Notes under the pieces: generated by a model
What the model saw: only the letters and a program-made list of their open reading frames with translations
Databases searched by the model: none
What the model was told of the DNA's origin: nothing
Translations under genes and position numbers: made by a program
Shown: one piece after another, positions 1-48,158 of the stretch
Numbering within the stretch: position 1 is the first letter of the stretch
How the letters are laid out: every line of letters begins with the position of its first letter
Assembly: GCA_964558075.1 (NCBI GenBank)
Contig: CAZLCY010000001.1
Coordinates: 1 to 48,158 of the forward strand
DNA from: an uncultured Bacteroidales bacterium
Lineage (GTDB): Bacteria > Bacteroidota > Bacteroidia > Bacteroidales > UBA1715
Direction: 5' to 3'
Length of the DNA stretch: 48,158 nucleotides

Positions 1-12
1 GGGCCGGGATAG

Positions 13-300
13 TTACATTTGCATTGCCTGGATTTGCTCATCCTGACACTTGTTGCACTGTGTAGTTATAGCAGGGAGCCGTCCCCTGCTCATTATCACG
101 GAAGCTTCGCTTCCGCTACGGATATAGAGGCATCCGCACTCTATGTCCTGCAGGAAATCTACGAGCAGGGCATCTGTGCCGTGCCCGTTGAGGCGAATTT
201 CTGTTCTGCGGGTGTATTTACGACCCGCTATTTCTACTACGCACGGCGCATTATGCGCCTGTGCACGTAGGTGAGCGATGATTCTTGTTATTGTTTTCAT
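13..300 (-). CDS. hypothetical protein (95 aa) in the GC-richer small-gene operon
   Basis: From the ORF track. Its ATG overlaps the stop of the upstream 57-aa ORF (ATGA at 297-300), which suggests translational coupling. No motif recognised. Confidence 0.5.
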   Translation of the reverse strand: MKTITRIIAHLRAQAHNAPCVVEIAGRKYTRRTEIRLNGHGTDALLVDFLQDIECGCLYIRSGSEASVIMSRGRLPAITTQCNKCQDEQIQAMQM

Positions 301-470
301 GTGTTACCTCCTCTTGTTTCTTGCAGGGTTATTTTAACCCCGCACTTGTTCTGCATGCAGAGGATCTCCTTCAAGGACAATCCTTTGACAATGCAGGTCT
401 TTGTTTCCACTTGATAGAGTGGACGTTGAACGCCTGCTTCTATCAAGTGAAGATGAGTTGATTTTTTCAT
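297..470 (-). CDS. hypothetical small protein (57 aa)
   Basis: Hand-translated ORF below the track cutoff (MKKSTHLHLIEAGVQRPLYQ...). The ATG at 468-470 sits 18 nt after the ParB-like stop and is preceded by GGAAGGAG. Its stop overlaps the next ATG. Confidence 0.45.
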   Translation of the reverse strand: MKKSTHLHLIEAGVQRPLYQVETKTCIVKGLSLKEILCMQNKCGVKITLQETRGGNT

Positions 471-488
471 GATAATATCTCCTTCCCA

Positions 489-872
489 CTATCCTATATC
501 TATTCCGTATTTTTCTCTAATACATTCTGGTAAATAAGCAACTATTGCTTCCACCCCGCTAAGGGGATAAGCATGGTAATTGTCTTCTTGCTGTCTGTTA
601 TATCCACTTTCTTCTTTACTATCCTCATAGTCTATTCCGGCTTCTTCGAAAATGCCGGCAAGTGTGATTACCGGTATTTCCTTTCCTAATTCAACAGCCA
701 CTGCCCATCTATGAGCTCCGCTCATGAGATGAATGTTATCGAATAAAACTAATGGTGGACAATTTCTCCAGCCATTATTTTTAATTTCTTCTTTTAGGGA
801 TTGTAATTTATTTTTATCCCTAATCTCGTGTACTGGATAAAAATTCAATGGATTTTCATACTTTATTTCCAT
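489..872 (-). CDS. ParB-like N-terminal (ParBc/Srx fold) domain protein
   Basis: PPLVLFDNIHLMSGAHRWAVAVELGKEIPVITL matches the ParB-like nuclease domain signature (..G.HR..A...lG...iPv). At 127 aa it has no HTH or dimerisation part. RBS GGAGGAAGAGGAA lies upstream. Confidence 0.65.
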   Translation of the reverse strand: MEIKYENPLNFYPVHEIRDKNKLQSLKEEIKNNGWRNCPPLVLFDNIHLMSGAHRWAVAVELGKEIPVITLAGIFEEAGIDYEDSKEESGYNRQQEDNYHAYPLSGVEAIVAYLPECIREKYGIDIG

Positions 873-925
873 TTCCTCTTCCTCCGTTTTTTTTTGATTT
901 GGCCGTTTTCTTCCGACCTGCTCAT

Positions 926-934
926 ATTATAGCA
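926..934 (-). promoter_or_regulatory. extended -10 promoter (TGCTATAAT) for the ParB-like operon
   Basis: The minus strand reads ctgTGcTATAATatgag about 50 nt upstream of the ATG at 872. No good -35 box is present, but the TGn extension is. Confidence 0.4.
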
Positions 935-961
935 CAGTTTTTTCGCTCTATATTTCCAAAA

Positions 962-1073
962 TGTTACAATTTTGTTAATAATTTGTTAACATTTTATCGC
1001 ATGTGCTAACAAATGACCGCATTTGCTAACAAAACGTTCGCAGATGCTAACAGTTTCTTCGCATATACTAACA
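962..1073. repeat. iteron-like array: 3x TGTTA(C/A)N (11-bp period) facing 4x CGCAnnTGCTAACA (20-21-bp period)
   Basis: Plus-strand copies of tgttaca, tgttaat and tgttaac start at 962, 973 and 984. The 14-mers cgcatgtgctaaca, cgcatttgctaaca, cgcagatgctaaca and cgcatatactaaca lie at 998, 1018, 1039 and 1060. The core TGTTAGC is therefore in the opposite orientation in these four. Confidence 0.8.
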
Positions 1074-1312
1074 GTATTTCGCTGGTTGATGGCAGGTAAA
1101 ATAGTGTAAACGCCGATATTTACTGCATTTCCATCATAAGCATTTTATACTCATGTCGTATATAGCGGAGATGGCATGCTCCTCCTCCCTTTCTCCCTGC
1201 ATACCAAAACACAGTTATTATAAGGGTTCCGGCCCGTTTCAGCTCATTCCAGCCTATACCAGCCTGCATCAATTGCCCATCATTTTTTTATTTTTACCCG
1301 GATGTATTCGCC

Positions 1313-1342
1313 ATAATCATTGATGCGGTTGCCGGCTGTCAA
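1313..1342 (-). promoter_or_regulatory. possible minus-strand promoter (TTGACA-18-GATTAT)
   Basis: tgtcaa at 1337-1342 gives a perfect -35 box on the minus strand. ataatc at 1313-1318 gives GATTAT. This would start a leader running into the iterons. Confidence 0.3.
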
Positions 1343-1368
1343 TTAGTGTACGATGAACACGCATACAT

Positions 1369-1400
1369 GCGCGGGTACAATTCTATTGCGCGCGGGTACA
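1369..1400. repeat. direct repeat GCGCGGGTACA x2 (21-bp period)
   Basis: gcgcgggtaca occurs at 1369-1379 and 1390-1400, each time followed by (a)tTCTATT. It sits in the divergent intergenic region. Confidence 0.8.
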
Positions 1401-1545
1401 TCTATTTTTGTCGAGCCGATTTTTTTTTGACGGGGGTCTTTGGACGGGACGCGGACGTCCTATGGGGGGTGCACCCGCACGTTTGAGAACATGTAAAATT
1501 TTACACATTGAATTTTATTCAACAAAAAATAATCGCAGAAAACCC

Positions 1546-1574
1546 TTGACACACCATCAAAAATGTGATATAAT
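1546..1574 (+). promoter_or_regulatory. consensus promoter of the RNA operon
   Basis: TTGACA (1546-1551), a 17-nt spacer, then TATAAT (1569-1574). The first RNA gene starts 11 nt downstream. Confidence 0.75.
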
Positions 1575-1584
1575 AGATATATAA

Positions 1585-1667
1585 GGGGGCGAGATTGGCA
1601 CTCGACATCGACTAAAGCGTGTTTTAGCGCACTCGATTGGACGCGGGTTCGATTCCCGCCGCCTCCA
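1585..1667 (+). ncRNA. tmRNA-like tRNA-like domain only (mini-tmRNA, no tag ORF or pseudoknots)
   Basis: The acceptor stem is GGGGGCG/CGCCUCC with a G3:U70 pair and A73. The T arm is GCGGG-UUCGAUU-CCCGC. The 5' AGAUUGGCACUCGAC and 3' UUGGAC mirror the tmRNA D-loop analogue and GGAC linker. The interior is only about 31 nt (AUCGA/UCGAU helix plus a CUAAA-GCGUGU-UUUAG hairpin). No canonical anticodon arm can be drawn. Confidence 0.7.
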
Positions 1668-1675
1668 TTTATAAT

Positions 1676-1751
1676 CGCGGGGTAGTAGAGTGGTTTCATA
1701 CACAAGCCTCATAAGCTTGAAACAGGGGTTCAAATCCTCTCCCCGCTACCA
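1676..1751 (+). tRNA. tRNA with CAU anticodon (Met; could be initiator-like or Ile2 if lysidinylated)
   Basis: Cloverleaf drawn by hand. The acceptor is CGCGGGG/CCCCGCU with a C1xU72 mismatch. The anticodon stem is CAAGC/GCUUG with loop CUCAUAA. The T arm is AGGGG-UUCAAAU-CCUCU, followed by A73 and an encoded CCA. Confidence 0.9.
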
Positions 1752-1753
1752 AC

Positions 1754-1830
1754 AGTCCTGTGGTGTAATTTTGGTAACACATCAGCCTTTGAAGCTGAAT
1801 TTATAGGTTCGAGTCCTATCAGGACTGCCA
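1754..1830 (+). tRNA. tRNA-Gln (UUG)
   Basis: The acceptor is AGUCCUG/CAGGACU and the D stem is GUGU/ACAC. The anticodon stem is UCAGC/GCUGA with loop CUUUGAA. The T arm is AUAGG-UUCGAGU-CCUAU, followed by G73 and an encoded CCA. Confidence 0.9.
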
Positions 1831-1841
1831 ATTTTTTAATC

Positions 1842-1917
1842 GGCCCGTTGGCGAAATTTGGCAAACGCAACGAGTTTAAGCCTCGTACAGCTCCCGGTTC
1901 GAATCCGGGACGGGCTA
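1842..1917 (+). tRNA. tRNA-Leu (UAA) with a short (class I-like) variable region
   Basis: The acceptor is GGCCCGU/ACGGGCU. The anticodon stem is ACGAG/CUCGU with loop UUUAAGC (U33, anticodon UAA, G37). The T arm is CCCGG-UUCGAAU-CCGGG, followed by A73; CCA is not encoded. The variable region is only about 6 nt. Confidence 0.75.
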
Positions 1918-1954
1918 TTATAGATTTTCCTTTCAAGGAATAAATCGCATATAA

Positions 1955-1993
1955 AAGACCAATTTCTTTATGAGATCTGGTCTTATTTTTTTT
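1955..1993 (+). terminator. rho-independent terminator of the RNA operon
   Basis: Stem AAGACCA (1955-1961) pairs with TGGTCTT (1978-1984) and is followed by A plus T8 (1985-1993). Confidence 0.7.
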
Positions 1994-2110
1994 GTACCTA
2001 CGGCCCGTGCGATAAAATCGCTTGCCACTGTTATAGGCGTGTCCGTGCGTGCTCGCCCATGCTGTAATTTTAGAGCGAGGGCGAAAAAATGAGAGCGCGC
2101 ACACATGTAT

Positions 2111-2164
2111 ATACATACATACATACATACATAATATATTATTATTATTATTATTATTATTATT
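2111..2164. repeat. adjacent microsatellites (ATAC)5 and (ATT)9
   Basis: atac repeats five times over 2111-2130 (continuing as ata). att repeats nine times over 2138-2164. Both are non-coding and lie between the RNA operon and the plus-strand promoters. Confidence 0.95.
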
Positions 2165-2190
2165 GTCAGGCGTAACTTAAATTGAGATTA

Positions 2191-2219
2191 TTGACATAAA
2201 AAGGGTTTTTTTATAAAAT
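2191..2219 (+). promoter_or_regulatory. candidate promoter (TTGACA-17-TAAAAT)
   Basis: TTGACA at 2191-2196, a 17-nt spacer, then TAAAAT at 2214-2219. It is upstream of, and in tandem with, the stronger promoter at 2371. Confidence 0.5.
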
Positions 2220-2370
2220 GGGGTTTTTAATATGGAATATCGCCCGCGGTTTGGAAAAATTGAAAAATTCTATGAAGTGCTGTAAAAATCTATACATCAG
2301 ATCAGAATATTCTTCAAAGGTATGATGTAACTATTTCTACACGGGGTAACACTTTCTGAAAAAATAATAC

Positions 2371-2399
2371 TTGACAGTTTGTACGAAATATGGTATAAT
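2371..2399 (+). promoter_or_regulatory. consensus extended promoter of the plus-strand modification operon
   Basis: TTGACA (2371-2376), a 17-nt spacer ending in TGG, then TATAAT (2394-2399). The RBS AAAGGAGG follows at 2408-2415. Confidence 0.8.
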
Positions 2400-2423
2400 A
2401 TAAATAGAAAGGAGGTGTTATAA

Positions 2424-2534
2424 ATGATATGTGAGCATTGTGGAGGCGAATTAGAGTTGTGGTTAGTTGATGATTTTGAGGAGCATTATAAATGTGTTAG
2501 CTGTGGAGAAATAACTATAATTGATTTCGAATAA
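2424..2534 (+). CDS. small zinc-ribbon protein (36 aa, CxxC...CxxC)
   Basis: Hand-translated as MICEHCGGELELWLVDDFEEHYKCVSCGEITIIDFE. A strong RBS lies 8 nt upstream. Confidence 0.55.
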   Translation: MICEHCGGELELWLVDDFEEHYKCVSCGEITIIDFE

Positions 2535-2553
2535 AGTTGGAGGTAATAAGCGA

Positions 2554-2808
2554 TTGAAAATCCGTTGGACGGAATTAGAAGATGAAATAACTGAAGGGCG
2601 GTTCGGGCCGTGGGTGTTTGTAATAAATTACGTTGAAGATCAAGATACGTATCAATGTCAGATTGAGCATCGTGGTTGGTATGATTTTAAAACGTTACCA
2701 AACAGAAAATCATTATCTGAACTTAGAAACGATTGTAAGACGTGGTTATTACAACATATTTTAGAATACTATGGTAAAAATGTACAAGAATTATTGAAAG
2801 GGGGATGA
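2554..2808 (+). CDS. hypothetical protein (84 aa)
   Basis: The track ORF is 2521-2808. I prefer the TTG at 2554, which lies 10 nt after GGAGG (2539-2543) and avoids overlapping the previous gene. No motif recognised. Confidence 0.5.
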   Translation: MKIRWTELEDEITEGRFGPWVFVINYVEDQDTYQCQIEHRGWYDFKTLPNRKSLSELRNDCKTWLLQHILEYYGKNVQELLKGG

Positions 2809-2815
2809 TTTATTA

Positions 2816-3391
2816 ATGGCAAAGTGTAAAGGTGATAACGATCTAATTCAAACGCCGTATGAGTTGGCACAGAAGATAGTAAACTATTACAGTCCGAGCG
2901 GAAAGGTATTAGAACCTTGCTGTGGTGATGGAAGCTTCTTAGAGGCGCTAAACGTGTACAAACAGCGTGGAGTTTACGGACATAATCCAATACAAATTTT
3001 TGGTGGTGATATTCGTGGGCCGTTGAAATATGGGGCTAAGATGCATGATTTTCTTGAAGATCCATTAAATCCTGACGATAAAGACACGTTTGATTGGATT
3101 ATAACCAACCCTCCGTGGAGCAAGATTGCGCCGCGTAAGGGCGTAGGATTCCTTGAACAGGCAATGTGGGTAGCTAAAAACGTGGTGTTTTTGGTTAATC
3201 TTAATGCGGTGATAGGGACACGTGCAAGGAACGAGCTTATAAAGAGTTATGAGTACAAAGTTAAAAATATTAAGTATTGGAACAGGCCAAAAGAGTGGCC
3301 GGCAATGGGGTTTCAGCTGGCGACTATTCATTTAAAAGCTGGAAATATTGATGAAGACATGATGACATTTATTGACATGGAGGTGTTTTAA
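2816..3391 (+). CDS. N6-adenine DNA methyltransferase (amino-MTase, NPPW type)
   Basis: LEPCCGDGSFL is a SAM-binding motif I-like element. ITNPPW is the catalytic motif IV, (D/N)PP(Y/W). Confidence 0.85.
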   Translation: MAKCKGDNDLIQTPYELAQKIVNYYSPSGKVLEPCCGDGSFLEALNVYKQRGVYGHNPIQIFGGDIRGPLKYGAKMHDFLEDPLNPDDKDTFDWIITNPPWSKIAPRKGVGFLEQAMWVAKNVVFLVNLNAVIGTRARNELIKSYEYKVKNIKYWNRPKEWPAMGFQLATIHLKAGNIDEDMMTFIDMEVF

Positions 3392-3526
3392 TTGGAACCT
3401 GTAGTAAAGGTTTGTTACATATGTGGGAAGTTTAAGAATCCATCAAAAGCAACTACCTGCAAAAAATGCGACACTGTGTATTGCGAAAAATGCGCATTAG
3501 ACGGCAAGTGTCCAAGATGTATTTAA
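3392..3526 (+). CDS. small double zinc-ribbon protein (44 aa, four CxxC)
   Basis: The TTG start directly follows the MTase stop, after GGAGGTG. The protein reads LEPVVKVCYICGKFKNPSKATTCKKCDTVYCEKCALDGKCPRCI. Confidence 0.45.
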   Translation: MEPVVKVCYICGKFKNPSKATTCKKCDTVYCEKCALDGKCPRCI

Positions 3527-3580
3527 ATAAAAAAGAAAGCTCCAGAACGTTTATTGATATGGATAGTTGGTGGTATTAAT

Positions 3581-4450
3581 ATGAGAGATAATGCAACATT
3601 AAAACAATTACAATCTTTACCTTTAGAACAAAAGATAATATATTCTGAAAGGGTTATTAATGAGTTTTTAAATAAACATGATCCTTATATAAGTTTCTCT
3701 GGTGGAAAAGATTCTACTGTTCTTTTAGATCTTTGTAAAAGGATGGGGTTAAATCTTCCTGCAGTATTCTGTGATACAGGACTTGAGTATCCTGAAGTTC
3801 GTCGTTTTGCTGTCGAACATTCAGATATTATTATTAGACCTGAAATGAATTTTAAACAAATAATTGAGAAATATGGGTGGCCCTGTGTATCAAAAGATGT
3901 TTCACAGAAGATATATGAAATTAGAAGAACAAAAAGTATTGACTTACTATGTACAAGATTATTTGGTAAGCTAAATAAAAATGGATTTCGATCAAGTAAA
4001 CTACCTAACAAATGGCGAAAACTTATATTAGCCCCATTTAATATATCTCATAAGTGTTGTGCTGTTATGAAGAAACGTCCTTTTTATAAATATGAGAAGA
4101 AGACCGGTAAATTTCCTATGACAGGTGAAATGGCGTCTGAATCCAGAATGAGATGTACTGCCTGGAAAAACTATGGGTGTAATGCATTTAATACTAAACG
4201 GCCTAAATCTAAGCCATTATCTATATGGACAGATGAGGATATTTGGGATTATGCTAAAAAATATGATTTAAAATTTGCAAGTGTATATTATCAAGGCTAT
4301 CCTCGAACAGGGTGCGCACTCTGCTTATTTGGAATTATGAAAGATCCAGCTCGTTTTAAACGGCTTAAAGAAACTCATCCAAAAATGTGGGAATATGGTA
4401 AGTCTTTAGGTATTGAAGAAGTTCTGGAAGCAATTAAAGATTGTGGATAA
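3581..4450 (+). CDS. PAPS reductase / DndC-like PP-loop ATP pyrophosphatase family protein
   Basis: ISFSGGKDSTVLLDL is the SGGxDS PP-loop. A C-terminal Cys pair is present (GCALCLFG). I moved the start to the ATG at 3581, after GGTGG; the track ORF begins at 3554. Confidence 0.75.
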   Translation: MRDNATLKQLQSLPLEQKIIYSERVINEFLNKHDPYISFSGGKDSTVLLDLCKRMGLNLPAVFCDTGLEYPEVRRFAVEHSDIIIRPEMNFKQIIEKYGWPCVSKDVSQKIYEIRRTKSIDLLCTRLFGKLNKNGFRSSKLPNKWRKLILAPFNISHKCCAVMKKRPFYKYEKKTGKFPMTGEMASESRMRCTAWKNYGCNAFNTKRPKSKPLSIWTDEDIWDYAKKYDLKFASVYYQGYPRTGCALCLFGIMKDPARFKRLKETHPKMWEYGKSLGIEEVLEAIKDCG

Positions 4451-4483
4451 AAAAAATAGAGGAGTGTAAAGCTCCTCTTTTTA
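4449..4483. terminator. bidirectional terminator between convergent genes
   Basis: Stem AGAGGAG (4458-4464) pairs with CTCCTCT (4472-4478). It is flanked by A8 (4449-4456) and TTTTTATTT (4479 onward). Confidence 0.7.
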
Positions 4484-4484
4484 T

Positions 4485-5099
4485 TTACATCTCTGTATTA
4501 TATTTATCTGTTTCATTCCCCCACGTATCCCAACCATCCGACGATTCCCGTGCGAAGAGTTCTATCCGAGGCAAATCCCCAAACATCTTCACTATGCTTT
4601 CTCTTACGCTATCAGGCTTCCTGCTATGCTGTCTGCGGGGTTCCATCACGGTCTGTAGTATAGTATGGTCTAAGACCGGTAAACTACCACGCATAAGGAG
4701 CGCACATTGTTCACAGCATATTCTTGTATAATGCCCCGGCCCCATCGTGGGATGACTACCATCCTTTACCATCTTAACCCACACGAACGCATCTGATCTA
4801 ACTACGCGCCACATATCTTTTTTGTATCTGTATCTTTGATTAGCTTGTTTAATTATTTCAGCTAAATCCATATGATGCGTTCCAAGCCACCAACAGAAGA
4901 ACGCACAATTATCTGTTGCCAGATTGTATAGTTTATCTGCCATCAGTGGTGCGAGTTTTTCTATTTTCATACATTCATAATGATGACACGCACCAATTCC
5001 TTTTGTAGGCGTTTTTCCATCCTTACGAACCTTTTTCTGATCATTAAACCACCACGGTGGGTCTGCATATATAATATTATATTTCATTTTATTACACAC
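4485..5099 (-). CDS. MT-A70 family N6-adenine DNA methyltransferase
   Basis: YNIIYADPPWWFN is an N-terminal DPPW catalytic motif. Size and layout are typical of phage MT-A70/Dam-like enzymes. Confidence 0.85.
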   Translation of the reverse strand: MCNKMKYNIIYADPPWWFNDQKKVRKDGKTPTKGIGACHHYECMKIEKLAPLMADKLYNLATDNCAFFCWWLGTHHMDLAEIIKQANQRYRYKKDMWRVVRSDAFVWVKMVKDGSHPTMGPGHYTRICCEQCALLMRGSLPVLDHTILQTVMEPRRQHSRKPDSVRESIVKMFGDLPRIELFARESSDGWDTWGNETDKYNTEM

Positions 5100-5470
5100 T
5101 CCGGCTGTATTAATTTTACATTAGGACATATTCTACCTAAATTACATATTTTCCACGCGCACTCATTAAATATAATTTGCGTTCTTTCAAAAAAATCATC
5201 ATAATTTTTGTTGTACATAAAATCAAATCTGACATTAATTATATCTCCATTTATAATCTTATATTTACAATTATCAGGAACATATGCAAATTTTTCTTTA
5301 TTATTTAGCGAATACTTATGAAATGTTTCTTCAATACATTCACGAATATAATCAATAAATTTTTTAGTTATGCGCTCATTAATGCTGTGTACTTCTAATC
5401 GAGTTCTAACACTAACTATTTTATACCCATTCTTTTCATCGTTATTATAAACTAACTTTTTTGTTGACAT
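5084..5470 (-). CDS. hypothetical protein (128 aa)
   Basis: From the ORF track. It overlaps the downstream methylase start by 16 nt. No motif recognised. Confidence 0.55.
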   Translation of the reverse strand: MSTKKLVYNNDEKNGYKIVSVRTRLEVHSINERITKKFIDYIRECIEETFHKYSLNNKEKFAYVPDNCKYKIINGDIINVRFDFMYNKNYDDFFERTQIIFNECAWKICNLGRICPNVKLIQPECVIK

Positions 5471-5499
5471 AATTTTTTATCCTTTCAAGGTTAATTTAA

Positions 5500-5661
5500 T
5501 TATTCAAAATCTATATCTTTACTTACTTCTTGACCACATTCGGGACAATGGATAACTAATTGACGACTCGGATCGTCGAGATAAAAACTAAAGTCATCCA
5601 TTCCACCATAATGTCCACAACTTGCGCATTGTAATTCAATCACTTCTACAATATACTCCAT
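5500..5661 (-). CDS. small zinc-ribbon protein (53 aa)
   Basis: Hand-translated as MEYIVEVIELQCASCGHYGG...IHCPECGQEVSKDIDFE, with a CxxC...CxxC pattern. It lies just after the endolysin stop. Confidence 0.5.
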   Translation of the reverse strand: MEYIVEVIELQCASCGHYGGMDDFSFYLDDPSRQLVIHCPECGQEVSKDIDFE

Positions 5662-5669
5662 TTCGTATT

Positions 5670-6338
5670 TTACTCACTCCTTACTTTTATTCTTGCTTCT
5701 ATAGACACAACTTCATAGGATTTATCTTCTACAACCAGATTAGGATTATTCTCAAACGGATGAGAGTTAAATCTTACTTCAGTACCTTCTGGTGCTACAG
5801 CAGTTAAAAACGTTTCCATAAGTTCTAAATCATCTTCATTAGGTCTAACTAATGTGGGCCTGTTGGCCTTAGGATGATAAAAGATTTTGTATGTTTTATA
5901 ATTATTTTCTACATCAAATTTGTCCTCCGCTGTAGGCCAACCAGATACAATTATTAAACCAACTTCAAAATGTTCGCGCCAATAATGGGTATTAATATTG
6001 CTCTTTTTTACACGCCCACTTCCATAATGGATAAAATCTCCATTGTTATTAATAAGTATTCCGACGTGTGTTTTGTCATCTTCAGGCCCTATGCCTGTCG
6101 GTAATACTGCGTCGTATGTTCCACGAAATACTACTAAATCTCCAACTGTCGGTTTTTTTGTAACAAAACCATATTCAAAAAAGCGGGGAACCCATGTTAC
6201 ATGTTCTTTTTTCCAACCTGCACGTTCAAGTATAGTTGAAACAAAATCTGCGCAACCTTTGCTATAAGGGGAGGAGTAACCCTCCTGATACGCTTTTTCC
6301 GCTTCTTCTACGATTTTAAGGCTTATTTCTTTATTCAT
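5670..6338 (-). CDS. NlpC/P60-CHAP-type cell wall peptidase (putative endolysin)
   Basis: GCADFVSTILERAGW supplies the nucleophile Cys context. THVGILINNNGDFIHYGS supplies the His. Together they form a papain-like peptidoglycan hydrolase pattern. Confidence 0.65.
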   Translation of the reverse strand: MNKEISLKIVEEAEKAYQEGYSSPYSKGCADFVSTILERAGWKKEHVTWVPRFFEYGFVTKKPTVGDLVVFRGTYDAVLPTGIGPEDDKTHVGILINNNGDFIHYGSGRVKKSNINTHYWREHFEVGLIIVSGWPTAEDKFDVENNYKTYKIFYHPKANRPTLVRPNEDDLELMETFLTAVAPEGTEVRFNSHPFENNPNLVVEDKSYEVVSIEARIKVRSE

Positions 6339-6705
6339 CTGATATGCTTACTTTCATTAGTCCACATTTATAATCATATATTAGCGTAATAACTTTGTTT
6401 ATTTTTACAACAAAGAATACTTTAATTACTTTCTGATAATGAATTTTTAGTGCGTATGTTTTTTCACCGCATTTTGGACACGTAACTTCTTCAAGTGTTA
6501 TCATATTTTCATTCAATGCCTTATATAACCATTCAAGTATAGACATTTTCTCTCCAATTTTTTTCTGATGCGATTTATATACGGCAATAGGCTGAAATAC
6601 TGATTTACCTTTTTTAACCTGTTCGAGCGCATTTATTGCTGTCATAATAGTTTTCTTTAATTCATTTGTTTTATCCATCAAGATCAACTCCTTTAAATTC
6701 TCCAT
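6331..6705 (-). CDS. hypothetical protein (124 aa) with one CxxC
   Basis: From the ORF track. It contains CPKCGEK and overlaps the endolysin start by 8 nt. Confidence 0.5.
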   Translation of the reverse strand: MENLKELILMDKTNELKKTIMTAINALEQVKKGKSVFQPIAVYKSHQKKIGEKMSILEWLYKALNENMITLEEVTCPKCGEKTYALKIHYQKVIKVFFVVKINKVITLIYDYKCGLMKVSISDE

Positions 6706-6758
6706 AAATTACCATTACAATTATATATATAATGGAACTAATACTCTAATTATAAATA

Positions 6759-7040
6759 TTACCACGGTTCAGCCTCAAATCCAGTTCTGTCTTCCCATGT
6801 ATCTCGAACTTCTTGTTCATAATCCGAAGTTGGCAGACCTAACATCATTTCATTTTCTTTTTCTGCGGAAGGTAATCCCTCTTTGAAAAGAATATATGAT
6901 GGTTGTGGAATTGGCCCTTTCTGCTTTCCGGTGTATCCACAACGGGGACATTTAAGGGGATTACGTCTATCCTCAACTTTTCTATTGTATTTTTGCATTA
7001 GTCCGTTACATTCTTTGCAACGATACACATAACAAGGCAT
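6759..7040 (-). CDS. FmdB-like zinc-ribbon protein
   Basis: MPCYVYRCKECNG...LKCPRCG follows the N-terminal Y-x-Y-x-C-x2-C ... C-P-x-C-G pattern of the FmdB family. Confidence 0.6.
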   Translation of the reverse strand: MPCYVYRCKECNGLMQKYNRKVEDRRNPLKCPRCGYTGKQKGPIPQPSYILFKEGLPSAEKENEMMLGLPTSDYEQEVRDTWEDRTGFEAEPW

Positions 7041-7043
7041 TCA

Positions 7044-7835
7044 TTAACATCTCCTTTCTGGTTTATAAATTATTCTTTCGAGTTCATATATTTTATCTTT
7101 TCTCATTTTAAGATACATAGGTTCTTCGGTGATGATTTTGGCTTCGTCATCTTTTAGTATTACAAAACCTTGAGTCCATATAGGATTGTTTACAGTATTC
7201 ATTTGAGAATATTCAACCTGTTCAGGATCAAGGCAACAGCCTCCATCTATTCCGATGTAAATAGCGGGATCGGTAGATTCCATCATTGCAAATGTGTTAT
7301 AAGAAAGGTAATGTTGGTGTCCAGCAATGATGTTTTGTCCATATCTTTTACACAAAGATTTGACTAAGCTACCGATCCGCTTTCTATAACCTCTCGGATG
7401 ACATATTCGCCATTTATTATTAATAATTATATAATCTCGTTCGGTAACTATTATTTTATCTTTGTATTTATCTTTAATAAGCAAGTTTAATACATCACCA
7501 AACAGTATGTGATAATCTGTTTTCCGGGAAATTCGTTTTTCGTGATTACCTATTACACAAATAATCTTATCAAAAACTTTACATATCTTGTCAAAGAATT
7601 TTCGTGCAACATCTTGTTCTATCTTCCACGAAGCATTAGTTTGCTTACGTACAAAAGATGAGAATGAATCCATATTTAACGTGTCGCCATTGAGCACGAG
7701 GGTTTTAATCCCCGTGCTTTTAGCCATGTCAATAACCATTTTCAGCATCTTTTCGCTGTGTTGTGGAATGTGCCAATCACCAGTGATTATTGCATCTCCC
7801 GCGTATTGGATTTCTCCGTTGTTGTTTTTAATCAA
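7044..7835 (-). CDS. calcineurin-like metallophosphoesterase
   Basis: The ordered motifs GDWHIP (DxH), LNGDTLN (GDxxD), GNHE and GHQH are all present. Confidence 0.85.
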   Translation of the reverse strand: MIKNNNGEIQYAGDAIITGDWHIPQHSEKMLKMVIDMAKSTGIKTLVLNGDTLNMDSFSSFVRKQTNASWKIEQDVARKFFDKICKVFDKIICVIGNHEKRISRKTDYHILFGDVLNLLIKDKYKDKIIVTERDYIIINNKWRICHPRGYRKRIGSLVKSLCKRYGQNIIAGHQHYLSYNTFAMMESTDPAIYIGIDGGCCLDPEQVEYSQMNTVNNPIWTQGFVILKDDEAKIITEEPMYLKMRKDKIYELERIIYKPERRC

Positions 7836-7860
7836 TTAACATTACCTCCTTATATACTCT

Positions 7861-7889
7861 ATTATAACATATATTTAACATTTTGTCAA
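7861..7889 (-). promoter_or_regulatory. consensus promoter (TTGACA-17-TATAAT)
   Basis: tgtcaa at 7884-7889 and attata at 7861-7866 on the plus strand give perfect boxes on the minus strand. It lies directly after the giant gene's stop. Confidence 0.7.
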
Positions 7890-7898
7890 GCCCATTAA

Positions 7899-10800
7899 TT
7901 ATTGTATATGAATTTCATTTTTTCGTTGGTTATCGTCCTCATCTGGATCTCGTATTACTTCACCTTGAACGTATTTAAGCCATAGACGTTCTTGTGGACT
8001 TAATCCATCTTTTTTAATGCGTTTTATTGTTTGTTCATTAAGCACACCATGAACATCGCTTGTTGTAAATGGTTTTTTCTCCGTCCGCCTCTGCGCGTTT
8101 CTAAACCTTTTATATGAAATATCAAAACCATTATTAATGGCTTCATCTTTAAATGCGTGTGCTAATCGCGAAAGTATTGCATCTTGTATTTCATATACAT
8201 TTTCTTCAGTAATTTTTTCATGTCTATTTCGAAGTTTAAGATAATCAGCGGCGGCATTATATTGACTCATTGTAACTTCTGGTTGATTCATTAACTTTTT
8301 AATAGTAAATTTATTGGCGCGGCTAACATATGTATTAATTATATCACTTTCTTTGTTTTGTTCCCAATTAGTTATATTGTAACCGCGTCGTTTTGCTTCA
8401 CTATATCGGGCTTCATCGGCAGATCTTACTCCGATAAGATTGAGCATAAGTTCCAGTCCATCATATTCTCTAACGTGTCCAGTTCTTATATCAACATTTA
8501 TAGGATATGTTCTTGCATCATTTAAAACTTTAAGACCTTCTTGTCCAAGTAAACTTACAGTACTATCTGCAAGAGTATCTTGCCATGACCAATTTTCATC
8601 ATTAAGTTCATTAGATTTCTCTATTTTATAATTAAGGGCGGCTCGACCAAAATTAAGTAACATTGCATGTGTAAGTAATGCACGAGTATCTCGCGCTTCT
8701 TTTTCTACTTTACCGGACGCAACAAGTTCGGGTTTACTTGATTGATATAATAAATCAACTATTTGTAAAAATGGAGTTTCAATATTCATAACACCACCCG
8801 GTTCAAATCTTGATCTCCAATCACCATTAGTTACTGAATTCACTACGCCTTCATCAAGAATGTCTAATACTACTAATGCACCATAATTCACAACTTTATT
8901 CATTACTTCCTGTTCTTCGGTTGATTGATCTAATTTTTCGGCACGTTGTGCCATCATATCATGAATAACACGTTTTATTCCGGTTTCTAATTGATGTGTT
9001 GCTTTATCAAGTAATTTAACTCGAAATGCGCCCTCGCCTTTTTCTTGATGTAAATTACGTTTTTTAGTAACATTAGCGACACCTTTAAGTGTCGAGTTTG
9101 TTGCACCTGTAAATATATTACTAAATCCCTGAAACATTCTATATCCAACAACAGATCCAATACCACCCAGCATTATTTCAGTAGCTACTTCTAACGGAAG
9201 TTGACTAATTTTTTTCATACTGCCCGGTTCTGCCATTTTCCATAAACCAGAAATTCCCTCTTCAGCTACATCATCTAAAGTACCAACTAACGCTTTCATA
9301 ACATTTAAATTTTTAGACCACGCATAAGTTTTAAATTGATTTAATGCTAAATCAATTATAGGGATTTGGAATATTAATCCTTTATTAGCGGATGTATAAT
9401 TAAAATGAACTGCGTTAATGCCTTCGGTAGTATTAATGACTGCATCTTTAAGTTCAGTCGTCCATGTAGTTGGATCGGTTATATCAACGTTAGGATCTTT
9501 TAACATTGTTACCATATCCATATCACCGAATTTGGCTTGAACTTCTTTCAATCGACCTAACTTTCCTTCAATACTTTTGCGCTTAACAGCAGGTAAATCC
9601 GGGTTTTTAAGTAAAGATTCAAACTCGGTAATCTTATTACCAACATTTGCAGTTCTTTCGTCTGCCCAATTAAGGTAAGCATAGAATGAGCGCAGTCTAT
9701 TATATTGTTCACTTTTTTTAAAGAAGTTAAGATGATCATTAACTGTTCTATTCCATACTCTTGTTCCGACGCCACCTTGTATTCCAAATTGACGTGTGCC
9801 TTCAGTAGCAAATGATTCGGGATCGAGTAATCCCAGTTTATATGCTACCTGCATTTTTTCTGGCATTTGTTTAATTAATTCGTCGTGAGGTAATCCTCTA
9901 TTTTGAAGTTTGATTTTTAAAAATCTCATGGAATCTGCGGTTGCTTCAACATGCGATCGTGTTGCAACTTTAGTTCCATATATAGCGTTATCGAATAATG
10001 CTTGCGTTGTATTAACTAACGCTGAAGCCGGATTATGTTTAACTTTCAATCCAGAGATTACGTTTCTTATTCCATATACTAAATTATTAAGAGTATTTTT
10101 TCCACGAGTGCGACCCATTACTCCTGACATTAATTTTTCAACATTATCCGCGTATTTACCACCGCCCGCTTTTCTTAAATTATTAACCACGCCTTCTGCT
10201 TCAATGAGTGCAGGCTCAAGCATAATTTTACGTCCAGCTTCCCTAAAATCATCTTCAAGAATATCTTTCAGGTTAATTTTATATTCCATCATTCCACGTT
10301 CGGGATCTACTTCGTAAGTTCTTCCGGCAACTTTTTCTTTAGGTAAACGACCTAAATCCATACCGCCTTTATTACTTATATTTTCAACAGAAATAGTTTT
10401 ATTAACACGATTTTTAAAATCTTCAAAATCTTTTATGTATTGATCCGGGGCTTCATTAAGTCCCGTATTTAATAAAAGATCTTTCATATCTTCTTTATCA
10501 AGATTACTCATGTTTCTAAGTAAATCTTGTTTATAAAAATCAAGTTGGCGTTTTTGACTAAACAATGTTTTATGTCCGGCGCGTTTACGATATTCCAGTA
10601 AGTTGTTAATTTTATCTTTAAAACTCTTTTTAACTTTTTTTGCATGTTTGTACATGTGTTCTCTAACATCTTTAAACCGCACATCTTGTGCAGTTTTAAA
10701 TTTTCGAATTTCTTTATTTCGTTCTATTCTATAGGCATGTATTTCCTTTTCTTTTTTATAATTTAATTCAGCTTTGTATTCATTGACTTTATTAGTAATA

Positions 10801-13800
10801 TCATCCGGTTTATATCGACCATCAGCTTCTAATGATTTTTTAAATGTTTCAACGCTTTCATTTATGTTTGCGTTCCACTCTTTACGTAATTCGCTTACAT
10901 ACTCTTTACTAAAAGACATTAAGTCTTTTTTCATTTGTTGTTTATTAACAGATTTAGCTTTTCTAAATCTTGAAACTATTTCACTTACATCACTATCAAA
11001 TTCTTTTTGTTGAATTTCAAAACCGCGTTTTAACGGTTCGGTTTTTAATTCTGCTTGCTCATTAGCCATTTTGTTTAATTGTTTAACATATTGAGGATCG
11101 TTCATTTGTTCTCTTAATACTTTCTTTTTTGTATTAATAAGATAATACACACGTTTTTCTATTTCGTCTATACGTTCTGTCGGGATGTTAATTCCAAGTT
11201 GATCTCTCATTGCTTGATATGGATCGTCGAGATGGAATGTATCAAGAAAAGTTTTTACGTTAGTATCATCCGCTGAAAAACCTACGTTATCACCTCTGCG
11301 ATACATAAAATCATATAAATCACCATAAGTAGTTCCAACATAAGATTGAATACCATCTGCTGATGATTCAGAAAGTTTTTTTCGAACTTCACCCCAGCCT
11401 TTAGTTGTGAAATATTTCTCAACATACATGTCTTTGGCAATATCTAATGCTTGTTGTTTTTTATCAACAGCGAGTTGTTTAACTAAACGTTTAGCGTTAA
11501 TATTTTTTGATACTTGATCAAATAATTCATCCTCCGTTGCAAGTCCTGTTTTATCAAGCATAAATTTAGTAATCTTTTCACGTTCGGTAGCGTCGAAAAT
11601 TTGTCCGGTTTTATATTCGTAACCAAAGTTTTTTTCTGCAATATCCGCTAATATTCTTGATTTACCCATGTTTACAGCATCTCTTGTATTTTTTGCAAAT
11701 AATGCAATCCGAGGGCCATCCTCTGAATGATAAATCACTTTTTGATTTCCTTCAACCGGTTTTTTAGGTAACCAATAATTAGGCTGTTTTTCTGGTAAAC
11801 CGGGTGGCTGAAAATCTGGATCGCTTAACAATTCATTAACACGTTTTGTTCTTTCAGTTCTTGTTGCGTTCCAATAAAATTCAGGATCGTTATCGACAAT
11901 ATAACGCTCGGTAGCGTTCCTTTTTAATTGTTCATATGAAGGTTTAAACCATCTTTCTTGTATGGTTTGATATACTTCTGCGAAGTTCTTATCTTCGATT
12001 AATAATTTATCGATCATATCAGAATCTTGATTACGCATAGCAGTATCCCATAAATTAGTAATTCGTTTAATTTCTTCTTTATCAAATTTAATTAAAGAAT
12101 CAGAAATGTCGGCCATACGGTGCATTTGTTGCGCATCGGCCATTTGTGTTAATGCTGAAGTTTCATCCCACAGCCTATTTACTGCCGCGATATGATCACG
12201 TAGTTCGTCTGCGCGTGGCAACATAAGTTCAAATAATTTACCAAATTCACGTTGGACTGGCATATATTGATGTACAGACAAACCCATTCGACCGAGCTTA
12301 GAACGTACTTTACCTACTGGAGTTTTTACATTTTCTCCCGGATGTGTAAAAGGTTCTATTTTGGTTCTTTTAGTATCAACAGTGCCCCTTAATTTATTTA
12401 GTTGATATTTAAGATTATTGTATAAACGTATTACACCATCTTTCACAGGTATTCCCGCGTGGAATTTCGCGAATGATTTCGAATATAGTGCATCATCTAA
12501 CCTTATCAAATCAGTATATTGTTCGGGATCAGCAATTTGTTTTAACGCATTAACTAAATCATCATCTAAAACATTATCCAACATTTTAATTGTTGATTTC
12601 TTTTTAGTAATATCAAGATTAGTGTTTTCAAGTAAGAATCTAACTCTATCCTCATTTAAATCTAACGGCCCATCGCCAAATTTAATATCAATGGGTGTAT
12701 CAAATTCTAAAGCGTTTTCTTCCGCGGCGCGCAAAATGTTATCCATTTCAATTCTAAAAATATCGGCCATTGCATTGTTATTTATTCTATCTTTAATAAA
12801 ACGTTTTCCAGCTCTGTAAAGATATTTTGAACCTTTATTTTTTCGAACGTGATTAATTAAACGTTGCTCCATTTGCGCAATCGTCGGGGCCGCTTCTAAA
12901 TCAGAATACATTATTCCTTCTGCATCCGCTTTTTTAACATCTTGTAGCGGTGTAAGAATCGTTTCTCCTGTAAATGTATCGACTTCATCTATAAGATGAC
13001 CATCGCGATGTAGCGTTCTCACGCGATAACCCGCTTTATAATCGTAGTTAGGATCAGGCGTTAAGCCCGTTCTTTCTTGTATGTCCTTAAATGTTCTTGC
13101 GATTCTTTCTTTATCAACCGCACTTTTACCATCTAAGACTTCCTGAAAATTAAATCCCATAAATTCAGCAGATAAATCATCTTTAAGATTATTCAAATTT
13201 CTAAGGGCGGAGCGTAATTTAACCTCCATTTTTTTGTCTGCATTTCCACTATCTAAAACAATATTTATGTTTGATATTTTTTCGTCGATATCATCAAGAT
13301 TTCTAACCAAGTTGTCAATTGTAGGCGAATTTTCAATTTCGTGATTAGCAACTCGACGTGCTACAGTCTTTTTGAATCCAATTTCGTTTGCTTGCTTTAA
13401 TAATTCTTGCACCTGTTCTGGGGTGGTTTTACTATAATCCTTTGGAACCAATTTAATGAATTCATCTTCAGATTGAATTATAGCATCATTTACAAGATTA
13501 CCGATTATTTCATTAACTTTGCCTTTAGATTTAATTGCTAATTGTTCCATTTCCGGGGTTATTTTTGCACCACGTTCCAAAAGCTTTTGATATTTTTCGA
13601 GCGTATTTCCAGCGTCAATAACTTCGTCAACTTGACCACTTTTCATGATAAGGTTCGGTATGTTATCACTATCAACAGCATTTTTAGGTAACATTCCCGG
13701 ATCAAAGTTATAGATTTGGTTCATTGAATTTTTAACTTCACCATGTTTAACAACATCATCGATCGCACCACCAAAATTATAAAATGCAGAAAAATCAACA

Positions 13801-15017
13801 ACCATATCAAGTGCGCCACCAACAAATTCTGCGCGATTGACCGCTATCATTCCTTCAGTTTCATTAAGAACGGCCTCACTCGGCGAATACAACCAATCTG
13901 CAAATCGGCCAAAAGTTCCTTTTTTACCAACATATTTTTTGAATACAGGATCGATGATTTCAGTTTTAGAGTCGCCCTTTTCAACTTCATAATTTATTTC
14001 GGTAGTATATTCTCCCGACCAAGTTTTATCTGCGCGGCGAATCTCTTGAAATACCGGTTTCATTCCTTCACTCACAAAACCGAGTAGCGGTATTCCGGCA
14101 ACGACATCACGCTCATCTAAATTATATAAATCAGCATTACCATTTAAAATATCTTCCCATGTTTGTCTAAAATTAACTAATTGTCCTGCCGCTTTAGCCG
14201 TCATTCGGCCCGGTAAAGAACCTAAATTCATAACACCGGTACCGGCGCCAGTAAGTGCATAATTTAAATCTTTAGAAGAACCACTCCGAAAAGTCGCGGC
14301 AAATGCGCCTTTAGCTTGTCGTATTTGTTCTGGAGAATATTGCTCTAATCGTAAATGTTGTGCCCATTGTTCGTCCGTGGGGGCGGGCCAATATACGACA
14401 GCATCATTTATATCTTCGCGTTTTAATTCATTTTCTCGCGTGAATACTGAATTATTATTTACGTCCGATTCCATAATTTCCGAGGCAATTGGAACTTTTT
14501 CAATTATAGTTTTTTCTTCATTATATTGTACCCACTTTTCGTTTTGTTTACCTAAAAATGCGCCTATATTTATAAGATCATTTTTAACACCCGTTATGTC
14601 TAATTTAATTCCATAATCATCGGATTCTTCCATCTCTTCAATATGTTTAACTAAATTTTCTCGTGTAAGGCTCCGATCGGGTTGTTTGCTTTGATATTCA
14701 GATAAAGCGGGTTCAATTAAATCACTTTTGAATAGTTCATATTCTGATGAACCGAGGGCAGTAAGTGGTTGACGTGCTCTATTTTGTATTTTACGTGCTT
14801 TATTAAAAACGAAATTTTTTGCATCATCAGTTAATACTACGCCTTCAGGTAATTGACCATTTTTAACTACATAGTCAACGTAGGGGCTAAGTTTTTTAGC
14901 CCCCTCTCCTTCTTGTTCGTTTGCCGGTGTTTCTCTAATAGGCGTTTCAGTTTTTTGATCATAATATGGCGATAAATCTAATTTGAAGCCATTATCGTCA
15001 TAGTTTAAAAAGTTCAA
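7899..15017 (-). CDS. giant virion-associated protein (2372 aa), putative internal/ejection protein
   Basis: This is a single uninterrupted 7.1-kb ORF. Its position, after the fibre and disordered-protein genes, resembles podovirus internal-protein modules. I recognised no polymerase, lysozyme or peptidase motif. Confidence 0.6.
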   Translation of the reverse strand: MNFLNYDDNGFKLDLSPYYDQKTETPIRETPANEQEGEGAKKLSPYVDYVVKNGQLPEGVVLTDDAKNFVFNKARKIQNRARQPLTALGSSEYELFKSDLIEPALSEYQSKQPDRSLTRENLVKHIEEMEESDDYGIKLDITGVKNDLINIGAFLGKQNEKWVQYNEEKTIIEKVPIASEIMESDVNNNSVFTRENELKREDINDAVVYWPAPTDEQWAQHLRLEQYSPEQIRQAKGAFAATFRSGSSKDLNYALTGAGTGVMNLGSLPGRMTAKAAGQLVNFRQTWEDILNGNADLYNLDERDVVAGIPLLGFVSEGMKPVFQEIRRADKTWSGEYTTEINYEVEKGDSKTEIIDPVFKKYVGKKGTFGRFADWLYSPSEAVLNETEGMIAVNRAEFVGGALDMVVDFSAFYNFGGAIDDVVKHGEVKNSMNQIYNFDPGMLPKNAVDSDNIPNLIMKSGQVDEVIDAGNTLEKYQKLLERGAKITPEMEQLAIKSKGKVNEIIGNLVNDAIIQSEDEFIKLVPKDYSKTTPEQVQELLKQANEIGFKKTVARRVANHEIENSPTIDNLVRNLDDIDEKISNINIVLDSGNADKKMEVKLRSALRNLNNLKDDLSAEFMGFNFQEVLDGKSAVDKERIARTFKDIQERTGLTPDPNYDYKAGYRVRTLHRDGHLIDEVDTFTGETILTPLQDVKKADAEGIMYSDLEAAPTIAQMEQRLINHVRKNKGSKYLYRAGKRFIKDRINNNAMADIFRIEMDNILRAAEENALEFDTPIDIKFGDGPLDLNEDRVRFLLENTNLDITKKKSTIKMLDNVLDDDLVNALKQIADPEQYTDLIRLDDALYSKSFAKFHAGIPVKDGVIRLYNNLKYQLNKLRGTVDTKRTKIEPFTHPGENVKTPVGKVRSKLGRMGLSVHQYMPVQREFGKLFELMLPRADELRDHIAAVNRLWDETSALTQMADAQQMHRMADISDSLIKFDKEEIKRITNLWDTAMRNQDSDMIDKLLIEDKNFAEVYQTIQERWFKPSYEQLKRNATERYIVDNDPEFYWNATRTERTKRVNELLSDPDFQPPGLPEKQPNYWLPKKPVEGNQKVIYHSEDGPRIALFAKNTRDAVNMGKSRILADIAEKNFGYEYKTGQIFDATEREKITKFMLDKTGLATEDELFDQVSKNINAKRLVKQLAVDKKQQALDIAKDMYVEKYFTTKGWGEVRKKLSESSADGIQSYVGTTYGDLYDFMYRRGDNVGFSADDTNVKTFLDTFHLDDPYQAMRDQLGINIPTERIDEIEKRVYYLINTKKKVLREQMNDPQYVKQLNKMANEQAELKTEPLKRGFEIQQKEFDSDVSEIVSRFRKAKSVNKQQMKKDLMSFSKEYVSELRKEWNANINESVETFKKSLEADGRYKPDDITNKVNEYKAELNYKKEKEIHAYRIERNKEIRKFKTAQDVRFKDVREHMYKHAKKVKKSFKDKINNLLEYRKRAGHKTLFSQKRQLDFYKQDLLRNMSNLDKEDMKDLLLNTGLNEAPDQYIKDFEDFKNRVNKTISVENISNKGGMDLGRLPKEKVAGRTYEVDPERGMMEYKINLKDILEDDFREAGRKIMLEPALIEAEGVVNNLRKAGGGKYADNVEKLMSGVMGRTRGKNTLNNLVYGIRNVISGLKVKHNPASALVNTTQALFDNAIYGTKVATRSHVEATADSMRFLKIKLQNRGLPHDELIKQMPEKMQVAYKLGLLDPESFATEGTRQFGIQGGVGTRVWNRTVNDHLNFFKKSEQYNRLRSFYAYLNWADERTANVGNKITEFESLLKNPDLPAVKRKSIEGKLGRLKEVQAKFGDMDMVTMLKDPNVDITDPTTWTTELKDAVINTTEGINAVHFNYTSANKGLIFQIPIIDLALNQFKTYAWSKNLNVMKALVGTLDDVAEEGISGLWKMAEPGSMKKISQLPLEVATEIMLGGIGSVVGYRMFQGFSNIFTGATNSTLKGVANVTKKRNLHQEKGEGAFRVKLLDKATHQLETGIKRVIHDMMAQRAEKLDQSTEEQEVMNKVVNYGALVVLDILDEGVVNSVTNGDWRSRFEPGGVMNIETPFLQIVDLLYQSSKPELVASGKVEKEARDTRALLTHAMLLNFGRAALNYKIEKSNELNDENWSWQDTLADSTVSLLGQEGLKVLNDARTYPINVDIRTGHVREYDGLELMLNLIGVRSADEARYSEAKRRGYNITNWEQNKESDIINTYVSRANKFTIKKLMNQPEVTMSQYNAAADYLKLRNRHEKITEENVYEIQDAILSRLAHAFKDEAINNGFDISYKRFRNAQRRTEKKPFTTSDVHGVLNEQTIKRIKKDGLSPQERLWLKYVQGEVIRDPDEDDNQRKNEIHIQ

Positions 15018-16331
15018 TTAAAATTCCTCCAATTCCATGTTTTTAACATAATTTTGTAAATCTCGCGCAATCTTTACCGCTTGCTCATCGTTTAGTATAA
15101 TTGGTTTAGTTCCTTGCGGTGTTTCAATATTGATTTCAAATGCACCGCGACCGCTTTCTGCGTATCCCATAAGCATACTTGCCGTGCGTGTCGCGGCGGT
15201 TTTTCTTGCTTCTGGAGGTAAATCTTCAAATAACGCATTTTCACCAACAGTCGCTTTTGCTAAACCGTTCATAAATTTAACGCCGGTACTTTTTCCCTCG
15301 GCATTTAATATATCACGAGTTTGTATCGCCAATTTAGTTAATTTCTTAACATCTTCTTCTGTTTTTGTTTCTAAATGTTTTTCTAAGTTAGCGGCTTGTC
15401 GTCTAAGGCTGGCCGCTTTTTTCTCGGATTTTATTGGTATATCTCCAATAAAATCATCCGCAGTTAAATTTTTTGCGACTCCTATGTCTATTTGAGCAGT
15501 ATAAAAACCATCCTGTACTTCCTTGCCATCTTCTATTTTATATTTTGGTATTGTAACAGTCATTTTTGGTTCATTTTGTTTATATGCAGTTTTTGCTATA
15601 TCTCGTCCAGATGCTTCTGAAAGATTGAATATACTGTTAACAACATCATTTTTTGCATTATTAATCGCATCTGCTTCAGACTTTGCATCAACGGTTGCAG
15701 TAATAATGTCGCCTTGTGATTCAACTTGTTGTGCACCGATAGTCGCATCTTTACTAAATTTAGATGCAATTGCTTGTTTCAGTAATTCTTGATTACGGGT
15801 CTGATTATCAATTATTTCCTCTTTACGATTTTTAGCATTTTCATTTTGTCCCATTACTTCTCTTAATTGTTCAGCAACAACCATTCGTTCAAGATTTTCA
15901 ACAGCGGGCATATTAGTCATCCCCATCATCCCGCCCAAAACGGCCATCTTTAAATTGTCTTTTATTTCCTGGCGCCGTAATTGATTATATTCCTTAATCA
16001 AATTATCACGTTTTTTAGCACGTCCGGGAGCTTCTTGTCGTCTAATACTTTCTGCTAATGATTCGGGAGATGCCATTGGAACTTCGACCGCACCATTTCC
16101 ACCAATAAAAGTATTAGTTGTTTTTGGTGCAAGTTGATCAATTAATTGATTCATTATTATATTTTCAAAATTGCCTGCTTCAGGCTGTGCAATCTTTTGT
16201 AAATTTTGCGGATCTTGAATCTGTTGTACATTTGAAACATTCGATAACATTGTTTCTACATTATTATTATGAGCTTCATTCGCTCTATTTCTCTTATCAT
16301 TAAAAAAAGAGAACATTCCAAACATATCCAT
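15018..16331 (-). CDS. hypothetical virion protein (437 aa)
   Basis: From the ORF track. Its stop abuts the giant gene's start and its start overlaps the upstream stop by 1 nt. It is coiled-coil-like and rich in K, E and Q. Confidence 0.6.
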   Translation of the reverse strand: MDMFGMFSFFNDKRNRANEAHNNNVETMLSNVSNVQQIQDPQNLQKIAQPEAGNFENIIMNQLIDQLAPKTTNTFIGGNGAVEVPMASPESLAESIRRQEAPGRAKKRDNLIKEYNQLRRQEIKDNLKMAVLGGMMGMTNMPAVENLERMVVAEQLREVMGQNENAKNRKEEIIDNQTRNQELLKQAIASKFSKDATIGAQQVESQGDIITATVDAKSEADAINNAKNDVVNSIFNLSEASGRDIAKTAYKQNEPKMTVTIPKYKIEDGKEVQDGFYTAQIDIGVAKNLTADDFIGDIPIKSEKKAASLRRQAANLEKHLETKTEEDVKKLTKLAIQTRDILNAEGKSTGVKFMNGLAKATVGENALFEDLPPEARKTAATRTASMLMGYAESGRGAFEINIETPQGTKPIILNDEQAVKIARDLQNYVKNMELEEF

Positions 16332-16768
16332 TATATAGCACCAAAGAGATTCATGGGATTACTATTAGATTGCTGTTGTTGCATTGGTTTTGGCTGTGGA
16401 GGATTCATCATTGTGTACATATTACCAATTGTTGGTGTCGGCATTTGAACCGGAAGTCCCGCTGTACCTGTCGGAGCGTTCTGCGGCGTTCCTTGAGGCT
16501 TGATAGACATAGGACTCTCTGGGTTTAGTCCGGGAGGCTGTGGGACATTCACAGGAGTACCTCCAGATTCCATTTGAGAACCAGGCCGAGGGTTATTCAT
16601 CATAGACAGCTGATTAAGCGGTGATCCAACGCCTCCACCAGCAAAGTTGTTTTGTCCAAAAATATTTTGTCCGGGTTGATTCATCTGTCCCATTTGACCC
16701 ATTTGACCCATTTGACCCATTTGTCCTTGATTTTGCATCATCATTTGTAATAGTTTTAAAAAATCCAT
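16331..16768 (-). CDS. Q/M/G/P-rich low-complexity protein (145 aa)
   Basis: The protein begins MMMQNQGQMGQMGQMGQMGQMNQPGQN. This is encoded by a 9-bp tandem repeat (catttgacc, 4 copies) at about 16691-16726. Confidence 0.65.
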   Translation of the reverse strand: MDFLKLLQMMMQNQGQMGQMGQMGQMGQMNQPGQNIFGQNNFAGGGVGSPLNQLSMMNNPRPGSQMESGGTPVNVPQPPGLNPESPMSIKPQGTPQNAPTGTAGLPVQMPTPTIGNMYTMMNPPQPKPMQQQQSNSNPMNLFGAI

Positions 16769-16780
16769 TGTATCACTCCT

Positions 16781-17443
16781 TTATGGCCTTGTAGATATAT
16801 CTCCAATAGGGTTATATGTATTGCTTGCATGTGCTTCTAATGTTCCGGGCGGGGTTTGTGGTTGTCCGCCAAAAGACGTATTATTGATTATATCGAAAAT
16901 ATTTTGCATACTATTTTGTTGCGCTTGACCCTGAATTCCAAGTTGTTCTGCTAATGATTGATTTTGTATTCCTAACAGACTTCCCATCAAATCTTCTTGT
17001 CTTTGATCTTGTAAAGACTGTGTTAAACCAGTTGTCAATGCACCCGGATTAAGAACGGTTCCGGTTGCTACACCCGTTCCGGGGCCAGATACACCTTGAT
17101 TCAATTGTCCACTGTGCATTTGCCATTTAAGTTGATCTCTGACGTGTTGTTGTGCATCGTCCTGTAGTGCCGCTTGTGCTTCTAATTGCATCTGCACCAA
17201 TTCTTTTTGCGCGTCTAATGCCGCCTGTTGTGTAAGCATAGGCATAAATGAATTCATTGCACCTAATGCCGCTTGAACTTGATTTTGTAATTGAGCCTGT
17301 GCCGAACCACCCGAACTTACGGGATATTCAGCATTACCAAATTGATCCAAAAATTGATTAATATATGACCACATATCTTGACCACTACTGTTTGTAGTAT
17401 CGGTCTGCGATTGTCCACCTTTTTTGTTGTCTTTTATTATCAT
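16781..17443 (-). CDS. Q/G-rich low-complexity protein (220 aa)
   Basis: From the ORF track, with strongly Q/A/G/L-biased composition. It is the first gene after the promoter at 17468-17496. Confidence 0.65.
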   Translation of the reverse strand: MIIKDNKKGGQSQTDTTNSSGQDMWSYINQFLDQFGNAEYPVSSGGSAQAQLQNQVQAALGAMNSFMPMLTQQAALDAQKELVQMQLEAQAALQDDAQQHVRDQLKWQMHSGQLNQGVSGPGTGVATGTVLNPGALTTGLTQSLQDQRQEDLMGSLLGIQNQSLAEQLGIQGQAQQNSMQNIFDIINNTSFGGQPQTPPGTLEAHASNTYNPIGDISTRP

Positions 17444-17467
17444 TTAATCATACACCTCCTATATTAT

Positions 17468-17496
17468 ATTATAACATAAAAAACCCCTTTTGTCAA
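17468..17496 (-). promoter_or_regulatory. consensus promoter (TTGACA-17-TATAAT) embedded in a terminator
   Basis: tgtcaa at 17491-17496 and attata at 17468-17473. The -35 box forms the loop and 3' arm of the hairpin at 17481-17503. Confidence 0.65.
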
Positions 17497-17503
17497 GGGG
17501 TTT
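17476..17503 (-). terminator. rho-independent terminator after the fibre-like gene
   Basis: The minus strand reads AAACCCCUU-GACAA-AAGGGGUUU, a 9-bp stem, followed by a run of U residues. It lies 12 nt after the stop at 17515. Confidence 0.6.
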
Positions 17504-17514
17504 CTTAGCTATTT

Positions 17515-18771
17515 TTACTTCGTTGAAACTTGTCTGCTTCCTATTGTATCAACTTCGTGGTGCACTCCAACGGTTTGAATGAGCGCATCACCCGCAAACG
17601 CATCATCTATTGAAGCTATCCGTTCAAGAGTAAATAAAAATTGATCGCCAATTTCTAAATCTGTTCCATCAATATCATCTAATGCACAAAAGTAATTTTC
17701 ATATTGCGTATCAACGGCGCATTCTCCTTCTGTAGTTTCAGTTGCGCCAAGTATTGCTCCTCCTTTTGCGATGGTATAAGCGATTTGCCACCGAATATGA
17801 TCCGTTCCAGAGGGCGCATCAACTATTTGAAAATGCACATGCGGTTTCAGGTCTGTGCCTTCTTTATATGTATGAATTAATTCAAAAGCACCGTGGACTT
17901 TTTCTCCAACTCCGAACGCATATGTTTCAATTCCGGTATCTGTGCCTGTGTTGTCAACAAAACTATCAATGTCAGGGTGTGAAGATGCGGGTTTTGAAAG
18001 TTGTGCCGATCCAAGATTAATATCGTCCCAAACCGTTTCTTCAAGTGTAAGTGTCTTATCTGTCCCACAGGCGATAATTAAATCTGAATCAGTAACCTCG
18101 TTTGTCTTAATGTAACCATCCGTCCCGTCGTAATAGACGGACATATCGGACTCTTCTCCAGTTATAATTTTTGTGTTATCTCCTAATGCAGTTATACTTT
18201 CCGTAGTTTTAAAATTCTCTGTAGCATCAGTCCAATCAATATGTTCATTCGCCTCAAACCCGTCAAGGTTATCATGATTTATTGTATCGCTTCCACCAGA
18301 TTCGTGTGTTGATGCGTGCGTTATATTAGCAAAATTTGTTCCATCATAACCAGAATCTGATAATTCTCCAGAGGCATCAAATGTGATGAAATTTCCTACG
18401 GCGCCGGGTAAACCTGATAAGGTTAATCCCACAAATTCTGGACTTGCTGTTGTATCAATATTTTGGATTGTATCTAATTCATCCGAAGTTAACTTTAAAT
18501 TTGTTTCATTATAATTTAAACTGACGGTTGGTTCTGTTGTTCCTGTAATTTCAATCGGGGCCGATTCCGATACACTTTTCACTCGTGCTTCATTTATCCA
18601 TGTAGCCGATGAGCTATCCCATGTTAATGAATCATCATTAGAAACGCCGGAAACATCTACATTATTTAAATCATTTAAATCTACATTTGAATCGCCTTCT
18701 GGTGTTACAGTTGAATGATGTAATAACGATTCCAACATTCGCATTCTGTTTTCGATTTCTGATAAATCCAA
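17515..18771 (-). CDS. putative tail fibre / receptor-binding protein (418 aa)
   Basis: The N-terminus is a short coiled coil (MDLSEIENRMRMLESLL), followed by a D/T/S/G-rich rod-like region and a C-terminal globular part. Its position is last among the tail genes. No motif-level proof. Confidence 0.4.
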   Translation of the reverse strand: MDLSEIENRMRMLESLLHHSTVTPEGDSNVDLNDLNNVDVSGVSNDDSLTWDSSSATWINEARVKSVSESAPIEITGTTEPTVSLNYNETNLKLTSDELDTIQNIDTTASPEFVGLTLSGLPGAVGNFITFDASGELSDSGYDGTNFANITHASTHESGGSDTINHDNLDGFEANEHIDWTDATENFKTTESITALGDNTKIITGEESDMSVYYDGTDGYIKTNEVTDSDLIIACGTDKTLTLEETVWDDINLGSAQLSKPASSHPDIDSFVDNTGTDTGIETYAFGVGEKVHGAFELIHTYKEGTDLKPHVHFQIVDAPSGTDHIRWQIAYTIAKGGAILGATETTEGECAVDTQYENYFCALDDIDGTDLEIGDQFLFTLERIASIDDAFAGDALIQTVGVHHEVDTIGSRQVSTK

Positions 18772-19029
18772 TTATCTCACCCTTCCGTAGCTTGAAGGTT
18801 TCAATGCTCCATAAGTCATTATTCCTCCAGTAGATTTAGCCGCAATTCCACGCATATTCTGTATTTCTGAAGTATCAACTTCTGGAAATTCAATTGAATT
18901 TATTGGATTTTCGGCGGCAGTATTATTTACATTATTAGTCGTTGTTGTATTTCTTGTAGGTGTCAAAGCACCCATAGCACCCGTAGCACCCGTAGCACCC
19001 GTATGTGCTGATTTGCCTACTATTATCAT
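18772..19029 (-). CDS. small Gly-X-Y-containing virion protein (85 aa)
   Basis: TGATGATGAMGAL is encoded by 9-bp tandem repeats at about 18964-18999. The C-terminus GGIMTYGALKPSSYGRVR is shared with the upstream 161-aa ORF. Confidence 0.55.
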   Translation of the reverse strand: MIIVGKSAHTGATGATGAMGALTPTRNTTTTNNVNNTAAENPINSIEFPEVDTSEIQNMRGIAAKSTGGIMTYGALKPSSYGRVR

Positions 19030-19033
19030 TTAA

Positions 19034-19519
19034 TTACCTCCTTTCGTAACTTCCTTGTTCTAATGCACCGTAGGTTTCAACGCCACCTAATGACATTGTA
19101 GATATACCGCTGTTTGTAGGATCATTAGTTTGATCTGTTCCCGCAAACGCTTGATCTACATACTCTTGTGCATTGGCGATGGCTTCATTATAAGCATCCG
19201 TCCAATTCATTCCCGAACCACCTGAATCTACAACAACATCGCCGATTCCAGGAATAGATACGGTTCCGACACTACCATCTCCGGGAGATAAATCAACAAT
19301 AGTAACATTAGTTTCTGGAGTTGATCCGCCACTCGTGCCCGCAATATTTTGTTGTCCTTGAGTTTCATCTGAATCCTCATCTTCGGGATCTCCAAAATCC
19401 ATTCCTTCATGTTGTGTATATGACCAATCACTTGTATTTCCGGGATTTACAGTAGATCCACCCGGACCAATTTGTGCTCCAGTTCCGGGGCCTACATAAA
19501 CTATAGGTACATTAGGCAT
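19034..19519 (-). CDS. hypothetical virion protein (161 aa), paralogous C-terminus
   Basis: The C-terminus GGVETYGALEQGSYERR aligns with that of the 85-aa ORF. The N-terminus is G-rich. Confidence 0.55.
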   Translation of the reverse strand: MPNVPIVYVGPGTGAQIGPGGSTVNPGNTSDWSYTQHEGMDFGDPEDEDSDETQGQQNIAGTSGGSTPETNVTIVDLSPGDGSVGTVSIPGIGDVVVDSGGSGMNWTDAYNEAIANAQEYVDQAFAGTDQTNDPTNSGISTMSLGGVETYGALEQGSYERR

Positions 19520-21027
19520 TAGCTAAACCCCCTTAATTCTCGCTGTATCCACGCATCAATAATCAATTTTTTCAATACTAATTCACCGTTTCCTTCTATC
19601 CGTAAAACACATTCAACAAAAGGCCTATTATTAGTTATTGGAATAATATATCCTTTATTATTTACATTAGATATTGTTTCTGCCAAAACAAAATCATCAT
19701 TAGGATCTATTCGAGTGTATATTTTAATTGTTTGTACTTCGACTCCATCAATACGAATTCTTCGTAATATTTTCTCTTTTGTAGGATAACCGAGATTTAA
19801 TGCGGGTGTTATTAGATATGGCGCAATACCACTACCAATATCAGTAATAGTGTATTTACCTAATGTTACTACACCCTGTTTTCCAAGCCAACAAGATGTT
19901 TTTGCAAAATGAACTCTCGCCGCGTAATGCGATGTTGTGCCGTCAGTTATTCCCAAATCGCTCCAATTACCCCACGTATTGTTTCTAACATTATAGACGT
20001 AATTAGTTTCCGTATCATTTATATCGGTACATACAACAACACCTTGTGCTTCATCAGGATATAAATATACTATCTTGTTTCTTAAACTATCTGCCACAAC
20101 ATATGGATTATCAGTATAAGGGCCAAGCTGTTGTATTCCTTTTGAGCCAAGCGTAATTAATCCTAAATCAGATAACCACATATATATGCGACCATTAAAA
20201 GGACAAAAAGATCGTTGACCGCCGGGAAGATAATTATTACTATTAAACACTTCAGTAAATGAAGACATTGTAATATATTGAGTATCTCCCAAAGTATATA
20301 TTTTTTTGAATACTCTAATTCCGGGTTTATTACTATTACCCATCATTAAGACGTAAAATTCTCCAGCAATATTTTCCATATGTATTATTTTTTCTCCACC
20401 CCAACCGAGGACAAAGAATTCATTACCACCTACTTTATCATAACCCTCGGATATATCTCCTCGTTCAGAGTATTTTAATACATTATCATCCGTAGCAACA
20501 AATAACCTCGCTTCAGTAACACCACAGACACCTTTAAAATCTGAATCAATTACATATTCCCACACAGGCGCTCCGCCACTAATAGTTATTTTATATACAG
20601 GTGTATCGCTTCCGCCGACGGCGAGAAAAACATCATTAAACGGTGCAAATGTTATACTTCCATCTTCGGAAACATTTTTATTATATGTCGCCGTAGCGAT
20701 TGCACCGGTAGCTTTATCATATACATATCCGGTTGAACCATCTGATATTTTACACCATCGTAATGAACCTCCGTTTAACGCATAAATATAAAATCCTGTC
20801 CAAACACATGCGCCTATTACTGTGTTATGTTCACAACTATCTTCCATAACAACTAATTCTGGACGGGATCTAATAATTCCATTTACAATTGCTGTATTAT
20901 GTCCATGATAAAATCCTAATGGTATATTAGGTTCTTGAAGATTAATGTCCATTGAATCATCAACCATCGGATAATGTCCTTTATTTATAGGAACAACAAC
21001 ACTAAATTCTCTATTCGCTCGTCCCAT
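19519..21027 (-). CDS. structural protein (502 aa), possibly tail tubular/nozzle-like
   Basis: The call rests on the ORF track, 1-nt start/stop overlaps with both neighbours, and position between the head and fibre genes. Position is the only functional evidence. Confidence 0.4.
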   Translation of the reverse strand: MGRANREFSVVVPINKGHYPMVDDSMDINLQEPNIPLGFYHGHNTAIVNGIIRSRPELVVMEDSCEHNTVIGACVWTGFYIYALNGGSLRWCKISDGSTGYVYDKATGAIATATYNKNVSEDGSITFAPFNDVFLAVGGSDTPVYKITISGGAPVWEYVIDSDFKGVCGVTEARLFVATDDNVLKYSERGDISEGYDKVGGNEFFVLGWGGEKIIHMENIAGEFYVLMMGNSNKPGIRVFKKIYTLGDTQYITMSSFTEVFNSNNYLPGGQRSFCPFNGRIYMWLSDLGLITLGSKGIQQLGPYTDNPYVVADSLRNKIVYLYPDEAQGVVVCTDINDTETNYVYNVRNNTWGNWSDLGITDGTTSHYAARVHFAKTSCWLGKQGVVTLGKYTITDIGSGIAPYLITPALNLGYPTKEKILRRIRIDGVEVQTIKIYTRIDPNDDFVLAETISNVNNKGYIIPITNNRPFVECVLRIEGNGELVLKKLIIDAWIQRELRGFS

Positions 21028-22103
21028 TAAAATTCCTCTCCTTCTAATGCGATTCTATCATCGGTAATAACGTCTGAAGTATTCATATAATTTATGATTG
21101 CATGACGTATTTTTTGTCCATACATTTGCCCATATAATTTCATTTTTTCAAAATTCCCATCGATTTGATTAGCATACATTAACGTCTGATAGAATACGGC
21201 ATTATGATATTCTGCAGGAATTTTGGGCACATCATAATCATTATTCAACCGCAAGGGTGCAGTATCGTAATATTTAATAGTTAACGTTGTTGTATATTTA
21301 GGTGCTGGATAAACTTTAACTTCCCAATGGTTTCTATAAATTTTAACAGAATCCTCATCATTAAAAGTAAAATCATTCTGTTTAAGAGTACATGTTCCCG
21401 ATGTTGATGATTCGACTACACCCGTACCGGCAATTGTGGCTTCGTCTGTAATATAACAACCTAAATAATAATTATCAGGTTGTCCTAAATTATTGACATC
21501 TATTGAAGACCCCGATCCCGTTATAAGTGTTCCGTCGTACAATACATCATCATTATAGCCAATATAAGTGTATTTATCTACTGTACCAAGTGTATTAATT
21601 TTTTCGGCATCGCGCTTAAATACACGTTCAGCTATATGTGTTAAATAACCGTTATAAATAGATGTATTTGTATATTCATAATTTATAAATCTTATTTGAT
21701 GAGTATGTGGGATAAAAAAACTAACGGCGGAAACTGTTGGAGTTCCAGAAGTATTTTCAATCTGTCCGGGAGATTCTAATGTGATAGTATCTGCTGTATA
21801 ATCAATAGAAGATATTTTACAATTATCAATATTATTACCCGACTTAATTACCACTAACTGTCCCTGAATAAATTCAGACGCATCGTCCACCGTTATTTGT
21901 GTTGCACTTGTCCACGTTGTTACGGTTGTTTTTGGTAATTTAATCGTTAACGTTTTCCATCTTGTGGGCCAATTAACCGCTTGCAAACAATCCATATAAG
22001 CATCATTTAAGATGGATAGTAATTTACTATCGCTGAAATATGAATAATTAGAATCCTCATTATAATATAAATAGAATTTATCTTTTAGTTCTTTTACGTT
22101 CAC
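21027..22103 (-). CDS. structural protein (358 aa), possibly adaptor/tail tubular
   Basis: It uses a GTG start 10 nt after GGAG. Position is the only functional evidence. Confidence 0.4.
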   Translation of the reverse strand: MNVKELKDKFYLYYNEDSNYSYFSDSKLLSILNDAYMDCLQAVNWPTRWKTLTIKLPKTTVTTWTSATQITVDDASEFIQGQLVVIKSGNNIDNCKISSIDYTADTITLESPGQIENTSGTPTVSAVSFFIPHTHQIRFINYEYTNTSIYNGYLTHIAERVFKRDAEKINTLGTVDKYTYIGYNDDVLYDGTLITGSGSSIDVNNLGQPDNYYLGCYITDEATIAGTGVVESSTSGTCTLKQNDFTFNDEDSVKIYRNHWEVKVYPAPKYTTTLTIKYYDTAPLRLNNDYDVPKIPAEYHNAVFYQTLMYANQIDGNFEKMKLYGQMYGQKIRHAIINYMNTSDVITDDRIALEGEEF

Positions 22104-22206
22104 GTTTTATTTTCTCCAATCTCTTTCGCCGTTTTCGTTTTTTATCTTTCTTTTTTATCCATTTAAGATGTTCATCTTTAAATATTTTATATCCATTAAA
22201 TTTCAT
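22078..22206 (-). CDS. possible small highly basic protein (42 aa)
   Basis: Hand-translated as MKFNGYKIFKDEHLKWIKKKDKKRKRRKRLEKIKRERKRTKR. Its ATG overlaps the upstream stop (TAATG). It has no independent RBS. Confidence 0.3.
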   Translation of the reverse strand: MKFNGYKIFKDEHLKWIKKKDKKRKRRKRLEKIKRERKRTKR

Positions 22207-22508
22207 TATTTAGCCGTAAGAACTAATGCAAATGCACCTGTTCCTGTTAGTACGGTAAAACACCCCGCAGTCATCGGTATAGGGTTACTTAATAGAACAC
22301 TCGGTGATGGACACTCTGTAGTTCCCTGTAACGCTAATATTTCATCACCATCTGCGCTATCCGCATCATAAATTTTAACAGTCGCATCTTCAGATCCGCG
22401 GTATAAAATTACACCCCATAATTCTCCAAATATATTAGCAGAATCAAGCGACATTACGTCTGCATTACTTCCCGTTTCCACTTTCGTCGTTTTTAATTCT
22501 TGAAACAC
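22206..22508 (-). CDS. hypothetical virion protein (100 aa)
   Basis: From the ORF track. No motif recognised. Confidence 0.5.
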   Translation of the reverse strand: MFQELKTTKVETGSNADVMSLDSANIFGELWGVILYRGSEDATVKIYDADSADGDEILALQGTTECPSPSVLLSNPIPMTAGCFTVLTGTGAFALVLTAK

Positions 22509-22827
22509 GAATATCTCTCCTTTCCATAATTATTTTATCAACTTTACTTTCTATTCGCCGTTGGTTATTTGCTATTTCTTTAAGACTATCAAATGCAAAA
22601 TTCCATATACGTTCGTTACTTAATCGTTGTAATTCAAGTACCGTTTCCATTTTTTCCCACAGTCGAGTTTGATTACTATCATCGCGGCAATTTCTAAGTT
22701 TGATTGCTTCGTTTCGAATTTTCATCCAATCGTCTATCTTTGGTGCGATAATCCACAGTAACGCGATTATAAATCCGCCTATTGAAAGTCCGCCAACTAT
22801 TAATGCAACGGACATTAACTCACTCAT
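22465..22827 (-). CDS. membrane-anchored protein (120 aa)
   Basis: It has an N-terminal hydrophobic helix (VALIVGGLSIGGFIIALLWIIAP) followed by a charged helical domain. RBS GAGGTGG lies upstream. Confidence 0.5.
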   Translation of the reverse strand: MSELMSVALIVGGLSIGGFIIALLWIIAPKIDDWMKIRNEAIKLRNCRDDSNQTRLWEKMETVLELQRLSNERIWNFAFDSLKEIANNQRRIESKVDKIIMERRDIRVSRIKNDESGNGK

Positions 22828-22853
22828 TATTCCACCTCGTTATAAAACATGTA

Positions 22854-22876
22854 AGGGGAAACTAAACGCTTCCCCT
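22854..22876 (-). terminator. terminator-like hairpin after the 448-aa gene
   Basis: AGGGGAA pairs with TTCCCCT in a 7-bp stem with a 9-nt loop. On the minus strand it is followed by UACAUGUUUUAU, an imperfect U tract. Confidence 0.4.
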
Positions 22877-22885
22877 CCTCAATCT

Positions 22886-24232
22886 TTAAAATATTACTAT
22901 ACAATCTTCACCACGTGCCGTTGCCCCAGCAGGGCCAGCACGACCTATTCTCATAGAATGATTATCTGCAGACGCTTTAACTTTAACTGTTGTTTCAGTT
23001 CCTGTTGCGACATCGCCAGTTAAAACTTTCGTAACAGTTTTAAAAGCAGAATTCATCGAAGTAGTGGTTGTTCCATCAAGTTCCTGCGAATCATATTGTG
23101 CTGATCCATCCGTACCGGTTCCAACCAATCCAATTTGTTTCACTGATGCGCCGTCAGCCTCAACAGTAGGAATCACATTAAATGCTCTAACATCTGTTCC
23201 CGTTACATCAGTAACTCCAGCAGAATCTGTACCCGTTGCTAATGTTGTAATTTCTCCGTTAGTTGATGCTTCACGAATTGTAATTGTTCCGGCGTGTCCA
23301 CCCGTTAAGGCTTCGACTCCAAGAACAAGATTCATATCTGTTGCAGTCGATGCGACCGGGGTTGTACCATCAGACGCATCTGTAGTAACGTCTTCATAAA
23401 GAACTTCATCAGTTGCACCACCATCATAAACGGAATACCAAATACGAAAATCCATTGAGGTATCAGCAGAATCATCTGAAAGAATTTCGATACCGTCATC
23501 TTGCGGTTGATTACTAAAATCTCCAGCTTCAGTAACTTCTTTAATTACTGAACCTTTCATAGCAGTAGTAACAAATTGACTTACTCGTCCATCATCCCCG
23601 CATTTTACAAGTGCTCCACCATCAACGGCTTCGTCAGCTGTTACAGTTGTGAAACCTTGTATAGCCAATTCGAATTCATTGCCAGAAAAAACCGTAGTCA
23701 TTTCACTCACATTTACACCACAGACTGTATCACTATTTACAGACCCAGGAACTAAATCCCCGGAATCATCAATTTCACAAAATCTATGGCTATCTATATC
23801 ATCATCTGCAGTAACTTCCATTAAAGTAAAATCTTCATCTGCTTCACGTGCAATTACACCATCGATTCGAAAATCAAGATCAGCATCTGATACAAATTCC
23901 CACTCATCACCATCGGAAGTGATGTATGTGTTTGAATCTGCAAAATAAATACTCTGTCCAGAAGCTAATGTAACCTCTTCTGCCACACCCTCAAAAGCGC
24001 AATCATCAGAATCTCCGCGATTGACATAAACAAATACATCGCCAGTATCGGCATCTGTTTTAATAAACAGACAACCAACAGCATATCCTGAATCACTATC
24101 AGCCGGTTTAATTTCACCTGACGCTAAAAGCAAATTACCATCATCATCATATATGAGTGCGGTTACTCCCGTGTTATCGGGAGTAACGCTATCACCATAC
24201 AGCCTAATACTATTAAATCCAGTAGCACCCAT
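22886..24232 (-). CDS. acidic T/D/G-rich structural protein (448 aa), possible head fibre/decoration
   Basis: Its ATG overlaps the MCP stop (ATGA-type coupling at 24232). The composition suggests beta-rich repeats. No motif recognised. Confidence 0.45.
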   Translation of the reverse strand: MGATGFNSIRLYGDSVTPDNTGVTALIYDDDGNLLLASGEIKPADSDSGYAVGCLFIKTDADTGDVFVYVNRGDSDDCAFEGVAEEVTLASGQSIYFADSNTYITSDGDEWEFVSDADLDFRIDGVIAREADEDFTLMEVTADDDIDSHRFCEIDDSGDLVPGSVNSDTVCGVNVSEMTTVFSGNEFELAIQGFTTVTADEAVDGGALVKCGDDGRVSQFVTTAMKGSVIKEVTEAGDFSNQPQDDGIEILSDDSADTSMDFRIWYSVYDGGATDEVLYEDVTTDASDGTTPVASTATDMNLVLGVEALTGGHAGTITIREASTNGEITTLATGTDSAGVTDVTGTDVRAFNVIPTVEADGASVKQIGLVGTGTDGSAQYDSQELDGTTTTSMNSAFKTVTKVLTGDVATGTETTVKVKASADNHSMRIGRAGPAGATARGEDCIVIF

Positions 24233-25119
24233 TAAGAACCAGCTCCTGCGCTTTTATGCCATTCGGAATAACCAGCAGACAATCTAAATCTTACTTTATA
24301 CCAAGTATCGTCAGTATAAGGATCTTTTTCTTCTTTGCCATTAATTTTCTCACGCCAGAATACAGTAATTCCGCCAGAGAAAGGTTTCGGAACAACATGC
24401 CAATTGCTTTCTGATTCAATATAGGGATCAGCAAGATGTGTTAACATATTATAGAAATATGAAATGTCGTTATTGGCGGTTCCATATTCATTCGGTGTTC
24501 CAAGCAATTTAGTTGCTAACGGATCAAGTTCAATCGGAACTAACAATTTATACTCTTCAGAGAACGGAATCGGATGTTCCTCTGCCGATTTTTGGTTCTT
24601 CAAAAGAACAATCATATTTTCTAATGACACTCTTCCAAGTGAAACATCGCCAAGCAGATTACTCTGCGTTCCTTCTAATGAAGGGTGAGAATCAGAGAAT
24701 AATGAAACTCCGTCGTAACCAATATTTGAAAAGCCATCATTAATTGTCGTATGTGCTACCGATTCAATAGTGAAACGTGCCGCGTCAAACAGAAGTTGTG
24801 GGAATTTTTTAAGCTGTCCGTACAGCTCGTCATCCTTAGCTTCTTTCGACCATTTGAGTGCATAACCATAACTGATATGTTCGTATTCAATCTCGTATCC
24901 CGGAGTAATTTCTCCAAATTCATACGAGGACATTTCCGGTTTTTCCGGTATGTTTTTGATTCCCCAGAGAGAGTAATCAGTTTCTTTTTGTTGTTTAGAA
25001 GTCCGAACATCACAAAACTGTTTGTAAATCCACGGATATTTCTTAAACATATTAAACAGTACACGGTACAATCCCGGTGAATATAACGGGGTTGCAGTAT
25101 TTCTGTTAAAAGTACCCAC
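24232..25119 (-). CDS. putative major capsid protein (295 aa)
   Basis: It uses a GTG start after AAAGGAGGTGG. It follows a decoration-like gene and a scaffold-like gene downstream of the portal. Its size fits lambda-E/HK97-fold capsid proteins. The call rests on position and size. Confidence 0.55.
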   Translation of the reverse strand: MGTFNRNTATPLYSPGLYRVLFNMFKKYPWIYKQFCDVRTSKQQKETDYSLWGIKNIPEKPEMSSYEFGEITPGYEIEYEHISYGYALKWSKEAKDDELYGQLKKFPQLLFDAARFTIESVAHTTINDGFSNIGYDGVSLFSDSHPSLEGTQSNLLGDVSLGRVSLENMIVLLKNQKSAEEHPIPFSEEYKLLVPIELDPLATKLLGTPNEYGTANNDISYFYNMLTHLADPYIESESNWHVVPKPFSGGITVFWREKINGKEEKDPYTDDTWYKVRFRLSAGYSEWHKSAGAGS

Positions 25120-25163
25120 GAAACCACCTCCTTTCGTGGTATTTAAATTTTAGTTATTAATCA

Positions 25164-25649
25164 TTATGCATATAACTGATAGTGATCTTCGGCCACTTTT
25201 ACAAGGTATCTTGCAAACTGATCACCTTCGGTATCACGACTATCCAATCCTACAATTACGAGCGTCGCTTCCGCGGCATCTCCAATGTTTGCAACATCAA
25301 CCGCACACTTATTCGAAGTAACTTTAAATTGCGTAGCAGATCCAACGTTATCCATCGAATTAACTGCGCTTGCTTCAGTATCATGATACGGCGACATTGA
25401 AAAAACTGCTCCGGGTGCTAACGCTACCGGAATCATTGTTCCCGCTTCACCACTTGCATCTTTCATTGCCATACCAAGAATTTTTTCGTTAGCGTTTCCA
25501 GCACATTCTGTAAGCTGTCCATCACCGTCAAGATATACGAATTGCCCTTTTTCAAAAGATTCACTTTCATCTTCTTCATACCACCTAATTTTATTATGAC
25601 CAGAATCATAACTAACAAGGCTCATTTCCATTATTTTGTCAGGACTCAT
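25164..25649 (-). CDS. putative head decoration / DUF2190-like protein (161 aa)
   Basis: It lies immediately upstream of the MCP candidate. The segment FEKGQFVYLDGDGQLTECAG..ILGMAM resembles small capsid accessory proteins. Weak call. Confidence 0.35.
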   Translation of the reverse strand: MSPDKIMEMSLVSYDSGHNKIRWYEEDESESFEKGQFVYLDGDGQLTECAGNANEKILGMAMKDASGEAGTMIPVALAPGAVFSMSPYHDTEASAVNSMDNVGSATQFKVTSNKCAVDVANIGDAAEATLVIVGLDSRDTEGDQFARYLVKVAEDHYQLYA

Positions 25650-25656
25650 TTACTTA

Positions 25657-26172
25657 TCACCTCCCCCTCTTCATTAGATATTTGCCATTATGTTTTATTT
25701 TTGTTCTTACATCGTCAGGGCCAAGAAAATTATTTCTAACCTCCTGTGCCGTCTGAATTTTAGTTCTAATTTTATGGCGTCGATATTCCCTTTCTGCATC
25801 ACCAATTCTTTTTGGGCGGTGATACAATACATATCGTTCACCTTCGCGTTCGATTACATTACGATTTTCTAATCCAACATCGCTTGCAAATTTGGCTTTT
25901 ACAATGGGATCATCACATACCTTGAATCCTCGACGTTCACGCTTTTCTTTTTCGCCTTGATTATCTACACGAACAAACGCGTATTCCATACCAGAAACAA
26001 TTTTACCGGCCTCATTACGCGTGTTTCTTTCATTTTCAAGCTCAAATATATTATAGGGTTTAAACATTTCATTGACGTTAATATCGTTAACATCCTTCCA
26101 TGCCGCTTCGGGATTATAAGTATCAGCTACTTCAACATTATTTTTATTTACTTTTGATCTTCTCTCTGACAT
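25657..26172 (-). CDS. hypothetical head-module protein (171 aa)
   Basis: From the ORF track. It is basic and charged. Its start overlaps the upstream stop by 1 nt. Confidence 0.5.
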   Translation of the reverse strand: MSERRSKVNKNNVEVADTYNPEAAWKDVNDINVNEMFKPYNIFELENERNTRNEAGKIVSGMEYAFVRVDNQGEKEKRERRGFKVCDDPIVKAKFASDVGLENRNVIEREGERYVLYHRPKRIGDAEREYRRHKIRTKIQTAQEVRNNFLGPDDVRTKIKHNGKYLMKRGR

Positions 26173-26828
26173 TAAATATCCTCCATAACGAATGAATCAT
26201 TATTTTGATTATATGAACTTTTAATAAATTCATTAATAGATTTTGCATCAGTTTCAAATACATTCGCATTTTTCTGTACAATGGGATGAATTGCACCACC
26301 CTTATTCTTCGACTTGCGTCCTTGATCAAGATTGAAATGATACATATTATTTAATATCTCTAACGCCGCTTGATCACTTATTGAAGGCGAATATTTTTTA
26401 ATCGCCTGTATTCCCTTATAAACGGGGGATTGTTTTAAACTTCCCTGTTTAAGTTGTTTGATTTGACCATCACGCTGTTTTAACGTATTTGATATAGCAC
26501 TCGTAAGCTTCATCGACACCTGTTTAAGTGTATCTGTATTCGATCCATCATCAAGTGCAGATAGCGCATCATTCACGCCATTGAATAAATCTACGACTGT
26601 ATCCTGCTCATTTAATTCGTTTGAATCTAATAATTCTTTAACCTGATCAAGGAATACATTGGTGTTTTCAGAACCTTTGTTTTCTACTTCGGGTTCTGAA
26701 TCATTATTTGCTTCAGGCGTTTCATCAATCGTGTTTTCAATATTTGTATCTGCAAAATCATCAATTGAATATCCACCTTCACTACTTCCATCCGCTAAAG
26801 GATCAAAAGTATTTTTATCTTCAGACAT
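26172..26828 (-). CDS. acidic protein (218 aa), possible scaffold
   Basis: It has a very acidic N-terminal half and a helical C-terminal half. It lies between the portal and capsid genes. Confidence 0.4.
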   Translation of the reverse strand: MSEDKNTFDPLADGSSEGGYSIDDFADTNIENTIDETPEANNDSEPEVENKGSENTNVFLDQVKELLDSNELNEQDTVVDLFNGVNDALSALDDGSNTDTLKQVSMKLTSAISNTLKQRDGQIKQLKQGSLKQSPVYKGIQAIKKYSPSISDQAALEILNNMYHFNLDQGRKSKNKGGAIHPIVQKNANVFETDAKSINEFIKSSYNQNNDSFVMEDI

Positions 26829-26841
26829 TATTTTCCTCCTT

Positions 26842-27039
26842 TTATATTTCGAACTCTAAACTATCTCTTGCATCAGCATTTTTAACTTCCATTATATCTC
26901 TTTCGAGATTTTTAAATTCAGTATAAATACCTAAAAATTTATTGTATTCTTCCCAATTGTCGGTTCCCTGCAATACGTAACTACGGGCGACCTCCTTTCG
27001 TTCAGATATTTTTTGTAGAATAAACTCTACCAACTCCAT
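26842..27039 (-). CDS. hypothetical protein (65 aa)
   Basis: From the ORF track. It is the first ORF after the promoter at 27076-27104 and is preceded by the RBS GAGAGGAG. Confidence 0.5.
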   Translation of the reverse strand: MELVEFILQKISERKEVARSYVLQGTDNWEEYNKFLGIYTEFKNLERDIMEVKNADARDSLEFEI

Positions 27040-27075
27040 TAAAATTCTCCTCTCTTAATAAACTCTTCTAATACT

Positions 27076-27104
27076 ATTATACCATATTATATTCAATTTG
27101 TCAA
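27076..27104 (-). promoter_or_regulatory. consensus promoter (TTGACA-17-TATAAT)
   Basis: tgtcaa at 27099-27104 and attata at 27076-27081. It lies directly after the portal stop. Confidence 0.7.
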
Positions 27105-27106
27105 GT

Positions 27107-28834
27107 CTATTCTACTCTTTGTGCAGAATTTTTTGATAATTGAACGTTCTCCGGTTTTGCTTCATTTACAGCCATATCCCGTAACATTTCCTCTGGATAG
27201 TGCGGTAACATTAACGGAATTACATGTTTGCGCATTACCGCTTGATCAACAAAAGGATCTTGCGACAATAGCTGATACATTTGTACCGCCGTTTGTTGAT
27301 CGATCATTGTTTTATTAGGATTAATTTGTAAAGTGATAGAGTATTCTTTAACCATTTCCTGCGTCATTACTGGTTCCATCGCACCGACGCCCGCGGCATT
27401 ATTAGAGGCGAACATCGGCCCCGGAGAAGTAATAGACATCATCAGCAGAACATATTTTAATAAAGGAATTATGCCTATAGACACAATAATATCTAATTCA
27501 AAATCAAATTTCATTGTAGCTTGTCCATACATTTTATTGGTTTCAGATGTCGTCATACGTTCATTTTTAGCCGCTCCGCCCTGAATTAACGATGATGCTG
27601 ATGATATATCTGCCGCTTCTTTTTCAAGATATGATATTTCCTCATTTGCCTTTTGTGTTACATCAGGAACGGCTAAGGGCCGTATGCCGTCAGGATTGTT
27701 AACAATAATTTTTCTATTTCCGGCAACAATCAAATCACTTGTTTTATCTATTGCGCCTTTTTGGATCATAAATGGTGTATTTAATATCTTATTGATATTA
27801 TCGGCGCGCTGATTACGTTTGACATCAGCCTCGTTTTGTCTATCAAGTAATAATTCCCCGATTGATTTTAACCAAAATTCATCATCTACCGGAAGATTTA
27901 CTTGTATTGTAAAAAATGGATAACCAATAAAATTAGGTTGTACTTTTAAGAGATAATCGTCATCAGCAACAGTAACAATAAAATTATTGTCATAATATTC
28001 TTTAACACAAACACGACCAAATTTTTCTTCTGACCACTCACTACTTATAGAATCACGCATATCATCGCGATATTCTTCTTCATAAAATAATGATTTAAAT
28101 GTGTCTGTCAATTTATCTTTATCTAAATCAAGTTCTTCTTTACCAAACATGTGCCGATAATGATCTTTCAGAAGTCTTTCCCCTTCTTTTTTATCATAAA
28201 TACCTGCATCAGTTTTCGCCTTAATTTCATCATAACCAAGCCACATACGATGTACAATGAATTGAGCGTCATTTACGTTCGTAGCAAACGGATCAATCAT
28301 AAAATCTCTCGGATTAATCCACATGATATTAGGAACACCTGTTTGTCTGTTTGGTATTACTTTAATAATTCCACGTCCATATAAAATTGCAGACTTAATT
28401 GCTCGCGCAATAGTATATCCATAATCCGCTCCAACAAAACACTTTTGAAAAAGTAAGTTTTCTATTTTATATTGGCGAACGTTTGTATTACTATCCGTAA
28501 CTTTAATAAAATTAAGTTTGGGATTTATAATATTGATCGCCGACATGGCGACTTTAGTTTCAACATGACGTAATGTTAATGGAGTCTTTATGTTTATCTT
28601 TGGTTTTGTAATTCCTCTCGGAGTAGAAAACTCCTTTTCGCAACGATAGGCATCACGTATGTCATCCCACGTAGAATGTAATTCAGACATTTCTCCGCGA
28701 ACAAATTCAAATTTTTCTACAACTTGTGTAATAAGTTTCTGTTTTTCATCTTCATCCCAAGATTCAAAATCTATATTTAAAGAATCTTTAACCATACCTA
28801 TAATTGATTCTTCTAATTGTAAATTAAAATCCAT
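27107..28834 (-). CDS. putative portal protein (575 aa)
   Basis: Its start abuts the TerL nuclease-half stop (28834/28835). Size and position are typical for a portal. No motif-level proof. Confidence 0.6.
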   Translation of the reverse strand: MDFNLQLEESIIGMVKDSLNIDFESWDEDEKQKLITQVVEKFEFVRGEMSELHSTWDDIRDAYRCEKEFSTPRGITKPKINIKTPLTLRHVETKVAMSAINIINPKLNFIKVTDSNTNVRQYKIENLLFQKCFVGADYGYTIARAIKSAILYGRGIIKVIPNRQTGVPNIMWINPRDFMIDPFATNVNDAQFIVHRMWLGYDEIKAKTDAGIYDKKEGERLLKDHYRHMFGKEELDLDKDKLTDTFKSLFYEEEYRDDMRDSISSEWSEEKFGRVCVKEYYDNNFIVTVADDDYLLKVQPNFIGYPFFTIQVNLPVDDEFWLKSIGELLLDRQNEADVKRNQRADNINKILNTPFMIQKGAIDKTSDLIVAGNRKIIVNNPDGIRPLAVPDVTQKANEEISYLEKEAADISSASSLIQGGAAKNERMTTSETNKMYGQATMKFDFELDIIVSIGIIPLLKYVLLMMSITSPGPMFASNNAAGVGAMEPVMTQEMVKEYSITLQINPNKTMIDQQTAVQMYQLLSQDPFVDQAVMRKHVIPLMLPHYPEEMLRDMAVNEAKPENVQLSKNSAQRVE

Positions 28835-29785
28835 TTATATTACCTCCTTTTCAAAGTGTCTTACGTATCCCGTATAGGGATCAATTACAGTTTCCCAGCC
28901 GGAATTATCCTCATCCTTTGGAACGAAATGAGGAGAAGCCATTATAATATAACGTAAACAATCCATTAAATGATCATTACCGCGCGCAGGTTTATCCGTT
29001 CGAGTATTTATCTTATAGTTTTTAAATTCATAAAACGTGTTAGTAAGATGTGGTAAGAATACGATTTTAGGATACCTATCTTTATCATTTACTTTATCAC
29101 CCGCTAACCATGAACGAACTGCCTTAATTCCTGGTATTAAATCGTTAACGGCAGGCACACACGCCAATCCATGTTTCTGATACTCTATAGCTGGTGTTAT
29201 TCCGGTAAGTTCCCTCCCAAACGCCGCCGGATCAATTAATCGTAACCACGGCTTCATTGGATGATTCTTTTCTTTTTCTAAAATTAGTTCTGCATTTTGA
29301 CCAATCGTTTTATTCCTTTCATAATATTCGTCATATACAAATGCAAAATTATCTGGAGATACAGCAATCCATAATGCCGCTGTGGGTGCTTCTATTCCTA
29401 TATCCAAAGCAAAATAGCACGTCCAATTAGACGGAATATCTTCAATTGATATTCCCGAAAGAACGTGCGTATCAAAATTCCATTGCGGATAAATTGAGGA
29501 AACGGCTAAAGCCTGATCATCAATCTCATATTCCTGCGCCCATTGCGCTTTACTTAAACCTTCTTTTGCATGTTTAATCCATTTTTTACCTTCCGGCGTG
29601 TCAGGATCTTTTTTTGGATCAGCACTATAATGTACCTCCAAAACGGAGAAACGATTATTAGGATTATTCCAAAATCGTAACCCCTTTTTTGGAGAAAAAA
29701 TCTCTTTATCTTTTGTATTATTTATATGTTTTCTACTTTTCAGCCAAAGTTCTTGACCTGATTTATCATTTAATGATTGATTCAT
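28835..29785 (-). CDS. terminase large subunit, C-terminal (nuclease) part
   Basis: VLEVHYSADP is a linker motif common in TerL. CYFALDIGIEAPTAALW supplies the first RNase H-like Asp, and GNDHLMDCLRYI the C-terminal Asp. The ATPase motifs are absent and lie in the separate ORF at 30017-30745. Confidence 0.7.
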   Translation of the reverse strand: MNQSLNDKSGQELWLKSRKHINNTKDKEIFSPKKGLRFWNNPNNRFSVLEVHYSADPKKDPDTPEGKKWIKHAKEGLSKAQWAQEYEIDDQALAVSSIYPQWNFDTHVLSGISIEDIPSNWTCYFALDIGIEAPTAALWIAVSPDNFAFVYDEYYERNKTIGQNAELILEKEKNHPMKPWLRLIDPAAFGRELTGITPAIEYQKHGLACVPAVNDLIPGIKAVRSWLAGDKVNDKDRYPKIVFLPHLTNTFYEFKNYKINTRTDKPARGNDHLMDCLRYIIMASPHFVPKDEDNSGWETVIDPYTGYVRHFEKEVI

Positions 29786-30024
29786 TCATTTTTTCCTTGA
29801 TTAATCATTTCGTCCAAACAAAGATCAATCATAATTTCCTTAAGTTTATTTGAGATTTTGAAATTTACTACAACACGATAACGGGTATTTGACTCGTTGT
29901 CCCATTGTCTTATGCTGATATTCATTATGTCTAAAAAAACAAATGCTTTTCGCATCAATTTTAAAATCCAATTTAACTTTTTCTTGTCGTCAACTTTCCT
30001 ATTTAATGTAGGTAAATTATCCAT
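29782..30024 (-). CDS. 80-aa ORF inserted between the two terminase halves
   Basis: Its ATG overlaps the last codons of the TerL N-terminal half. Its TGA overlaps the ATG of the C-terminal half (ATGA). It lies in a different frame from both halves. No motif recognised. Confidence 0.45.
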   Translation of the reverse strand: MDNLPTLNRKVDDKKKLNWILKLMRKAFVFLDIMNISIRQWDNESNTRYRVVVNFKISNKLKEIMIDLCLDEMINQGKNE

Positions 30025-30745
30025 TTTTTGTTAACGGCACGTCATTCACTATATCATTCATTGGTCCCGGTTTAATGGATGACGTTATTGTTAACTTTCC
30101 ACCTCCTTCCAGAGTAGGCTTTGATCCCGTAATTGCTTCTACGAGATAATCAATAATTGCACCTTCGTCAATATAAATTGCTGTAGCGGTAAACATTCGA
30201 AGTTTATCGCCACCTTGTGCAATACCAATGCATTTAGAATTATTGTCAAAATCAATGTGTGTCATAAATTTCTCGTATTCATCTTGACGCAAAATAAATG
30301 CTGGTAATCTTTCTAATATATAATGACATTTATTCATTAATTCACGGACGTGAACTTTTTCCGACAAAGACTGCATAAAGACTTTCTTGTCTTTTTTAAA
30401 AATACATATCCACAAATGTACCGCAATCATACTCCAAGTCATCATCATTCGACGCGATTTTGGAATAGCTAATAAATTAACTTCTTCCCAAATATCAAAC
30501 ACCCATTGTAAATATTCTAATTTAGGAAACTTACGACATGAAGGTTCATGTAATTCATCCTGTGTCCATACCCACCTATATGCAAAATAATACGGATCAA
30601 TTGCACAGGCCATGTATTCGGCCTCTTGTAAATATGGTTCTTCTAATATTTTAGATTGTGGTATGTATTTAAATCTCCACGGGCGGGATTGAATCCCACA
30701 CTTCTTGTGCAGTTTTGTTTTTAATTCCTTCAACGTCAGCATCAT
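30017..30745 (-). CDS. terminase large subunit, N-terminal (ATPase) part
   Basis: LLAIPKSRRMMMTW is a lambda-gpA-like deviant P-loop starting with KS. AIYIDEGA is Walker B and LTITSS is coupling motif III. The start is uncertain: an alternative ATG at 30616 is preceded by AAGAGG. Confidence 0.65.
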   Translation of the reverse strand: MMLTLKELKTKLHKKCGIQSRPWRFKYIPQSKILEEPYLQEAEYMACAIDPYYFAYRWVWTQDELHEPSCRKFPKLEYLQWVFDIWEEVNLLAIPKSRRMMMTWSMIAVHLWICIFKKDKKVFMQSLSEKVHVRELMNKCHYILERLPAFILRQDEYEKFMTHIDFDNNSKCIGIAQGGDKLRMFTATAIYIDEGAIIDYLVEAITGSKPTLEGGGKLTITSSIKPGPMNDIVNDVPLTKNG

Positions 30746-31076
30746 TCCCTCCCGATACGTTTACATTCTTGTTATCCATACCTAACAATTTAATTAGAAT
30801 TTTAGTATGTTTAGCATCACCGCTTACGGCCTTTGCTAACGTAGTTTTAATTACTTCAGATAAGCGCCCCGAATTTCGCCTCAAGGTTTCTTCGACTACG
30901 CTTTTTAAGAAGTATGGATCGTTCTCAATTCTCTCAATATGATCGGCAGTGAGTTCTGGATATTCTTTACTTAACTGATTCACCACTTCTTTTGAACAGC
31001 CATCGAACCCCGTTGAACGGAGTTTGATGACTTTAGCTTTTATTTCTTGTTGTTCTTTGCTTGATATATAACTCAT
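30669..31076 (-). CDS. putative terminase small subunit (135 aa)
   Basis: It lies directly upstream of TerL and is the first gene after the promoter at 31083-31111. It is small and helical. Position is the only functional evidence. Confidence 0.4.
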   Translation of the reverse strand: MSYISSKEQQEIKAKVIKLRSTGFDGCSKEVVNQLSKEYPELTADHIERIENDPYFLKSVVEETLRRNSGRLSEVIKTTLAKAVSGDAKHTKILIKLLGMDNKNVNVSGGNDADVEGIKNKTAQEVWDSIPPVEI

Positions 31077-31082
31077 ACTTAT

Positions 31083-31111
31083 ATTATACCATATTTAAAG
31101 GCGTTTGTCAA
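31083..31111 (-). promoter_or_regulatory. consensus promoter (TTGACA-17-TATAAT) of the packaging/late operon
   Basis: tgtcaa at 31106-31111 and attata at 31083-31088. It overlaps the 3' end of the kinase-like gene. Confidence 0.7.
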
Positions 31112-31814
31112 GTATATCAAATATGTTTGATAACATTCGCCAAAGAACAATATCACCTTCTGCACCTTCAATTTGTTCAAAAGGCATTTGCATACATAAA
31201 TGCTTATTCTTATCCATGCATTTTTCGGAAGAGTGATTGGCCGATTCAGGATCATAATATCCATCACGTTTTTTAATTCGCATAATTCTCCGCTCATCCT
31301 TTACATTTAAAAAATAAACCTTGCCTCTATTATTATAAATCCAATCAATTTCATCCGCGTAACGAACATCAGTTACTATGTGAACAATCGGATAGTCATC
31401 TCCTTCACGATAATAACCTAATTCATGTTCATTTTCAATAGACCTTATTTTATTTTCTAATCCTTTTACAAATACATCATCACCATAAATTTCCTTTAAA
31501 CGATTACATTGCTGATATGCTTTCCTCGGTTTTTTATTTCCAGCTTCATGCATTAAATCACTTATATCCTTACATATTGATATTAAATTAAGTCTTTTTT
31601 CTACAGTAGTACAAATACCAAAAAATTCTTCGGCATAAATTGTACCAAGCGCTTGATCTTTTTTACATTCTATCGCAAATTCTTTTAAAGTATTTGCTAT
31701 AGCATATTGATTAGCCCAAACACCTGCTTCAGTTAAAACTCTATATAATCTTAACCCATAATAATTTTTACCTGCACCCTGCTTCCCGCTTAATCCTATA
31801 ATTAATGATTTCAT
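31095..31814 (-). CDS. P-loop kinase, dNMP kinase-like
   Basis: GLSGKQGAGKN is the P-loop at the N-terminus. VTDVRYADEIDW and NHSSE resemble phage deoxynucleotide monophosphate kinases. Confidence 0.55.
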   Translation of the reverse strand: MKSLIIGLSGKQGAGKNYYGLRLYRVLTEAGVWANQYAIANTLKEFAIECKKDQALGTIYAEEFFGICTTVEKRLNLISICKDISDLMHEAGNKKPRKAYQQCNRLKEIYGDDVFVKGLENKIRSIENEHELGYYREGDDYPIVHIVTDVRYADEIDWIYNNRGKVYFLNVKDERRIMRIKKRDGYYDPESANHSSEKCMDKNKHLCMQMPFEQIEGAEGDIVLWRMLSNIFDILDKRL

Positions 31815-34199
31815 TTAACTATGCCACCTTTCTCCGATTTCACAATCGACAGTAAATTTTATTGGCGACCATTCGGGTTTGGCCTCCATAATATTCTCAA
31901 TTGTTTCTTTAACTATTTTTTCACCATTGAATGATACAACTACGCAATCATGAACTGTGCCTATTATATCAGCACCCATTGTTGGCAATAACGGTATTAA
32001 TTTAATTAAACATTTTAACATTATATCCGATGCTGTAGATTGAATTAAAAAGTTAACTGCCTGTCTATGAACTTCGGCACGATTCCAACGATTAATCACG
32101 GGGAAATGTCTTCTTCTGCCATAAGGCGTTTCAACATATCCATGCTTATCAACAAACTCACGAACTTCGCGCTTCCAATCGTCAATCATGCCAAAATATT
32201 TTGCTCTAAATTCAATAGCTTCACGCATTGTCATTTCCATTAAACGAGCAAGCTCTTCATTACTACCATCATAACAGCATAAAAAATTAACACCTTTAGC
32301 ATCACGCCTAACAGCGTTTGGTTTATGTTCTTGCATACGCACTAATGTAATATTATGCATATCTTTTCCAGCCTTAATTTCATCAATCGTTTCTTTTGCG
32401 CCAGCCTTAACTACGATAACTTTAAATTCAAGCTGGGAGTAATCCCACTCGCCAATTTTAGAATGATTATCATACGGAATGAATAACATTCTTAATGATT
32501 TAGGAATGTTCTGAAAATTAGGGCGTGCCGAAGACAGTCGCCCCGATACAGTCCCGTGCACATTAAACGTTGGATGAATTAAATCATCCGACCATAATAA
32601 TGTTTTATAGTCTTCAATACCCGTATAAGGACGAACATACGTTGAAACTAATTTATGCAACTTTTTATATTGCAATAGTTTAGTAAAGAACGGATGACCC
32701 GTTTCTTTTAAAAGTTCTTCCATTGTATCAGCATCAGTTTTTTTAACTTCATGTCCACAAAAATGAGCAAATATTATTTGATTATGTACATAAGAATTTG
32801 GTTTATACTCTAATCTATCCTTCCAATACTTATAATCTTTCTTTGCTTGTTTCAAATGTTTATTCAATGCCAGAATGTTATTTTTTGCACCGGCTAATTT
32901 AGACTTCCAATGTTTTATTTGAGAGTTAAATGTACTCATCTTTTCTGCACGAATATTCTTATATTCTGAAAGAATTTGGAGTTCTTTTTCCATCTTTTTT
33001 AGCTTTCTATTTGCTGATTTAAATATATTACGAGCAAGATCCTTATCAATGTTGATACCTTTATATTCTATTTTAGTTTTCTCATTAAATAACGGAATAA
33101 GAATTTCGTAATAGAATTTAGGTAATCCTTTTTTCAAATACTTTGATGCTAATTGATACGTAACATATACGTCCATAGCCAAATACTTACGAAGTATATT
33201 AGTAGGAACAGAAGACCATCCGATACTATTAGCAATCTCTTTAACCTCTGCATCATATTGATGGAATCCTAATTCGAGTGCACCTAATCTTTTCAAACTA
33301 TAACCACCATATTGCCGATCACCTTTTTTTGATGCCGATAAAGTTTCATCAAGGGCATACGCCATAATCATTGTATCATGATTTATTCGTGGCCAATCAC
33401 CATATAATTTTTTTAACCACTTAATATCAAATGTGCCATTATGATAACACATCGGTGTATTTAAAAAGAACTCTTTACATTCAGGCCAATCAAGATTCTC
33501 TCGCGGAATTATCCAAGCAGTTTTGCCATCATAAATCCCTACTTCCATAATCTCTTGATTTAACCAATTTAATCCTTCAGTTTCTAAATCACAAGTGATT
33601 AATCCGCTCGTATCAATCTCTTTAATTTGAGATCGTTTAGTAATAACTGCATATGGAATTTCTTTCGGCGGATTATAGTTCTTAACAATACGTTCGAGAG
33701 AACTTTTAAATAAACTATAATTTTTATCATTATGTTTGCGCAAAACAAAAGCTGGATGAGGACATACAAGAACATCACATTCTGCAATATCCGACCAATA
33801 AATCTGTCCGCTGTTTACAATAACGCCTTTTTTAACGTTAGGCAATAGGTATTCAAATGCTTTTGAACCGAGTGCAATAATTAGTTCCTTGTTCTTGCAT
33901 TCATTTAGTTCATCAAGCAAATACTCATTTGCACAATCACGCACTGCTGATAAATTAGGGGCACGTACAAAACATTTGAGTGCATTAGTTGTATAAAAAT
34001 CATTGCGATTCAGACCTAATTCTTTTAGCACTCTAAATAATAAATTACCACTACGCCCGGAAAAAGGACGCTTAGTCCCTACATCCGTTTTACCGGGTGC
34101 TTCACCTACAATAATGTATTTAGCATCTTTATTTCCGTATCCATTAACATATAATCCTCTTGCGTATTTATATGGACATTTTTTACATGTTTCATTCAT
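31815..34199 (-). CDS. family A DNA polymerase with N-terminal family-4 UDG-like domain and 3'-5' exonuclease
   Basis: The UDG-like domain has CKKCPY, GEAPG...SGRSGNLL and CPHPAFVLR. The exonuclease has CDLETEGL, YHNGTFDIKWL and YLAMDVYVTYQL. The polymerase has WDYSQLEFKV (motif A), RRDAKGVNFLCCYDGS (motif B) and GTVHDCVVV (motif C). Confidence 0.9.
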   Translation of the reverse strand: MNETCKKCPYKYARGLYVNGYGNKDAKYIIVGEAPGKTDVGTKRPFSGRSGNLLFRVLKELGLNRNDFYTTNALKCFVRAPNLSAVRDCANEYLLDELNECKNKELIIALGSKAFEYLLPNVKKGVIVNSGQIYWSDIAECDVLVCPHPAFVLRKHNDKNYSLFKSSLERIVKNYNPPKEIPYAVITKRSQIKEIDTSGLITCDLETEGLNWLNQEIMEVGIYDGKTAWIIPRENLDWPECKEFFLNTPMCYHNGTFDIKWLKKLYGDWPRINHDTMIMAYALDETLSASKKGDRQYGGYSLKRLGALELGFHQYDAEVKEIANSIGWSSVPTNILRKYLAMDVYVTYQLASKYLKKGLPKFYYEILIPLFNEKTKIEYKGINIDKDLARNIFKSANRKLKKMEKELQILSEYKNIRAEKMSTFNSQIKHWKSKLAGAKNNILALNKHLKQAKKDYKYWKDRLEYKPNSYVHNQIIFAHFCGHEVKKTDADTMEELLKETGHPFFTKLLQYKKLHKLVSTYVRPYTGIEDYKTLLWSDDLIHPTFNVHGTVSGRLSSARPNFQNIPKSLRMLFIPYDNHSKIGEWDYSQLEFKVIVVKAGAKETIDEIKAGKDMHNITLVRMQEHKPNAVRRDAKGVNFLCCYDGSNEELARLMEMTMREAIEFRAKYFGMIDDWKREVREFVDKHGYVETPYGRRRHFPVINRWNRAEVHRQAVNFLIQSTASDIMLKCLIKLIPLLPTMGADIIGTVHDCVVVSFNGEKIVKETIENIMEAKPEWSPIKFTVDCEIGERWHS

Positions 34200-34887
34200 G
34201 TTTTATTGCCTCCTTAAATGAAATGCCGGGTTGACCGTCTGCCCATAACTCCATTAACATCTGATTATAATTTACAAACATCTCAAAGTCTTTACAGTAT
34301 GTATCCATTACTGCATAAGCAGATTCAGTATCTACCGTAGCACCACGTAAATGATTAAACACCATTCCCAAATTACCGCAATGATTACTAAATGGTTCTA
34401 TTAAATAAGCAACTTGAGGATAATTAGACAATAGTTGCAATTTTTCTTTTAAATCTCGTATTGAAGAAAGTTCTACTACAATCGCACGCAACGGGAACGA
34501 TTTAGATATTTTATCTAATCTTTTAATTATCTCAATAAAACTCATTCGATCTTCCGATAAACATACTAAATCAATACTCGGCTGTGCGCACGCATCTATT
34601 ACTTCATCCTTTCGTGCGCGATATACAACAGCAGTATCCGAATTTAAATACCAAAGTTCCTGCACATCTCGTAATTTAAATGTAGATGGTAGTATTATAT
34701 AATCAGGATACCAACGATTAACTACACTATTAATATTAGTTTCACCTTTATTTAGATACTTATTTGCACAATCTATCCACAATTTTTTATCTGGATCTTG
34801 AACATATCCATCTACATTATTAACCTGTAAATAATGAATCAATTGTTTATGTTGCACCTCTGGCCTTGATACATGTATTACTTTCAT
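34192..34887 (-). CDS. hypothetical replication-module protein (231 aa)
   Basis: From the ORF track. It overlaps the polymerase start by 8 nt. No motif recognised. Confidence 0.55.
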   Translation of the reverse strand: MKVIHVSRPEVQHKQLIHYLQVNNVDGYVQDPDKKLWIDCANKYLNKGETNINSVVNRWYPDYIILPSTFKLRDVQELWYLNSDTAVVYRARKDEVIDACAQPSIDLVCLSEDRMSFIEIIKRLDKISKSFPLRAIVVELSSIRDLKEKLQLLSNYPQVAYLIEPFSNHCGNLGMVFNHLRGATVDTESAYAVMDTYCKDFEMFVNYNQMLMELWADGQPGISFKEAIKHE

Positions 34888-34888
34888 A

Positions 34889-37111
34889 TCAAACTCCTTT
34901 TTGCCATTTAACTGTTATCATATCATCTTCAAATTTCAGCATCCAATTTATTTTTGAATAAACATGCTCATCTCTAAGAATATCTTGTTCAAAATGTTTC
35001 TTAGATCGCCACGGACATCTACGATGCAACGTTCTTGCCGTCCATGATAACGCATTTAAAATTTCTTCCGGTGTACCTGAAATACCAAATACTTTATCTT
35101 CTTCAATAATTAAATTATAAACACTATCTCTTATAACAAGATTTTCATCGCGCTTGATGATGCTATCATCATCGGAACGTATAAGTGCTAATTTTAAATT
35201 CTTAAACCACTCAATTGTTTCCGAGTTCCTAATACTTGCCTCTGCGGACTTACTAAGAATATATTTACTCCAACGAGTAGCTAAATCACCTTCACCAATT
35301 ATTTTTTCTTCCTGTAATTTTTTACCAACTAACACCATCAACATAAAATAATCAACTGTACGTTCTTTGACTCCGAGCATTTCCTTGTATTCACGAACCC
35401 GTTGACGGGACATAAACTCGTGTATATCGGGTAATACTTTTTCTGAAATTAATTTTAATATAGACGTAAGAATAATTTCTCGGTTATTAAGAATTAATTT
35501 CTTATCCTTTAACCCGTAAAAATCATCTTGATATTTAAAATCAGTTTCAATTTCATAATAACGAGTTCTAACATCGGCTTGCAAAAAATTATCTAAACCG
35601 GAGATCATTACAAATGAATGAGCCTGCTGTTCATGAGTTGACGTACCACCGCCCGATGTAGATCCGATGACACGACGTCCGCCCGTAGCTGCCATATCAA
35701 AAAACGTTCTAAGACCTTCCGATACATCAGTAACATTTTCATTGTCAAAGAATAATAGTGGTTCAACTGTCGCTGTTCGCCACAGCCCTGCCGTAGTATA
35801 TGTTGGCAACTTTTCTTCATTATCTCCATAAATTAACCAATAAAGTATTTTCATTAAAGTTGATTTACCAGAACCGGCAGGCCCTCTTAAATGAATGCCC
35901 GGACGAATAGATGAATATCCCTGTAAGAATATTGCCACTAACCAACAAATAATAATTTCTTTAGCAGTATTTGGAACAACTAAATGACGCATAATATAAT
36001 CACGCAACATTGTCAAACCATCACCAGATTTTAATTCAATTGGCTTAAACCATGTGCGACGAATTTGACTATAATCAATTCCTTCGGAGGGCCTGACAAA
36101 TACATCATTTTGTGTTATAATTATACTGGAGGCTCCTTGAGAAATTATAATTTTATCCTCGCTAAGATCATTATGTAACCAACTTGTAGGTTCAACTTTT
36201 TCTGCTTGTAAAGCCATACAACATAACGCATCTAAGATAATCCGCCCATCTTGTTGACTGGTAGTAACGCCACCTAAAGTGAATAATAATGAACGTAGCA
36301 TTATGTTATGTGGATCTAATTCATACAATTTATTATCATATTTTAAATAGCCTTTCTTTTGTGCTTCATCCCAAAGAAATTTTCCCCCATTATCCTTAAA
36401 CCATTCAATGACTGCATCAGTCATTTTATGTGCCGGCCCCGTTCTGGTTTCTTTATACCGTGGTTGACCCTGTTTTTGTGCGACATAATGAAATTCATCT
36501 ATAACTTCTTTTAATGTTTGACCTTTTCTATCTATTTCAATAGTGGGGTTAACATTATATAAAGAAGCACGTTTTATGGATGATTTAAAATCACCTTTCC
36601 AATCGCCAAACTTTACAATAGCACCGTTTTCAACTAAACTTTGCGCCACTTTTTCTGCTTCGGATCTTCTAAGTTTATCTCGAAGTAATGTTACATTACG
36701 TCCCGATAAATTTGAAGACCACATCGCTAACCAACCATTGTCAAAAGCAATGGTGTTCGGCGGGGCTTCCGGTAATAGAGCCGGATTATCAACAATTGTA
36801 ACATTACCTTCTTCGCGCATACAGGGATAAATCGTTGGAAAATTATACAACGATTTTTCTTCTGTTGAATCATATGCATTTATCCGATAATTATTACTTG
36901 TAGCAATAATAGTATAATCTTCCGGCACAACACCATATTCATTATGCCTTAACATTCTCCGTATAATGCGTGCCGGAAGATTATATATCTTAGCGAATAC
37001 AGATCCTTTTGAAACCGTCTGACATTTACCACAAATTACGGAATCATCCGTTACTACTATATTCTCTTCTCCGCAAACCGGGCATGCTTTTAGTTTCAAA
37101 AAATCCATCAT
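34889..37111 (-). CDS. DNA primase-helicase (zinc finger + SF3/D5-like P-loop NTPase)
   Basis: The N-terminus has CPVCGEEN...CGKC. Walker A is IHLRGPAGSGKSTL and Walker B-like is LLFFDNE. At 740 aa, the layout matches D5/P4-type primase-helicases. Confidence 0.7.
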   Translation of the reverse strand: MMDFLKLKACPVCGEENIVVTDDSVICGKCQTVSKGSVFAKIYNLPARIIRRMLRHNEYGVVPEDYTIIATSNNYRINAYDSTEEKSLYNFPTIYPCMREEGNVTIVDNPALLPEAPPNTIAFDNGWLAMWSSNLSGRNVTLLRDKLRRSEAEKVAQSLVENGAIVKFGDWKGDFKSSIKRASLYNVNPTIEIDRKGQTLKEVIDEFHYVAQKQGQPRYKETRTGPAHKMTDAVIEWFKDNGGKFLWDEAQKKGYLKYDNKLYELDPHNIMLRSLLFTLGGVTTSQQDGRIILDALCCMALQAEKVEPTSWLHNDLSEDKIIISQGASSIIITQNDVFVRPSEGIDYSQIRRTWFKPIELKSGDGLTMLRDYIMRHLVVPNTAKEIIICWLVAIFLQGYSSIRPGIHLRGPAGSGKSTLMKILYWLIYGDNEEKLPTYTTAGLWRTATVEPLLFFDNENVTDVSEGLRTFFDMAATGGRRVIGSTSGGGTSTHEQQAHSFVMISGLDNFLQADVRTRYYEIETDFKYQDDFYGLKDKKLILNNREIILTSILKLISEKVLPDIHEFMSRQRVREYKEMLGVKERTVDYFMLMVLVGKKLQEEKIIGEGDLATRWSKYILSKSAEASIRNSETIEWFKNLKLALIRSDDDSIIKRDENLVIRDSVYNLIIEEDKVFGISGTPEEILNALSWTARTLHRRCPWRSKKHFEQDILRDEHVYSKINWMLKFEDDMITVKWQKGV

Positions 37112-37112
37112 A

Positions 37113-37322
37113 TCACTCCATCATAAAATCAGGTAAACGTGTTAGTGCGCCTGTTTCTTTAACAATTGTTACTTCTTTCTCCGTTTGTGTTTTCTTTTCA
37201 AAATAATCATCAATGATTTTCCGCACGAGTGCGGACTTCGATAGATCTAAAAGGTTTGCATGATGTTCTAAAAAAGCATCAACCTCTGGATCTATCGAAG
37301 CAGATATTCTCGCTCGTTGCAT
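37113..37322 (-). CDS. ribbon-helix-helix (CopG/Arc-like) DNA-binding protein
   Basis: RISASIDPEVDAFLEHHANLLDLSKSALVRKIIDDYF shows the beta-strand/helix/helix pattern typical of RHH proteins. Confidence 0.6.
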   Translation of the reverse strand: MQRARISASIDPEVDAFLEHHANLLDLSKSALVRKIIDDYFEKKTQTEKEVTIVKETGALTRLPDFMME

Positions 37323-37729
37323 TATTCTACGAACTTTTTAATAGTTGGTTCGTCATAACCATCACGATCTTCTTCGAGTGCAACATAAGCGTTAACAGTA
37401 TCGCCTACATAATCAGTAAAAATTCCATTCTCATCCTGTTTTCCAAGTGTGAAATTTTTACCAATATCTCTTCCGGTTGAACGGATCATCTGATGAAGCC
37501 GTCTTTTACCAATTTTATGTTCGAGTGTGAAGTATTCAGTATATTCGATGCCTTCTTCATCAACAAACTCTGTTTTTACACAAACGTTACCTTTCTGTGA
37601 TTTATGAAGTTTCATCGAAACAATAGTAAGTTCTCTTTCACCTTCATCAAATTCCTTAACTGCGCCGGTATCAATTACCAGTTCACCGTTTTCGTTGTAC
37701 ATTTCTTCTACATTCATATTTTCGCTCAT
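37322..37729 (-). CDS. hypothetical protein, possible ssDNA-binding partner of the Sak4-like ATPase
   Basis: It lies immediately downstream of the AAA_24-like gene, as DUF669-type proteins do in other phages. Position is the only evidence. Confidence 0.3.
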   Translation of the reverse strand: MSENMNVEEMYNENGELVIDTGAVKEFDEGERELTIVSMKLHKSQKGNVCVKTEFVDEEGIEYTEYFTLEHKIGKRRLHQMIRSTGRDIGKNFTLGKQDENGIFTDYVGDTVNAYVALEEDRDGYDEPTIKKFVE

Positions 37730-37732
37730 TAA

Positions 37733-38449
37733 TTAATCCTCCTGTGAATCTTTTGTTGCGGGTGTTAACAGATCAAATATTTTTTTGACTGTCGGGTCTT
37801 TCATTTTTCCAATACTTGCGCTACGATCTCGTGCAAGGAAATTTTTTCCTACGTCGGTATCAAGATACTGCTCAATTAGCGTTTTTCCCCCTTTCTTTTT
37901 CGTTTTAATTGTAGTTCTTCCAATGACGGAGAACATTGACATTAACTTCGGTGGGAACTTCCTTCCAGCCATCATAACGTCATATCCAACAATATCTCCG
38001 TCGCTATTAAACCTATCCTCTTCAAGAACTGTTATCATCAGCATATCCGTATTCGCTTCAATAGCCCGAATAAATTTTTTCGTTTCACGGAAGAGTGTTT
38101 GCCAATGAACAAACGTAGCTTTTTTACCACCCGTAATCTCTTCCATTAACAGATCCATTAAATATGTGAATCCGTCAATTACGATAAGATCAAAATCTCT
38201 TGACGCTTTTTCAATATCACTTAACTGTTTCGAAATTCGTACCTTCTTTTCCACAACATATACCATCTCGTTAGGATGGTATCGTGCAAACGTAGTTGAA
38301 CCACCCGGTTCACATTCAACTACAAGTGCTTTTACATTTGGCACTTCATATGCCGTACCGGATAGTCGAGATTTCCCTGTACCATTTTGACCATATACTA
38401 AAACAGTTTTGTGCTCTTGACAAACCTCACTTACTTTACCTAAACCCAT
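37733..38449 (-). CDS. RecA-fold ATPase, AAA_24/Sak4-like
   Basis: Walker A is VLVYGQNGTGKS and Walker B is DLIVIDGF. At about 240 aa and inside the recombination module, it fits this family. Confidence 0.65.
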   Translation of the reverse strand: MGLGKVSEVCQEHKTVLVYGQNGTGKSRLSGTAYEVPNVKALVVECEPGGSTTFARYHPNEMVYVVEKKVRISKQLSDIEKASRDFDLIVIDGFTYLMDLLMEEITGGKKATFVHWQTLFRETKKFIRAIEANTDMLMITVLEEDRFNSDGDIVGYDVMMAGRKFPPKLMSMFSVIGRTTIKTKKKGGKTLIEQYLDTDVGKNFLARDRSASIGKMKDPTVKKIFDLLTPATKDSQED

Positions 38450-38452
38450 TAT

Positions 38453-39421
38453 TTAATCTCCTTCAACATTAATTAATTCCCCTTTTGCCGTCATGTTTAC
38501 TTCTCGAAGAAAGCGTATTATGCCTACCGCTTCATCATAATTATCCGACGCTTCTGCGCATATGTTTGAAAATGGGCAAAGACGGCAATTTGTTCGATTC
38601 GGATTTCCGGGTGGCATTTCATTAGCTCTATTATATTCTACCATATTTGATGACACTTTGTCAAGTGTTTTTATCCAATTTCTCATATATTTTTCAGTAT
38701 CAATTAAGTATCGCTGATTAAATATATAAGAATTATTTTCCAAGTATGATAAAATTTCCTCGTAGTCTTCCACATTCCGATTATTTTCAAGAATAGTCTG
38801 TCTATACACTTCTGGTGTAGTTCTAATTTTCCGTTTAGAAATTGAACCGTTCTTATTAACAGACGGTTTTTTAGGATACGCTTTAATCAATATGTTAAAC
38901 AGTATTTTGGGATACACACCCCATTTTGAAAATACCATATACGCATACATTTTTGCTTGTAAGTGCATCATATAATCCGTTATTGTGTACGGCTGTGTAG
39001 CGGTTTTATGTTCGACTACATAAACTTCATCACCATTGCGAATCAAAATGTCTATACATCCAATTGCATTATATTTCTCTTTATGCATATTAATTTTATA
39101 TTCAGTAACAAATTCGTCAACTTCATGTGGTTTCGGAATTTTGATGTCCATATTATTTTCATTATCAATATAATTTTTCATCATTCCGACAACCAGATCA
39201 TACTGATCTGCCGTTACTTCGCTATTCATTTTTAGTATTGACCACATTTCGTCAACATTACCTAAATGATACTGTTCAAGCATATCATGAACTAAATGAC
39301 CTAAAATAGTGTCCGGGGTATCATTGGATCGGGGTACTTTCATTACTTTATCGAACCACCACGCCCGGTCGCATCGTGAAAACATTCTCATTTGTGTAGG
39401 AGATATTCTTATTTTATCCAT
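38453..39421 (-). CDS. Cas4/RecB-like PD-(D/E)XK exonuclease with 4-Cys Fe-S cluster
   Basis: An N-terminal Cys (CDRAWWF) is present. The nuclease motifs are GCIDILI...VVEHKT (D...ExK) and QAKMYAY (QxxxY). The C-terminus is CRLCPFSNIC. Confidence 0.8.
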   Translation of the reverse strand: MDKIRISPTQMRMFSRCDRAWWFDKVMKVPRSNDTPDTILGHLVHDMLEQYHLGNVDEMWSILKMNSEVTADQYDLVVGMMKNYIDNENNMDIKIPKPHEVDEFVTEYKINMHKEKYNAIGCIDILIRNGDEVYVVEHKTATQPYTITDYMMHLQAKMYAYMVFSKWGVYPKILFNILIKAYPKKPSVNKNGSISKRKIRTTPEVYRQTILENNRNVEDYEEILSYLENNSYIFNQRYLIDTEKYMRNWIKTLDKVSSNMVEYNRANEMPPGNPNRTNCRLCPFSNICAEASDNYDEAVGIIRFLREVNMTAKGELINVEGD

Positions 39422-39835
39422 TTATTCCAGCCTTTCTTTATACACATACACGTGTGCCAACGCATCTTTTTCATGTGGTGTTCTTCCTTTTAATTCACGC
39501 TTTGCTTCACGAATTTTAGACAATCTTTCCTGCGGTTTTTGATTTGCATAAATAAACTTTATGTCCCGTTTCTTATTAATTATCTTTTCAAACATCAAGA
39601 ATATACCTACAAAAATGCCTCTGTAAAAAGCCGGTGTTGCCATGAATCTGGAATTTCCAATTTCGTGTTCCATTATAATATGAATGTCGTCTTCAGCCAA
39701 AGATAAAATGTCAAGCATGTCTTCAGCAAATTCTTCGTGTATAGTGTCCGGGGTGTATGCCTTTGTATGACATACACGCCCATTGTGATATACTACAACT
39801 CCTGTTGTTTCGCCCGGATCAATTCCTATAAGCAT
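39422..39835 (-). CDS. RuvC-like Holliday junction resolvase
   Basis: The N-terminus MLIGIDPGETTG supplies the first catalytic Asp. MEHE and HEKDALAH carry the later acidic and His residues. At 137 aa the size fits. Confidence 0.7.
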   Translation of the reverse strand: MLIGIDPGETTGVVVYHNGRVCHTKAYTPDTIHEEFAEDMLDILSLAEDDIHIIMEHEIGNSRFMATPAFYRGIFVGIFLMFEKIINKKRDIKFIYANQKPQERLSKIREAKRELKGRTPHEKDALAHVYVYKERLE

Positions 39836-39842
39836 ATATATT

Positions 39843-40145
39843 TCACTCCTTCAATTTTAACTCTTTTTCTATACGTGCTTCTTCTTCCTTAACCTGTTTT
39901 TCAATTTTTTCGACAACAGATCGAGTTGCCCAGTATGGATCTATGTTTACGTTTTTATGATACTCGGTTATACATGTAGTATTACCAATTTTATCTACAT
40001 ATTCTATATTATATACAATACTACCATTTTTCAATACTTCTACATGTATAATTTCTCCTCTATATAATGTAAGATGTCTATCCATAAAATAAACAAATGT
40101 TCCGGGTTTATAAACCATCATCATATTATCAGTATTAAAATTCAT
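39843..40145 (-). CDS. hypothetical protein (100 aa)
   Basis: The track starts the ORF at a GTG at 40157. I prefer the ATG at 40145, after AAAGGTGG. No motif recognised. Confidence 0.5.
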   Translation of the reverse strand: MNFNTDNMMMVYKPGTFVYFMDRHLTLYRGEIIHVEVLKNGSIVYNIEYVDKIGNTTCITEYHKNVNIDPYWATRSVVEKIEKQVKEEEARIEKELKLKE

Positions 40146-40146
40146 A

Positions 40147-40290
40147 TTATTTACCACCTTTCATCGAAATAACTGTAGTTAACACAGTGTCTGTATTCTT
40201 ACGGAAACTTTTCTTAATCCTCTTTGACCAAAACTTTTTAGCCTCTTTTACCAACTTATTAAATAACTTCTTTTTTGGATGTAATACCAT
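40147..40290 (-). CDS. small basic protein (47 aa)
   Basis: Hand-translated as MVLHPKKKLFNKLVKEAKKFWSKRIKKSFRKNT... . Its ATG directly abuts the SNF2 stop. Confidence 0.4.
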   Translation of the reverse strand: MVLHPKKKLFNKLVKEAKKFWSKRIKKSFRKNTDTVLTTVISMKGGK

Positions 40291-41928
40291 TTAATCATTC
40301 CTTTCCTGTTTCATTTTAAAAATAACATTCATCATAGAAATTTTTTTAGATTTCTCTTTTGCAGTTGATTCAATCGCTTCATCAATTGTTATTATGTCAT
40401 CAGAATGTCCAATGATTTTATACACGTTTACCGGATATTTTGATGTTACCCGATGACAACGATCAATTGCTTGTTCATTAACGGCTGGATTCCAATCCTG
40501 TTCTGCCATAATTACATTATGACAAAAATCCAAATTTCGTCCTTCACCTATAGACTTTAGAGTAGCAACCATTATATTTGTATCTCCGCTGAATTCTTGT
40601 ATAGCCTTATCTCGTAAGACTACAGGTGTTTCGCCATCGACATAAATTACTTTCTCTAATGAACGTAAATGATCAGCCAACATTCGCCCAAAATCGCGAT
40701 GCCAAACAACCACTACTACTTTATTGCCTTCAACCGTGATATCCCGCACAAGATTATAAACAATCTCATTTTTGGGTTCGTAATCTTTATATCCCAAAGA
40801 TGATGGATAATTTATTAACTGTCGTAGATAACTAATAATAGACAGCGCAGTTTTTTTGACTTTCTCACCATCAACATTAATGACTTGTTCTTCACTAATC
40901 TTTTTATACAACGCGGTGTGTTCTTTCGATAAAGGCGCAAGTATATAATTAATGTTTTTGGGTGGTAAATCAAAACCAACCGCTTCTTTAGTTCGACGCA
41001 AGCGAATGGTTTTAAGAATTTCGCCTAATTCATCAAGATTTTTTGGCCCTAAAAGTTCAGTACCCCACGGGCCTCTCAAAGTTTCGACATACCGATAAAT
41101 GAAATTCCATTTAGAACTAAATCTCCGATTGTCAAGGCAGTTAAGCAAGTGCCATAGTGTATCTGGATTTTTAGTGAACATATCACTGCCGGACATTAGC
41201 ACAACGTAATTACTATGCTGTGCTAAACTATTTACAGCCTTTGATTGTTGTGATTGACTGTTTGAAATTCGATGCACTTCATCTACAATCAATACTTCAT
41301 AATTACAATAAATGTCTTTATATGTGCTAATCGTTGCCGTTCTATATGATACAATCAGAATTTTTCTTTCTTCGCAAAATTCAAATTCACGTAAGATTGA
41401 TTCCTTCTGATTTTTAGATCCCATTAATGCGAATACTTTTGGGATATTACCCCCAAAAATCTTTGTCCATTTAATGATTTCCCCGTACCATTGAGGAATT
41501 AAATAAGCCGGGCATATAATTAACGCATTACCACCAATTTCTTCCATAGCTTTTATCGCTTCGACGGTTTTACCTAATCCACGATCATCTCCGATGATGA
41601 CTCGTTTGGCCTTTTTAATAAAGCTAACCGCCTTTGACTGATACGGATATAAAGGTTTCCTATCAACAGAATCAAATTCCAGCATATCCAGAATCTCATT
41701 CTCGTGTTCTATCGACTTATTGAACCATTCTTTCATCGGTTCACTCAATTTAACATTTGATACTTTGTGCATAATTATATCCAGAAGGACATAATCGGGA
41801 TGAAAAGATACTTTTCCGCTTTGTCGTTTACATTTCGTTATTGCAACGACCTCATTGAGTTCCGCAGGTGTTCCATGCGCATAGATCCTTTTAAGACCTG
41901 TCGTATGGAACTTTCCTGTTATAAACAT
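40291..41928 (-). CDS. SNF2-family helicase/ATPase
   Basis: DDRGLGKT is motif I, LIVDEVHR is DExH, and NEQAIDRCHR is motif VI. Confidence 0.85.
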   Translation of the reverse strand: MFITGKFHTTGLKRIYAHGTPAELNEVVAITKCKRQSGKVSFHPDYVLLDIIMHKVSNVKLSEPMKEWFNKSIEHENEILDMLEFDSVDRKPLYPYQSKAVSFIKKAKRVIIGDDRGLGKTVEAIKAMEEIGGNALIICPAYLIPQWYGEIIKWTKIFGGNIPKVFALMGSKNQKESILREFEFCEERKILIVSYRTATISTYKDIYCNYEVLIVDEVHRISNSQSQQSKAVNSLAQHSNYVVLMSGSDMFTKNPDTLWHLLNCLDNRRFSSKWNFIYRYVETLRGPWGTELLGPKNLDELGEILKTIRLRRTKEAVGFDLPPKNINYILAPLSKEHTALYKKISEEQVINVDGEKVKKTALSIISYLRQLINYPSSLGYKDYEPKNEIVYNLVRDITVEGNKVVVVVWHRDFGRMLADHLRSLEKVIYVDGETPVVLRDKAIQEFSGDTNIMVATLKSIGEGRNLDFCHNVIMAEQDWNPAVNEQAIDRCHRVTSKYPVNVYKIIGHSDDIITIDEAIESTAKEKSKKISMMNVIFKMKQERND

Positions 41929-41950
41929 TTAATCACTCCTTTCAATAACT

Positions 41951-41979
41951 ATTATATCACATTTACATCATCTTGTCAA
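41951..41979 (-). promoter_or_regulatory. consensus promoter (TTGACA-17-TATAAT) of the replication operon
   Basis: tgtcaa at 41974-41979 and attata at 41951-41956. The RBS AAAGGAG lies upstream of the ATG at 41928. Confidence 0.7.
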
Positions 41980-42068
41980 GCGATCGTACATCCGCATACA
42001 AAATTCAATAAAAATTGTCAATGGTATTAATGAAAACAATACAATGAACACAGTAAAAACAATATCAA

Positions 42069-42518
42069 TCACCAAATCATCATCTCTGGTAAAAAATCAA
42101 TAACTTCATCCAATGATGCAACTATATGTGTTGCAAATTCTGCGGGAAATGGAACTTTTTTAGGATCTTCTGTTACCAAAATAAATGGTTTTCCTAAAGT
42201 CCATGCATAACATGTTTCCCAAATTGCGCCTGTCGTATATACGTCTTCCGGTAAATATAAAACAATCCAATCCGCTGATCTTACATCAGCTAAATCTCTA
42301 TTCACATAAAGATGTCGATCTCCAATTTGTTGGATTGATCCTCTTGAAATGTCAATTAAACCAACGGGTCTAATATTGGCATTTTGTAGTGCTAACATAG
42401 TCCGAATTTTCGCCCGGATATTGGCGTCAAACTCATCTCTGATTTTTTTACTTTCACTATCACCAATACTGCCGTATGGCATAGCCAAATAAATGGATCT
42501 TGCCCACGTTTTATTCAT
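42069..42518 (-). CDS. nucleoside 2-deoxyribosyltransferase-like protein
   Basis: SIYLAMPYGS is an N-terminal YLAGP-like element. TTGAIWETCYAWTLGKPFILV resembles the G..E.G.A...GKP motif. Confidence 0.5.
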   Translation of the reverse strand: MNKTWARSIYLAMPYGSIGDSESKKIRDEFDANIRAKIRTMLALQNANIRPVGLIDISRGSIQQIGDRHLYVNRDLADVRSADWIVLYLPEDVYTTGAIWETCYAWTLGKPFILVTEDPKKVPFPAEFATHIVASLDEVIDFLPEMMIW

Positions 42519-42769
42519 TTTTTGCCTCCAATTCTTGCTTCAATACCTCTTTTAACCGCTTCCAAAACACATAAAACATCTGGTTCATTCAATTCATTCC
42601 AATAAGCATCAGCCTCACAATCAGGAGTTACGAAAATGAGAATTATATCCTGTACTTCATCTTCGTAATTTTCCATTACTGAAACAAACTTTTTTTGCCT
42701 TCTTGAACAATCAATAATGTTAATTGCCTGCTCAATCGGACTTATTCTTTTTTTAGACATTAAGATCAA
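42515..42769 (-). CDS. hypothetical protein (84 aa)
   Basis: From the ORF track, with overlapping start and stop relative to its neighbours. Confidence 0.5.
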   Translation of the reverse strand: MILMSKKRISPIEQAINIIDCSRRQKKFVSVMENYEDEVQDIILIFVTPDCEADAYWNELNEPDVLCVLEAVKRGIEARIGGKK

Positions 42770-43289
42770 TTTCTTTCTTTAAGTTTTCGACAGCTTCAAT
42801 CACTTCAGAGTAATTATCATACTCAAAATAATGAATAGTATAGACATCTACAATTCTTGTCATATCATCCATTGCAACGACTGCAGTCCATGCATCATCG
42901 TTTTTTATGATAGATCGAATCATTTCATCGAATTGATCGTCAGTTATACACGTATAGAATTGAATGTCGTATTTCCAAATAAGATAATCATCCGCTATTT
43001 CCTTAGGATATTCAACCGATACGGCATACTTAATACTTGAATCACCATCACTATACTCTGAAGGTATATTTTGCACAATACGAATTATCACATCATCTTT
43101 GGATTTTTTACTTTTACCTGATGTAGCAACCATACCATACACATGTAAGGATTCCTCTAAAGAAGCATCTGTCCCTACAAACTTGTTTGCATACAAGTAT
43201 TTAAAGAATTCGTCAGAAGTTTGAAGCTCTTTTCGTTCATCTTTCGTTAATGACGCCATGTCAATAGATTTTGCCCATGCTTTACTCAT
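42753..43289 (-). CDS. hypothetical protein (178 aa)
   Basis: From the ORF track. No motif recognised. Confidence 0.5.
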   Translation of the reverse strand: MSKAWAKSIDMASLTKDERKELQTSDEFFKYLYANKFVGTDASLEESLHVYGMVATSGKSKKSKDDVIIRIVQNIPSEYSDGDSSIKYAVSVEYPKEIADDYLIWKYDIQFYTCITDDQFDEMIRSIIKNDDAWTAVVAMDDMTRIVDVYTIHYFEYDNYSEVIEAVENLKKEIDLNV

Positions 43290-43567
43290 TATATCAATCC
43301 TTTCTGTTTTTGTTTTACAAATTCCTCAACTGGTATTTCCACAGTAAACCGTCTTTTAGTTAATTTGCCTTCTTTCCAAAAGGCAAATTTACCTTTTGAA
43401 GCACGAAGTGTTCCTTTACCGTCAATGATGTATCCACGCATTGGCTTTTCCAAGAAAAAATCAGCTTTTTCAAATGTTGAACCGTCAGGCAATTCAATAG
43501 CTCTAAAGTTATCCTTTGCAAAAAATTCCTCTTCTGTTAATAGTGTTATAATTTTTCTACTTTTCAT
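43289..43567 (-). CDS. hypothetical protein (92 aa)
   Basis: From the ORF track. It is the first gene after the promoter at 43600-43628. Confidence 0.5.
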   Translation of the reverse strand: MKSRKIITLLTEEEFFAKDNFRAIELPDGSTFEKADFFLEKPMRGYIIDGKGTLRASKGKFAFWKEGKLTKRRFTVEIPVEEFVKQKQKGLI

Positions 43568-43599
43568 TTAAACCATCCTTTCATTTATTTTGTAATTAC

Positions 43600-43628
43600 A
43601 TGTTAACACATGTTTTAATACTTGTCAA
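43600..43628 (-). promoter_or_regulatory. promoter (TTGACA-17-TAACAT)
   Basis: tgtcaa at 43623-43628 and atgtta at 43600-43605. The flanking aacacatgt is shared with the promoter at 44569. Confidence 0.55.
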
Positions 43629-43632
43629 AGGT

Positions 43633-44247
43633 TTATTCAATATTATCCAGAATTATTTCTGCCATTTCTTCATCCACTATTTTCCATATATCACGACCAT
43701 GATAAAAATACGTTAATTCGTCATAATCCTTATCATATCTTACTCCATCAATTATTATTTCCTTATTACAGCAATATTCGCCCGTATAAATGAAATTGTT
43801 AAAATTATATTGAAGAATGTCTTCTCCAATATCTTTTCCGTTTTCAAGTATAAAATCTTTCAATTTGTACCAATGTGCCCATGTATCAACCATGATAAGT
43901 GAATAACTGCTACCATCAGCAAAATTAGCCGTTATTTCAAACCTATACTTTTCATTACCAAAAAGCGTGTTAATCGCTTCTTCCAATCTTTCTGCTAATT
44001 CTATTGCCTGCCATAAAATGAATTCAAATTCGTTTTCAATGATTTTATCATCGGAATACCATTTAATTAGATTTTCGTGTTGATAAATCCCATCAGTACA
44101 ATAAGTCAAATCACTTAACCATGTACGATGTTCGCCATTTTCATCAATCCAATAATCAACAGTATTATAATTTTGTTCAATTACATACTCTAATCCGCGA
44201 AGGTTAAAACCTATTCTTAAAATATCTTTTGCTTCATCTTTTTTCAT
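43633..44247 (-). CDS. hypothetical protein (204 aa)
   Basis: From the ORF track. No motif recognised. Confidence 0.5.
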   Translation of the reverse strand: MKKDEAKDILRIGFNLRGLEYVIEQNYNTVDYWIDENGEHRTWLSDLTYCTDGIYQHENLIKWYSDDKIIENEFEFILWQAIELAERLEEAINTLFGNEKYRFEITANFADGSSYSLIMVDTWAHWYKLKDFILENGKDIGEDILQYNFNNFIYTGEYCCNKEIIIDGVRYDKDYDELTYFYHGRDIWKIVDEEMAEIILDNIE

Positions 44248-44537
44248 TATATCAGATCCTTTCCGTGTGCTTCTTTAACATTATCAAAAATAACTTCAAC
44301 TAATTCATCATAATTTATTTTATGAAAGTTTCCTTTTCTCACTTCCGATGAATTCATAGCAAATATTTCCCATTCTGCCTTTAGTTTTTCTATTAATGTT
44401 TCCCTGTCATCGAACTTCGCTCTGTTTATAGCGAATTCCTCTAATTCTTCTCCAAACGTACTATTATACGCCCAAAGTGAAACATTCCATGTTTCCCAAT
44501 TCGTAAAACCATTGTAACTCATGAGTTTTTCCTCCAT
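44247..44537 (-). CDS. hypothetical early protein (96 aa)
   Basis: From the ORF track. It contains a W-rich segment, NGFTNWETWNVSLW. It is the first gene after the promoter at 44569-44597. Confidence 0.5.
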   Translation of the reverse strand: MEEKLMSYNGFTNWETWNVSLWAYNSTFGEELEEFAINRAKFDDRETLIEKLKAEWEIFAMNSSEVRKGNFHKINYDELVEVIFDNVKEAHGKDLI

Positions 44538-44568
44538 TTCATTTTGTTTTTTTCTTTAACCTATACAT

Positions 44569-44597
44569 ATGATAACACATGTATTTTTTATTGTCAA
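44569..44597 (-). promoter_or_regulatory. promoter (TTGACA-17-TATCAT) of the early operon
   Basis: tgtcaa at 44592-44597 and atgata at 44569-44574. Confidence 0.6.
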
Positions 44598-44621
44598 GTA
44601 TTTGTACAAACTTTTTTTTAT

Positions 44622-44667
44622 TTGATTTCAATTAGACTGTAAAAGTATTGATTTCAATTAGACTGTA
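44622..44667. repeat. 20-bp direct repeat x2 (TTGATTTCAATTAGACTGTA, 26-bp period)
   Basis: Exact copies lie at 44622-44641 and 44648-44667, which is 25-70 bp upstream of the -35 box at 44592-44597. Further TGAATTCAT copies lie at 44712 and 44734. Confidence 0.85.
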
Positions 44668-44935
44668 CTTTATATATTATATTATAAACTTCGAACAAAC
44701 GTTAACCAGCCTGAATTCATTCTACAAAAAATTTGAATTCATCCTATTCATATATTTGCATATTCACATATTCAAATATTTATATATCAATACGCCGTAT
44801 ATGTCATTCTTTTGTATGTCTTAATAAGATATTACCTAAAAGCAAAATAAACCCTGTGTACGCTCTGCTACAGGATGTACAAACCGCATTTTAGGGTTAA
44901 TTGATGACGTTTTTTAGGGAATTAATGTGCAGGCA

Positions 44936-44966
44936 TTAAAAAAGACCATGTTTCCGCATAGTCTTT
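44936..44966 (-). terminator. rho-independent terminator
   Basis: The minus strand reads AAGACUAUG-cggaaa-CAUGGUCUU, a 9-bp stem including one G:U pair, followed by a run of U residues. It lies about 27 nt after the stop at 44993. Confidence 0.65.
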
Positions 44967-44992
44967 AAACTTTTACCTGCTGGTTTAAGTTA

Positions 44993-45493
44993 TTAAAACA
45001 ACGAATCATATTTAACGTCAAATCTACTGATTGAATTATTTTTCATTGTAGGCATTTTAATTCCTGTGGTTGTGTAATGATTGATTTTTTTCCCTGAAAA
45101 AATTAATTGAAGGGAATTTATGTTTCTTGCATTGTCGATGACAACACGTTTTAATTTATGCAAAGAATAAAAATCATCAAATATGGCATACAATTCATCG
45201 CGGGAAATATCCCATAAAAAACCTTGAAAGTTAATTCCAAAGTTTAATGTATTTGTAGTAACAAAAGTTCTTTTTGTCAATGGGAATAGATTCAAAAAGA
45301 TTAATTCATTAGATAATTCTTGTTTATTGAACATTTCCTTGAATTGTTCGGGTTTTCTTATTCTTTTTCCATAAATTCTGAAATACGCTTTAATTTCATC
45401 AATTTTTTTCACATAAATTCCTTCTTCTAATATAATTTTTGAAGCTTTCTGTACCATTTTCTTGCATCCAAGTAACGAATGGTATCCAGTCAT
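44993..45493 (-). CDS. hypothetical protein (166 aa or shorter)
   Basis: From the ORF track. It overlaps the upstream amidoligase-like ORF by 95 nt. The internal ATG at 45457 would reduce the overlap. Confidence 0.45.
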   Translation of the reverse strand: MTGYHSLLGCKKMVQKASKIILEEGIYVKKIDEIKAYFRIYGKRIRKPEQFKEMFNKQELSNELIFLNLFPLTKRTFVTTNTLNFGINFQGFLWDISRDELYAIFDDFYSLHKLKRVVIDNARNINSLQLIFSGKKINHYTTTGIKMPTMKNNSISRFDVKYDSLF

Positions 45494-46703
45494 ATTTCAA
45501 GTTTGAACTTTCGAATTCAAACAGGTTAAAATATTCGAAAATCATATGTATTAGTTCGATTGTTGCAAGAAAAGTTTCCGCATTCAGGGTACCTCTAAAG
45601 TACCTAAATTCATATGTTTGACTTCGCGATAGATTAATACAGTTATGATGATTGTACACGTTTTCAAACTGCAAGAAGAATTCATCGTGAACCTCATCGG
45701 CAGTTTTTTTGCCGTCAACATATTTTATAATGTCATCATAAGATTCGACCGGCTCACACGTGGAAGTGTTTATAAATTTTCTGTTATATGTAGATTCTTT
45801 GCGCCGGCAAAAATTTCGAATTTCATCGTTGTTATCTGCGAAAAATTTGAGCACATGTGGCATTAACCTGTTTGTGCGGTTATTTTTAGATATATGTATA
45901 TGCAAGCCACAGGTTAACGTATTATCGCTCCTGTACCCTACCCGTATTAATTTTTCAAACCAGAAACGAAAGTTATGCTTTTTCAATGTATGGAAACAGC
46001 ATGGTTTTGAAACTATCTCAAAACCGTTGTCAAGAGATGAATCCCATGACATGCCCGCAACGATATTACTTGCATAATTCATTATCAGCTTTGCGGCGTC
46101 ATTGTGCCGTGTACCAGTTTGTGAAGCTCTATCAGCTTCAATTTCCAGTTCGAAACCGATAAGAGTTTTTTCGTTCGATCGCGTGCATTTTTCGCAACGT
46201 GTCCACTTGAACCGATCTTTAGGAATTTGATGATAATCATGTATTGCATTAATTGTATTATATCCGCACGGACATTCACCTTCCGTACGATAATGACCAC
46301 AACCGGGACATTTAGTTGCGTTTAGGTCATCTATACAATTATAGCATATAGTTTCAATTTCCAAATCATGATACATAAAAAACGTATAATAACTGTGATG
46401 ATAATTATCACAGTTTGCACAACACACGTAATTCTCAAAACATGATTTGCAAACATGAACTTCCACTTCCGCAATACATTCTATTACAATATAATTATAC
46501 TCGTAATTGTCTTTGCGTATTAAACCAGTGCAATCATTGCACCGTGTATAACATCGCGGACAATACTCTGTAGCGGGAATTATCCTTTTACAAAGCGGGC
46601 AGTTTTTATATTCTTCATAAAATGCCCATTGTATTGTTGATGGCATTGTATTCATGCCTATTTTTATATTTAAATAAAAATTCATTATTATCTTCTTTCC
46701 CAT
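45399..46703 (-). CDS. amidoligase-like (glutamine synthetase/GCS2-fold, Amidoligase_2-type) protein with N-terminal multi-CxxC zinc-ribbon array
   Basis: The C-terminal half has IGFELEIE, WDSSLDNGFEIVSKP, LTCGLHIHIS and TYEFRYFRGTLN in the order typical of this family. The N-terminal roughly 150 aa carry at least 8 CxxC/CxC pairs. The start could be the ATG at 46685. Confidence 0.6.
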   Translation of the reverse strand: MGKKIIMNFYLNIKIGMNTMPSTIQWAFYEEYKNCPLCKRIIPATEYCPRCYTRCNDCTGLIRKDNYEYNYIVIECIAEVEVHVCKSCFENYVCCANCDNYHHSYYTFFMYHDLEIETICYNCIDDLNATKCPGCGHYRTEGECPCGYNTINAIHDYHQIPKDRFKWTRCEKCTRSNEKTLIGFELEIEADRASQTGTRHNDAAKLIMNYASNIVAGMSWDSSLDNGFEIVSKPCCFHTLKKHNFRFWFEKLIRVGYRSDNTLTCGLHIHISKNNRTNRLMPHVLKFFADNNDEIRNFCRRKESTYNRKFINTSTCEPVESYDDIIKYVDGKKTADEVHDEFFLQFENVYNHHNCINLSRSQTYEFRYFRGTLNAETFLATIELIHMIFEYFNLFEFESSNLKYDWIPFVTWMQENGTESFKNYIRRRNLCEKN

Positions 46704-46825
46704 ATTTCATCAATTATTTCCGCATCGCTGTTTGATGCTGAATTGTCATTGTGAAGCATCGAATTTAATGCTTCGTTTATAATTACACTAACAGTAATTA
46801 TGATTATGCCAATTAGTGTATTCAT
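46688..46825 (-). CDS. small membrane protein (45 aa)
   Basis: Hand-translated as MNTLIGIIIITVSVIINEALNS... . It has one N-terminal TM helix and an acidic tail. RBS AAGGATGG lies upstream. Confidence 0.45.
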   Translation of the reverse strand: MNTLIGIIIITVSVIINEALNSMLHNDNSASNSDAEIIDEIWERR

Positions 46826-46865
46826 TCTTCCATCCTTCTTTTAGTTAATTTGCCTTTCATATTGC

Positions 46866-46906
46866 AAAAAAAAGGATGAATAATCCCCATAAGAGGATTA
46901 TCCACC
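46866..46906 (-). terminator. rho-independent terminator
   Basis: The minus strand forms an imperfect hairpin, GGUGGAUAAUCC...GGAUUAUUCAUCC, directly followed by U8 (A8 at 46866-46873 on the plus strand). Confidence 0.6.
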
Positions 46907-46915
46907 CGAGTATTT

Positions 46916-46999
46916 TTAGCATGCTATCACGGCCATAAAAATGACCATAATAATCCACGCTATCATGGCAATTTCTTGCCATGTTAATTCAATTTTCAT
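46916..46999 (-). CDS. 27-aa hydrophobic peptide
   Basis: Hand-translated as MKIELTWQEIAMIAWIIMVIFMAVIAC. RBS AGGAG lies 8 nt upstream. It follows the structured leader at 47029-47108. Confidence 0.45.
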   Translation of the reverse strand: MKIELTWQEIAMIAWIIMVIFMAVIAC

Positions 47000-47028
47000 A
47001 TTTCATACTCCTTTTTTTTAAATACAAA

Positions 47029-47052
47029 TTACCCGGATTTGTCGACTCCGGG
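47029..47052. repeat. conserved 24-nt hairpin repeat, copy 1 (minus strand: CCCGGA-GUCGACAAA-UCCGGG-UAA)
   Basis: ttacccggatttgtcgactccggg is identical to 47772-47795. A truncated copy lies at 48148-48158 and a 10-nt remnant at 1294-1303. Confidence 0.9.
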
Positions 47053-47108
47053 CGTGCCGGATAGAGGGAAGCAAGCCCGGCACCTGAAATAGGTAAGGTC
47101 TTACTTCC
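47053..47108 (-). ncRNA. unclassified pseudoknotted RNA element
   Basis: The minus strand has GGAAG (47108-47104) complementary to CUUCC (47071-47067). That CUUCC lies in the loop of a 7-bp hairpin, GUGCCGG (47083-47077) paired with CCGGCAC (47060-47054). A small GUAA-GACC-UUAC hairpin lies between them. Together these give an H-type pseudoknot topology. Confidence 0.4.
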
Positions 47109-47156
47109 AAAAAATAAAGCCATCATATATCCTCCAAACAGATATACAATGGCTTT
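47109..47156 (-). terminator. rho-independent terminator after the 169-aa gene
   Basis: On the minus strand AAAGCCAU pairs with AUGGCUUU, with an inner AUAUC/GAUAU helix, followed by AUUUUUU. Confidence 0.6.
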
Positions 47157-47159
47157 ATT

Positions 47160-47669
47160 TTATATAAATTCCCTTTGTATATATTCTTCATAGGCCGTTT
47201 TACGGCCTATGATGGCTATTGTCGTTGTGGTTGTAGTGCTATTCATATGCACTACTTTTTTATTTTTACCTTCGGGGAGGCAAACTATGCCTTTCCCGTC
47301 GAAATAATACACATTACAGGGAGCGACATCGTAATGTGCAATTTTACGATGCTCTCCCCCCCCTGTTGTGTATTCTATGACTTCTGAAGGCTCTATGTCC
47401 TCCAGAAGGACCCTTGATTTTTTTCCCTTTGGAACTATAAAAGTTCCGTAGGGTTCTTTTCTTATTTCCCATCCGGGAATCAACCATTCAGGGGAATGGT
47501 TTAATATGAAACCGGGTTTTATTTCCCCGGTTTTAGTATTAATTGCATCTCCCCATTCATGGGGGTTGGTGCAATTAAAAAATGGATTTATACTCTTATG
47601 ATAATGCAGACCTGCCATAGTCTGCATTTTACGGAGCTGTTTAAGCTCCTTTTTATTTAGTTTTTTCAT
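47160..47669 (-). CDS. hypothetical protein (169 aa)
   Basis: I set the start at the ATG at 47669 (MKKLNKKELKQ), after AAAGAGGAAG. The track's 30-codon N-terminal extension runs through the hammerhead sequence. Confidence 0.55.
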   Translation of the reverse strand: MKKLNKKELKQLRKMQTMAGLHYHKSINPFFNCTNPHEWGDAINTKTGEIKPGFILNHSPEWLIPGWEIRKEPYGTFIVPKGKKSRVLLEDIEPSEVIEYTTGGGEHRKIAHYDVAPCNVYYFDGKGIVCLPEGKNKKVVHMNSTTTTTTIAIIGRKTAYEEYIQREFI

Positions 47670-47714
47670 TTTTTCTTCCTCTTTCTCCCCTTTTCGCCGG
47701 AGCGCGGTTGATTT

Positions 47715-47771
47715 CCGTTTCGCTCCCCGCTGGTTGCGGAGGCTCATCAGCCCTGTCAATTCAGGGGACGG
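47715..47771 (-). ncRNA. type III hammerhead self-cleaving ribozyme
   Basis: The minus strand reads CCGU-C/CCCUG-AAUUGA-CAGGG-CUGAUGA-GCCUCCGC-AACCA-GCGGGGAGC-GAAA-CGG. All invariant core residues are present: CUGAUGA, GAA, the A15.1:U16.1 pair and the G10.1:C11.1 pair. The GUC cleavage triplet places the cut between 47767 and 47766. Confidence 0.85.
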
Positions 47772-47795
47772 TTACCCGGATTTGTCGACTCCGGG
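47772..47795. repeat. conserved 24-nt hairpin repeat, copy 2
   Basis: It is identical to 47029-47052 and lies immediately 5' (on the minus strand) of hammerhead stem III. Confidence 0.9.
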
Positions 47796-47817
47796 TGGGC
47801 CGTGGGAAGGGAGTGAA

Positions 47818-48075
47818 TTACTCTTCACTCCCCTCCCAAGTTACTCTCATAATAAATTCGAAATCTTCGAATTCATAGCTGGCATACCAGGGCAGGGCTT
47901 CGAACCCATATTTATCCTGGTATTTAAACATGACAAGGCACTGTTCCATTGACAGTGCCTTAATGAGAGCCAACCCGGCCTCCGCCGGGCTGATGCCGTT
48001 ATCATATTCCAGCGCATCCTGAAGCGATATAGTATCCAAATTGCCAATTTGGATATTTTTTACTTCCGTATTCAT
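47818..48075 (-). CDS. hypothetical protein (85 aa) flanked by two ribozymes
   Basis: From the ORF track, with RBS AGGAGG 7 nt upstream. Its last codons form the 5' arm of a 9-bp hairpin (GGGAGUGAA/UUCACUCCC). Confidence 0.6.
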   Translation of the reverse strand: MNTEVKNIQIGNLDTISLQDALEYDNGISPAEAGLALIKALSMEQCLVMFKYQDKYGFEALPWYASYEFEDFEFIMRVTWEGSEE

Positions 48076-48103
48076 TTTCTTCCTCCTAAATTTTTACTCC
48101 CAT

Positions 48104-48150
48104 CCCCCTTTAACACGGGCTTTGGACCGTCCTCGGCGGGGTTAAAGTTA
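48104..48150 (-). ncRNA. twister-like self-cleaving ribozyme (core)
   Basis: The minus strand reads UAA-CUUUAAC-CCCGCCGAGG-ACGG-UCCAAAGC-CCGU-GUUAAAG-GGGG. P2 is CUUUAAC/GUUAAAG and P4 is ACGG/CCGU with an 8-nt loop, UCCAAAGC. The loop GC can pair with the upstream GCC, and the loop CC with the 3' G-run. This is the twister double-pseudoknot layout. Confidence 0.6.
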
Positions 48151-48158
48151 CCCGGATT
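48148..48158. repeat. conserved hairpin repeat, copy 3 (truncated at the window end)
   Basis: ttacccggatt matches the first 11 nt of the repeat. Joined to window position 1 (gggccgggatag), it gives a shorter CCCGG-CCCAAU-CCGGG hairpin on the minus strand. Confidence 0.7.

Follow-up and report, generated by a model that had tools for sequence, protein, structure and literature searches.

Previously described relatives

Trans-translation is the main bacterial ribosome-rescue system, and SmpB-tmRNA is a proposed antibiotic target. The one natural phage tmRNA consisting of the tRNA-like domain (TLD) only that we know of in the literature is that of mycobacteriophage DS6A; the preliminary description of the DNA studied here knew of no such RNA from any phage, and on that point the DS6A gene overturns it. 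The DS6A RNA is published as a 'TLD only' tmRNA (tmRNA Website tmID 11587) and is classed as 'Standard, no CDS' in the tmRNA database of 2025; of the 97,179 sequences there, nine have this form, whatever their origin (PMC11915505). We located its gene, which is unannotated in GenBank, at 28478-28560 of JN698994; it scores 43.2 bits with the Rfam tmRNA model and 72.1 bits with R1, the family covariance model described below, of which it is itself a seed. What seems new here is the breadth of TLD-only phage tmRNAs; the kind was already known from DS6A, and has barely been studied.

In laboratory work SmpB binds the TLD and enhances its aminoacylation, a TLD fragment plus SmpB supports template-free polyalanine synthesis, and a crystal structure of the pre-accommodation ribosome holds a tmRNA fragment with SmpB and EF-Tu (PMC3929946). 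According to the literature, isolated TLDs bind both of these factors and enter the ribosome. Organelles that have tag-less tmRNAs keep them alongside SmpB, and a role in dealing with incomplete mRNAs has been suggested for them (PMC11915505). Among the phages with full-length tmRNAs, Melnitz carries its tmRNA gene just downstream of an early promoter, and the Lacusarx genome has many tRNA genes besides its tmRNA (PMC9004378; PMC5648845).

A tmRNA tRNA-like domain without a tag template

The window (the whole stretch of 48,158 nucleotides that was analysed) contains a gene for the tRNA-like domain of a tmRNA that lacks a tag template, which we call a mini-tmRNA; its parts and its surroundings are listed in table 1. 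The Rfam tmRNA model RF00023 matches positions 1585-1670 of the plus strand with 51.9 bits (gathering score 47, E 1.2e-17), in an alignment that runs over model positions 1-374 with 27 nt in place of the 316 central positions that hold the pseudoknots and the tag ORF. By this alignment and the minimum free energy (MFE) fold, pseudoknots PK1-PK4 are absent and the 27 nt form one small hairpin. No tag ORF (resume codon, tag frame and in-frame stop) was found in the element, its sole stop-bounded frame being UAA-AGC-GUG-UUU-UAG. Family model R1, whose 14 seeds do not include the window element, gives it 57.6 bits (E 6.4e-10), and a degenerate mini-tmRNA pattern matches the window once, at this gene, and matches 0 of 100 dinucleotide shuffles.

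Table 1. Coordinates of the mini-tmRNA, its structural parts and the neighbouring operon features in the window
Feature	Position	Strand	Evidence and remarks
Candidate sigma-70-type promoter	1546..1574	+	-35 TTGACA 1546-1551, 17-nt spacer, -10 TATAAT 1569-1574
Mini-tmRNA gene (tRNA-like domain only)	1585..1667	+	83 nt to discriminator A73; RF00023 match, R1 match, pattern
Acceptor stem 5' strand GGGGGCG	1585..1591	+	7/7 pairs with 1660-1666; G3 = 1587
Deformed D-arm analogue AGATTGGCACTCGA	1592..1605	+	GG = 1597-1598; G-A 1604-1605 opposite GAC linker
P2-like helix 5' strand CATCGA	1606..1611	+	Pairs with 1633-1639, U1638 bulged
P2 cap	1612..1632	+	MFE fold; layout common to DS6A and most family members
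P2-like helix 3' strand TCGATTG	1633..1639	+	MFE fold, DS6A comparison, family covariation
GAC linker	1640..1642	+	tmRNA GGAC junction, counting closing G of P2; RF00023 consensus alignment
T arm GCGGG-TTCGATT-CCCGC	1643..1659	+	5-bp stem, 7-nt loop; RF00023
Acceptor stem 3' strand CGCCTCC + discriminator A (1667)	1660..1667	+	U70 equivalent = 1664
tRNA-Met (CAT)	1676..1751	+	ARAGORN; Rfam tRNA 57.8 bits; 8 nt 3' of mini-tmRNA
tRNA-Gln (TTG)	1754..1830	+	ARAGORN; Rfam tRNA 67.8 bits
tRNA-Leu (TAA)	1842..1917	+	ARAGORN; Rfam tRNA 53.3 bits
Intrinsic-terminator-like hairpin 1955-1984 + T8 1986-1993	1955..1993	+	Fold of 1918-2000

The acceptor stem joins G1587 with U1664 as the G3:U70 pair, followed by A73; in tmRNA this AlaRS identity pair is 'completely conserved' (PMC3985003). 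CCA is not encoded, and TTT lies directly 3' of A73. The element has no D stem; its ..TTGG..TCGA D-arm analogue and GAC linker can be read from the sequence, and the former aligns with the tmRNA consensus Au.cuGGaUU.CGAC in RF00023. Posterior probabilities are mostly >=0.9 along AGATTGGCACTCGAC ... TTGGAC, that is, in the D arm and the GGAC junction into P2, the region contacted by SmpB. Judged by its sequence, then, the element appears to hold the determinants for alanylation by AlaRS, for binding to SmpB and EF-Tu and for cleavage of its 5' end by RNase P.

The preliminary description had argued for a tmRNA-type TLD from just these features (the fully paired ends with G3:U70 and A73, the T arm, the D-loop analogue and the GGAC linker), and had found no resume-codon ORF beyond trivial ones and no 7-nt anticodon loop. 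Its reading is borne out by the covariance model, and the two negatives hold as well: the only frame between stops has three codons, and in the MFE fold the inner loop has 6 nt on a 4-bp stem. The inner hairpin CUAAA/UUUAG that it had drawn was rejected, as it is not the MFE fold and does not fit the family. The MFE fold and comparison with DS6A and the family favour instead a P2 with pairs C22-G55 and A23-U53 to A27-U49 and with U54 bulged, capped by an A-rich 5' loop CTAAA (1612-1616), the hairpin GCGT-GTTTTA-GCGC (1617-1630) and a 3' loop AC (1631-1632).

Could the gene be an aberrant tRNA, whether of class II or a tRNA-Ala-like gene or pseudogene, and not a tmRNA derivative? An acceptor stem, a T arm and G3:U70 are common to tRNA-Ala, and the locus lies among tRNA genes, but ARAGORN calls no gene of any kind at this position, and the best Rfam family is tmRNA, which exceeds its gathering score and outscores tRNA (RF00005) within the Rfam clan at this locus. 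The tmRNA-specific ..GG..UCGAC / GGAC junction is present, whereas the D stem and a 7-nt-loop anticodon arm are not, and inner loops parsed across the family are mostly of 4-6 nt; we hold this origin to be exceedingly improbable. As for other kinds of tmRNA, the two-piece permuted model RF04321 reaches 21.2 bits, below its gathering score of 47, in an alignment that borrows the 5' end of the next tRNA, and the mitochondrial model RF02544 is unlisted in an E<=10 scan in which lower-scoring clan members overlapping the tmRNA match were suppressed.

Promoter, operon and phage context

The mini-tmRNA heads an operon with three tRNA genes behind a perfect TTGACA-17-TATAAT sequence, as had been described. 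The candidate promoter agrees with the consensus at 12 of 12 positions and has a TG extended -10 at 1566-1567 (promoter scan; this is a consensus match and not functional proof), and G1 of the mini-tmRNA is the 11th nucleotide 3' of the -10 hexamer, with 10 nt between. The tRNA genes lie on the same strand and are followed by a hairpin and U8 that probably form the end of the mini-tmRNA/tRNA operon; the fold of 1918-2000 has -17.7 kcal/mol (z = -3.4), and 0 of 200 shuffles were as stable. A simple terminator scan misses this terminator.

The window phage is a low-GC phage with PolA and an SU10-type adaptor, and no integrase was found among the window ORFs of >=100 aa (Pfam, PHROGs). Hints as to its host point weakly to a low-GC Gram-positive bacterium. 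A tblastn search with E. coli SmpB (a query that Pfam recognises as SmpB with 194 bits) found no SmpB in the window or in the 93 viral loci discussed below. When relatives were sought through the neighbouring PAPS-reductase-like protein, a single 43%-identical IMG/VR locus was found, which has neither tRNA nor mini-tmRNA. Against 50,697 GenBank phages, BLAST with the operon (1400-2000) and with the 86-nt gene turned up either nothing or matches confined to the T arm and acceptor, in att sites and full tmRNAs.

A family of mini-tmRNAs in viral metagenomes

We scanned IMG/VR with one degenerate pattern that requires the T arm and leaves the 3' acceptor strand unconstrained. Of its 93 matches, 85 are mini-tmRNA genes, representing 68 distinct sequences of 66-86 nt. 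In every one of the 68 the acceptor stem is paired 7/7 and includes G3:U70, and A73 is present, even though the 3' strand was not in the search pattern, and the acceptor pairs that neighbour G3:U70 vary freely. The GG of the D-arm analogue is present in 64 of the 68, and the linker is GAC in 57, with CAC, TAC or AAC in the remainder; the T arm is canonical throughout, as the search pattern demanded. The motif [T/G]AA[A/G] recurs in the A-rich internal loop of 41 of the 68 (shuffle mean 15, maximum 26), and nine of the middle domains have no stop triplet in any frame.

The preliminary description had suggested that homologues be searched for covariation, and it is there in all three helices as compensatory changes. 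Among the 68-69 distinct viral sequences 99% of the helix cells are paired and 252 cells are changed on both sides, with a covariation score of 0.568 against 0.121 for shuffled alignments (0/500) and at most 0.084 in slid controls. The acceptor and T-arm helices are both 100% paired, and pairs 5-7 covary in the former and two pairs in the latter; the outer four pairs of P2 are 96% paired in 69 sequences, three of the four showing double changes. The R1 model was built on 14 sequences, DS6A among them and the window element excluded.

A window-specific pattern has six matches in JGI metagenomes, two genuine tmRNAs and four mini-tmRNAs, of which two are identical to one IMG/VR sequence (L012) and none belongs to the lineage of the window phage. 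In a scan of a genome collection nearly all of the matches listed, at least 120 in number, are ends of genuine tmRNAs or class II tRNAs, a result that marks the viral matches as special and leaves room for prophage-borne mini-tmRNAs. Two other family members, used as BLAST queries on those 50,697 GenBank phages, gave 3'-half matches only, and no cultured carrier beyond DS6A was found by this route. Unannotated matches in five isolates, Pseudomonas SM1, Xanthomonas Rb1, Achromobacter JWDelta, Synechococcus S-CAM3 and Tunturiibacter Tunturi_5, were rejected as mini-tmRNAs, having 24-36 bits with the family model and broken acceptor stems; these five may be permuted tmRNAs or fragments. The TLD-only type is widespread in viral metagenomes, and its breadth looks under-described.

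The 3' ends of tmRNA genes are common integration sites, and the element could in principle be a non-functional remnant, either an attP-type scar of the termini of a host ssrA, an alternative that the preliminary description had raised, or a decayed full-length phage tmRNA. Such sequences do occur among the matches: eight of the 93 in IMG/VR have no matching 5' acceptor strand and are either ssrA 3' fragments or full tmRNAs, and genuine tmRNA ends account for nearly all of the genome-collection matches listed. The window gene, however, has both halves with 7/7 pairing, has its own consensus promoter at the head of a tRNA operon, and lies in a phage with no integrase in the window ORFs; decay would not yield 68 distinct sequences that keep a 66-86-nt design with compensatory changes; and the integration site of DS6A is a tRNA-Lys gene and not ssrA (PMC10865867). 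A remnant is thus very improbable.

With regard to gene neighbourhoods, a tRNA gene is nearby at 26 of the 68 loci, the nearest always being on the same strand and less than 100 nt away at 14 loci. When the 932 ORFs that lie within 3 kb of the 68 genes were clustered all against all, no conserved partner protein emerged, no family being present at more than seven loci. The loci, seven at most, that share ORF families appear to belong to related phages, with similar mini-tmRNAs and several ORF families in common.

These neighbourhoods bear on the idea that the RNA is a decoy, or masks a trigger, for a host factor outside ribosome rescue, such as an anti-phage nuclease or sensor of tmRNA/tRNA-like acceptor and T arms, or modulates RNase R; SmpB-like OB-fold domains of CoCoNuT systems and toxins that cleave acceptor stems are candidate targets. 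In the window the gene has a consensus early promoter, and its short plus-strand region also holds DNA-methylase-like and PAPS-reductase-like genes. Genes of these two kinds are typical of early counter-defence modules. The SmpB-like domains of CoCoNuT systems are predicted to bind tmRNA (PMC11090510), and a phage anti-CRISPR complex includes tmRNA fragments (PMC11662646). This support is purely circumstantial, however; no protein family recurs near the 68 genes, and a decoy leaves the invariant AlaRS identity elements unexplained, so we think it improbable that this is what the RNA does.

Possible function in infected cells

We hold it moderately probable that the mini-tmRNA is an alanine-chargeable, SmpB-binding competitor of host tmRNA which uncouples or blocks ssrA tagging. 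The observed structure, conservation, covariation, gene context and missing tag are the starting point of this reading; that the RNA is expressed, charged, bound by SmpB and of benefit to this phage we infer. The phage would supply a tag-less tmRNA mimic, in which a full tRNA-like domain has a small hairpin closing P2 where pseudoknots and a tag template would take up about 300 nt. Host RNA polymerase would transcribe it with the three tRNAs as one precursor from the consensus early promoter, and the tRNA-processing machinery would mature it (RNase P at G1, 3' trimming, CCA addition). Host AlaRS could then charge it with alanine by way of G3:U70 and A73, and it would bind host SmpB and, once charged, EF-Tu, competing with full-length host tmRNA for SmpB and for stalled ribosomes. 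Lacking a resume codon, a tag ORF and a stop codon, it could not complete trans-translation, and the net effect would be that ssrA tagging and the linked degradation of mRNA and protein are suppressed or uncoupled during infection.

Such a role agrees with the Williams-lab reports on the TLD-only form: passages of PMC4131195 and PMC11915505 that cite Mao et al. 2009 describe strong inhibition of tmRNA by a TLD-only RNA in E. coli, with titration of SmpB as a possible cause, and a passage of PMC4131195 has a similar RNA inhibiting tmRNA whether or not it was chargeable. Against the competitor reading, blocked ribosome rescue could hurt the phage too. The model assigns no part to the recurrent A-rich internal loop, and a position within tRNA arrays is as compatible with translation support as with an inhibitor. 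Moreover, U70 and A73 are invariant though a pure SmpB sponge would not need them, and the charged RNA therefore probably acts on the ribosome, perhaps with a productive outcome.

Such a productive outcome is conceivable, though we give it only limited credence: the alanine-charged mini-tmRNA would enter stalled ribosomes, take over the nascent chain and add one or several untemplated alanines, and an alternative release would free the ribosome, so that ribosomes stay available (for example when the phage or host defences have cleaved mRNA or tRNA) and the tag-directed proteolysis and mRNA decay that come with host tmRNA are avoided. That G3:U70 and A73 are fixed in the whole family while neighbouring acceptor pairs are free argues that charging is under selection; the gene stands in same-strand tRNA arrays; and the organellar precedents for tag-less tmRNAs that are kept with SmpB point the same way (PMC11915505). 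The inhibition reported in that passage of PMC4131195, chargeable RNA or not, speaks against it, as do the lack of any release factor, ArfB or Pth homologue seen in the window and of a conserved protein partner in the neighbourhoods. We also know of no release step for a peptidyl-Ala-TLD in the P site with the A site empty.

It is unlikely, in our judgement, that phage mini-tmRNAs, once charged with alanine, run template-free rescue with host SmpB and EF-Tu by repeated entry into stalled ribosomes and untemplated addition of alanine or polyalanine, as synthetic TLDs do in vitro. Template-free rescue does explain the invariance of G3:U70 and A73 (68/68) and the tRNA-array context better than a sponge does. 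If true, it would give phages a clearance of their own for ribosomes that stall when defences cleave mRNA or tRNA or when the phage shuts off its host, and a template-free pathway that bypasses host quality control through the tag, ClpXP and RNase R.

Implications

Returning to the favoured reading, a competitor of host tmRNA, widespread phage RNAs of this kind would single out ribosome rescue as a neglected process that phages regularly attack in taking over the cell, and mini-tmRNAs might serve as small natural inhibitors of, or probes for, SmpB-tmRNA. The invariant alanine-identity elements raise the question of a sponge versus an action on the ribosome. There is a gap between databases and viromes, with one phage example (DS6A) in the literature and no fewer than 68 distinct sequences among viral contigs in our scan. 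As regards annotation, ARAGORN misses mini-tmRNAs, and pipelines based on Rfam say 'tmRNA' without flagging the absent tag.

Comparison with known systems

The att fragments of ssrA 3' ends resemble the window element in having GGAC, the T arm, the acceptor 3' strand and the CCA sequence, but they are integrase-linked and are without the matching 5' acceptor strand and D-arm analogue, while the window gene has both halves and a promoter, and no integrase. The full-length phage tmRNAs (the mycobacteriophage Bxz1 group, Bacillus phage G, Streptomyces phages, and the two-piece tmRNAs of Melnitz and pelagimyophages) are likewise phage-borne ssrA homologues; they keep the tag ORF and pseudoknots and can complete trans-translation, whereas the window RNA cannot.

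Tag-less organellar tmRNAs (those of jakobid and other mitochondria, and the ~65-bp plastid genes of Mallomonadaceae) are also natural, reduced to the tRNA-like domain and without a tag frame. They are, however, cellular or organellar genes, mostly circularly permuted, with their own SmpB, in a resident rescue system; the phage mini-tmRNA would be an intruder that depends on, and hence competes for, host SmpB beside an intact host tmRNA. Synthetic TLDs (T. thermophilus PDB 2CZJ; Shimizu and Ueda 2006; Neubauer 2012) share with it tmRNA ends joined by a short loop, in PDB 2CZJ 25 residues of the 5' end and 34 of the 3' end with a UUCG joint. These are laboratory constructs, while the window element occurs in nature as a gene that is under selection, with a longer P2 and the recurrent A-rich internal loop, neither of which is in the constructs.

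The DS6A RNA belongs to the same TLD-only type. DS6A, a temperate siphovirus that infects M. tuberculosis, has an integrase, and the window phage is unrelated to it; the DS6A gene has only protein genes beside it and lies 14 kb from the nearest tRNA, whereas the window gene heads a tRNA operon behind a consensus promoter; and the linker is GCAC in DS6A but GGAC in the window element. Both, nevertheless, are phage-encoded RNAs of ~80 nt with a complete tRNA-like domain and without a tag ORF, and the 6-bp P2 of DS6A, with its A-rich internal loop and 4-bp hairpin, is matched segment by segment by the window element.

A tmRNA reduced to its tRNA-like domain

The gene at positions 1585–1667 (+) of the window (GGGGGCGAGAUUGGCACUCGACAUCGACUAAAGCGUGUUUUAGCGCACUCGAUUGGACGCGGGUUCGAUUCCCGCCGCCUCCA) is a tmRNA consisting only of the tRNA-like domain (TLD), here called a mini-tmRNA or mini; it is of the type carried by phage DS6A, a kind already known and almost unstudied. 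The Rfam tmRNA model RF00023 (curated gathering score 47) matches 1585–1670 over model positions 1–374 with 51.9 bits (E 1.2e-17), and only 27 nt stand for 316 central model positions, which cover the four pseudoknots as well as the tag reading frame. The defining parts of a tmRNA TLD, an acceptor stem with G3:U70 and A73, a deformed D arm, a GGAC junction and a T arm, are all aligned to the model, so the tag-less TLD and the parts recognized in the preliminary description, which also proposed Rfam and ARAGORN runs, stand. ARAGORN makes neither a tRNA nor a tmRNA call here, though it finds the three tRNAs downstream, and this argues against an odd tRNA, which we regard as exceedingly improbable. 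A permuted tmRNA model scores only 21.2 bits at the gene. A degenerate mini-tmRNA pattern has one match in the whole window, this gene, and none in 100 dinucleotide shuffles; the gene is real and far above chance expectation. Its sole stop-bounded frame is UAA-AGC-GUG-UUU-UAG, so it cannot encode a tag.

Promoters, operon and gene content

G1 of the mini-tmRNA is the 11th base past a consensus promoter, and with tRNA-Met, -Gln and -Leu following and a hairpin-U8 closing the unit (table), the promoter and three-tRNA operon of the preliminary description are upheld. Three plus-strand sigma-70 promoters lie within 850 nt and head the sole plus-strand gene block of the window, the second and third being directed towards methylase-like and PAPS-reductase-like genes. 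Since all three are consensus or near-consensus and face the same way, this short block is probably an early region transcribed by host RNA polymerase.

Features of the window
Feature	Position	Strand	Remarks
Promoter TTGACA-17-TATAAT	1546–1574	+	12/12 consensus; TG extended -10
Mini-tmRNA	1585–1667	+
Acceptor stem			7 bp, G3:U70, discriminator A; aligned to RF00023
Deformed D arm			..UUGG..UCGAC; aligned to RF00023
GGAC junction			aligned to RF00023
Canonical T arm			GCGGG-UUCGAUU-CCCGC; aligned to RF00023
tRNA-Met(CAT)	1676–1751		starts 8 nt past A73
tRNA-Gln(UUG), then tRNA-Leu(UAA)			downstream of tRNA-Met(CAT)
Terminator-like hairpin, then U8	1955–1984		end of mini-tmRNA/tRNA unit; fold z = -3.4
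Sigma-70 promoter	2191–2219	+	11/12 consensus
Sigma-70 promoter	2371–2399	+	12/12 consensus
NlpC/P60-CHAP lysin	5670–6338	-	minus-strand block
2,372-aa ORF	7899–15017	-	no Pfam or PHROG match
502-aa ORF	19519–21027		no PHROG family; Pfam sub-threshold only
Portal, capsid, SU10-type adaptor		-	minus-strand block
Family-A DNA polymerase, primase, helicase		-	minus-strand block

The acceptor stem of tRNA-Met(CAT) is topped by a C1xA72 mismatch, a hallmark of bacterial initiator tRNAs, but the anticodon stem (CAAGC/GCUUG) is without the run of three G-C pairs that initiators have; the tRNA could be an initiator, an elongator or Ile2. About 470 nt upstream of the mini-tmRNA promoter, four non-coding copies of the 14-nt motif CGCA(T/G)NT(G/A)CTAACA start at 998, 1018, 1039 and 1060 (span 998–1073), 20–21 nt apart, and could be operator or iteron-like sites. 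A G+C-rich patch at 1400–1500 (gacgggggtctttggacgggacgcggacgtcctatggggggtgcacccgcacg), which matches no Rfam family, lies directly upstream of the A+T-rich promoter region, and adjoining microsatellites at 2106–2165, about six (ACAT) and then about nine (ATT) repeats, separate the tRNA-operon terminator from the next promoter.

The remainder of the window is a minus-strand gene block. Neither an integrase nor an SmpB, a release factor or any other translation factor was detected in the window; that no integrase turned up among its ORFs of at least 100 aa by Pfam or PHROGs speaks against the mini-tmRNA being a remnant or att scar, which is very unlikely. Among cultured phages the polymerase is nearest to those of Bacillus-type phages, at about 27% identity, so the phage is a new lineage, possibly with a low-GC Gram-positive host. 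The 502-aa ORF has no tblastn match among 50,697 GenBank phages, and for the nearby ORFs of 418, 437 and 448 aa there is neither a PHROG family nor a Pfam match above threshold. Identical copies of the lysin are present on a contig of 4.9 kb, JBMCPT010000101.1 (binned in NCBI MAG GCA_048626015.1), and in the public sequencing run Logan SRR21542054, matches that could aid identification of habitat and host.

Related genes in viral metagenomes

Strict and relaxed patterns, both of which leave the 3' acceptor strand unconstrained, found 26 and 91 loci in IMG/VR, respectively; with the window and DS6A (GenBank) added, 93 matches were counted. In 85 of these the 3' acceptor strand pairs 7/7 with the 5' strand; the other eight were rejected as ordinary tmRNA 3'-end fragments or full tmRNAs. 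The 85 represent 68 distinct sequences, 66–86 nt long up to A73 (CCA is encoded in 33), and every one of the 68 ends in NNNCUCC-A, that is, with G3:U70 and A73. Their acceptor 5' strands come in 14 versions, all perfectly compensated, and the GG of the D-arm analogue is retained in 64.

The homologue search and covariation analysis proposed in the preliminary description thus gave 68 distinct sequences and a clear signal. A family covariance model built from 14 of the distinct minis scores 69 genes at 50–85 bits (the window gene at 57.6). In the model alignment of these 69 genes, standard pairs occupy 99.0% of cells (77.4% in column shuffles), both-side changes 252 cells (74 in shuffles), and the score for covariation is 0.568, where shuffles give 0.121 (none of 500 equals the real value) and slid partners no more than 0.084. 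The search pattern itself dictated part of the T arm, G1–G4 and the C-G pair that closes P2, but it left free the pairs that covary: 5–7 in the acceptor stem, 2 and 4 in the T arm and 2–4 in P2. The Rfam tmRNA model passes 18 of 19 minis tested; that of DS6A, at 43.2 bits, is below the gathering score. ARAGORN calls none among the viral loci.

The same pattern gave at least 120 matches in one genome per bacterial and archaeal species, and nearly all of those listed are 3' ends of genuine tmRNAs, through a chance fit of GGGG...CGAC in the last pseudoknot region, or class II tRNAs. That 85 of 93 matches in the viral search are minis, against nearly none among the genome matches listed, sets the mini form apart as viral, with prophage copies possible. 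A tRNA lies within the retrieved locus of 26 of the 68 distinct minis, the nearest always on the same strand (within 100 nt in 14 cases and 500 nt in 19). Neither the window nor the viral mini loci encode an SmpB homologue, and no neighbouring protein family reaches more than seven loci, apparently those of related phages, so the RNA appears to work with host proteins.

One viral mini locus (L055) has a Pistol ribozyme match at 5916–6012 (-; 50.7 bits, GA 34.5), 2.2 kb from its mini. Unannotated tmRNA-like T-arm and acceptor 3' ends are also present in the cultured phages Pseudomonas SM1, Xanthomonas Rb1, Achromobacter JWDelta, Synechococcus S-CAM3 (beneath a hypothetical-protein CDS) and Tunturiibacter Tunturi_5 (L217–L221). 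These were rejected as minis (no matching 5' strand nearby; 24–36 bits on the mini model) and may be permuted two-piece tmRNAs or fragments.

The middle domain

Most minis share a layout in which P2 (4–9 bp in 61/68) leads into an A-rich 5' internal loop, followed by a short hairpin rich in G+C (3–4 bp, loop 4–6 nt) and a 3' loop of 0–3 nt, often A or AC; a plain hairpin replaces this layout in a few. In the minimum-free-energy fold of the window gene, P2 (C22-G55 and A23-U53 to A27-U49, with U54 bulged) is capped by CUAAA (1612–1616), a GCGU-GUUUUA-GCGC hairpin and AC, in place of the CUAAA/UUUAG inner hairpin drawn previously. Nine of the 68 middle domains have no stop triplet in any frame, so a terminated tag is not conserved across the family. 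In 41/68 middle domains the 5' half contains the motif [U/G]AA[A/G] (shuffles: mean 15, maximum 26), its start most commonly eight nucleotides in. This A-rich loop might serve as a second site of contact with SmpB or the ribosome, or be what is left of the stretch preceding the resume codon; none of the explanations considered here accounts for it.

Possible function

The selected TLD structure, missing tag, strong promoter, co-transcription with tRNAs and lack of a phage SmpB are best read as a dead-end competitor of host tmRNA on the ribosome, a reading we favour somewhat. The mini-tmRNA would be processed like the neighbouring tRNAs, receive CCA and be alanylated, and would then be a rival of host tmRNA for both SmpB and stalled ribosomes. 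Early in infection this would suppress or bypass ssrA tagging together with the degradation coupled to it. All 68 minis, divergent as they are, have U70 and A73, whereas adjacent acceptor pairs vary freely with compensation, and a pure SmpB sponge would have no need of the alanine identity set; alanine charging thus seems to be under selection, which suggests that the RNA acts on the ribosome. A tag-free rescue device, possibly adding alanine tails, is a less probable explanation that deserves consideration, and an on-ribosome, template-free activity, if true, would be the finding of greater interest. It is unlikely that the RNA acts instead as a decoy for another defence factor that binds tmRNA or tRNA.

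Comparison with DS6A and other TLD-only RNAs

TLD-only RNAs are reported to bind SmpB and EF-Tu and enter the A site, SmpB binding to the TLD enhances aminoacylation, and a pre-accommodation complex of ribosome, tmRNA fragment, SmpB and EF-Tu has been crystallised (PMC3929946; PMC3985003); inhibition of tmRNA in vivo by a TLD-only RNA is also reported (Mao et al. 2009, via PMC4131195 and PMC11915505). The 2025 tmRNA database paper (PMC11915505) has nine "Standard, no CDS" sequences among 97,179 and names DS6A, a pair of plastid genes about 65 bp long and mitochondrial tmRNAs that lack a tag. A natural TLD-only phage tmRNA, of which the preliminary description knew none, had therefore already been published. 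A literature search on the term "mini-tmRNA" returned no paper, and no description of the breadth of the family in viromes was found in the literature; new here are that the TLD-only kind is widespread in viral metagenomes, often in tRNA arrays, that its alanine identity elements are always kept, and that common annotation tools miss or under-describe it.

The published DS6A "TLD only" tmRNA is unannotated in its GenBank record (JN698994), where we located it at 28478–28560, in the gap between gp33 and gp34; DS6A gp76 is an RtcB-like RNA ligase. Since DS6A is reported to integrate at a tRNA-Lys gene (PMC10865867), its mini is not its attP. Segment by segment, the DS6A mini and the window gene have the same architecture.

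Follow-up and report, generated by a model that had tools for sequence, protein, structure and literature searches.

A hairpin repeat directly upstream of two classes of self-cleaving ribozyme in a phage early operon, a candidate cap for mRNA 3' ends

The window, i.e. the whole stretch of 48,158 nucleotides analysed, carries a phage early operon in which the same hairpin stem precedes two unrelated classes of putative ribozyme, a type-P1 twister and a type III hammerhead, with a linker of 2-3 nt. In a small survey of other phages such a hairpin arrangement proved general, its presence varying with ribozyme topology. On balance, the repeat is probably a P0-type hairpin which lies directly 5' of a ribozyme cutting near its 5' end and caps the 3' end of the released upstream mRNA. 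This reading is drawn from the finding that both hairpin-bearing topologies cut near their own 5' end, and it includes, as inferred elements, cleavage in vivo and a stabilising effect of the hairpin.

The 24-mer CCCGGAGTCGACAAATCCGGGTAA occurs exactly twice in the window, at 47029-47052 and 47772-47795, both times on the minus strand (0 expected in shuffles), and no further copies are present at up to 3 mismatches. Its predicted fold consists of a 6-bp stem and a 9-nt loop (-10.1 kcal/mol). The 10-mer ATCCGGGTAA, which is the 3' part of the 24-mer, has four exact copies on the minus strand, at 1294, 47029, 47772 and 48148 (0.09 in shuffles), all of them inside ~1.4 kb of the early operon. Both the identical pair and a 10-nt remnant at 1294-1303 had been noticed in the original prediction, and the matches are exact. 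The features of the region are as follows.

47029-47052, minus strand: hairpin copy 1, of the same sequence as copy 2; followed by UUUGUAUUUAAAAAAAA, an RBS and a 27-aa ORF (46916-46999)
47109-47160, minus strand: intrinsic terminator after ORF169, with a 21-bp stem, a 5' A-run and a 3' T-run
47160-47669, minus strand: ORF169, an orphan of 169 aa downstream of the hammerhead
47712-47774, minus strand: candidate type III hammerhead, Rfam Hammerhead_3 (RF00008), 25.5 bits, E 0.0095 in 1.4 kb
47772-47795, minus strand: hairpin copy 2, CCCGGA-GUCGACAAA-UCCGGG-UAA, the exact 24-mer
47818-48075, minus strand: ORF85, an orphan of 85 aa and the sole gene on a predicted excised RNA of 377 nt
48096-48148, minus strand: candidate type-P1 twister, Rfam twister-P1 (RF03160), 46 bits, the optional P3 stem absent
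48148-48158, minus strand: 3' half of the junction copy, AAUCCGGG-UAA, with twister P1 beginning at its final A; exact 10-mer
1-8, minus strand: 5' half of the junction copy, CCCGG-CCC, which holds only if the contig is circular; starts 4 nt past the ORF95 stop codon
1294-1303, minus strand: 10-nt remnant, just downstream of a promoter-like TTGACA-18-GATTAT at 1342-1313

The two hairpins that precede a ribozyme closely follow a stop codon, at distances of 4 nt and 22 nt. The latter distance is that of copy 2 from the ORF85 stop; this copy lies 3 nt ahead of hammerhead stem III and is predicted to end up 8 nt from the new 3' end once the hammerhead cleaves. A shortened copy running across the window ends had also been proposed. 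The joined ends do fold with the stem of the other copies (CCCGG-CCCAAU-CCGGG-UAA, -8.1 kcal/mol), and the position of this hairpin, 2 nt before twister P1, agrees with the general architecture found in the survey. The junction copy is nevertheless real only if the contig is circular and was joined without loss. No terminal repeat is present at the contig ends.

Behind the copies the downstream elements differ, as the original prediction had it: the twister, the hammerhead or, after copy 1, an RBS and the 27-aa ORF. Copy 1 is positioned after the strong terminator, and just downstream of it no Rfam match is obtained, the sequence being an AU-rich stretch instead. An unrecognised ribozyme at this place was considered and dropped, because copy 1 and the RBS are separated by just 20 nt. 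At the remnant, no local hairpin is supported (its 44-nt context folds no better than shuffles, z = +0.95) and no RNA family follows in Rfam at E < 1. The claim that the repeat marks every intergenic junction was overstated, since the ORF127/ORF57 and ORF57/ORF95 junctions are without a copy and ORF27/ORF45 has an unrelated terminator hairpin; the modular order of ORF, hairpin and ribozyme holds at two consecutive junctions. Pyrimidine-rich flanks said to align 5' of copies 1 and 2 reach a local alignment score of 12, which shuffled sequences equal readily (p = 0.31).

Both elements behind the hairpins are credible self-cleaving ribozymes, judged from their sequences. The E value of the twister match is 1e-8 when 1.4 kb is searched and 3.9e-7 for the whole window, and its score falls below the Rfam gathering threshold (46 vs 67.2 bits) because the optional P3 hairpin is missing; surveyed phage twisters without P3 likewise fall short. 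In the model alignment the P1, P2 and P4 helices, the loop blocks (UAA, GCC, GGUCC.AAGCCCG, GA.GG) and the PK2 pseudoknot are all present. The one deviation, a CCA for CCC in loop 4, is matched by GAUGG for GAGGG, i.e. a compensated PK2 pair. Distinct phage twisters show covariation of this pair without exception (28 of 28), 14 being A/U, 14 C/G and none mixed, with the twister of the window in the A/U class. Its cut is predicted between U48144 and A48143.

The hammerhead likewise scores below its gathering threshold (25.5 vs 48.5 bits), and a search over the whole window gives no report at E < 0.5. Its parts are nevertheless all recognisable, including stem III (CCGU/ACGG), a GUC triplet, a 5-bp stem I (CCCUG/CAGGG) and the core CUGAUGA...GAAA. 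Read directly, the element runs CUGAUGAG, an 8-bp stem II with one bulged A and CGAAAC. The complete core, a UH triplet (GUC), the A15.1-U16.1 pair and the loop-closed stems I and II are the marks of a type III hammerhead, and its cut is predicted between C47767 and C47766. After cleavage, the tail behind the hairpin would measure 7 nt at the twister and 8 nt at the hammerhead.

Generality of the arrangement was assessed in a small survey of IMG/VR contigs, which was pattern-based (GUC triplet, fixed cores), de-duplicated at 80% identity only and dependent on thermodynamic prediction only. For the type-P1 twisters (n = 30 non-redundant, the one of the window included), the fold of the 40-nt stretch upstream is -10.3 kcal/mol, compared with -5.6 for random windows of the same loci and -3.5 for the downstream flank, and a strong hairpin stands close upstream in 22 of 32. 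A type-P3 twister control gave 3 matches only, too few for use. Searching 18 twister loci at the Rfam gathering threshold returned no ribozymes, this threshold being too strict for twisters without P3. Among hammerheads, the upstream fold of the type III class is -11.2 vs -5.6 in controls (n = 34 non-redundant), whereas the type I class shows no upstream enrichment (-5.8 vs -5.5, n = 91; type III vs type I, Mann-Whitney p = 1e-6). Strong abutting hairpins, defined for type III as -8 kcal/mol or stronger and ending no more than 3 nt from stem III, precede 62% of the 34 type III but 5% of the 91 type I hammerheads. The hammerhead detector of this survey misses the hammerhead of the window itself on account of the stem II bulge. 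Surveyed hairpins adjoin the open helix with a gap of 0-3 nt; in type III hammerheads they end a median of 6 nt before the cut, in type-P1 twisters 3.5 nt. At the equivalent position in other phages the hairpin sequences are unrelated, and a repeated P0 hairpin is seen there only as part of a duplicated twister, so that repetition of the hairpin alone is unusual. Type-P1 twisters and type III hammerheads, the two topologies bearing the hairpin, both cut near their own 5' end, while in type I hammerheads the ribozyme body remains with the upstream product.

These observations can be accommodated by the following mechanism. The early operon would be transcribed from host-type promoters into one long RNA, which the twister and the hammerhead would cleave co-transcriptionally into single-gene pieces. 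With 7-8 nt of ribozyme remaining on the upstream piece, its 3' tail would be single-stranded if no further structure existed. The hairpin would give this piece a terminator-like 3' end, in which the stem is followed by a short tail bearing a 2',3'-cyclic phosphate, and such a capped end should resist 3'-to-5' exonucleases and tailing. The ribozyme body would be retained by the downstream piece as a folded 5' cap. The net result would be monocistronic mRNAs that are stabilised separately while transcription is not terminated. Some points stand against this cap: copy 1, a full hairpin without ribozyme after a strong terminator, is not directly explained; a hairpin is missing from the remnant at 1294; and both ribozymes score under the Rfam gathering thresholds.

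Only one informative relative of the phage is available, a collinear strain variant with 98% identity (L001/L002, SRR21542054). In L001, 3 of the 9 loop positions of copy 2 are changed, one of them by a 1-nt deletion, and the stem and UAA are unchanged; the loop reads GCCGAUAA, compared with GUCGACAAA in copies 1 and 2 of the window and CCCAAU in the junction copy. Because all three changes hit the loop and none the stem or UAA, it is structure, rather than sequence, that appears to be conserved in the hairpin. Copy 1 is identical in L001, and the remnant at 1294 is kept in L002. The hammerhead differs from that of L001 at one position in 60 nt, the last, and the 42 nt that follow carry 8 differences. 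Across the copies and the strain variant, loop lengths are 6, 8 and 9 nt, and AUCCGGGUAA, i.e. the 3' arm with its flanks, is strictly identical in all four copies. Such identity exceeds the needs of a purely structural role, though recent duplication alone could account for it. The most plausible view of copy 1 and the remnant is that they are modules duplicated or left over, though copy 1 might instead be partnered with a protein RNase that cuts the adjoining AU-rich stretch.

Searches for further relatives gave little. An exact scan for the hairpin motif found 0 matches in IMG/VR, JGI metagenomes and GTDB genomes (185,579 species genomes), blastn of the region against INPHARED found no match, and locus searches in IMG/VR anchored on ORF169, the amidoligase and the helicase found no relatives. 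Homologues of the amidoligase share no more than 32% identity and lie in unrelated actinophage-like contigs; the helicase reaches at most 29% identity with cultured phages (tblastn). With no relatives beyond a single 98% strain variant, covariation of the hairpin is unobtainable. ORF85 matches no Pfam or PHROG family and forms a protein cluster of one member; ORF169 likewise matches none, and a homologue search returned itself alone. The region 47015-47160 folds at -56.9 kcal/mol (z = -5.6). Among the 52 phage ORFs, none encodes an RtcB, RNA ligase, RNAP, integrase or HUH transposase.

Other functions of the hairpin have to be weighed against that of a 3' cap. It is rather unlikely, though to be taken seriously, that the hairpin modulates the ribozyme itself as a folding insulator, a coaxial stacking partner of P1 or stem III, or a cleavage brake, the fate of the upstream RNA being incidental. 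Twister self-cleavage in vitro is roughly halved by P0 (0.40 with P0 vs 0.85; PMC11662667), by which the hairpin may also, or instead, modulate the ribozyme; an element lowering activity is, however, unlike a folding aid. The narrow gap between hairpin and open helix would suit a modulator, and the contrast between type III and type I hammerheads could equally be expected if the short open helix (stem III or P1) needs a stacking partner. Yet hairpin enrichment is absent from type I hammerheads, whose stem I is likewise a short open helix and whose upstream sequence is just as little known. Around copy 2, the 5' strand of hammerhead stem III (CCGU, 47771-47768) is able to pair with an upstream ACGG (47803-47800), and the resulting extended hairpin would compete with the active fold, but a reading of the twister copy reveals no comparable competing pairing, and copy 1 has no ribozyme to act on. 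Improbable, too, is the idea that the hairpins delimit mobile or shuffled cassettes, i.e. recombination substrates like T4-type promoter-early stem-loops, at which ribozyme-ORF-hairpin units are gained, lost and swapped. The identical 24-mer does lie in direct orientation on both sides of the hammerhead-ORF169-terminator unit, with orphan ORFs between the repeats; two ribozyme classes behind one stem suggest an exchange of parts at the hairpin, and the hairpin is repeated alone where other phages duplicate the whole twister. Nevertheless, L001, the only related sequence, has the same arrangement, flanks beyond the 24-mer are no more similar than by chance, 24 nt is short for homologous recombination, and the phage has no integrase or HUH transposase. 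The integron attC core GTTRRRY is also unmatched, the reverse complement of the repeat reading GTTACCC, and attC was rejected.

Still less probable is an RNA site for a phage or host protein, for instance a boxB/nut-like antiterminator or an RNase entry site. Three to four copies on the transcribed strand of the early operon, the strictly conserved AUCCGGGUAA and a terminator downstream of copies 2 and 3 would fit such a site, and recognition by a protein or RNase had been offered in the original prediction. It finds no support in the loop, which is altered in L001 with the stem kept and differs again in the junction copy. Moreover, the polymerase would lose a nut-type tether through the ribozyme cut 7-8 nt downstream, the phage has no identified RNA-binding protein, N-like or other, and the hairpins of other phages are unrelated in sequence at the equivalent position; boxB/nut was set aside on the variable loops, the dissimilar upstream flanks and the missing N-like protein. 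Barely conceivable is a role in DNA, as an operator of inverted half-sites CCCGGA/TCCGGG or as part of a promoter with the loop TCGACA as -35. In its favour are the inverted-repeat character of the sequence, the overlap of the remnant at 1294 with the start site predicted for the promoter at 1342-1313, and the resemblance of TCGACA-17 nt-TTTAAA at copy 1 to a weak sigma-70 promoter. However, half-site spacings of 9, 8 (L001) and 4 bp are incompatible with a dimeric operator, the promoter scan is silent at copies 1, 2 and the junction, and no -10 follows copy 2 or the junction copy.

Several further candidates were rejected. The repeat is not an intrinsic terminator, since no U-run follows the stem (the tails being UAACCGUCCCC, UAACUUUAACCCC and UAAUUUGUAUUU) and the terminator scan reports no copy. 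Hairpin promoters of a virion RNAP (N4/crAss style) were dismissed because the 2372-aa ORF has neither a DxDGD motif nor a family match and the phage lacks an RNAP gene. A role for UAA as functional stop codon or frameshift signal disagrees with the frames relative to the upstream ORFs, which differ (+1 and +2), and a host REP element with the absence of the sequence from the genome collection.

Cleavage by both ribozymes would release a monocistronic ORF85 RNA. Such an RNA between two cuts had been proposed as running from 48149 to 47767 (roughly 383 nt); the RNA as such is retained, with predicted ends at 48143 and 47767 and a length of 377 nt. It would bear 5'-OH and 2',3'-cyclic phosphate ends, following established ribozyme chemistry. 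Circles from tandem hammerheads were sought by Perreault et al. and none were found (PMC3088659). It is very improbable that a host RtcB-type ligase circularises the ORF85 message into an exonuclease-proof, translatable mRNA with the P0-type hairpin beside its junction. The circular mRNA conceived in the original prediction is speculative, the phage encoding no RtcB or RNA ligase; the sole positive hint, a weak one, is a predicted 5-bp helix drawing the RNA ends together, in which the 3'-terminal CCGUC pairs with GAUGG and would be stacked on twister P2 with a 2-nt gap.

Newbury and colleagues are said to have described in 1987 how REP elements and terminator hairpins act as 3' stabilisers of upstream mRNA. 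Like these, the present repeat recurs between genes as a GC-rich stem, placed 3' on a message, which should block 3'-to-5' exonucleases; unlike them, its 3' end would come from RNA self-cleavage and carry a 2',3'-cyclic phosphate, and there are 3-4 copies in one operon. The PeSL (promoter-early stem-loop) cassettes of T4-type phages, reportedly described by Arbiol and colleagues in 2010, are also short stem-loops repeated between small orphan early ORFs, and a similar shuffling role had been proposed for the present repeat, but copies 2 and 3 here have no associated promoter. Synthetic ribozyme insulators of the RiboJ type, attributed to Lou and colleagues in 2012, reportedly combine a self-cleaving ribozyme with an adjacent hairpin to standardise mRNA ends; the RiboJ hairpin is 3' of the ribozyme and for the downstream RBS, whereas here it is 5' and would serve the upstream RNA.

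P0/L0 is an auxiliary upstream hairpin of type-P1 twisters (Roth et al. 2014, characterised in PMC11662667) whose role has been called unclear. It is variable and GC-rich, lies immediately 5' of the twister with or without a short linker and has no consensus (PMC11662667). The junction copy fits this definition exactly, ending 2 nt before P1, on condition that the contig is circular. Copies 1 and 2 have no twister (none and a hammerhead, respectively) and are P0-like by position and stem identity, not P0 by definition. P0 is defined for the twister only, whereas here the same hairpin also stands before a type III hammerhead and alone. The already described P0/L0 identity of the twister-side hairpin (PMC11662667) was missed in the original prediction.

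Clusters of self-cleaving ribozymes flanking phage or prophage genes are already known, with the standing hypothesis that they process long phage transcripts into units of differing stability (PMC3088659, PMC6765202). Apart from glmS, the roles of bacterial and phage self-cleaving ribozymes are largely elusive (PMC6765202). As in those clusters, for which transcript processing was proposed, two ribozymes here bracket one small gene of unknown function in the early region; those reports, however, are without a shared upstream hairpin or a dependence on topology (PMC3088659, PMC6765202), and the present phage is without detectable relatives.

An upstream hairpin was thus known for the twister, and the same arrangement before hammerheads was found in the present small survey. 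That one hairpin sequence goes with both twister and hammerhead implies that its job is independent of ribozyme class. The resulting rule, a strong abutting hairpin with 5'-end cutters (type III hammerhead, type-P1 twister) and not with the type I hammerhead, turns the vague idea of polycistronic processing into a testable design of hairpin cap, cut and ribozyme cap. Should it fail on larger data, what remains is an ordinary P0-bearing twister beside a hammerhead in an orphan phage. The rule predicts a shorter half-life of the upstream mRNA when the hairpin is absent, and similar upstream hairpins in phages on two further kinds of ribozyme with a cleavage site at the 5' edge, hatchet and HDV-like. 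In addition, the upstream hairpin could raise the specificity of ribozyme search descriptors.

The window is a complete contig of 48,158 nt with a G+C content of ~35%, and its genes are almost all on the minus strand. Encoded are an SU10-type portal and adaptor, a family A DNA polymerase, a primase, an SNF2 helicase and CHAP/NlpC-P60 lysin domains, and no RNA polymerase, RNA ligase or RtcB was found in these 48,158 nt. This gene set, lacking an RNA polymerase, indicates a podophage dependent on host transcription. The host is probably Gram-positive. The early operon is laid out on the minus strand as follows.

1342-1313, then 1303-1294, minus strand: promoter-like site, then a 10-nt remnant of the hairpin repeat
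984-1073, minus strand: five TGTTAGCA iterons at 20-21 nt spacing, immediately ahead of the extended -10 promoter; probably an array of operators or the iterons of an origin
936-926, minus strand: extended -10 promoter TGTGCTATAAT, predicted driver of the ribozyme-containing operon
Thereafter, 5' to 3' across the contig ends, minus strand: ORF127, ORF57, ORF95, junction hairpin (48148-48158 plus 1-8), type-P1 twister (48096-48148), ORF85 (47818-48075)
After ORF85, minus strand: hairpin copy 2 (47772-47795), type III hammerhead (47712-47774), ORF169 (47160-47669), terminator with a 21-bp stem, 42-nt hairpin, hairpin copy 1 (47029-47052), ORF27 (46916-46999), second terminator

The identical 24-nt copies (CCCGGA, loop, UCCGGG, UAA) reported in the original prediction are real, with exactly two occurrences in the window against 0 expected. 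Similarly, there are four occurrences of ATCCGGGTAA, all on the minus strand, where 0.09 would be expected. The predicted fold energy is -10.1 kcal/mol for the hairpin and -8.1 kcal/mol for its junction version. Joining the contig ends does yield the shortened copy that had been proposed, with a CCCGG/CCGGG stem 2 nt 5' of twister P1, but this needs a circular contig and no terminal repeat was found at the ends of the window. The contig break splits the junction hairpin, with CCCGGCCC on one side and AATCCGGG on the other (window 1 / 48158), and may be an assembly-graph bubble, given that strains vary most in the loop of copy 2; a few loop bases are possibly absent from the junction copy. Against a 98%-identical strain variant, copy 2 shows three changes (one is a deletion); all lie in the loop, leaving the stem and UAA intact, a pattern that fits a structural role of the hairpin. 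The hairpin marks three consecutive junctions only, not every intergenic junction as had been suggested, and the pyrimidine-rich flanks proposed to align 5' of copies 1 and 2 show no significant similarity (p = 0.31).

The setting belongs to a known class, namely ribozyme-punctuated phage operons with twister P0. P0/L0 is a published hairpin directly 5' of type-P1 twisters, present in ~10% of candidates, in some with a linker, and having no consensus; it reduces cleavage in vitro and its role was called unclear (PMC11662667). The junction copy is one of these P0 hairpins. Unusually, in this phage the same stem also lies 5' of a hammerhead and of a ribozyme-free site.

Both ribozymes fall short of their Rfam gathering scores. 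The twister aligns end to end with the Rfam model (46 bits, E 1e-8), lacking only the optional P3 stem, and P3-less phage twisters (IMG/VR loci L008-L127 and window 48096-48148) score under the gathering threshold. Its sole deviation from consensus, CCA for CCC in loop 4, is compensated by GAUGG for GAGGG. These positions covary perfectly in 28 distinct phage type-P1 twisters among the IMG/VR matches listed (14 A/U, 14 C/G, 0 mixed), which is consistent with the PK2 pseudoknot. In the hammerhead the catalytic core is complete, the cleavage site is GUC and all three stems are present, and the low score is due to a bulged A in stem II. The hammerhead's 60 nt differ from the 98%-identical strain variant, which comes from another assembly, at a single position, the final base; eight differences follow in the next 42 nt. 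Cuts are predicted at U48144|A48143 (twister) and C47767|C47766 (hammerhead). Upstream of the hairpin, ACGG at 47803-47800 (minus strand) has the same sequence as the 3' strand of hammerhead stem III. Its partner in the MFE fold is CCGU at 47771-47768, with the hairpin enclosed between them, and this would rival the active form of the hammerhead; a terminating ribosome might affect this pairing because the site lies 15 nt past the ORF85 stop codon.

Scanning IMG/VR with a twister core yielded, among the matches listed, 30 type-P1 twisters after removal of redundancy, the window's own included. The 40 nt upstream of these fold at a mean of -10.3 kcal/mol, versus -5.6 in random windows of the same loci and -3.5 in the downstream flank. 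A topology scan of phage contigs (hammerhead loci L128-L337) provided 34 non-redundant, structurally validated type III hammerheads, whose mean upstream fold is -11.2 versus -5.6 in controls; 62% have a hairpin of -8 kcal/mol or lower ending no more than 3 nt from stem III on its 5' side. By contrast, type I hammerheads (n = 91) under the same analysis are not enriched (-5.8 vs -5.5) and have an abutting hairpin in 5% (Mann-Whitney p = 1e-6). No description of this contrast was found in the literature searched. In type III hammerheads with a hairpin, the median distance from it to the scissile bond is 6 nt; in P1 twisters with one (among the matches listed) it is 3.5 nt. The window's distances are 8 nt (hammerhead) and 7 nt (twister). 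In IMG/VR the type-P3 twister pattern gave 3 matches (L338-L340) versus at least 120 for the type-P1-compatible core. Many of the latter have no upstream UAA and are possibly not twisters; even so, phage twisters seem overwhelmingly type P1. One phage contig (L022, IMG/VR 3300014205_000494) carries one twister and two type III hammerheads in ~2 kb, the first hammerhead with a 9-bp abutting hairpin upstream and the second with none.

In type III hammerheads and type-P1 twisters the scissile bond lies a few nucleotides inside the 5' edge, and therefore the upstream product retains almost no ribozyme. In type I hammerheads it lies close to the 3' edge, which leaves the folded ribozyme body at the 3' end of the upstream product. 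A hairpin confined to the 5'-edge-cutting case is expected if its purpose is a structured 3' end for the upstream product. The hairpin, a short tail and the 2',3'-cyclic phosphate would resist 3' exonucleases and tailing, a step leaning on established properties of 3' exonucleases and tailing enzymes, and the folded ribozyme would head the downstream product. A read-through transcript would thus be cut into single-gene messages, each separately stable. In-vivo cleavage and the stabilising effect of the hairpin are what we infer. This capping design refines the processing hypothesis (PMC3088659, PMC6765202); the window extends the known class with a P0-type hairpin ahead of a hammerhead, and the survey adds a topology-dependent rule that suggests what the hairpin does.

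Several features fall outside this 3'-end cap model. It gives no account of copy 1, which lies downstream of a strong terminator and is not followed by a ribozyme, nor of the remnant at 1294, which forms no hairpin (z = +0.95), nor of AUCCGGGUAA, identical across 4/4 copies, although that identity may be mere recent duplication. A cassette or recombination reading is kept alive: P0 in other phages is repeated only where the entire twister is duplicated, therefore spread of the hairpin alone is peculiar to this phage, of which no relatives were found in any collection searched. The hairpin could instead modulate the ribozymes, given that P0 is inhibitory in vitro and that ACGG at 47803-47800 is able to sequester the stem III 5' strand, but such hairpins are missing from type I hammerheads. 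A protein-binding site, also raised in the original prediction, is disfavoured by unconserved loops, as is a DNA operator or promoter by inconstant half-site spacing (9, 8 and 4 bp) and by the lack of any predicted promoter at the hairpin copies.

The piece excised by the two predicted cuts would measure 377 nt rather than the ~383 nt first calculated. Its 3'-terminal CCGUC is predicted to pair with GAUGG adjoining twister P2 (probability ~0.84), placing the RNA ends 2 nt apart; comparable end pairing occurs in 6/150 random windows. This predicted pairing is a weak hint of circularisation. No RNA ligase is encoded in the window, and when tandem hammerheads were examined for circular products in earlier work, none turned up (PMC3088659).

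Elsewhere in the window, a 2372-aa ORF of the structural module (7899-15017, minus strand) matches no Pfam or PHROG family and lacks a DxDGD motif. An 86-nt RNA (1585-1670, plus strand) fits both ends of the Rfam tmRNA model (51.9 bits vs gathering score 47), with the whole mRNA-like middle missing; ARAGORN made no tmRNA call on it. With its G3:U70-type acceptor stem and T-arm, it looks like a stand-alone tRNA-like domain. By it lies a perfect TTGACA-17-TATAAT promoter (1546-1574), and tRNA-Met, tRNA-Gln and tRNA-Leu follow. A direct repeat, GTACCCGCGC, occurs twice, 21 nt apart (1369-1399, minus strand), in the divergent promoter region between this tRNA array and the early operon.

Follow-up and report, generated by a model that had tools for sequence, protein, structure and literature searches.

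A 56-nt stretch on the minus strand of a tailed-phage contig (47108-47053) is a non-random, strand-asymmetric structured stretch, well beyond chance, and abuts the third copy of a boundary hairpin in an operon that also holds a twister and a hammerhead ribozyme. We tentatively read it, at a probability of roughly 0.38, as a non-catalytic structured RNA leader that is seated on this third boundary hairpin and would insulate and stabilise the message of ORF3. We favour this reading because the crossing helices of the element are exceptional (reached by 0 of 500 shuffles and ranked first of 12,026), because the sense strand outscores the antisense strand and helix S1 is near-certain in the nested ensemble, because the adjoining hairpin recurs exactly at the hammerhead junction and in truncated form at the twister junction, and because no ribozyme or riboswitch model rises above about 14 bits. 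Against it stand the nested minimum free energy fold, which needs no helix S2, and a loop 3 that is short for a 9-bp S1.

The operon and its phage

The window, by which we mean the whole stretch of DNA analysed, is a complete 48,158-bp contig of a tailed phage with a GC content of about 35%. Nearly all phage genes, including those for a family A DNA polymerase, a primase, a helicase and the portal as well as a 2372-aa ORF, are borne by the minus strand. The minus-strand operon at the contig end comprises, from 5' to 3', a hairpin tail, a twister-P1 ribozyme, ORF1, a 24-nt hairpin, a hammerhead ribozyme and ORF2, and continues with the terminator T1, the 56-nt element, the 24-nt hairpin again, an AU-rich tract, a Shine-Dalgarno sequence (SD), ORF3 and the terminator T2:

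48158-48148, minus strand: repeat copy 1, a truncated hairpin tail just 5' of twister-P1
48096-48148, minus strand: twister-P1 ribozyme (Rfam 46 bits, E 1e-8 and 4e-7), which starts after the copy-1 hairpin tail
Between twister-P1 and the copy-2 hairpin, minus strand: ORF1, 85 aa, its stop codon inside a 14-bp hairpin
47772-47802, minus strand: repeat copy 2, immediately followed by the hammerhead
47712-47774, minus strand: type III hammerhead ribozyme (Rfam 25.5 bits, E 0.01, below the gathering score)
47160-47669, minus strand: ORF2, a 169-aa orphan protein, 5' of T1
47109-47161, minus strand: T1, intrinsic-terminator-like, after ORF2, with arms at 47111-47131 and 47141-47161
47029-47059, minus strand: repeat copy 3, CGGCACGCCCGGAGUCGACAAAUCCGGGUAA, with its hairpin at 47052-47032, closable by G47053-U47031
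46916-46999, minus strand: ORF3, a 27-aa hydrophobic peptide, MKIELTWQEIAMIAWIIMVIFMAVIAC, with the SD AAGGAG 8 nt upstream
46874-46907, minus strand: T2 after ORF3, from the consensus scan

As the preliminary description had drawn them, a terminator lies directly upstream of the element and a 27-aa hydrophobic ORF with its ribosome-binding site (RBS) downstream (46999-46916). T1 consists of a 21-bp AU-rich stem followed by the U-tract UUUAUUUUUU and looks bidirectional; it is absent from the consensus terminator scan that listed T2. A promoter scan of the region found no sigma-70-like promoter on the strand of the element, and since the element also lies right after the strong-looking T1, its transcription is perhaps poor. 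The stop codon of ORF1 lies in the loop of a perfect 14-15-bp hairpin (GGGAGGGGAGUGAA/UUCACUCCCUUCCC, 47838-47803, minus strand), which is devoid of a U-tract and is located immediately 5' of the second module.

The sole second carrier obtained from cluster look-ups is L011, a 1046-bp Logan contig from another run. Its 3' 570 nt, which contain T1, the element, the third hairpin and ORF3, are identical to the window except for a change from A8 to A9 before the SD. All other differences fall within the 5' 480 alignment columns: ORF2 shows scattered, synonymous-looking changes, the copy-2 loop is altered, and the spacer that separates the hammerhead from the RBS (47712-47690, minus strand) is almost wholly rewritten relative to L011 positions 176-200. 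Through the A8/A9 indel, the 45-aa ORF that gene callers placed over the element becomes one of 42 aa in another frame in L011, a frameshift that argues for the 56-nt element being non-coding.

A search of 5.8 billion proteins gave no homologue of ORF1 or ORF2, blastn and tblastn searches against 50,697 phage records returned nothing relevant, INPHARED holds no close relative of the phage, and scans of IMG/VR with ORF2, the amidoligase and the helicase gave no close relatives. Homologues of the amidoligase are at most 32% identical, and their loci (L005-L008) are non-syntenic and without ribozymes. The 19-mer and 21-mer of the hairpin are absent from IMG/VR and GTDB genomes, and a 22-mer of the element from GTDB genomes. 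Several apparent matches were rejected: four hairpin matches in JGI metagenomes (L001-L004) are chance matches within high-GC coding DNA, the single IMG/VR match to the skeleton pattern of the element is an unrelated GC-rich terminator, the matches to a twister-core 14-mer in IMG/VR (at least 120) are mostly due to chance, and the cluster mate P0039/L013 is a clustering artefact.

With a hydrophobic core of 17 residues and a strong SD, ORF3 resembles the small hydrophobic toxin ORFs of type I toxin-antitoxin systems. The element could be viewed as a structured 5' UTR belonging to a type I toxin-like module, in which ORF3 would be a toxic membrane peptide and a plus-strand antisense RNA would run over the leader. 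The enclosure of the 27-aa ORF by two terminators, the bidirectional appearance of T1 and a sigma-70-like site on the plus strand (46856-46884) that is directed into ORF3 are in line with such a module. We nevertheless judge it very unlikely: the site scores only 9/12 and is one of nine in the region compared with 4.6 +/- 2.8 in shuffles, the peptide matches no toxin family, the antisense strand is less structured, and phage early regions often encode small membrane peptides for unrelated reasons. Examples of type I toxin mRNA leaders are those of hok, fst and aapA. The element shares with them a very short hydrophobic ORF, a highly structured leader and flanking terminators; in contrast to them, an antisense gene is not demonstrable here, the RBS is not sequestered and no family matches.

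Several other features of the contig were recorded. A mini tmRNA-like gene at 1585-1670 (plus strand) adjoins the genes for tRNA-Met, tRNA-Gln and tRNA-Leu(UAA) at 1676-1917; the Rfam tmRNA model scores 51.9 bits on it (gathering score 47) and spans model positions 1-374 in just 86 nt. Acceptor end and T-arm are thus present while the mRNA-like part is missing, and ARAGORN calls no tmRNA. The divergent intergenic region by the tRNA cluster contains the perfect microsatellites (ATAC)x5.8 and (TAT)x9.3 at 2111-2164. At about 920-1110 (minus strand) lies a non-coding stretch in which GTTAGCAnnTGCGA-like units recur (TRF period 21 at 1037-1082) and which has the extended -10 sequence TGcTATAAT a short way upstream of the first gene of the operon (872-489); this stretch is probably an early promoter with operators, or an origin. 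The 2372-aa ORF (7899-15017, minus strand) encodes a helical, charged protein for which PHROG, Pfam and PDB gave no sequence match and in which neither T7-like nor DxDGD motifs were recognised; it may be an internal virion protein that is ejected. An Amidoligase_2-domain protein (45399-46703, minus strand; Pfam E 2.9e-10) has a Cys-rich N-terminal half.

Helices and fold of the element

On the minus strand, on which index i equals window coordinate 47109-i, most pairings proposed in the preliminary description were recovered. GGAAG is present at 47108-47104, GUGCCGG (47083-47077) is complementary to CCGGCAC (47060-47054) across a 16-nt loop that contains CUUCC, and this second helix (S2) is followed by G47053, the 24-nt hairpin CCCGGAGUCGACAAAUCCGGGUAA (47052-47029) and the RBS. 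The small GUAA/UUAC hairpin that had also been proposed was given up, as it is worth only -0.3 kcal/mol and is incompatible with the extended first helix. This helix, S1, is longer than GGAAG/CUUCC and comprises nine contiguous base pairs (GGAAGUAAG/CUUGCUUCC). S2 has 7 bp, or 8 bp with an added terminal G-U pair, GUGCCGG(G)/(U)CCGGCAC, and contributes -12.8 kcal/mol on its own. The parts of the element are, from 5' to 3':

47100-47108, minus strand: 5' arm of S1, GGAAGUAAG; pair probability >0.98 in the nested ensemble
47084-47099, minus strand: pseudoknot loop 1, ACCUUACCUAUUUCAG; in the plain hairpin, the 5' arm of the inner helix plus the apical loop
47076-47083, minus strand: 5' arm of S2, GUGCCGG(G); may instead pair within the inner helix or, through CCGGGC, with the boundary-hairpin 5' arm
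47067-47075, minus strand: 3' arm of S1, CUUGCUUCC; from the nested fold and the crossing-helix scan
47062-47066, minus strand: loop 3, CUCUA; from the crossing-helix scan
47054-47061, minus strand: 3' arm of S2, (U)CCGGCAC; 47059-47054 already within the 31-nt repeat

Since ViennaRNA scores no pseudoknots, a crossing-helix scan that sums helix energies was written for them. The best crossing pair consists of S1 with 9 bp and S2 with 8 bp (L1 = 16, L2 = 0, L3 = 5; with S2 taken as 7-8 bp, L2 = 0-1 and L3 = 5-6) and has a summed energy of -24.7 kcal/mol, which none of 500 dinucleotide shuffles reached (mean -8.4, sd 3.2). Across the whole contig and both strands, the element ranks first among 12,026 60-nt scanning windows, the next unrelated locus scoring -19.0, and the sense strand at the element (-24.7) outscores the antisense strand (-17.2). 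The nested minimum free energy structure obtained with ViennaRNA is a 42-nt imperfect hairpin formed by S1 and an inner helix (-20.4 kcal/mol, z -2.8 relative to shuffles). This hairpin includes S1 and is mutually exclusive with S2, whose probability is 0.001 in the nested ensemble, an ensemble that excludes pseudoknots. By a rough Dirks-Pierce-type estimate of our own, the pseudoknot lies at about -21 kcal/mol and is thus roughly iso-energetic with the hairpin. Having a loop 3 of only 5-6 nt against a 9-bp S1, the pseudoknot is sterically borderline, so that some fraying of S1 would be needed.

The region of the element contains four CCGG-core segments and, because CCGG is self-complementary, the chance of S2-type pairings is inflated. 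The complementarities might have no dedicated function and be a by-product of duplicated CCGG-core hairpin arms lying between a terminator and a repeated DNA or RNA signal, a reading that we hold to be rather unlikely. In its favour are the position of the S2 3' arm, six of whose seven bases lie inside the 31-nt repeat, and the similarity of the flank UAUCCGGC to the hairpin's own 3' arm AAUCCGGG. Furthermore, outside the 7 nt in the repeat, the sequences upstream of copies 2 and 3 have no significant similarity, and the two carrier strains show no evidence of selection. S1, on the other hand, is unrelated to CCGG and is itself a 9-bp helix, the first rank in the contig and the shuffle result are hard to obtain by accident, and by our own estimate a fixed arm would find a Watson-Crick partner of 7 bp within about 45 nt with a chance of roughly 0.003.

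The segment GUGCCGGGC has three exclusive partners, namely the inner helix, UCCGGCAC (forming S2) and GCCCGG of the boundary-hairpin 5' arm (CCGGGC/GCCCGG). Such a choice between three mutually exclusive, strong pairings would suit a conformational riboregulator, in which a ligand, a protein or the ribosome shifts the partner and thereby controls ORF3 or the availability of the hairpin, and the AU-rich unstructured tract between the structure and the SD, which recalls the T4 gene 32 operator, would suit it as well. Yet no riboswitch family matches the element (SAM-V, whose gathering score is 41, reaches 14.2 bits, and this on another sub-stretch), and no terminator-like U-run is found directly 3' of the boundary hairpin. 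In the folding analysis, the SD and the AUG stay mostly unpaired irrespective of the element. A sequestration of the RBS was not seen and was dropped as a reading, and no simple translational switch is visible. We consider a riboregulator of this kind unlikely.

Boundary repeat, ribozymes and known RNA families

The repeat unit comprises 31 nt rather than 24. Copy 3 (CGGCACGCCCGGAG...GGGUAA, 47059-47029) aligns with copy 2 (CGGCCCACCCGGAG...GGGUAA, 47802-47772) with 29 of 31 positions identical, and the 24-nt hairpin is the same at 47795-47772 and 47052-47029. Beyond the 31 nt, the upstream flanks of the two copies are no more alike than shuffles, and an extended homology upstream of them was rejected. 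No S2-type partner was found upstream of copy 2 or near the contig start; with copies 1 and 2 devoid of such a partner, the pseudoknot is not a conserved part of the module. The loop of the copy-2 hairpin in L011 has another sequence and another length (GUCGACAAA to GCCGAUAA) while its stem is kept, so that the hairpin would act via its stem and not via its loop sequence or a fixed spacing. Between copies 2 and 3, moreover, the base 5' of the stem changes from A to G, which exchanges an A-U for a G-U pair. Both observations speak for an RNA hairpin and against a DNA site, such as an operator or promoter, with fixed spacing. Three further proposals were rejected. A kissing dimer via the palindromic GUCGAC loop is at odds with copy 2 of L011, in which the palindrome is missing; CCGG avoidance or clustering as a DNA-level signal is at odds with 127 CCGG sites genome-wide and no avoidance; and an N4-like hairpin promoter for a virion RNA polymerase is at odds with the 2372-aa protein, which has no polymerase match or motifs, and is also disfavoured by the variation in hairpin loop length between strains.

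In the minus-strand sense, the contig starts with ...CUAUCCCGGCCC and ends with AAUCCGGGUAAC..., and its ends (1-12 and 48148-48158) correspond to the flanks of the 31-nt repeat on either side, about 14 nt short of a complete copy. L010 (2151-2162), an independent Logan contig, terminates at exactly the same base as the window. This suggests that the genome is circular or permuted and that the assembly was broken inside copy 1, which would give the order ORF0, module 1, twister.

Both Rfam ribozyme alignments begin at the UAA after the hairpin, and thus the ribozymes lie 3' of the hairpin. The element lies 5' of it, so the earlier statement that its placement matches that of the twister and the hammerhead is wrong, and nothing ribozyme-like is present 3' of copy 3, where the sequence reads UAAUUUGUAUUUAAAAAAAAGGAG. 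By direct reading, the hammerhead core is intact (GUC, CUGAUGAG, CGAAAC; predicted cut after C47767), and the hammerhead is invariant between the window and L011. Going by the known cleavage sites of the two classes, the twister and the hammerhead of this operon are presumably cut 7-8 nt past the hairpin. After cleavage, nearly the whole twister fold and stems I and II of the hammerhead are predicted to remain upstream of the next RBS; with these remnants 5' of the RBS, every cistron would be preceded by a compact structure 10-25 nt before its SD. In the predicted fold of 47806-47763 (minus strand), ACGG upstream of copy 2 can form base pairs with CCGU, which is the 5' strand of stem III of the hammerhead. 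Such a conformer would be a competitor of the active ribozyme, and after cleavage the 3' end of the upstream message would be fully paired.

The element was compared with all 4227 Rfam models by cmscan (E<=10), at first over a 1.46-kb slice and afterwards, under lax filters, over one of 126 nt. In neither slice did a ribozyme or riboswitch model match the element at E<=10, and the best Rfam scores are 10.8-14.2 bits compared with gathering scores of 41-90. The assignment to an unknown class in the preliminary description therefore holds, with no Rfam family near threshold (best 14 bits), as does the misfit to the hammerhead, twister, pistol and HDV-like layouts, on which the covariance models and, for HDV-like and pistol, hand fits agree. 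For instance, the CUGANGA and GAAA cores of the hammerhead are both absent from 47108-47029, and no hammerhead covariance model matches at E<=10. The twister-P1 model matches 48096-48148 only, and neither twister nor twister-sister matches the element. The pistol and hatchet models gave no match at E<=10 when the 126-nt slice was searched under lax filters. By hand, a pairing of the loop ACAAA with a downstream UUUGU in the manner of pistol was rejected, since a 3-nt loop spanning 6-7 bp is sterically impossible and the pairing is missing at copy 2. HDV-like folds, theta included, were likewise rejected: with S2 as P1, the 16-nt insert is too small for P2 and P3, and with the boundary hairpin as P4, the next 30 nt, which would serve as J4/2, are without any C. 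No HDV-like covariance model matches either. Among pseudoknot riboswitches (SAM-II/V, preQ1, fluoride and guanidine-III), no family matches the element; the best riboswitch score, that of SAM-V (14.2 bits, gathering score 41), falls at 47005-47043, off the element.

These results bear on a further reading, in which the pseudoknot and the boundary hairpin (47108-47029, minus strand) would together form a small self-cleaving ribozyme of a hitherto undescribed class and cleave read-through transcripts at the third junction. A twister and a hammerhead occur within 1.1 kb, all three structures are tied to the same 31-nt module, and the candidate is compact (about 80 nt including the hairpin) and scores higher as a pseudoknot than any other in the genome. 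The surroundings of hammerhead and twister loci have historically been a productive place to look for new classes, and the same neighbourhood logic yielded pistol, hatchet and twister-sister (PMC6765202). However, the element and the two real ribozymes flank the module on different sides, no covariance model of a self-cleaving class matches it at E<=10 in the 126-nt search, and the HDV-like hand fit fails for want of a P3 and of a C in the 30-nt would-be J4/2. In addition, no homologues were found from which conserved unpaired nucleotides could be read, and the plain hairpin is equally stable. The analysis gave no positive sign of catalysis or of ligand sensing, and we regard a new self-cleaving class as very unlikely and as the least probable of the readings considered.

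The leader reading and related systems

For the preferred reading, a non-catalytic structured leader, we propose the following mechanism. S1 (9 bp) would form in either fold, whereupon GUGCCGGG would choose between closing the plain 42-nt hairpin and pairing with UCCGGCAC, the 5' flank of repeat copy 3. Pairing of GUGCCGGG with UCCGGCAC would create an H-type pseudoknot, in which S2 abuts both S1 and the boundary hairpin, and with S2 formed a quasi-continuous stack of about 24 bp would end up about 20 nt before the ORF3 SD. In transcripts that read through T1 or start near it, the leader may then insulate and stabilise the ORF3 message, and by analogy the self-cleaved twister and hammerhead bodies at the 5' ends of the ORF1 and ORF2 messages may play a parallel role. 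We infer transcription of the region, the fold that wins in vivo and the stabilising role alike, and for the last of these it is analogy only that suggests it.

Three further known systems help to place the element. With the intercistronic hammerhead and twister ribozymes of bacteria and phages it shares the operon, the 31-nt module, compactness, the capability to form a pseudoknot and the proximity to an RBS; in contrast to them, it is located 5' and not 3' of the module, has neither CUGANGA/GAAA nor the twister AAGC/GGG signature, and matches no covariance model. The translational operator of T4 gene 32 is an H-type pseudoknot leader, whose coaxially stackable helices lie 5' of an AU-rich unstructured tract leading to the SD. 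The element likewise can form two coaxially stackable crossing helices 5' of an AU-rich tract that leads to the SD, whereas it differs in an extra hairpin before the AU-rich tract, in a long loop 1 (16 nt) and in the downstream gene, which here encodes a 27-aa membrane peptide and not an RNA- or ssDNA-binding protein. Stem-loops at the 5' end are also used as mRNA stabilisers, for instance in the ompA, ermC and aprE leaders and the SP82 stabiliser. Similar to these, the element is a stable structure distant from the RBS that does not occlude it; in contrast to these, it follows a terminator, and a 5'-terminal placement is only putative.

What hammerhead and twister ribozymes do for bacteria and phages has yet to be settled (PMC6765202). 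The operon described here represents a compact natural case, in which three junctions carry the same 31-nt module, two of them together with different ribozymes and one with an unrelated pseudoknot-capable structure. If the element cleaves, it would be a new ribozyme class found through guilt by association, at the third junction of an operon with a twister and a hammerhead. If it does not cleave, the operon would allow one to ask whether ribozyme scaffolds and non-catalytic structure share a boundary role in insulating or stabilising messages.

Follow-up and report, generated by a model that had tools for sequence, protein, structure and literature searches.

Hammerhead ribozymes that bracket small non-conserved phage ORFs, often near ribozymes of other classes, have been described since 2011. 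In prophages, hammerheads flank single genes and cleave native transcripts of ~2 kb in vitro, and the processing of polycistronic RNA has been proposed as their function (PMC3088659). Hammerheads linked to phages were likewise found to flank small non-conserved ORFs (de la Pena et al. 2017, PMC6155905), and twister and hammerhead ribozymes share gene neighbourhoods (Roth et al. 2014, summarised in PMC6765202). Intercistronic cutting of phage and prophage transcripts by hammerheads is therefore a proposal that has already been made (PMC3088659, PMC6765202). Here we describe a locus of this kind in a window of 48158 nt, which is a whole contig with ~34% GC and nearly all of its genes on the minus strand. 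The early region is made up of small orphan genes. Between two ORFs of the same orientation there, and on their coding strand, lies an element that is very probably a functional type III hammerhead in a leftward early transcript of a tailed phage, judging from its sequence and predicted structure. The coordinates of the features are collected in the table.

The contig is from an uncultured tailed phage. It encodes an SNF2 helicase, a PD-(D/E)XK nuclease and a family A DNA polymerase fused to UDG, together with SU10-like portal and adaptor proteins and a capsid protein. The helicase has at most ~29% identity to the helicase of any INPHARED phage. The polymerase is a single ORF of 794 aa (31815-34199, minus strand) with an N-terminal uracil-DNA glycosylase superfamily domain according to Pfam, and the structural half of the genome includes a single ORF of 2372 aa (7899-15017, minus strand). 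The genes next to the hammerhead are orphans. No Pfam or PHROG family was found for the 85-aa ORF, the 85-aa and 169-aa proteins matched only themselves among 5.8 billion proteins, and the 169-aa and 434-aa proteins had no relatives in IMG/VR. A blastn search of 44000-48158 against INPHARED gave no match, and the locus-specific hammerhead pattern was absent from GTDB genomes and metagenomes. Since searches of IMG/VR, JGI metagenomes, GTDB genomes and INPHARED all failed to turn up a relative of the locus, covariation could be shown only for the wider phage hammerhead family. A leftward promoter-like site was located at 1342..1313, and none was found beside the ribozymes. Elsewhere in the contig, a sigma-70 promoter with a perfect 12/12 match and an extended -10 (1546-1574) is directly followed by an 86-nt element (1585-1670, plus strand), which precedes genes for tRNA-Met, tRNA-Gln and tRNA-Leu (1676-1917). 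This element has a tmRNA score of 51.9 relative to an Rfam gathering score of 47. Its match is confined to the tmRNA acceptor stem and T arm, with 316 model positions skipped, and it resembles a tRNA-like domain that lacks the mRNA-like part; ARAGORN made no call.

Table. Features of the ribozyme locus, with positions in the 48158-nt window
Feature	Position	Strand	Details
Twister-P1 ribozyme (predicted)	48148..48096	minus	RF03160; without optional P3
Type III hammerhead ribozyme (predicted)	47771..47715	minus	core, descriptor, Rfam RF00008, model R1
Hammerhead stem III, 5' strand CCGU	47771-47768	minus	
Hammerhead C17	47767	minus	predicted cleavage 47767/47766
Hammerhead stem I hairpin	47766-47751	minus	5 bp, 6-nt loop AAUUGA
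Hammerhead core CUGAUGA	47750-47744	minus	
Hammerhead stem II	47743-47722	minus	8 bp, one bulged A, 5-nt loop AACCA (RNAfold)
Hammerhead GAA (G12-A14)	47721-47719	minus	
Hammerhead stem III, 3' strand ACGG	47718-47715	minus	
Hairpin A	47832..47809	minus	GGGAGUGAA-GAGUAA-UUCACUCCC, 9 bp; MFE and centroid
Hairpin B copy 1, 3' arm AAUCCGGGUAAC	48158..48147	minus	abuts twister; interrupted by contig end
Hairpin B copy 2	47795..47772	minus	CCCGGA-GUCGACAAA-UCCGGG then UAA; 6-7 bp stem, 9-nt loop
Hairpin B copy 3	47052..47029	minus	exact 24-nt repeat, then U-rich UAAUUUGUAUUU; no ribozyme after
85-aa acidic orphan ORF	47818..48075	minus	AGGAGG Shine-Dalgarno 48087-48082
169-aa orphan ORF	47160..47669	minus	GAGG Shine-Dalgarno 47681-47678; public protein P0001

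The minus-strand letters of the hammerhead element read CCGUC/CCCUG-AAUUGA-CAGGG-CUGAUGA-GCCUCCGC-AACCA-GCGGGGAGC-GAA-ACGG, where the slash marks the predicted cut, and in their context they read CCCGGAGUCGACAAAUCCGGG-UAA-CCGUC/CCCUGAAUUGACAGGG-CUGAUGA-GCCUCCGCAACCAGCGGGGAGC-GAA-ACGG-AAAUC. The core positions C3 U4 G5 A6 N7 G8 A9 and G12 A13 A14 are all present. The cleavage triplet is GUC, with U16.1 at 47768, C17 at 47767 and A15.1 at 47718, and stem II is closed by the pair of G10.1 (47743) with C11.1 (47722). Stems I and II are capped by loops and both ends of the element lie within an open stem III of 4 bp, which is the topology of type III. An earlier note on this DNA had described the element in these terms, and its description stands: the invariant core in the right order with the G10.1:C11.1 and A15.1:U16.1 pairs and the GUC triplet is borne out by the sequence and by our descriptor, the 5-bp stem I and the 8-bp stem II with its bulged A by RNAfold, and the open 4-bp stem III, and with it type III, by the sequence and the RF00008 alignment. 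The predicted cut between 47767 and 47766 was likewise placed at the right position on the sequence. Both stems I and II are present in the minimum free energy (MFE) structure of the 64-nt element (RNAfold, z-score -2.3); the 4-bp stem III is absent from what RNAfold predicts by the energy model alone. Fast hammerhead cleavage at physiological (low) Mg2+ depends on a tertiary contact of the peripheral elements of stems I and II. Inspection of the loops AAUUGA and AACCA showed no stretch of 3 nt or more that could form Watson-Crick pairs between them, and a Watson-Crick pseudoknot between the two loops was rejected on this ground; contacts that are non-canonical or involve the bulged A are not readable from sequence.

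A shuffled window is expected to contain the bare pattern CUGAUGA...GAAA 1.7 times, so that by itself it carries no weight. A full descriptor, which requires the core, G10.1-C11.1, A15.1-U16.1, any base but G at position 17 and a minimum stem length of 4 bp, matched exactly one site in the window (47771..47715, minus strand) and none in 400 first-order Markov random windows searched on both strands. The Rfam model RF00008 (Hammerhead_3) aligned to the element end to end, over model positions 1-54, with 25.5 bits (E 0.0035 in a 501-nt search). This is below the RF00008 gathering score of 48.5, so a default Rfam scan is silent on the hammerhead. The check that the earlier note had put forward, a search with the Rfam type III model, thus returned the full-length alignment but a score (25.5 bits) short of the gathering value. 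The gathering threshold is an annotation convention and no biological criterion. With the covariance model R1, built from phage hammerheads as described below, the element scored 36.3 bits (E 1.4e-7, whole window, filters off), and the next match in the window had 12 bits. No second hammerhead was found in the window by R1, with nothing else above 12 bits, and no further ribozymes were found in permissive Rfam scans of 39500-47200 and 1-2800. On the sequence and secondary structure, the predicted hammerhead has every feature of type III and falls short only of the Rfam score convention.

These results also bear on the gene downstream. The ORF listing reads through the hammerhead from a TTG at 47759, giving a 199-aa ORF, and this together with the unreached gathering score might be taken to mean that the element is a chance match or codes for an N-terminal extension. 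We regard this as barely credible, because the full motif is in none of the 400 random windows and R1 matches at E 1.4e-7, and because the TTG lies within the stem I loop and lacks an RBS, whereas the public gene starts at ATG 47669 with a Shine-Dalgarno sequence (GAGG, 8 nt upstream). The public protein has 169 aa, and the earlier suspicion that the N-terminal extension is spurious was right; the gene start is corrected accordingly, to 169 aa instead of 199 aa. Coordinates also confirm the gap of 46 nt that had been given between the stop of the 85-aa ORF (47818) and the hammerhead, and a further 45 nt separate the hammerhead from ATG 47669.

We then considered how the hammerhead folds within a longer RNA. 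In a 161-nt context the nearest-neighbour model favours a non-hammerhead fold by 7 kcal/mol (-64.8 vs -57.8), in a comparison that ignores the tertiary energy of the hammerhead. In the competing fold, CGCUCC (47704..47699) pairs with GGAGCG (the 3' strand of stem II plus G12), and AGGGGA near the RBS (region 47691..47685, minus strand) pairs with UCCCCU of stem I. The MFE structure keeps stems I and II as long as the transcript reaches no more than ~10 nt beyond the ribozyme, and the competing fold is preferred once CGCUCC has been transcribed, which suggests that cleavage may be kinetically gated or conditional. The competing pairings may form a conditional switch, or they may be fortuitous. 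A competing fold that is 7 kcal/mol more stable in the model would also be compatible with a hammerhead that is intact in sequence but irrelevant or decaying, either because it is a passenger of a hairpin-bounded gene cassette or because it is too slow. The atypical peripheral elements, the lack of an evident tertiary contact and a stem III of only 4 bp point the same way, as do the orphan status of the flanking genes and the report that some phage hammerheads may be non-functional (PMC3088659). Nevertheless, we consider such a passenger or relic to be quite improbable. All 11 of 11 invariant core bases, both closing pairs and the three helices are intact, and an element of 61% GC in a genome of 34% GC would decay fast without selection. 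The placement of the hammerhead fits the norm of its family, and the adjacent twister is intact and has a compensated T1 pair.

This predicted twister, which the earlier note does not mention, was found upstream of the 85-aa ORF. It matches RF03160 over its full length with 46 bits (E 3.9e-7, whole window), the gathering score of 67.2 not being reached, and 20 nt lie between its end and the ATG of the 85-aa ORF. Its predicted cut is between U48144 and A48143. The conserved segments UAA, GCC, GGUCC-AAGCCCG and GGA-GG of the RF03160 alignment are kept, and the marks of type P1 are all found: the L1 and L4 nucleotides, the U-A dinucleotide, P1, P2, P4 and the double pseudoknot T1/T2. There are two deviations from the consensus C and G, namely A48123 in L4 (CCC to CCA) and U48102 in L1 (GGG to UGG). 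Since A48123 and U48102 are the two sides of one T1 base pair (for the structure of the T1 pseudoknot of twister, see the review PMC5408937), the pair is kept despite both deviations. The same L4 A and L1 U recur together in two independent IMG/VR twisters. The 85-aa orphan gene is bracketed by two predicted ribozymes of different classes, and as the twister and the hammerhead flank it, their cuts would excise an RNA of 377 nt (48143..47767).

Both ribozymes abut the same hairpin, a repeat that the earlier note likewise passes over. Copy 2 of hairpin B, with an MFE of -12 kcal/mol, ends 2-3 nt before the hammerhead. The 24-mer CCCGGAGUCGACAAAUCCGGGUAA occurs exactly twice (47795..47772 and 47052..47029), with 0 expected by chance, and its last 12 nt recur a third time at the contig end, abutting the twister; this phage has the same 12-24 nt hairpin sequence at a twister, at a hammerhead and at a ribozyme-less site. 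The ribozyme-less copy 3 lies inside a 45-aa ORF (46989..47126) with a good RBS, and may be a terminator or a 3' stabiliser. A different hairpin, A, holds the UAA stop of the 85-aa ORF in its loop. When the contig ends are joined, CCCGG (8..4) opposes CCGGG (48155..48151) and supplies the 5' arm of hairpin B copy 1, while the stop (15..13) of a 95-aa ORF (300..13, minus strand) comes to lie just upstream of the hairpin. The order of stop, hairpin, ribozyme and RBS is thereby reproduced at the twister. This suggests that the contig may be a closed circle or a circularly permuted complete genome. The hairpin B sequence was absent from IMG/VR and JGI metagenomes. Two other identities for hairpin B were rejected. 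One was a part of another ribozyme: no Rfam family was found at E <= 5 over copy 3 or the upstream flank, and hatchet, pistol, twister-sister and HDV-like ribozymes had no match over the same stretch at this cut-off. The other was a promoter, with the ribozymes acting as trimmers of the 5' end: no sigma-70-like site overlaps any copy; the perfect 12/12 promoter at 1546-1574 indicates that this promoter type is recognisable in the genome.

To place the hammerhead in a wider family, IMG/VR was searched with the frame CCGUC-N12-20-CUGAUGAG-N10-30-CGAAACGG. This frame is carried by more than 120 loci, a lower bound, with 101 distinct sequences among the matches listed, and stems I and II are complementary in all 101 of these. 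In an alignment of 100 of the distinct sequences listed (A1), from which R1 was built, the paired fraction is 99.3% in stem I and 99.5% in stem II, and compensatory changes are seen at 6 of 6 pairs in the former and at 3 of 4 in the latter; in slid controls the paired fraction falls to 30-45%. Because the set was selected with the core and stem III of the window's own hammerhead, that frame is shared by construction, and the independent evidence is only the stem I/II architecture and the existence of the family. Among the matches listed, 51 of the 57 evaluable hammerheads are co-oriented with the surrounding ORFs; the median distance from an ORF stop to the start of the hammerhead is 26 nt, and that from the end of the hammerhead to the next Shine-Dalgarno and start is 30 nt. 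The corresponding distances at the window hammerhead are 46 and 45 nt.

The family also has a hairpin upstream. A structure of -10 kcal/mol or better was found in the upstream 40 nt of 83% of the IMG/VR hammerheads among the matches listed, compared to 13% of random 40-mers from the same loci and 20% of the 40-nt stretches after other same-strand stops (n=775; Mann-Whitney p = 3e-32). The distance between the end of the hairpin and CCGUC is 0-2 nt in 86 of 100 cases, again among the matches listed. UUCG or GNRA tetraloops are frequent in these hairpins, whose stems show covariation from contig to contig. Of the plausible IMG/VR twisters inspected by eye, 7 of 7 have a hairpin directly upstream. 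A search of GTDB genomes with a generic frame gave 117 distinct pattern matches over many phyla, 33 of them with proper ungapped stems, and the upstream hairpin in 58% of these 33 agrees with the IMG/VR result, with more noise. The pairing of hairpin and ribozyme appears general in viral contigs. No description of it was found in the literature searched, the coverage of which is incomplete, so its novelty is unproven. Type III hammerheads were also seen in twos or threes, at most a few kb apart, on many viral contigs, often with one shared upstream hairpin, e.g. GUGUCUUCAAAGACAC; such multi-hammerhead IMG/VR loci (L070, L014, L038, L057, L075, L084, L105, L109, L111 and L117) have compensatory hairpin variants between contigs.

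The most likely role of the hammerhead, as far as can be read from the locus, would be the host-independent cutting of a polycistronic early transcript. We infer that the element cleaves itself in vivo, that the flanking genes are co-transcribed and that cleavage may affect RNA stability. During the passage of RNA polymerase, the stem I and stem II hairpins would fold, and the 4-bp stem III would shut after ACGG has been synthesised. The RNA would then cut itself after C47767, so that the upstream RNA ends in a 2',3'-cyclic phosphate and the downstream RNA begins with a 5'-OH. Cutting by twister and hammerhead would release the RNA 48143..47767 as a monocistronic RNA of 377 nt, parted from the 169-aa cistron. 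The GC-rich hairpin upstream of each ribozyme probably belongs to the module. Once the hammerhead has cut, 7-8 nt would separate hairpin B from the new 3' end, a distance at which it could hold off 3' exonucleases. Stacking on the short open stem of each ribozyme (stem III of the hammerhead, P1 of the twister) is a second possible role, alone or in combination. As an open stem adjoins the hairpin in both ribozymes, the data fit 3'-end protection and stacking alike. The downstream RNA would begin flush with stem I and bear the 5'-OH, with the body of the ribozyme capping its 5' end.

The fate of such ends differs between hosts. Ends with a 5'-OH are handled poorly by 5'-end-dependent RNases and should be protective in many hosts. 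In Bacillus subtilis, RNase J1 degrades the downstream (5'-OH) product of the glmS ribozyme, and the 5'-OH could promote decay in hosts such as Bacillus with RNase J1. The glmS example thus lends some support to the possibility that the hammerhead is active but lowers expression, with cleavage exposing the 169-aa or the 85-aa mRNA to decay and so setting the stoichiometry or timing of the early genes. It would gain from the competing fold formed by CGCUCC and AGGGGA, which could make cleavage conditional, and from reporter work showing that twisters in 3' UTRs can change expression (cited in PMC6765202). We think this unlikely, since a hairpin B 7-8 nt from the 3' end and a stem I flush at the 5' end fit protection better and the association with an upstream hairpin is strong and general.

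The GC-rich hairpin on the 5' side of the ribozyme may be more than incidental. We tentatively suggest that phages could have a widespread processing cassette, independent of ribozyme class, made up of stop codon, hairpin, self-cleaving ribozyme and RBS, a generalisation that we find possible but somewhat short of probable. In such a cassette the upstream mRNA would end in a protective hairpin, and the downstream mRNA would start with a 5'-OH flush against the ribozyme helices. If true, phages would obtain mRNAs of single genes, each stabilised on its own, with no need of a host RNase. In a more remote variant, the 377-nt RNA, which would have a 5'-OH and a 2',3'-cyclic phosphate, might be closed into a circle by an RtcB-type ligase; Pfam scans of 29 ORFs of the phage gave no RtcB or RNA ligase.

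Since the arrangement of two ribozymes around a gene is well known in phages, the finding is correct but ordinary, and the hammerhead is one more phage instance among thousands. It is an instance with a long stem II that the Rfam type III model misses at its gathering score. With an orphan early gene, ribozymes of two classes and the same hairpin at each, the locus offers a clean test case for the role of self-cleaving ribozymes in phages. The pairing of hairpin and ribozyme, if functional, would be a concrete mechanism for host-independent formation and protection of mRNA ends.

The locus can be compared with several known systems. Host RNases such as RNase E and RNase III cut between cistrons with protective hairpins, and RiboJ is a synthetic ribozyme insulator. 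Processing by RNase E or RNase III is alike in that an intercistronic cut and terminal stem-loops uncouple the cistrons, whereas the cut at our locus would be made by the RNA itself. RiboJ has an added hairpin downstream of the ribozyme and the hairpin of the window is upstream. The likeness to both is one of function only and not of membership. In comparison with RF00008, the core bases, stems I-III and GUC align over model positions 1-54; stem II of the window hammerhead is 18 nt longer than that of the model, which treats it as an insertion, and the two outer pairs of stem III are missing. The IMG/VR type III hammerheads share with it the stem III core, the catalytic core, the layout of stop, hairpin, hammerhead and RBS, and the orientation, the frame being shared by construction. 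Their majority form has a stem I of 6-7 bp with a UGUG-type loop and a stem II of 4 bp with a 4-nt loop, in contrast to the 5-bp stem I with AAUUGA and the 8-bp bulged stem II with AACCA described here. The described phage and prophage hammerheads (Perreault et al. 2011, PMC3088659; PMC6155905) lie around single genes or short gene blocks and are, like the predicted one, intergenic and co-oriented with their neighbours; here as there, a small non-conserved ORF lies between one ribozyme and a second, and the role proposed is to process long phage transcripts into mRNAs of one gene each. The tandems reported there consist of several hammerheads, whereas the pair in the window is a twister and a type III hammerhead, and PMC3088659 makes no mention of an abutting upstream hairpin like that of the window ribozymes. 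As in the described co-location of twisters and hammerheads (PMC6765202), the window has two unrelated self-cleaving classes less than 400 nt apart in a phage early region, and although its twister is without P3 and below the gathering score, there is no difference in kind.

Follow-up and report, generated by a model that had tools for sequence, protein, structure and literature searches.

A type-P1 twister ribozyme predicted beside a probable hammerhead in the early operon of a tailed phage

The phage locus

The window, by which we mean the whole stretch of 48,158 nucleotides analysed here, carries the portal, terminase, DNA polymerase, primase and SNF2 helicase genes of a tailed phage, has a GC content of 35% and bears almost all of its genes on the minus strand. 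Read along that strand and across the two window ends, a promoter region (~1340-930) is followed by genes for proteins of 127, 57 and 95 amino acids, a hairpin read as a P0 stem together with a twister element, a gene for 85 amino acids, a further hairpin with a hammerhead, a gene for 169 amino acids and a 21-bp terminator hairpin with a U tract (Table 1). The twister element lies on the gene strand within a 96-nt intergenic gap, and the AGGAGG ribosome-binding site of the 85-aa gene is located at 48087-48082, 8 nt past its end. The minus strand at the window end, which an earlier note on this DNA had read in exact agreement with the window sequence, runs AAUCCGGG UAA CUU UAA CCCC GCC GAGG ACGG UCCAAAGC CCGU GUUAAA GGGG GAUGG GAGU AAAAAUUU AGGAGG AAGAAA AUG.

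Table 1. Positions of the twister parts and of the neighbouring features in the window (T1 and T2, pseudoknots)
Feature	Position	Strand	Basis
Type-P1 twister core, predicted: P1-P2-P4 with pseudoknots T1 and T2, no P3 or P5	48096..48148	-	RF03160, R1, alignment A4
P1 5′ strand ACUU, pairing with GAGU 48099-48096 (A-U, C-G, U-A, U.G)	48145..48148	-	Both models, fold
Predicted scissile bond U48144/A48143	48143..48144	-	UAA alignment in both models
Cleavage-site UAA	48144-48142	-	Both models
P2 5′ strand CCCC, pairing with GGGG 48108-48105	48138..48141	-	Both models, A4 covariation
GCC, 5′ strand of the internal loop; G48137-C48136 with G48120-C48119 can form T2	48135..48137	-	Invariant, 24 of 24 twisters
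Linker GAGG, 4 nt, at the position of the optional P3	48131..48134	-	Same junction in relatives
P4, ACG/CGU plus a possible G48127-C48118 pair; loop UCCAAAGC (P4 loop as an element: GUCCAAAGCC)	48115..48130	-	Both models
Loop side of T1, CCA, with UGG 48102-48100	48123..48125	-	Covariation of the variable pair
Internal loop 3′ strand GUUAAA	48109..48114	-	One-nt insertion in both models
GAUGG between P2 and P1, holding the 3′ side of T1	48100..48104	-	Relatives, covariation
Hairpin 3′ arm CCGGG, read as optional P0	48151..48155	-	Sequence, fold
Putative P0 hairpin 5′ arm CCCGG, 4 nt past the stop codon of the 95-aa gene	4..8	-	Sequence, fold
95-aa gene upstream of the twister	13..300	-	ORF
85-aa ORF between the two ribozymes	47818..48075	-	ORF
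Hairpin CCCGGAGUCGACAAAUCCGGG directly 5′ of the hammerhead, sharing UCCGGGUAAC with the twister hairpin	47775..47795	-	Sequence repeat
Probable type III hammerhead, predicted cut 3′ of C47767 (GUC 47769-47767)	47712..47774	-	RF00008

Upstream of the first early gene, at ~960-1110 on the minus strand, five or more spaced copies of GTTAGCA/GTTAACA resemble an array of operators for a regulator, and a scan of the minus strand over the upstream genes (window 1..1400) found no terminator-like site. At the other end of the operon, the intergenic region 46985-47160 (minus strand) is very strongly structured (−59.3 kcal/mol, z-score −5.7), containing in order a 21-bp perfect hairpin with a U tract, likely the terminator of the early operon, a second hairpin and an orphan copy of the hairpin that precedes the hammerhead; another terminator-like hairpin lies at 46907..46874. 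Elsewhere in the window, an 86-nt stretch on the plus strand (1585-1670) matched only the ends of the tmRNA model, corresponding to its tRNA-like domain, with 316 positions skipped (51.9 bits), directly upstream of the phage tRNA genes for Met, Gln and Leu (1676-1917), and ARAGORN made no call on it.

The genes around the element are orphans. A blastn search of 46800-48158 against phage records gave no match, the 85-aa protein had no match in the viral contigs and retrieved only itself from a set of 5.8 billion proteins, the 169-aa protein had no match by tblastn against phages, and the sole match of the 95-aa protein was its own copy on a Logan contig, which is a piece of the window at 100% identity. 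A tblastn search of all window ORFs against the fetched twister loci returned just two unrelated distant matches. The 434-aa protein encoded at 45399-46703 (minus strand), whose N-terminal part is rich in cysteine and which contains an Amidoligase_2 domain (PF12224), had distant matches only, its distant relatives in mycobacteriophages being annotated as glutamine amidotransferase domain proteins.

Match to the twister family

To collect relatives, we used a degenerate pattern of the conserved 3′ half of the twister, which yielded 15 stretches from viral, 19 from metagenomic and 19 from genomic sequences that, parsed by eye and by script, were mostly type-P1 twisters just before a ribosome-binding site. 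A first MAFFT alignment of the trimmed cores (A1) misplaced three sequences with an extra loop nucleotide and was replaced by the model-based alignments A3 and A4.

The Rfam twister-P1 model RF03160, whose family the earlier note had proposed to search, aligned end to end (model positions 1-68) with minus-strand positions 48148..48096 at 46.0 bits, corresponding to an E-value of 6e-9 in a scan of 759 nt and of 3.9e-7 when the whole window is searched with all 4227 Rfam families. This score is below the gathering score of 67.2, and at curated thresholds Rfam reports three tRNAs and a short tmRNA-like match elsewhere in the window and nothing else. However, all ten distinct P3-less twisters that we scanned with RF03160 scored 45-62 bits, each under 67.2, and the gathering score was reached in two of the 15 viral loci (L004 and L011), both of which carry P3. 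The sub-threshold score of the window element is thus best explained by the deletion of P3, a property of the subgroup and no evidence against the element.

We then used R1, a covariance model built from seven P3-less twisters on unrelated contigs with the window excluded from the build. In the 48-kb window it gave a single match, 48151..48093 on the minus strand, which was full length with 62 bits and an E-value of ~6e-15, with one U inserted in the 3′ strand of the loop. The window scored highest with R1 among the sequences outside the training set, at 62 bits versus 70-81 bits for the training sequences. The core lies entirely within the window, and the circular join is not required for scoring. 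Taken together, the matches to both models bear out the call of a twister in this region (48104-48158 in the earlier note), and as judged from sequence the element is a genuine-looking, conventional type-P1 twister, a further member of a well-known family.

Architecture of the element

The segment GGG-UAA-CUU-UAA-CCCC contains two UAA triplets, and the choice between them sets the register of the whole fold. The earlier note took the first (48150-48148) as the cleavage site, but both covariance models align the second to the cleavage-site UAA, and the resulting standard type-P1 register was picked by RF03160, by R1 and by the minimum-free-energy fold, whose P1, P2 and P4 arose without constraints. 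In this register P1 is the 4-bp helix ACUU/GAGU, and not absent or replaced by a capped hairpin with a moved chain break, the GC-rich hairpin being a separate element 5′ of P1. P2 is CCCC/GGGG in place of the CUUUAAC/GUUAAAG helix of the note. Given that the P1 strands are outermost and P4 is capped by a loop, the termini lie in P1, rather than in P3 or P5 or in a new permutation. The stems P1, P2 and P4, which are essential in twisters where P0, P3 and P5 are optional (PMC5408937), are all present in the right order.

The conserved nucleotides of the family, UAA, GCC, GGUCC-N-AAGCCCG, U..AAA and GA-N-GG, are all found in the window, the sole deviation being one nucleotide inserted in the 3′ strand of L1. 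This strand has the consensus GUAAA or AUAAA and is one nucleotide longer in the window, where GUUAAA can be read either as GU-U-AAA or as GUUAA with an extra A. Loops longer by one nucleotide likewise occur in L008, L019 and L024. Either reading has precedents: L024 carries its insertion at this very position, L013 has AUUAA, and L008 and L019 contain an additional A. The A-rich loop on the 3′ side, which had been thought to be missing, is thus there, with one extra nucleotide.

Several parts of the element were recognised correctly from the start, namely the GCC of the 5′ internal loop and P4 with its UCCAAAGC loop. For the T2 pairing named in the note, G48137-C48136 can pair with G48120-C48119, at positions that the search pattern fixed and that do not vary in the alignment. 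T1 had been assigned to the G-run at 48107-48104, a run made up of the P2 3′ strand and the first G of GAUGG, but covariation instead joins the loop CCA to the UGG within GAUGG, through the pairs C48125-G48100, C48124-G48101 and A48123-U48102. The junction GCC-GAGG-ACGG is identical in the P3-less twisters L001, L017, L018 and L019, and a search for the exact junction, GCCGAGGACGGTCCNAAGCCCGTGT, had L001 as its single match in the viral contigs and no match in the genomes.

Covariation and alternative readings

Covariation was assessed on A4, a model-based alignment of 24 distinct twisters, which is fitted to the model and contains family members rather than orthologues. No relatives of the phage were found in any collection searched, so that there is no locus-specific conservation and the covariation is family-wide. 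The canonical structure including both pseudoknots was paired in 95.8% of the alignment cells versus 72.3% in shuffles, with a covariation score of 0.606 versus 0.163, and pairing fell to 29-47% when the 3′ partners were slid by one to three columns. Changes on both sides were observed for all four P1 and P2 pairs, for the outer P4 pair and for the variable T1 pair. Within P1 the three inner pairs covary, P2 is paired in 97.9% of the cells, and the outer P4 pair occurs as A-U in 16, C-G in seven and G-C in one of the sequences. The search patterns fixed the loop, part of P4 and the T2 positions, and the invariance of T2 in 24 of 24 twisters is pinned in this way.

With a pattern that left both positions of the variable T1 pair free, we counted 26 C:G, five A:U, two U:A, one G:U and one A:C, the last two in sequences without a twister parse, having no recognisable UAA and P2 upstream. 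The window pair is A:U. The window forms 16 of the 16 tested pairs and keeps the positions that are invariant across the 24 twisters, and its one departure from the commonest sequence, a C-to-A change in the loop, is compensated by a G-to-U change in GAUGG. Its P1 5′ strand is also found, as AACUU, in L005, where the partner is AAGUU.

These observations bear on whether the element still cleaves. If the extra loop U or the short 4-bp P1 with its G.U pair abolished cleavage, the element would be a decayed or inactive relic that serves as a structured 5′ UTR only, a reading that draws on the insertion relative to the consensus loop, on the R1 score below those of the training sequences and on the many computationally predicted ribozymes that fail cleavage tests (PMC8782182). 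We consider this unlikely, given that the invariant positions and all tested pairs are intact and the T1 pair is compensated, that independent twisters have loops of equal length, that P1 is dispensable for cleavage in vitro (PMC5408937), and that an element of 54% GC has stayed intact in a genome of 35% GC.

The same data weigh on the rearranged twister that the earlier note had put forward, with a cut between U48150 and A48149, a 7-bp P2, no A-rich loop, T1 to the G-run and a capped hairpin in place of P1. Its 7-bp helix can be drawn, the extra U48112 making the complementarity perfect, and the hairpin does sit before the first UAA. However, both covariance models and the minimum-free-energy fold chose the other register, and the 7-bp helix with P4 reaches −7.9 kcal/mol versus −14.1 kcal/mol for the canonical nested fold, which makes it ~6 kcal/mol weaker. 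On A4 the helix is 70.5% paired, largely through conserved U and A residues that face each other by chance, with 7 to 14 sequences unpaired at each of four of its seven pairs and no consistent covariation over the 24 twisters, and one of its A-U pairs is unique to the window because it needs the extra U of the window. The helix would moreover bury the scissile bond. Covariation, which the note had named as a check, upholds the canonical P2, the outer P4 pair and T1 to GAUGG, but neither the 7-bp P2 nor T1 to the G-run, and a published search devoted to additional twister permutations yielded no promising candidates (PMC10085705). We regard the rearranged architecture as highly improbable, CUUUAAC/GUUAAAG being a coincidental alternative pairing that at most competes with the active fold.

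Chance resemblance in an intergenic spacer without RNA function, for which the unremarkable thermodynamic z-score of the 69-nt stretch (+0.6) and the Rfam score under the gathering threshold could be cited, is effectively refuted because of the RF03160 and R1 E-values, the R1 match being the single one in 48 kb, and the element is on the correct strand and immediately precedes a ribosome-binding site, an arrangement shared by most related loci.

The neighbouring hammerhead

One short gene downstream, where the earlier note had placed a hammerhead, we found a match to RF00008 (Hammerhead_3) at 47774..47712 with 25.5 bits and an E-value of 0.005 in the 759-nt scan, the gathering score being 48.5. 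The core motifs CUGAUGA, GAAA and GUC are intact and stems I and II are capped, with a stem III of only 4 bp, and on its sequence the element is a probable type III hammerhead. The two ribozymes are separated by ~375 nt. Clustering of twisters and hammerheads in bacteria, mentioned in the note, is indeed published (PMC10085705, PMC6765202).

The loci of the closest twister relatives contained no hammerhead at E-values up to 0.01. L011 (two twisters and a twister-sister), L025, L040, L043 and L001/L004 likewise carry more than one ribozyme. In the phage-like contigs L011, L025 and L040 the ribozymes are spaced by a few hundred to a few thousand nucleotides: those of L011 lie at 2503-2549, 2809-2877 and 5163-5234, and twister pairs are located at 1186-1250 and 1937-2001 in L025 and at 143-201 and 607-665 in L040. 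The second twister of L025 has a doubly compensated T1 (loop UCUC, GAGAG). In L027, where tRNAs lie next to the twister, 6924-7112 gave a group I intron match below threshold (42.8 bits, gathering score 50).

The upstream hairpin and its copies

The hairpin before the twister, CCCGG-CCCAAU-CCGGG, is followed by UA and then P1; it crosses the window ends and forms only with the ends joined. Among 26 twisters, 16 had a hairpin of −8 kcal/mol or below in the 36 nt upstream, a level reached by 16% of windows drawn at random from those loci (Mann-Whitney p ~5e-7, the sequences not all being independent). The position of these hairpins recurs, and their sequence is not conserved between loci. In the hatchet ribozyme, P0 is a hairpin without conservation that precedes the cleavage site by a few nucleotides and is dispensable for function (PMC4604424). 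By this comparison, and with P0 listed as an optional twister stem (PMC5408937), we read the hairpin 5′ of P1 as a putative optional P0 stem, not a capped P1, and a plausible role would be to leave a structured 3′ end on the upstream cleavage product.

A 21-nt hairpin, CCCGGAGUCGACAAAUCCGGG, is present in two exact copies on the minus strand, at 47032-47052 and at 47775-47795, whereas 100 shuffles of the window contained no copy. A partial copy precedes the twister (48147-48156, minus strand), with the 3′ arm and UAAC in common. The second exact copy adjoins the hammerhead, and the first is an orphan one intergenic region further on, where no ribozyme follows and no Rfam ribozyme family matched nearby at E-values up to 10. 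The hairpin sequence was not found in the viral contigs.

The window ends share no terminal repeat, and the join between them is putative. A Logan contig (L054, run SRR11308339), the only other one that carries the gene upstream of the twister, matches window 2162..1 at 100% identity, with its end at the same base. The join resembles the hammerhead-side hairpin minus 14 central nucleotides (CGGCCC/ACCCGGAGUCGACA/AAUCCGGGUAAC), and a short stretch may have been lost at an assembly break between the window ends. The ends could be either an assembly break shared by both data sets in a repeat or real genome termini, and this uncertainty leaves the ribozyme core unaffected.

The copies might be taken for a portable hairpin module (…UCCGGG-UAA…), which would act through stabilised 3′ ends or as a protein-recognition site, the orphan copy then standing for a lost ribozyme or for an undescribed cleaving element. 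We hold this reading, along with its bolder variant of a fragment circularised by RtcB, to be a long shot. If true, one hairpin would stand ahead of two unrelated ribozyme classes and once alone, marking the processing points of the early transcript. Under the bolder variant, 5′-OH and 2′,3′-cyclic-phosphate ends on a ~377-nt fragment would suit RtcB and could yield a circular, stable mRNA for the 85-aa protein.

Discussion

Weighing these results, we consider it very probable that 48096..48148 on the minus strand encodes a type-P1 self-cleaving twister of P1, P2 and P4 with pseudoknots T1 and T2, without P3 and with an optional P0, located in an early polycistronic mRNA of a ~48-kb tailed phage of 35% GC. 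By analogy with the family, the P4 loop (L4) would pair with GCC (T2) and with GAUGG (T1) as the RNA folds, and the 2′-OH of U48144 would attack the adjacent phosphate, so that the transcript would be cut between U48144 and A48143, the chemistry assigned to this bond being that of the established twister mechanism (PMC5408937). The upstream product would end after the 95-aa gene with the P0 hairpin and UAACUUU, bearing a 2′,3′-cyclic phosphate, and the downstream product would begin with a 5′-OH and a compact 48-nt ribozyme body that stops 8 nt short of the 85-aa gene's ribosome-binding site. Cuts by both the twister and the hammerhead would excise a ~377-nt fragment (48143..47767) with the single 85-aa gene. 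The purpose may be to make neighbouring early genes independent of each other in stability and translation, a role that has been suggested in the literature, where processing of polycistronic transcripts is proposed for such ribozymes (PMC6765202).

Beyond its own locus, the element can be set beside known systems. It has the type-P1 order of P1, UAA, P2, GCC, linker, P4 with its UCC-N-AAGC loop, A-rich loop, P2, GA-N-GG and P1, and it resembles type-P1 twisters in its two predicted pseudoknots and in having its termini in P1. The type-P1 twister ribozyme reportedly goes back to Roth et al. 2014, and its nearest well-studied example to that of the window is Osa-1-4 of Oryza sativa, which has no P3. 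By contrast with the usual type-P1 twister, the variable T1 pair of the window is A:U where C:G is commonest, the 3′ loop strand is one nucleotide longer and P2 consists entirely of C-G pairs. The closest natural sequences are the phage and metagenome twisters L001, L017, L018 and L019.

The GC-rich hairpin just 5′ of P1 is reminiscent of P0 accessory hairpins, but unlike known P0 stems, one hairpin sequence with UCCGGGUAAC precedes both the twister and the hammerhead here, and a third time no ribozyme. In bacteria, twisters cluster with hammerheads, and both with phage genes (PMC10085705, PMC6765202, PMC8782182), and the two self-cleaving classes in one phage operon fit this pattern. The strongest published association is with Mu-like phage genes, whereas the flanking genes of the window are orphans.

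What is known of the twister family is unchanged by this member, and the pairing of ribozymes in phages is already published. The locus adds a phage-borne twister paired with a hammerhead round one small gene, and its compact operon, comprising a promoter region, three genes, the twister, a gene, the hammerhead, a gene and a strong terminator, would be a convenient test system. For the family, the RF03160 gathering threshold misses the entire P3-less subgroup tested (45-62 bits versus 67.2), and such twisters in phage genomes are therefore under-counted in routine annotation.
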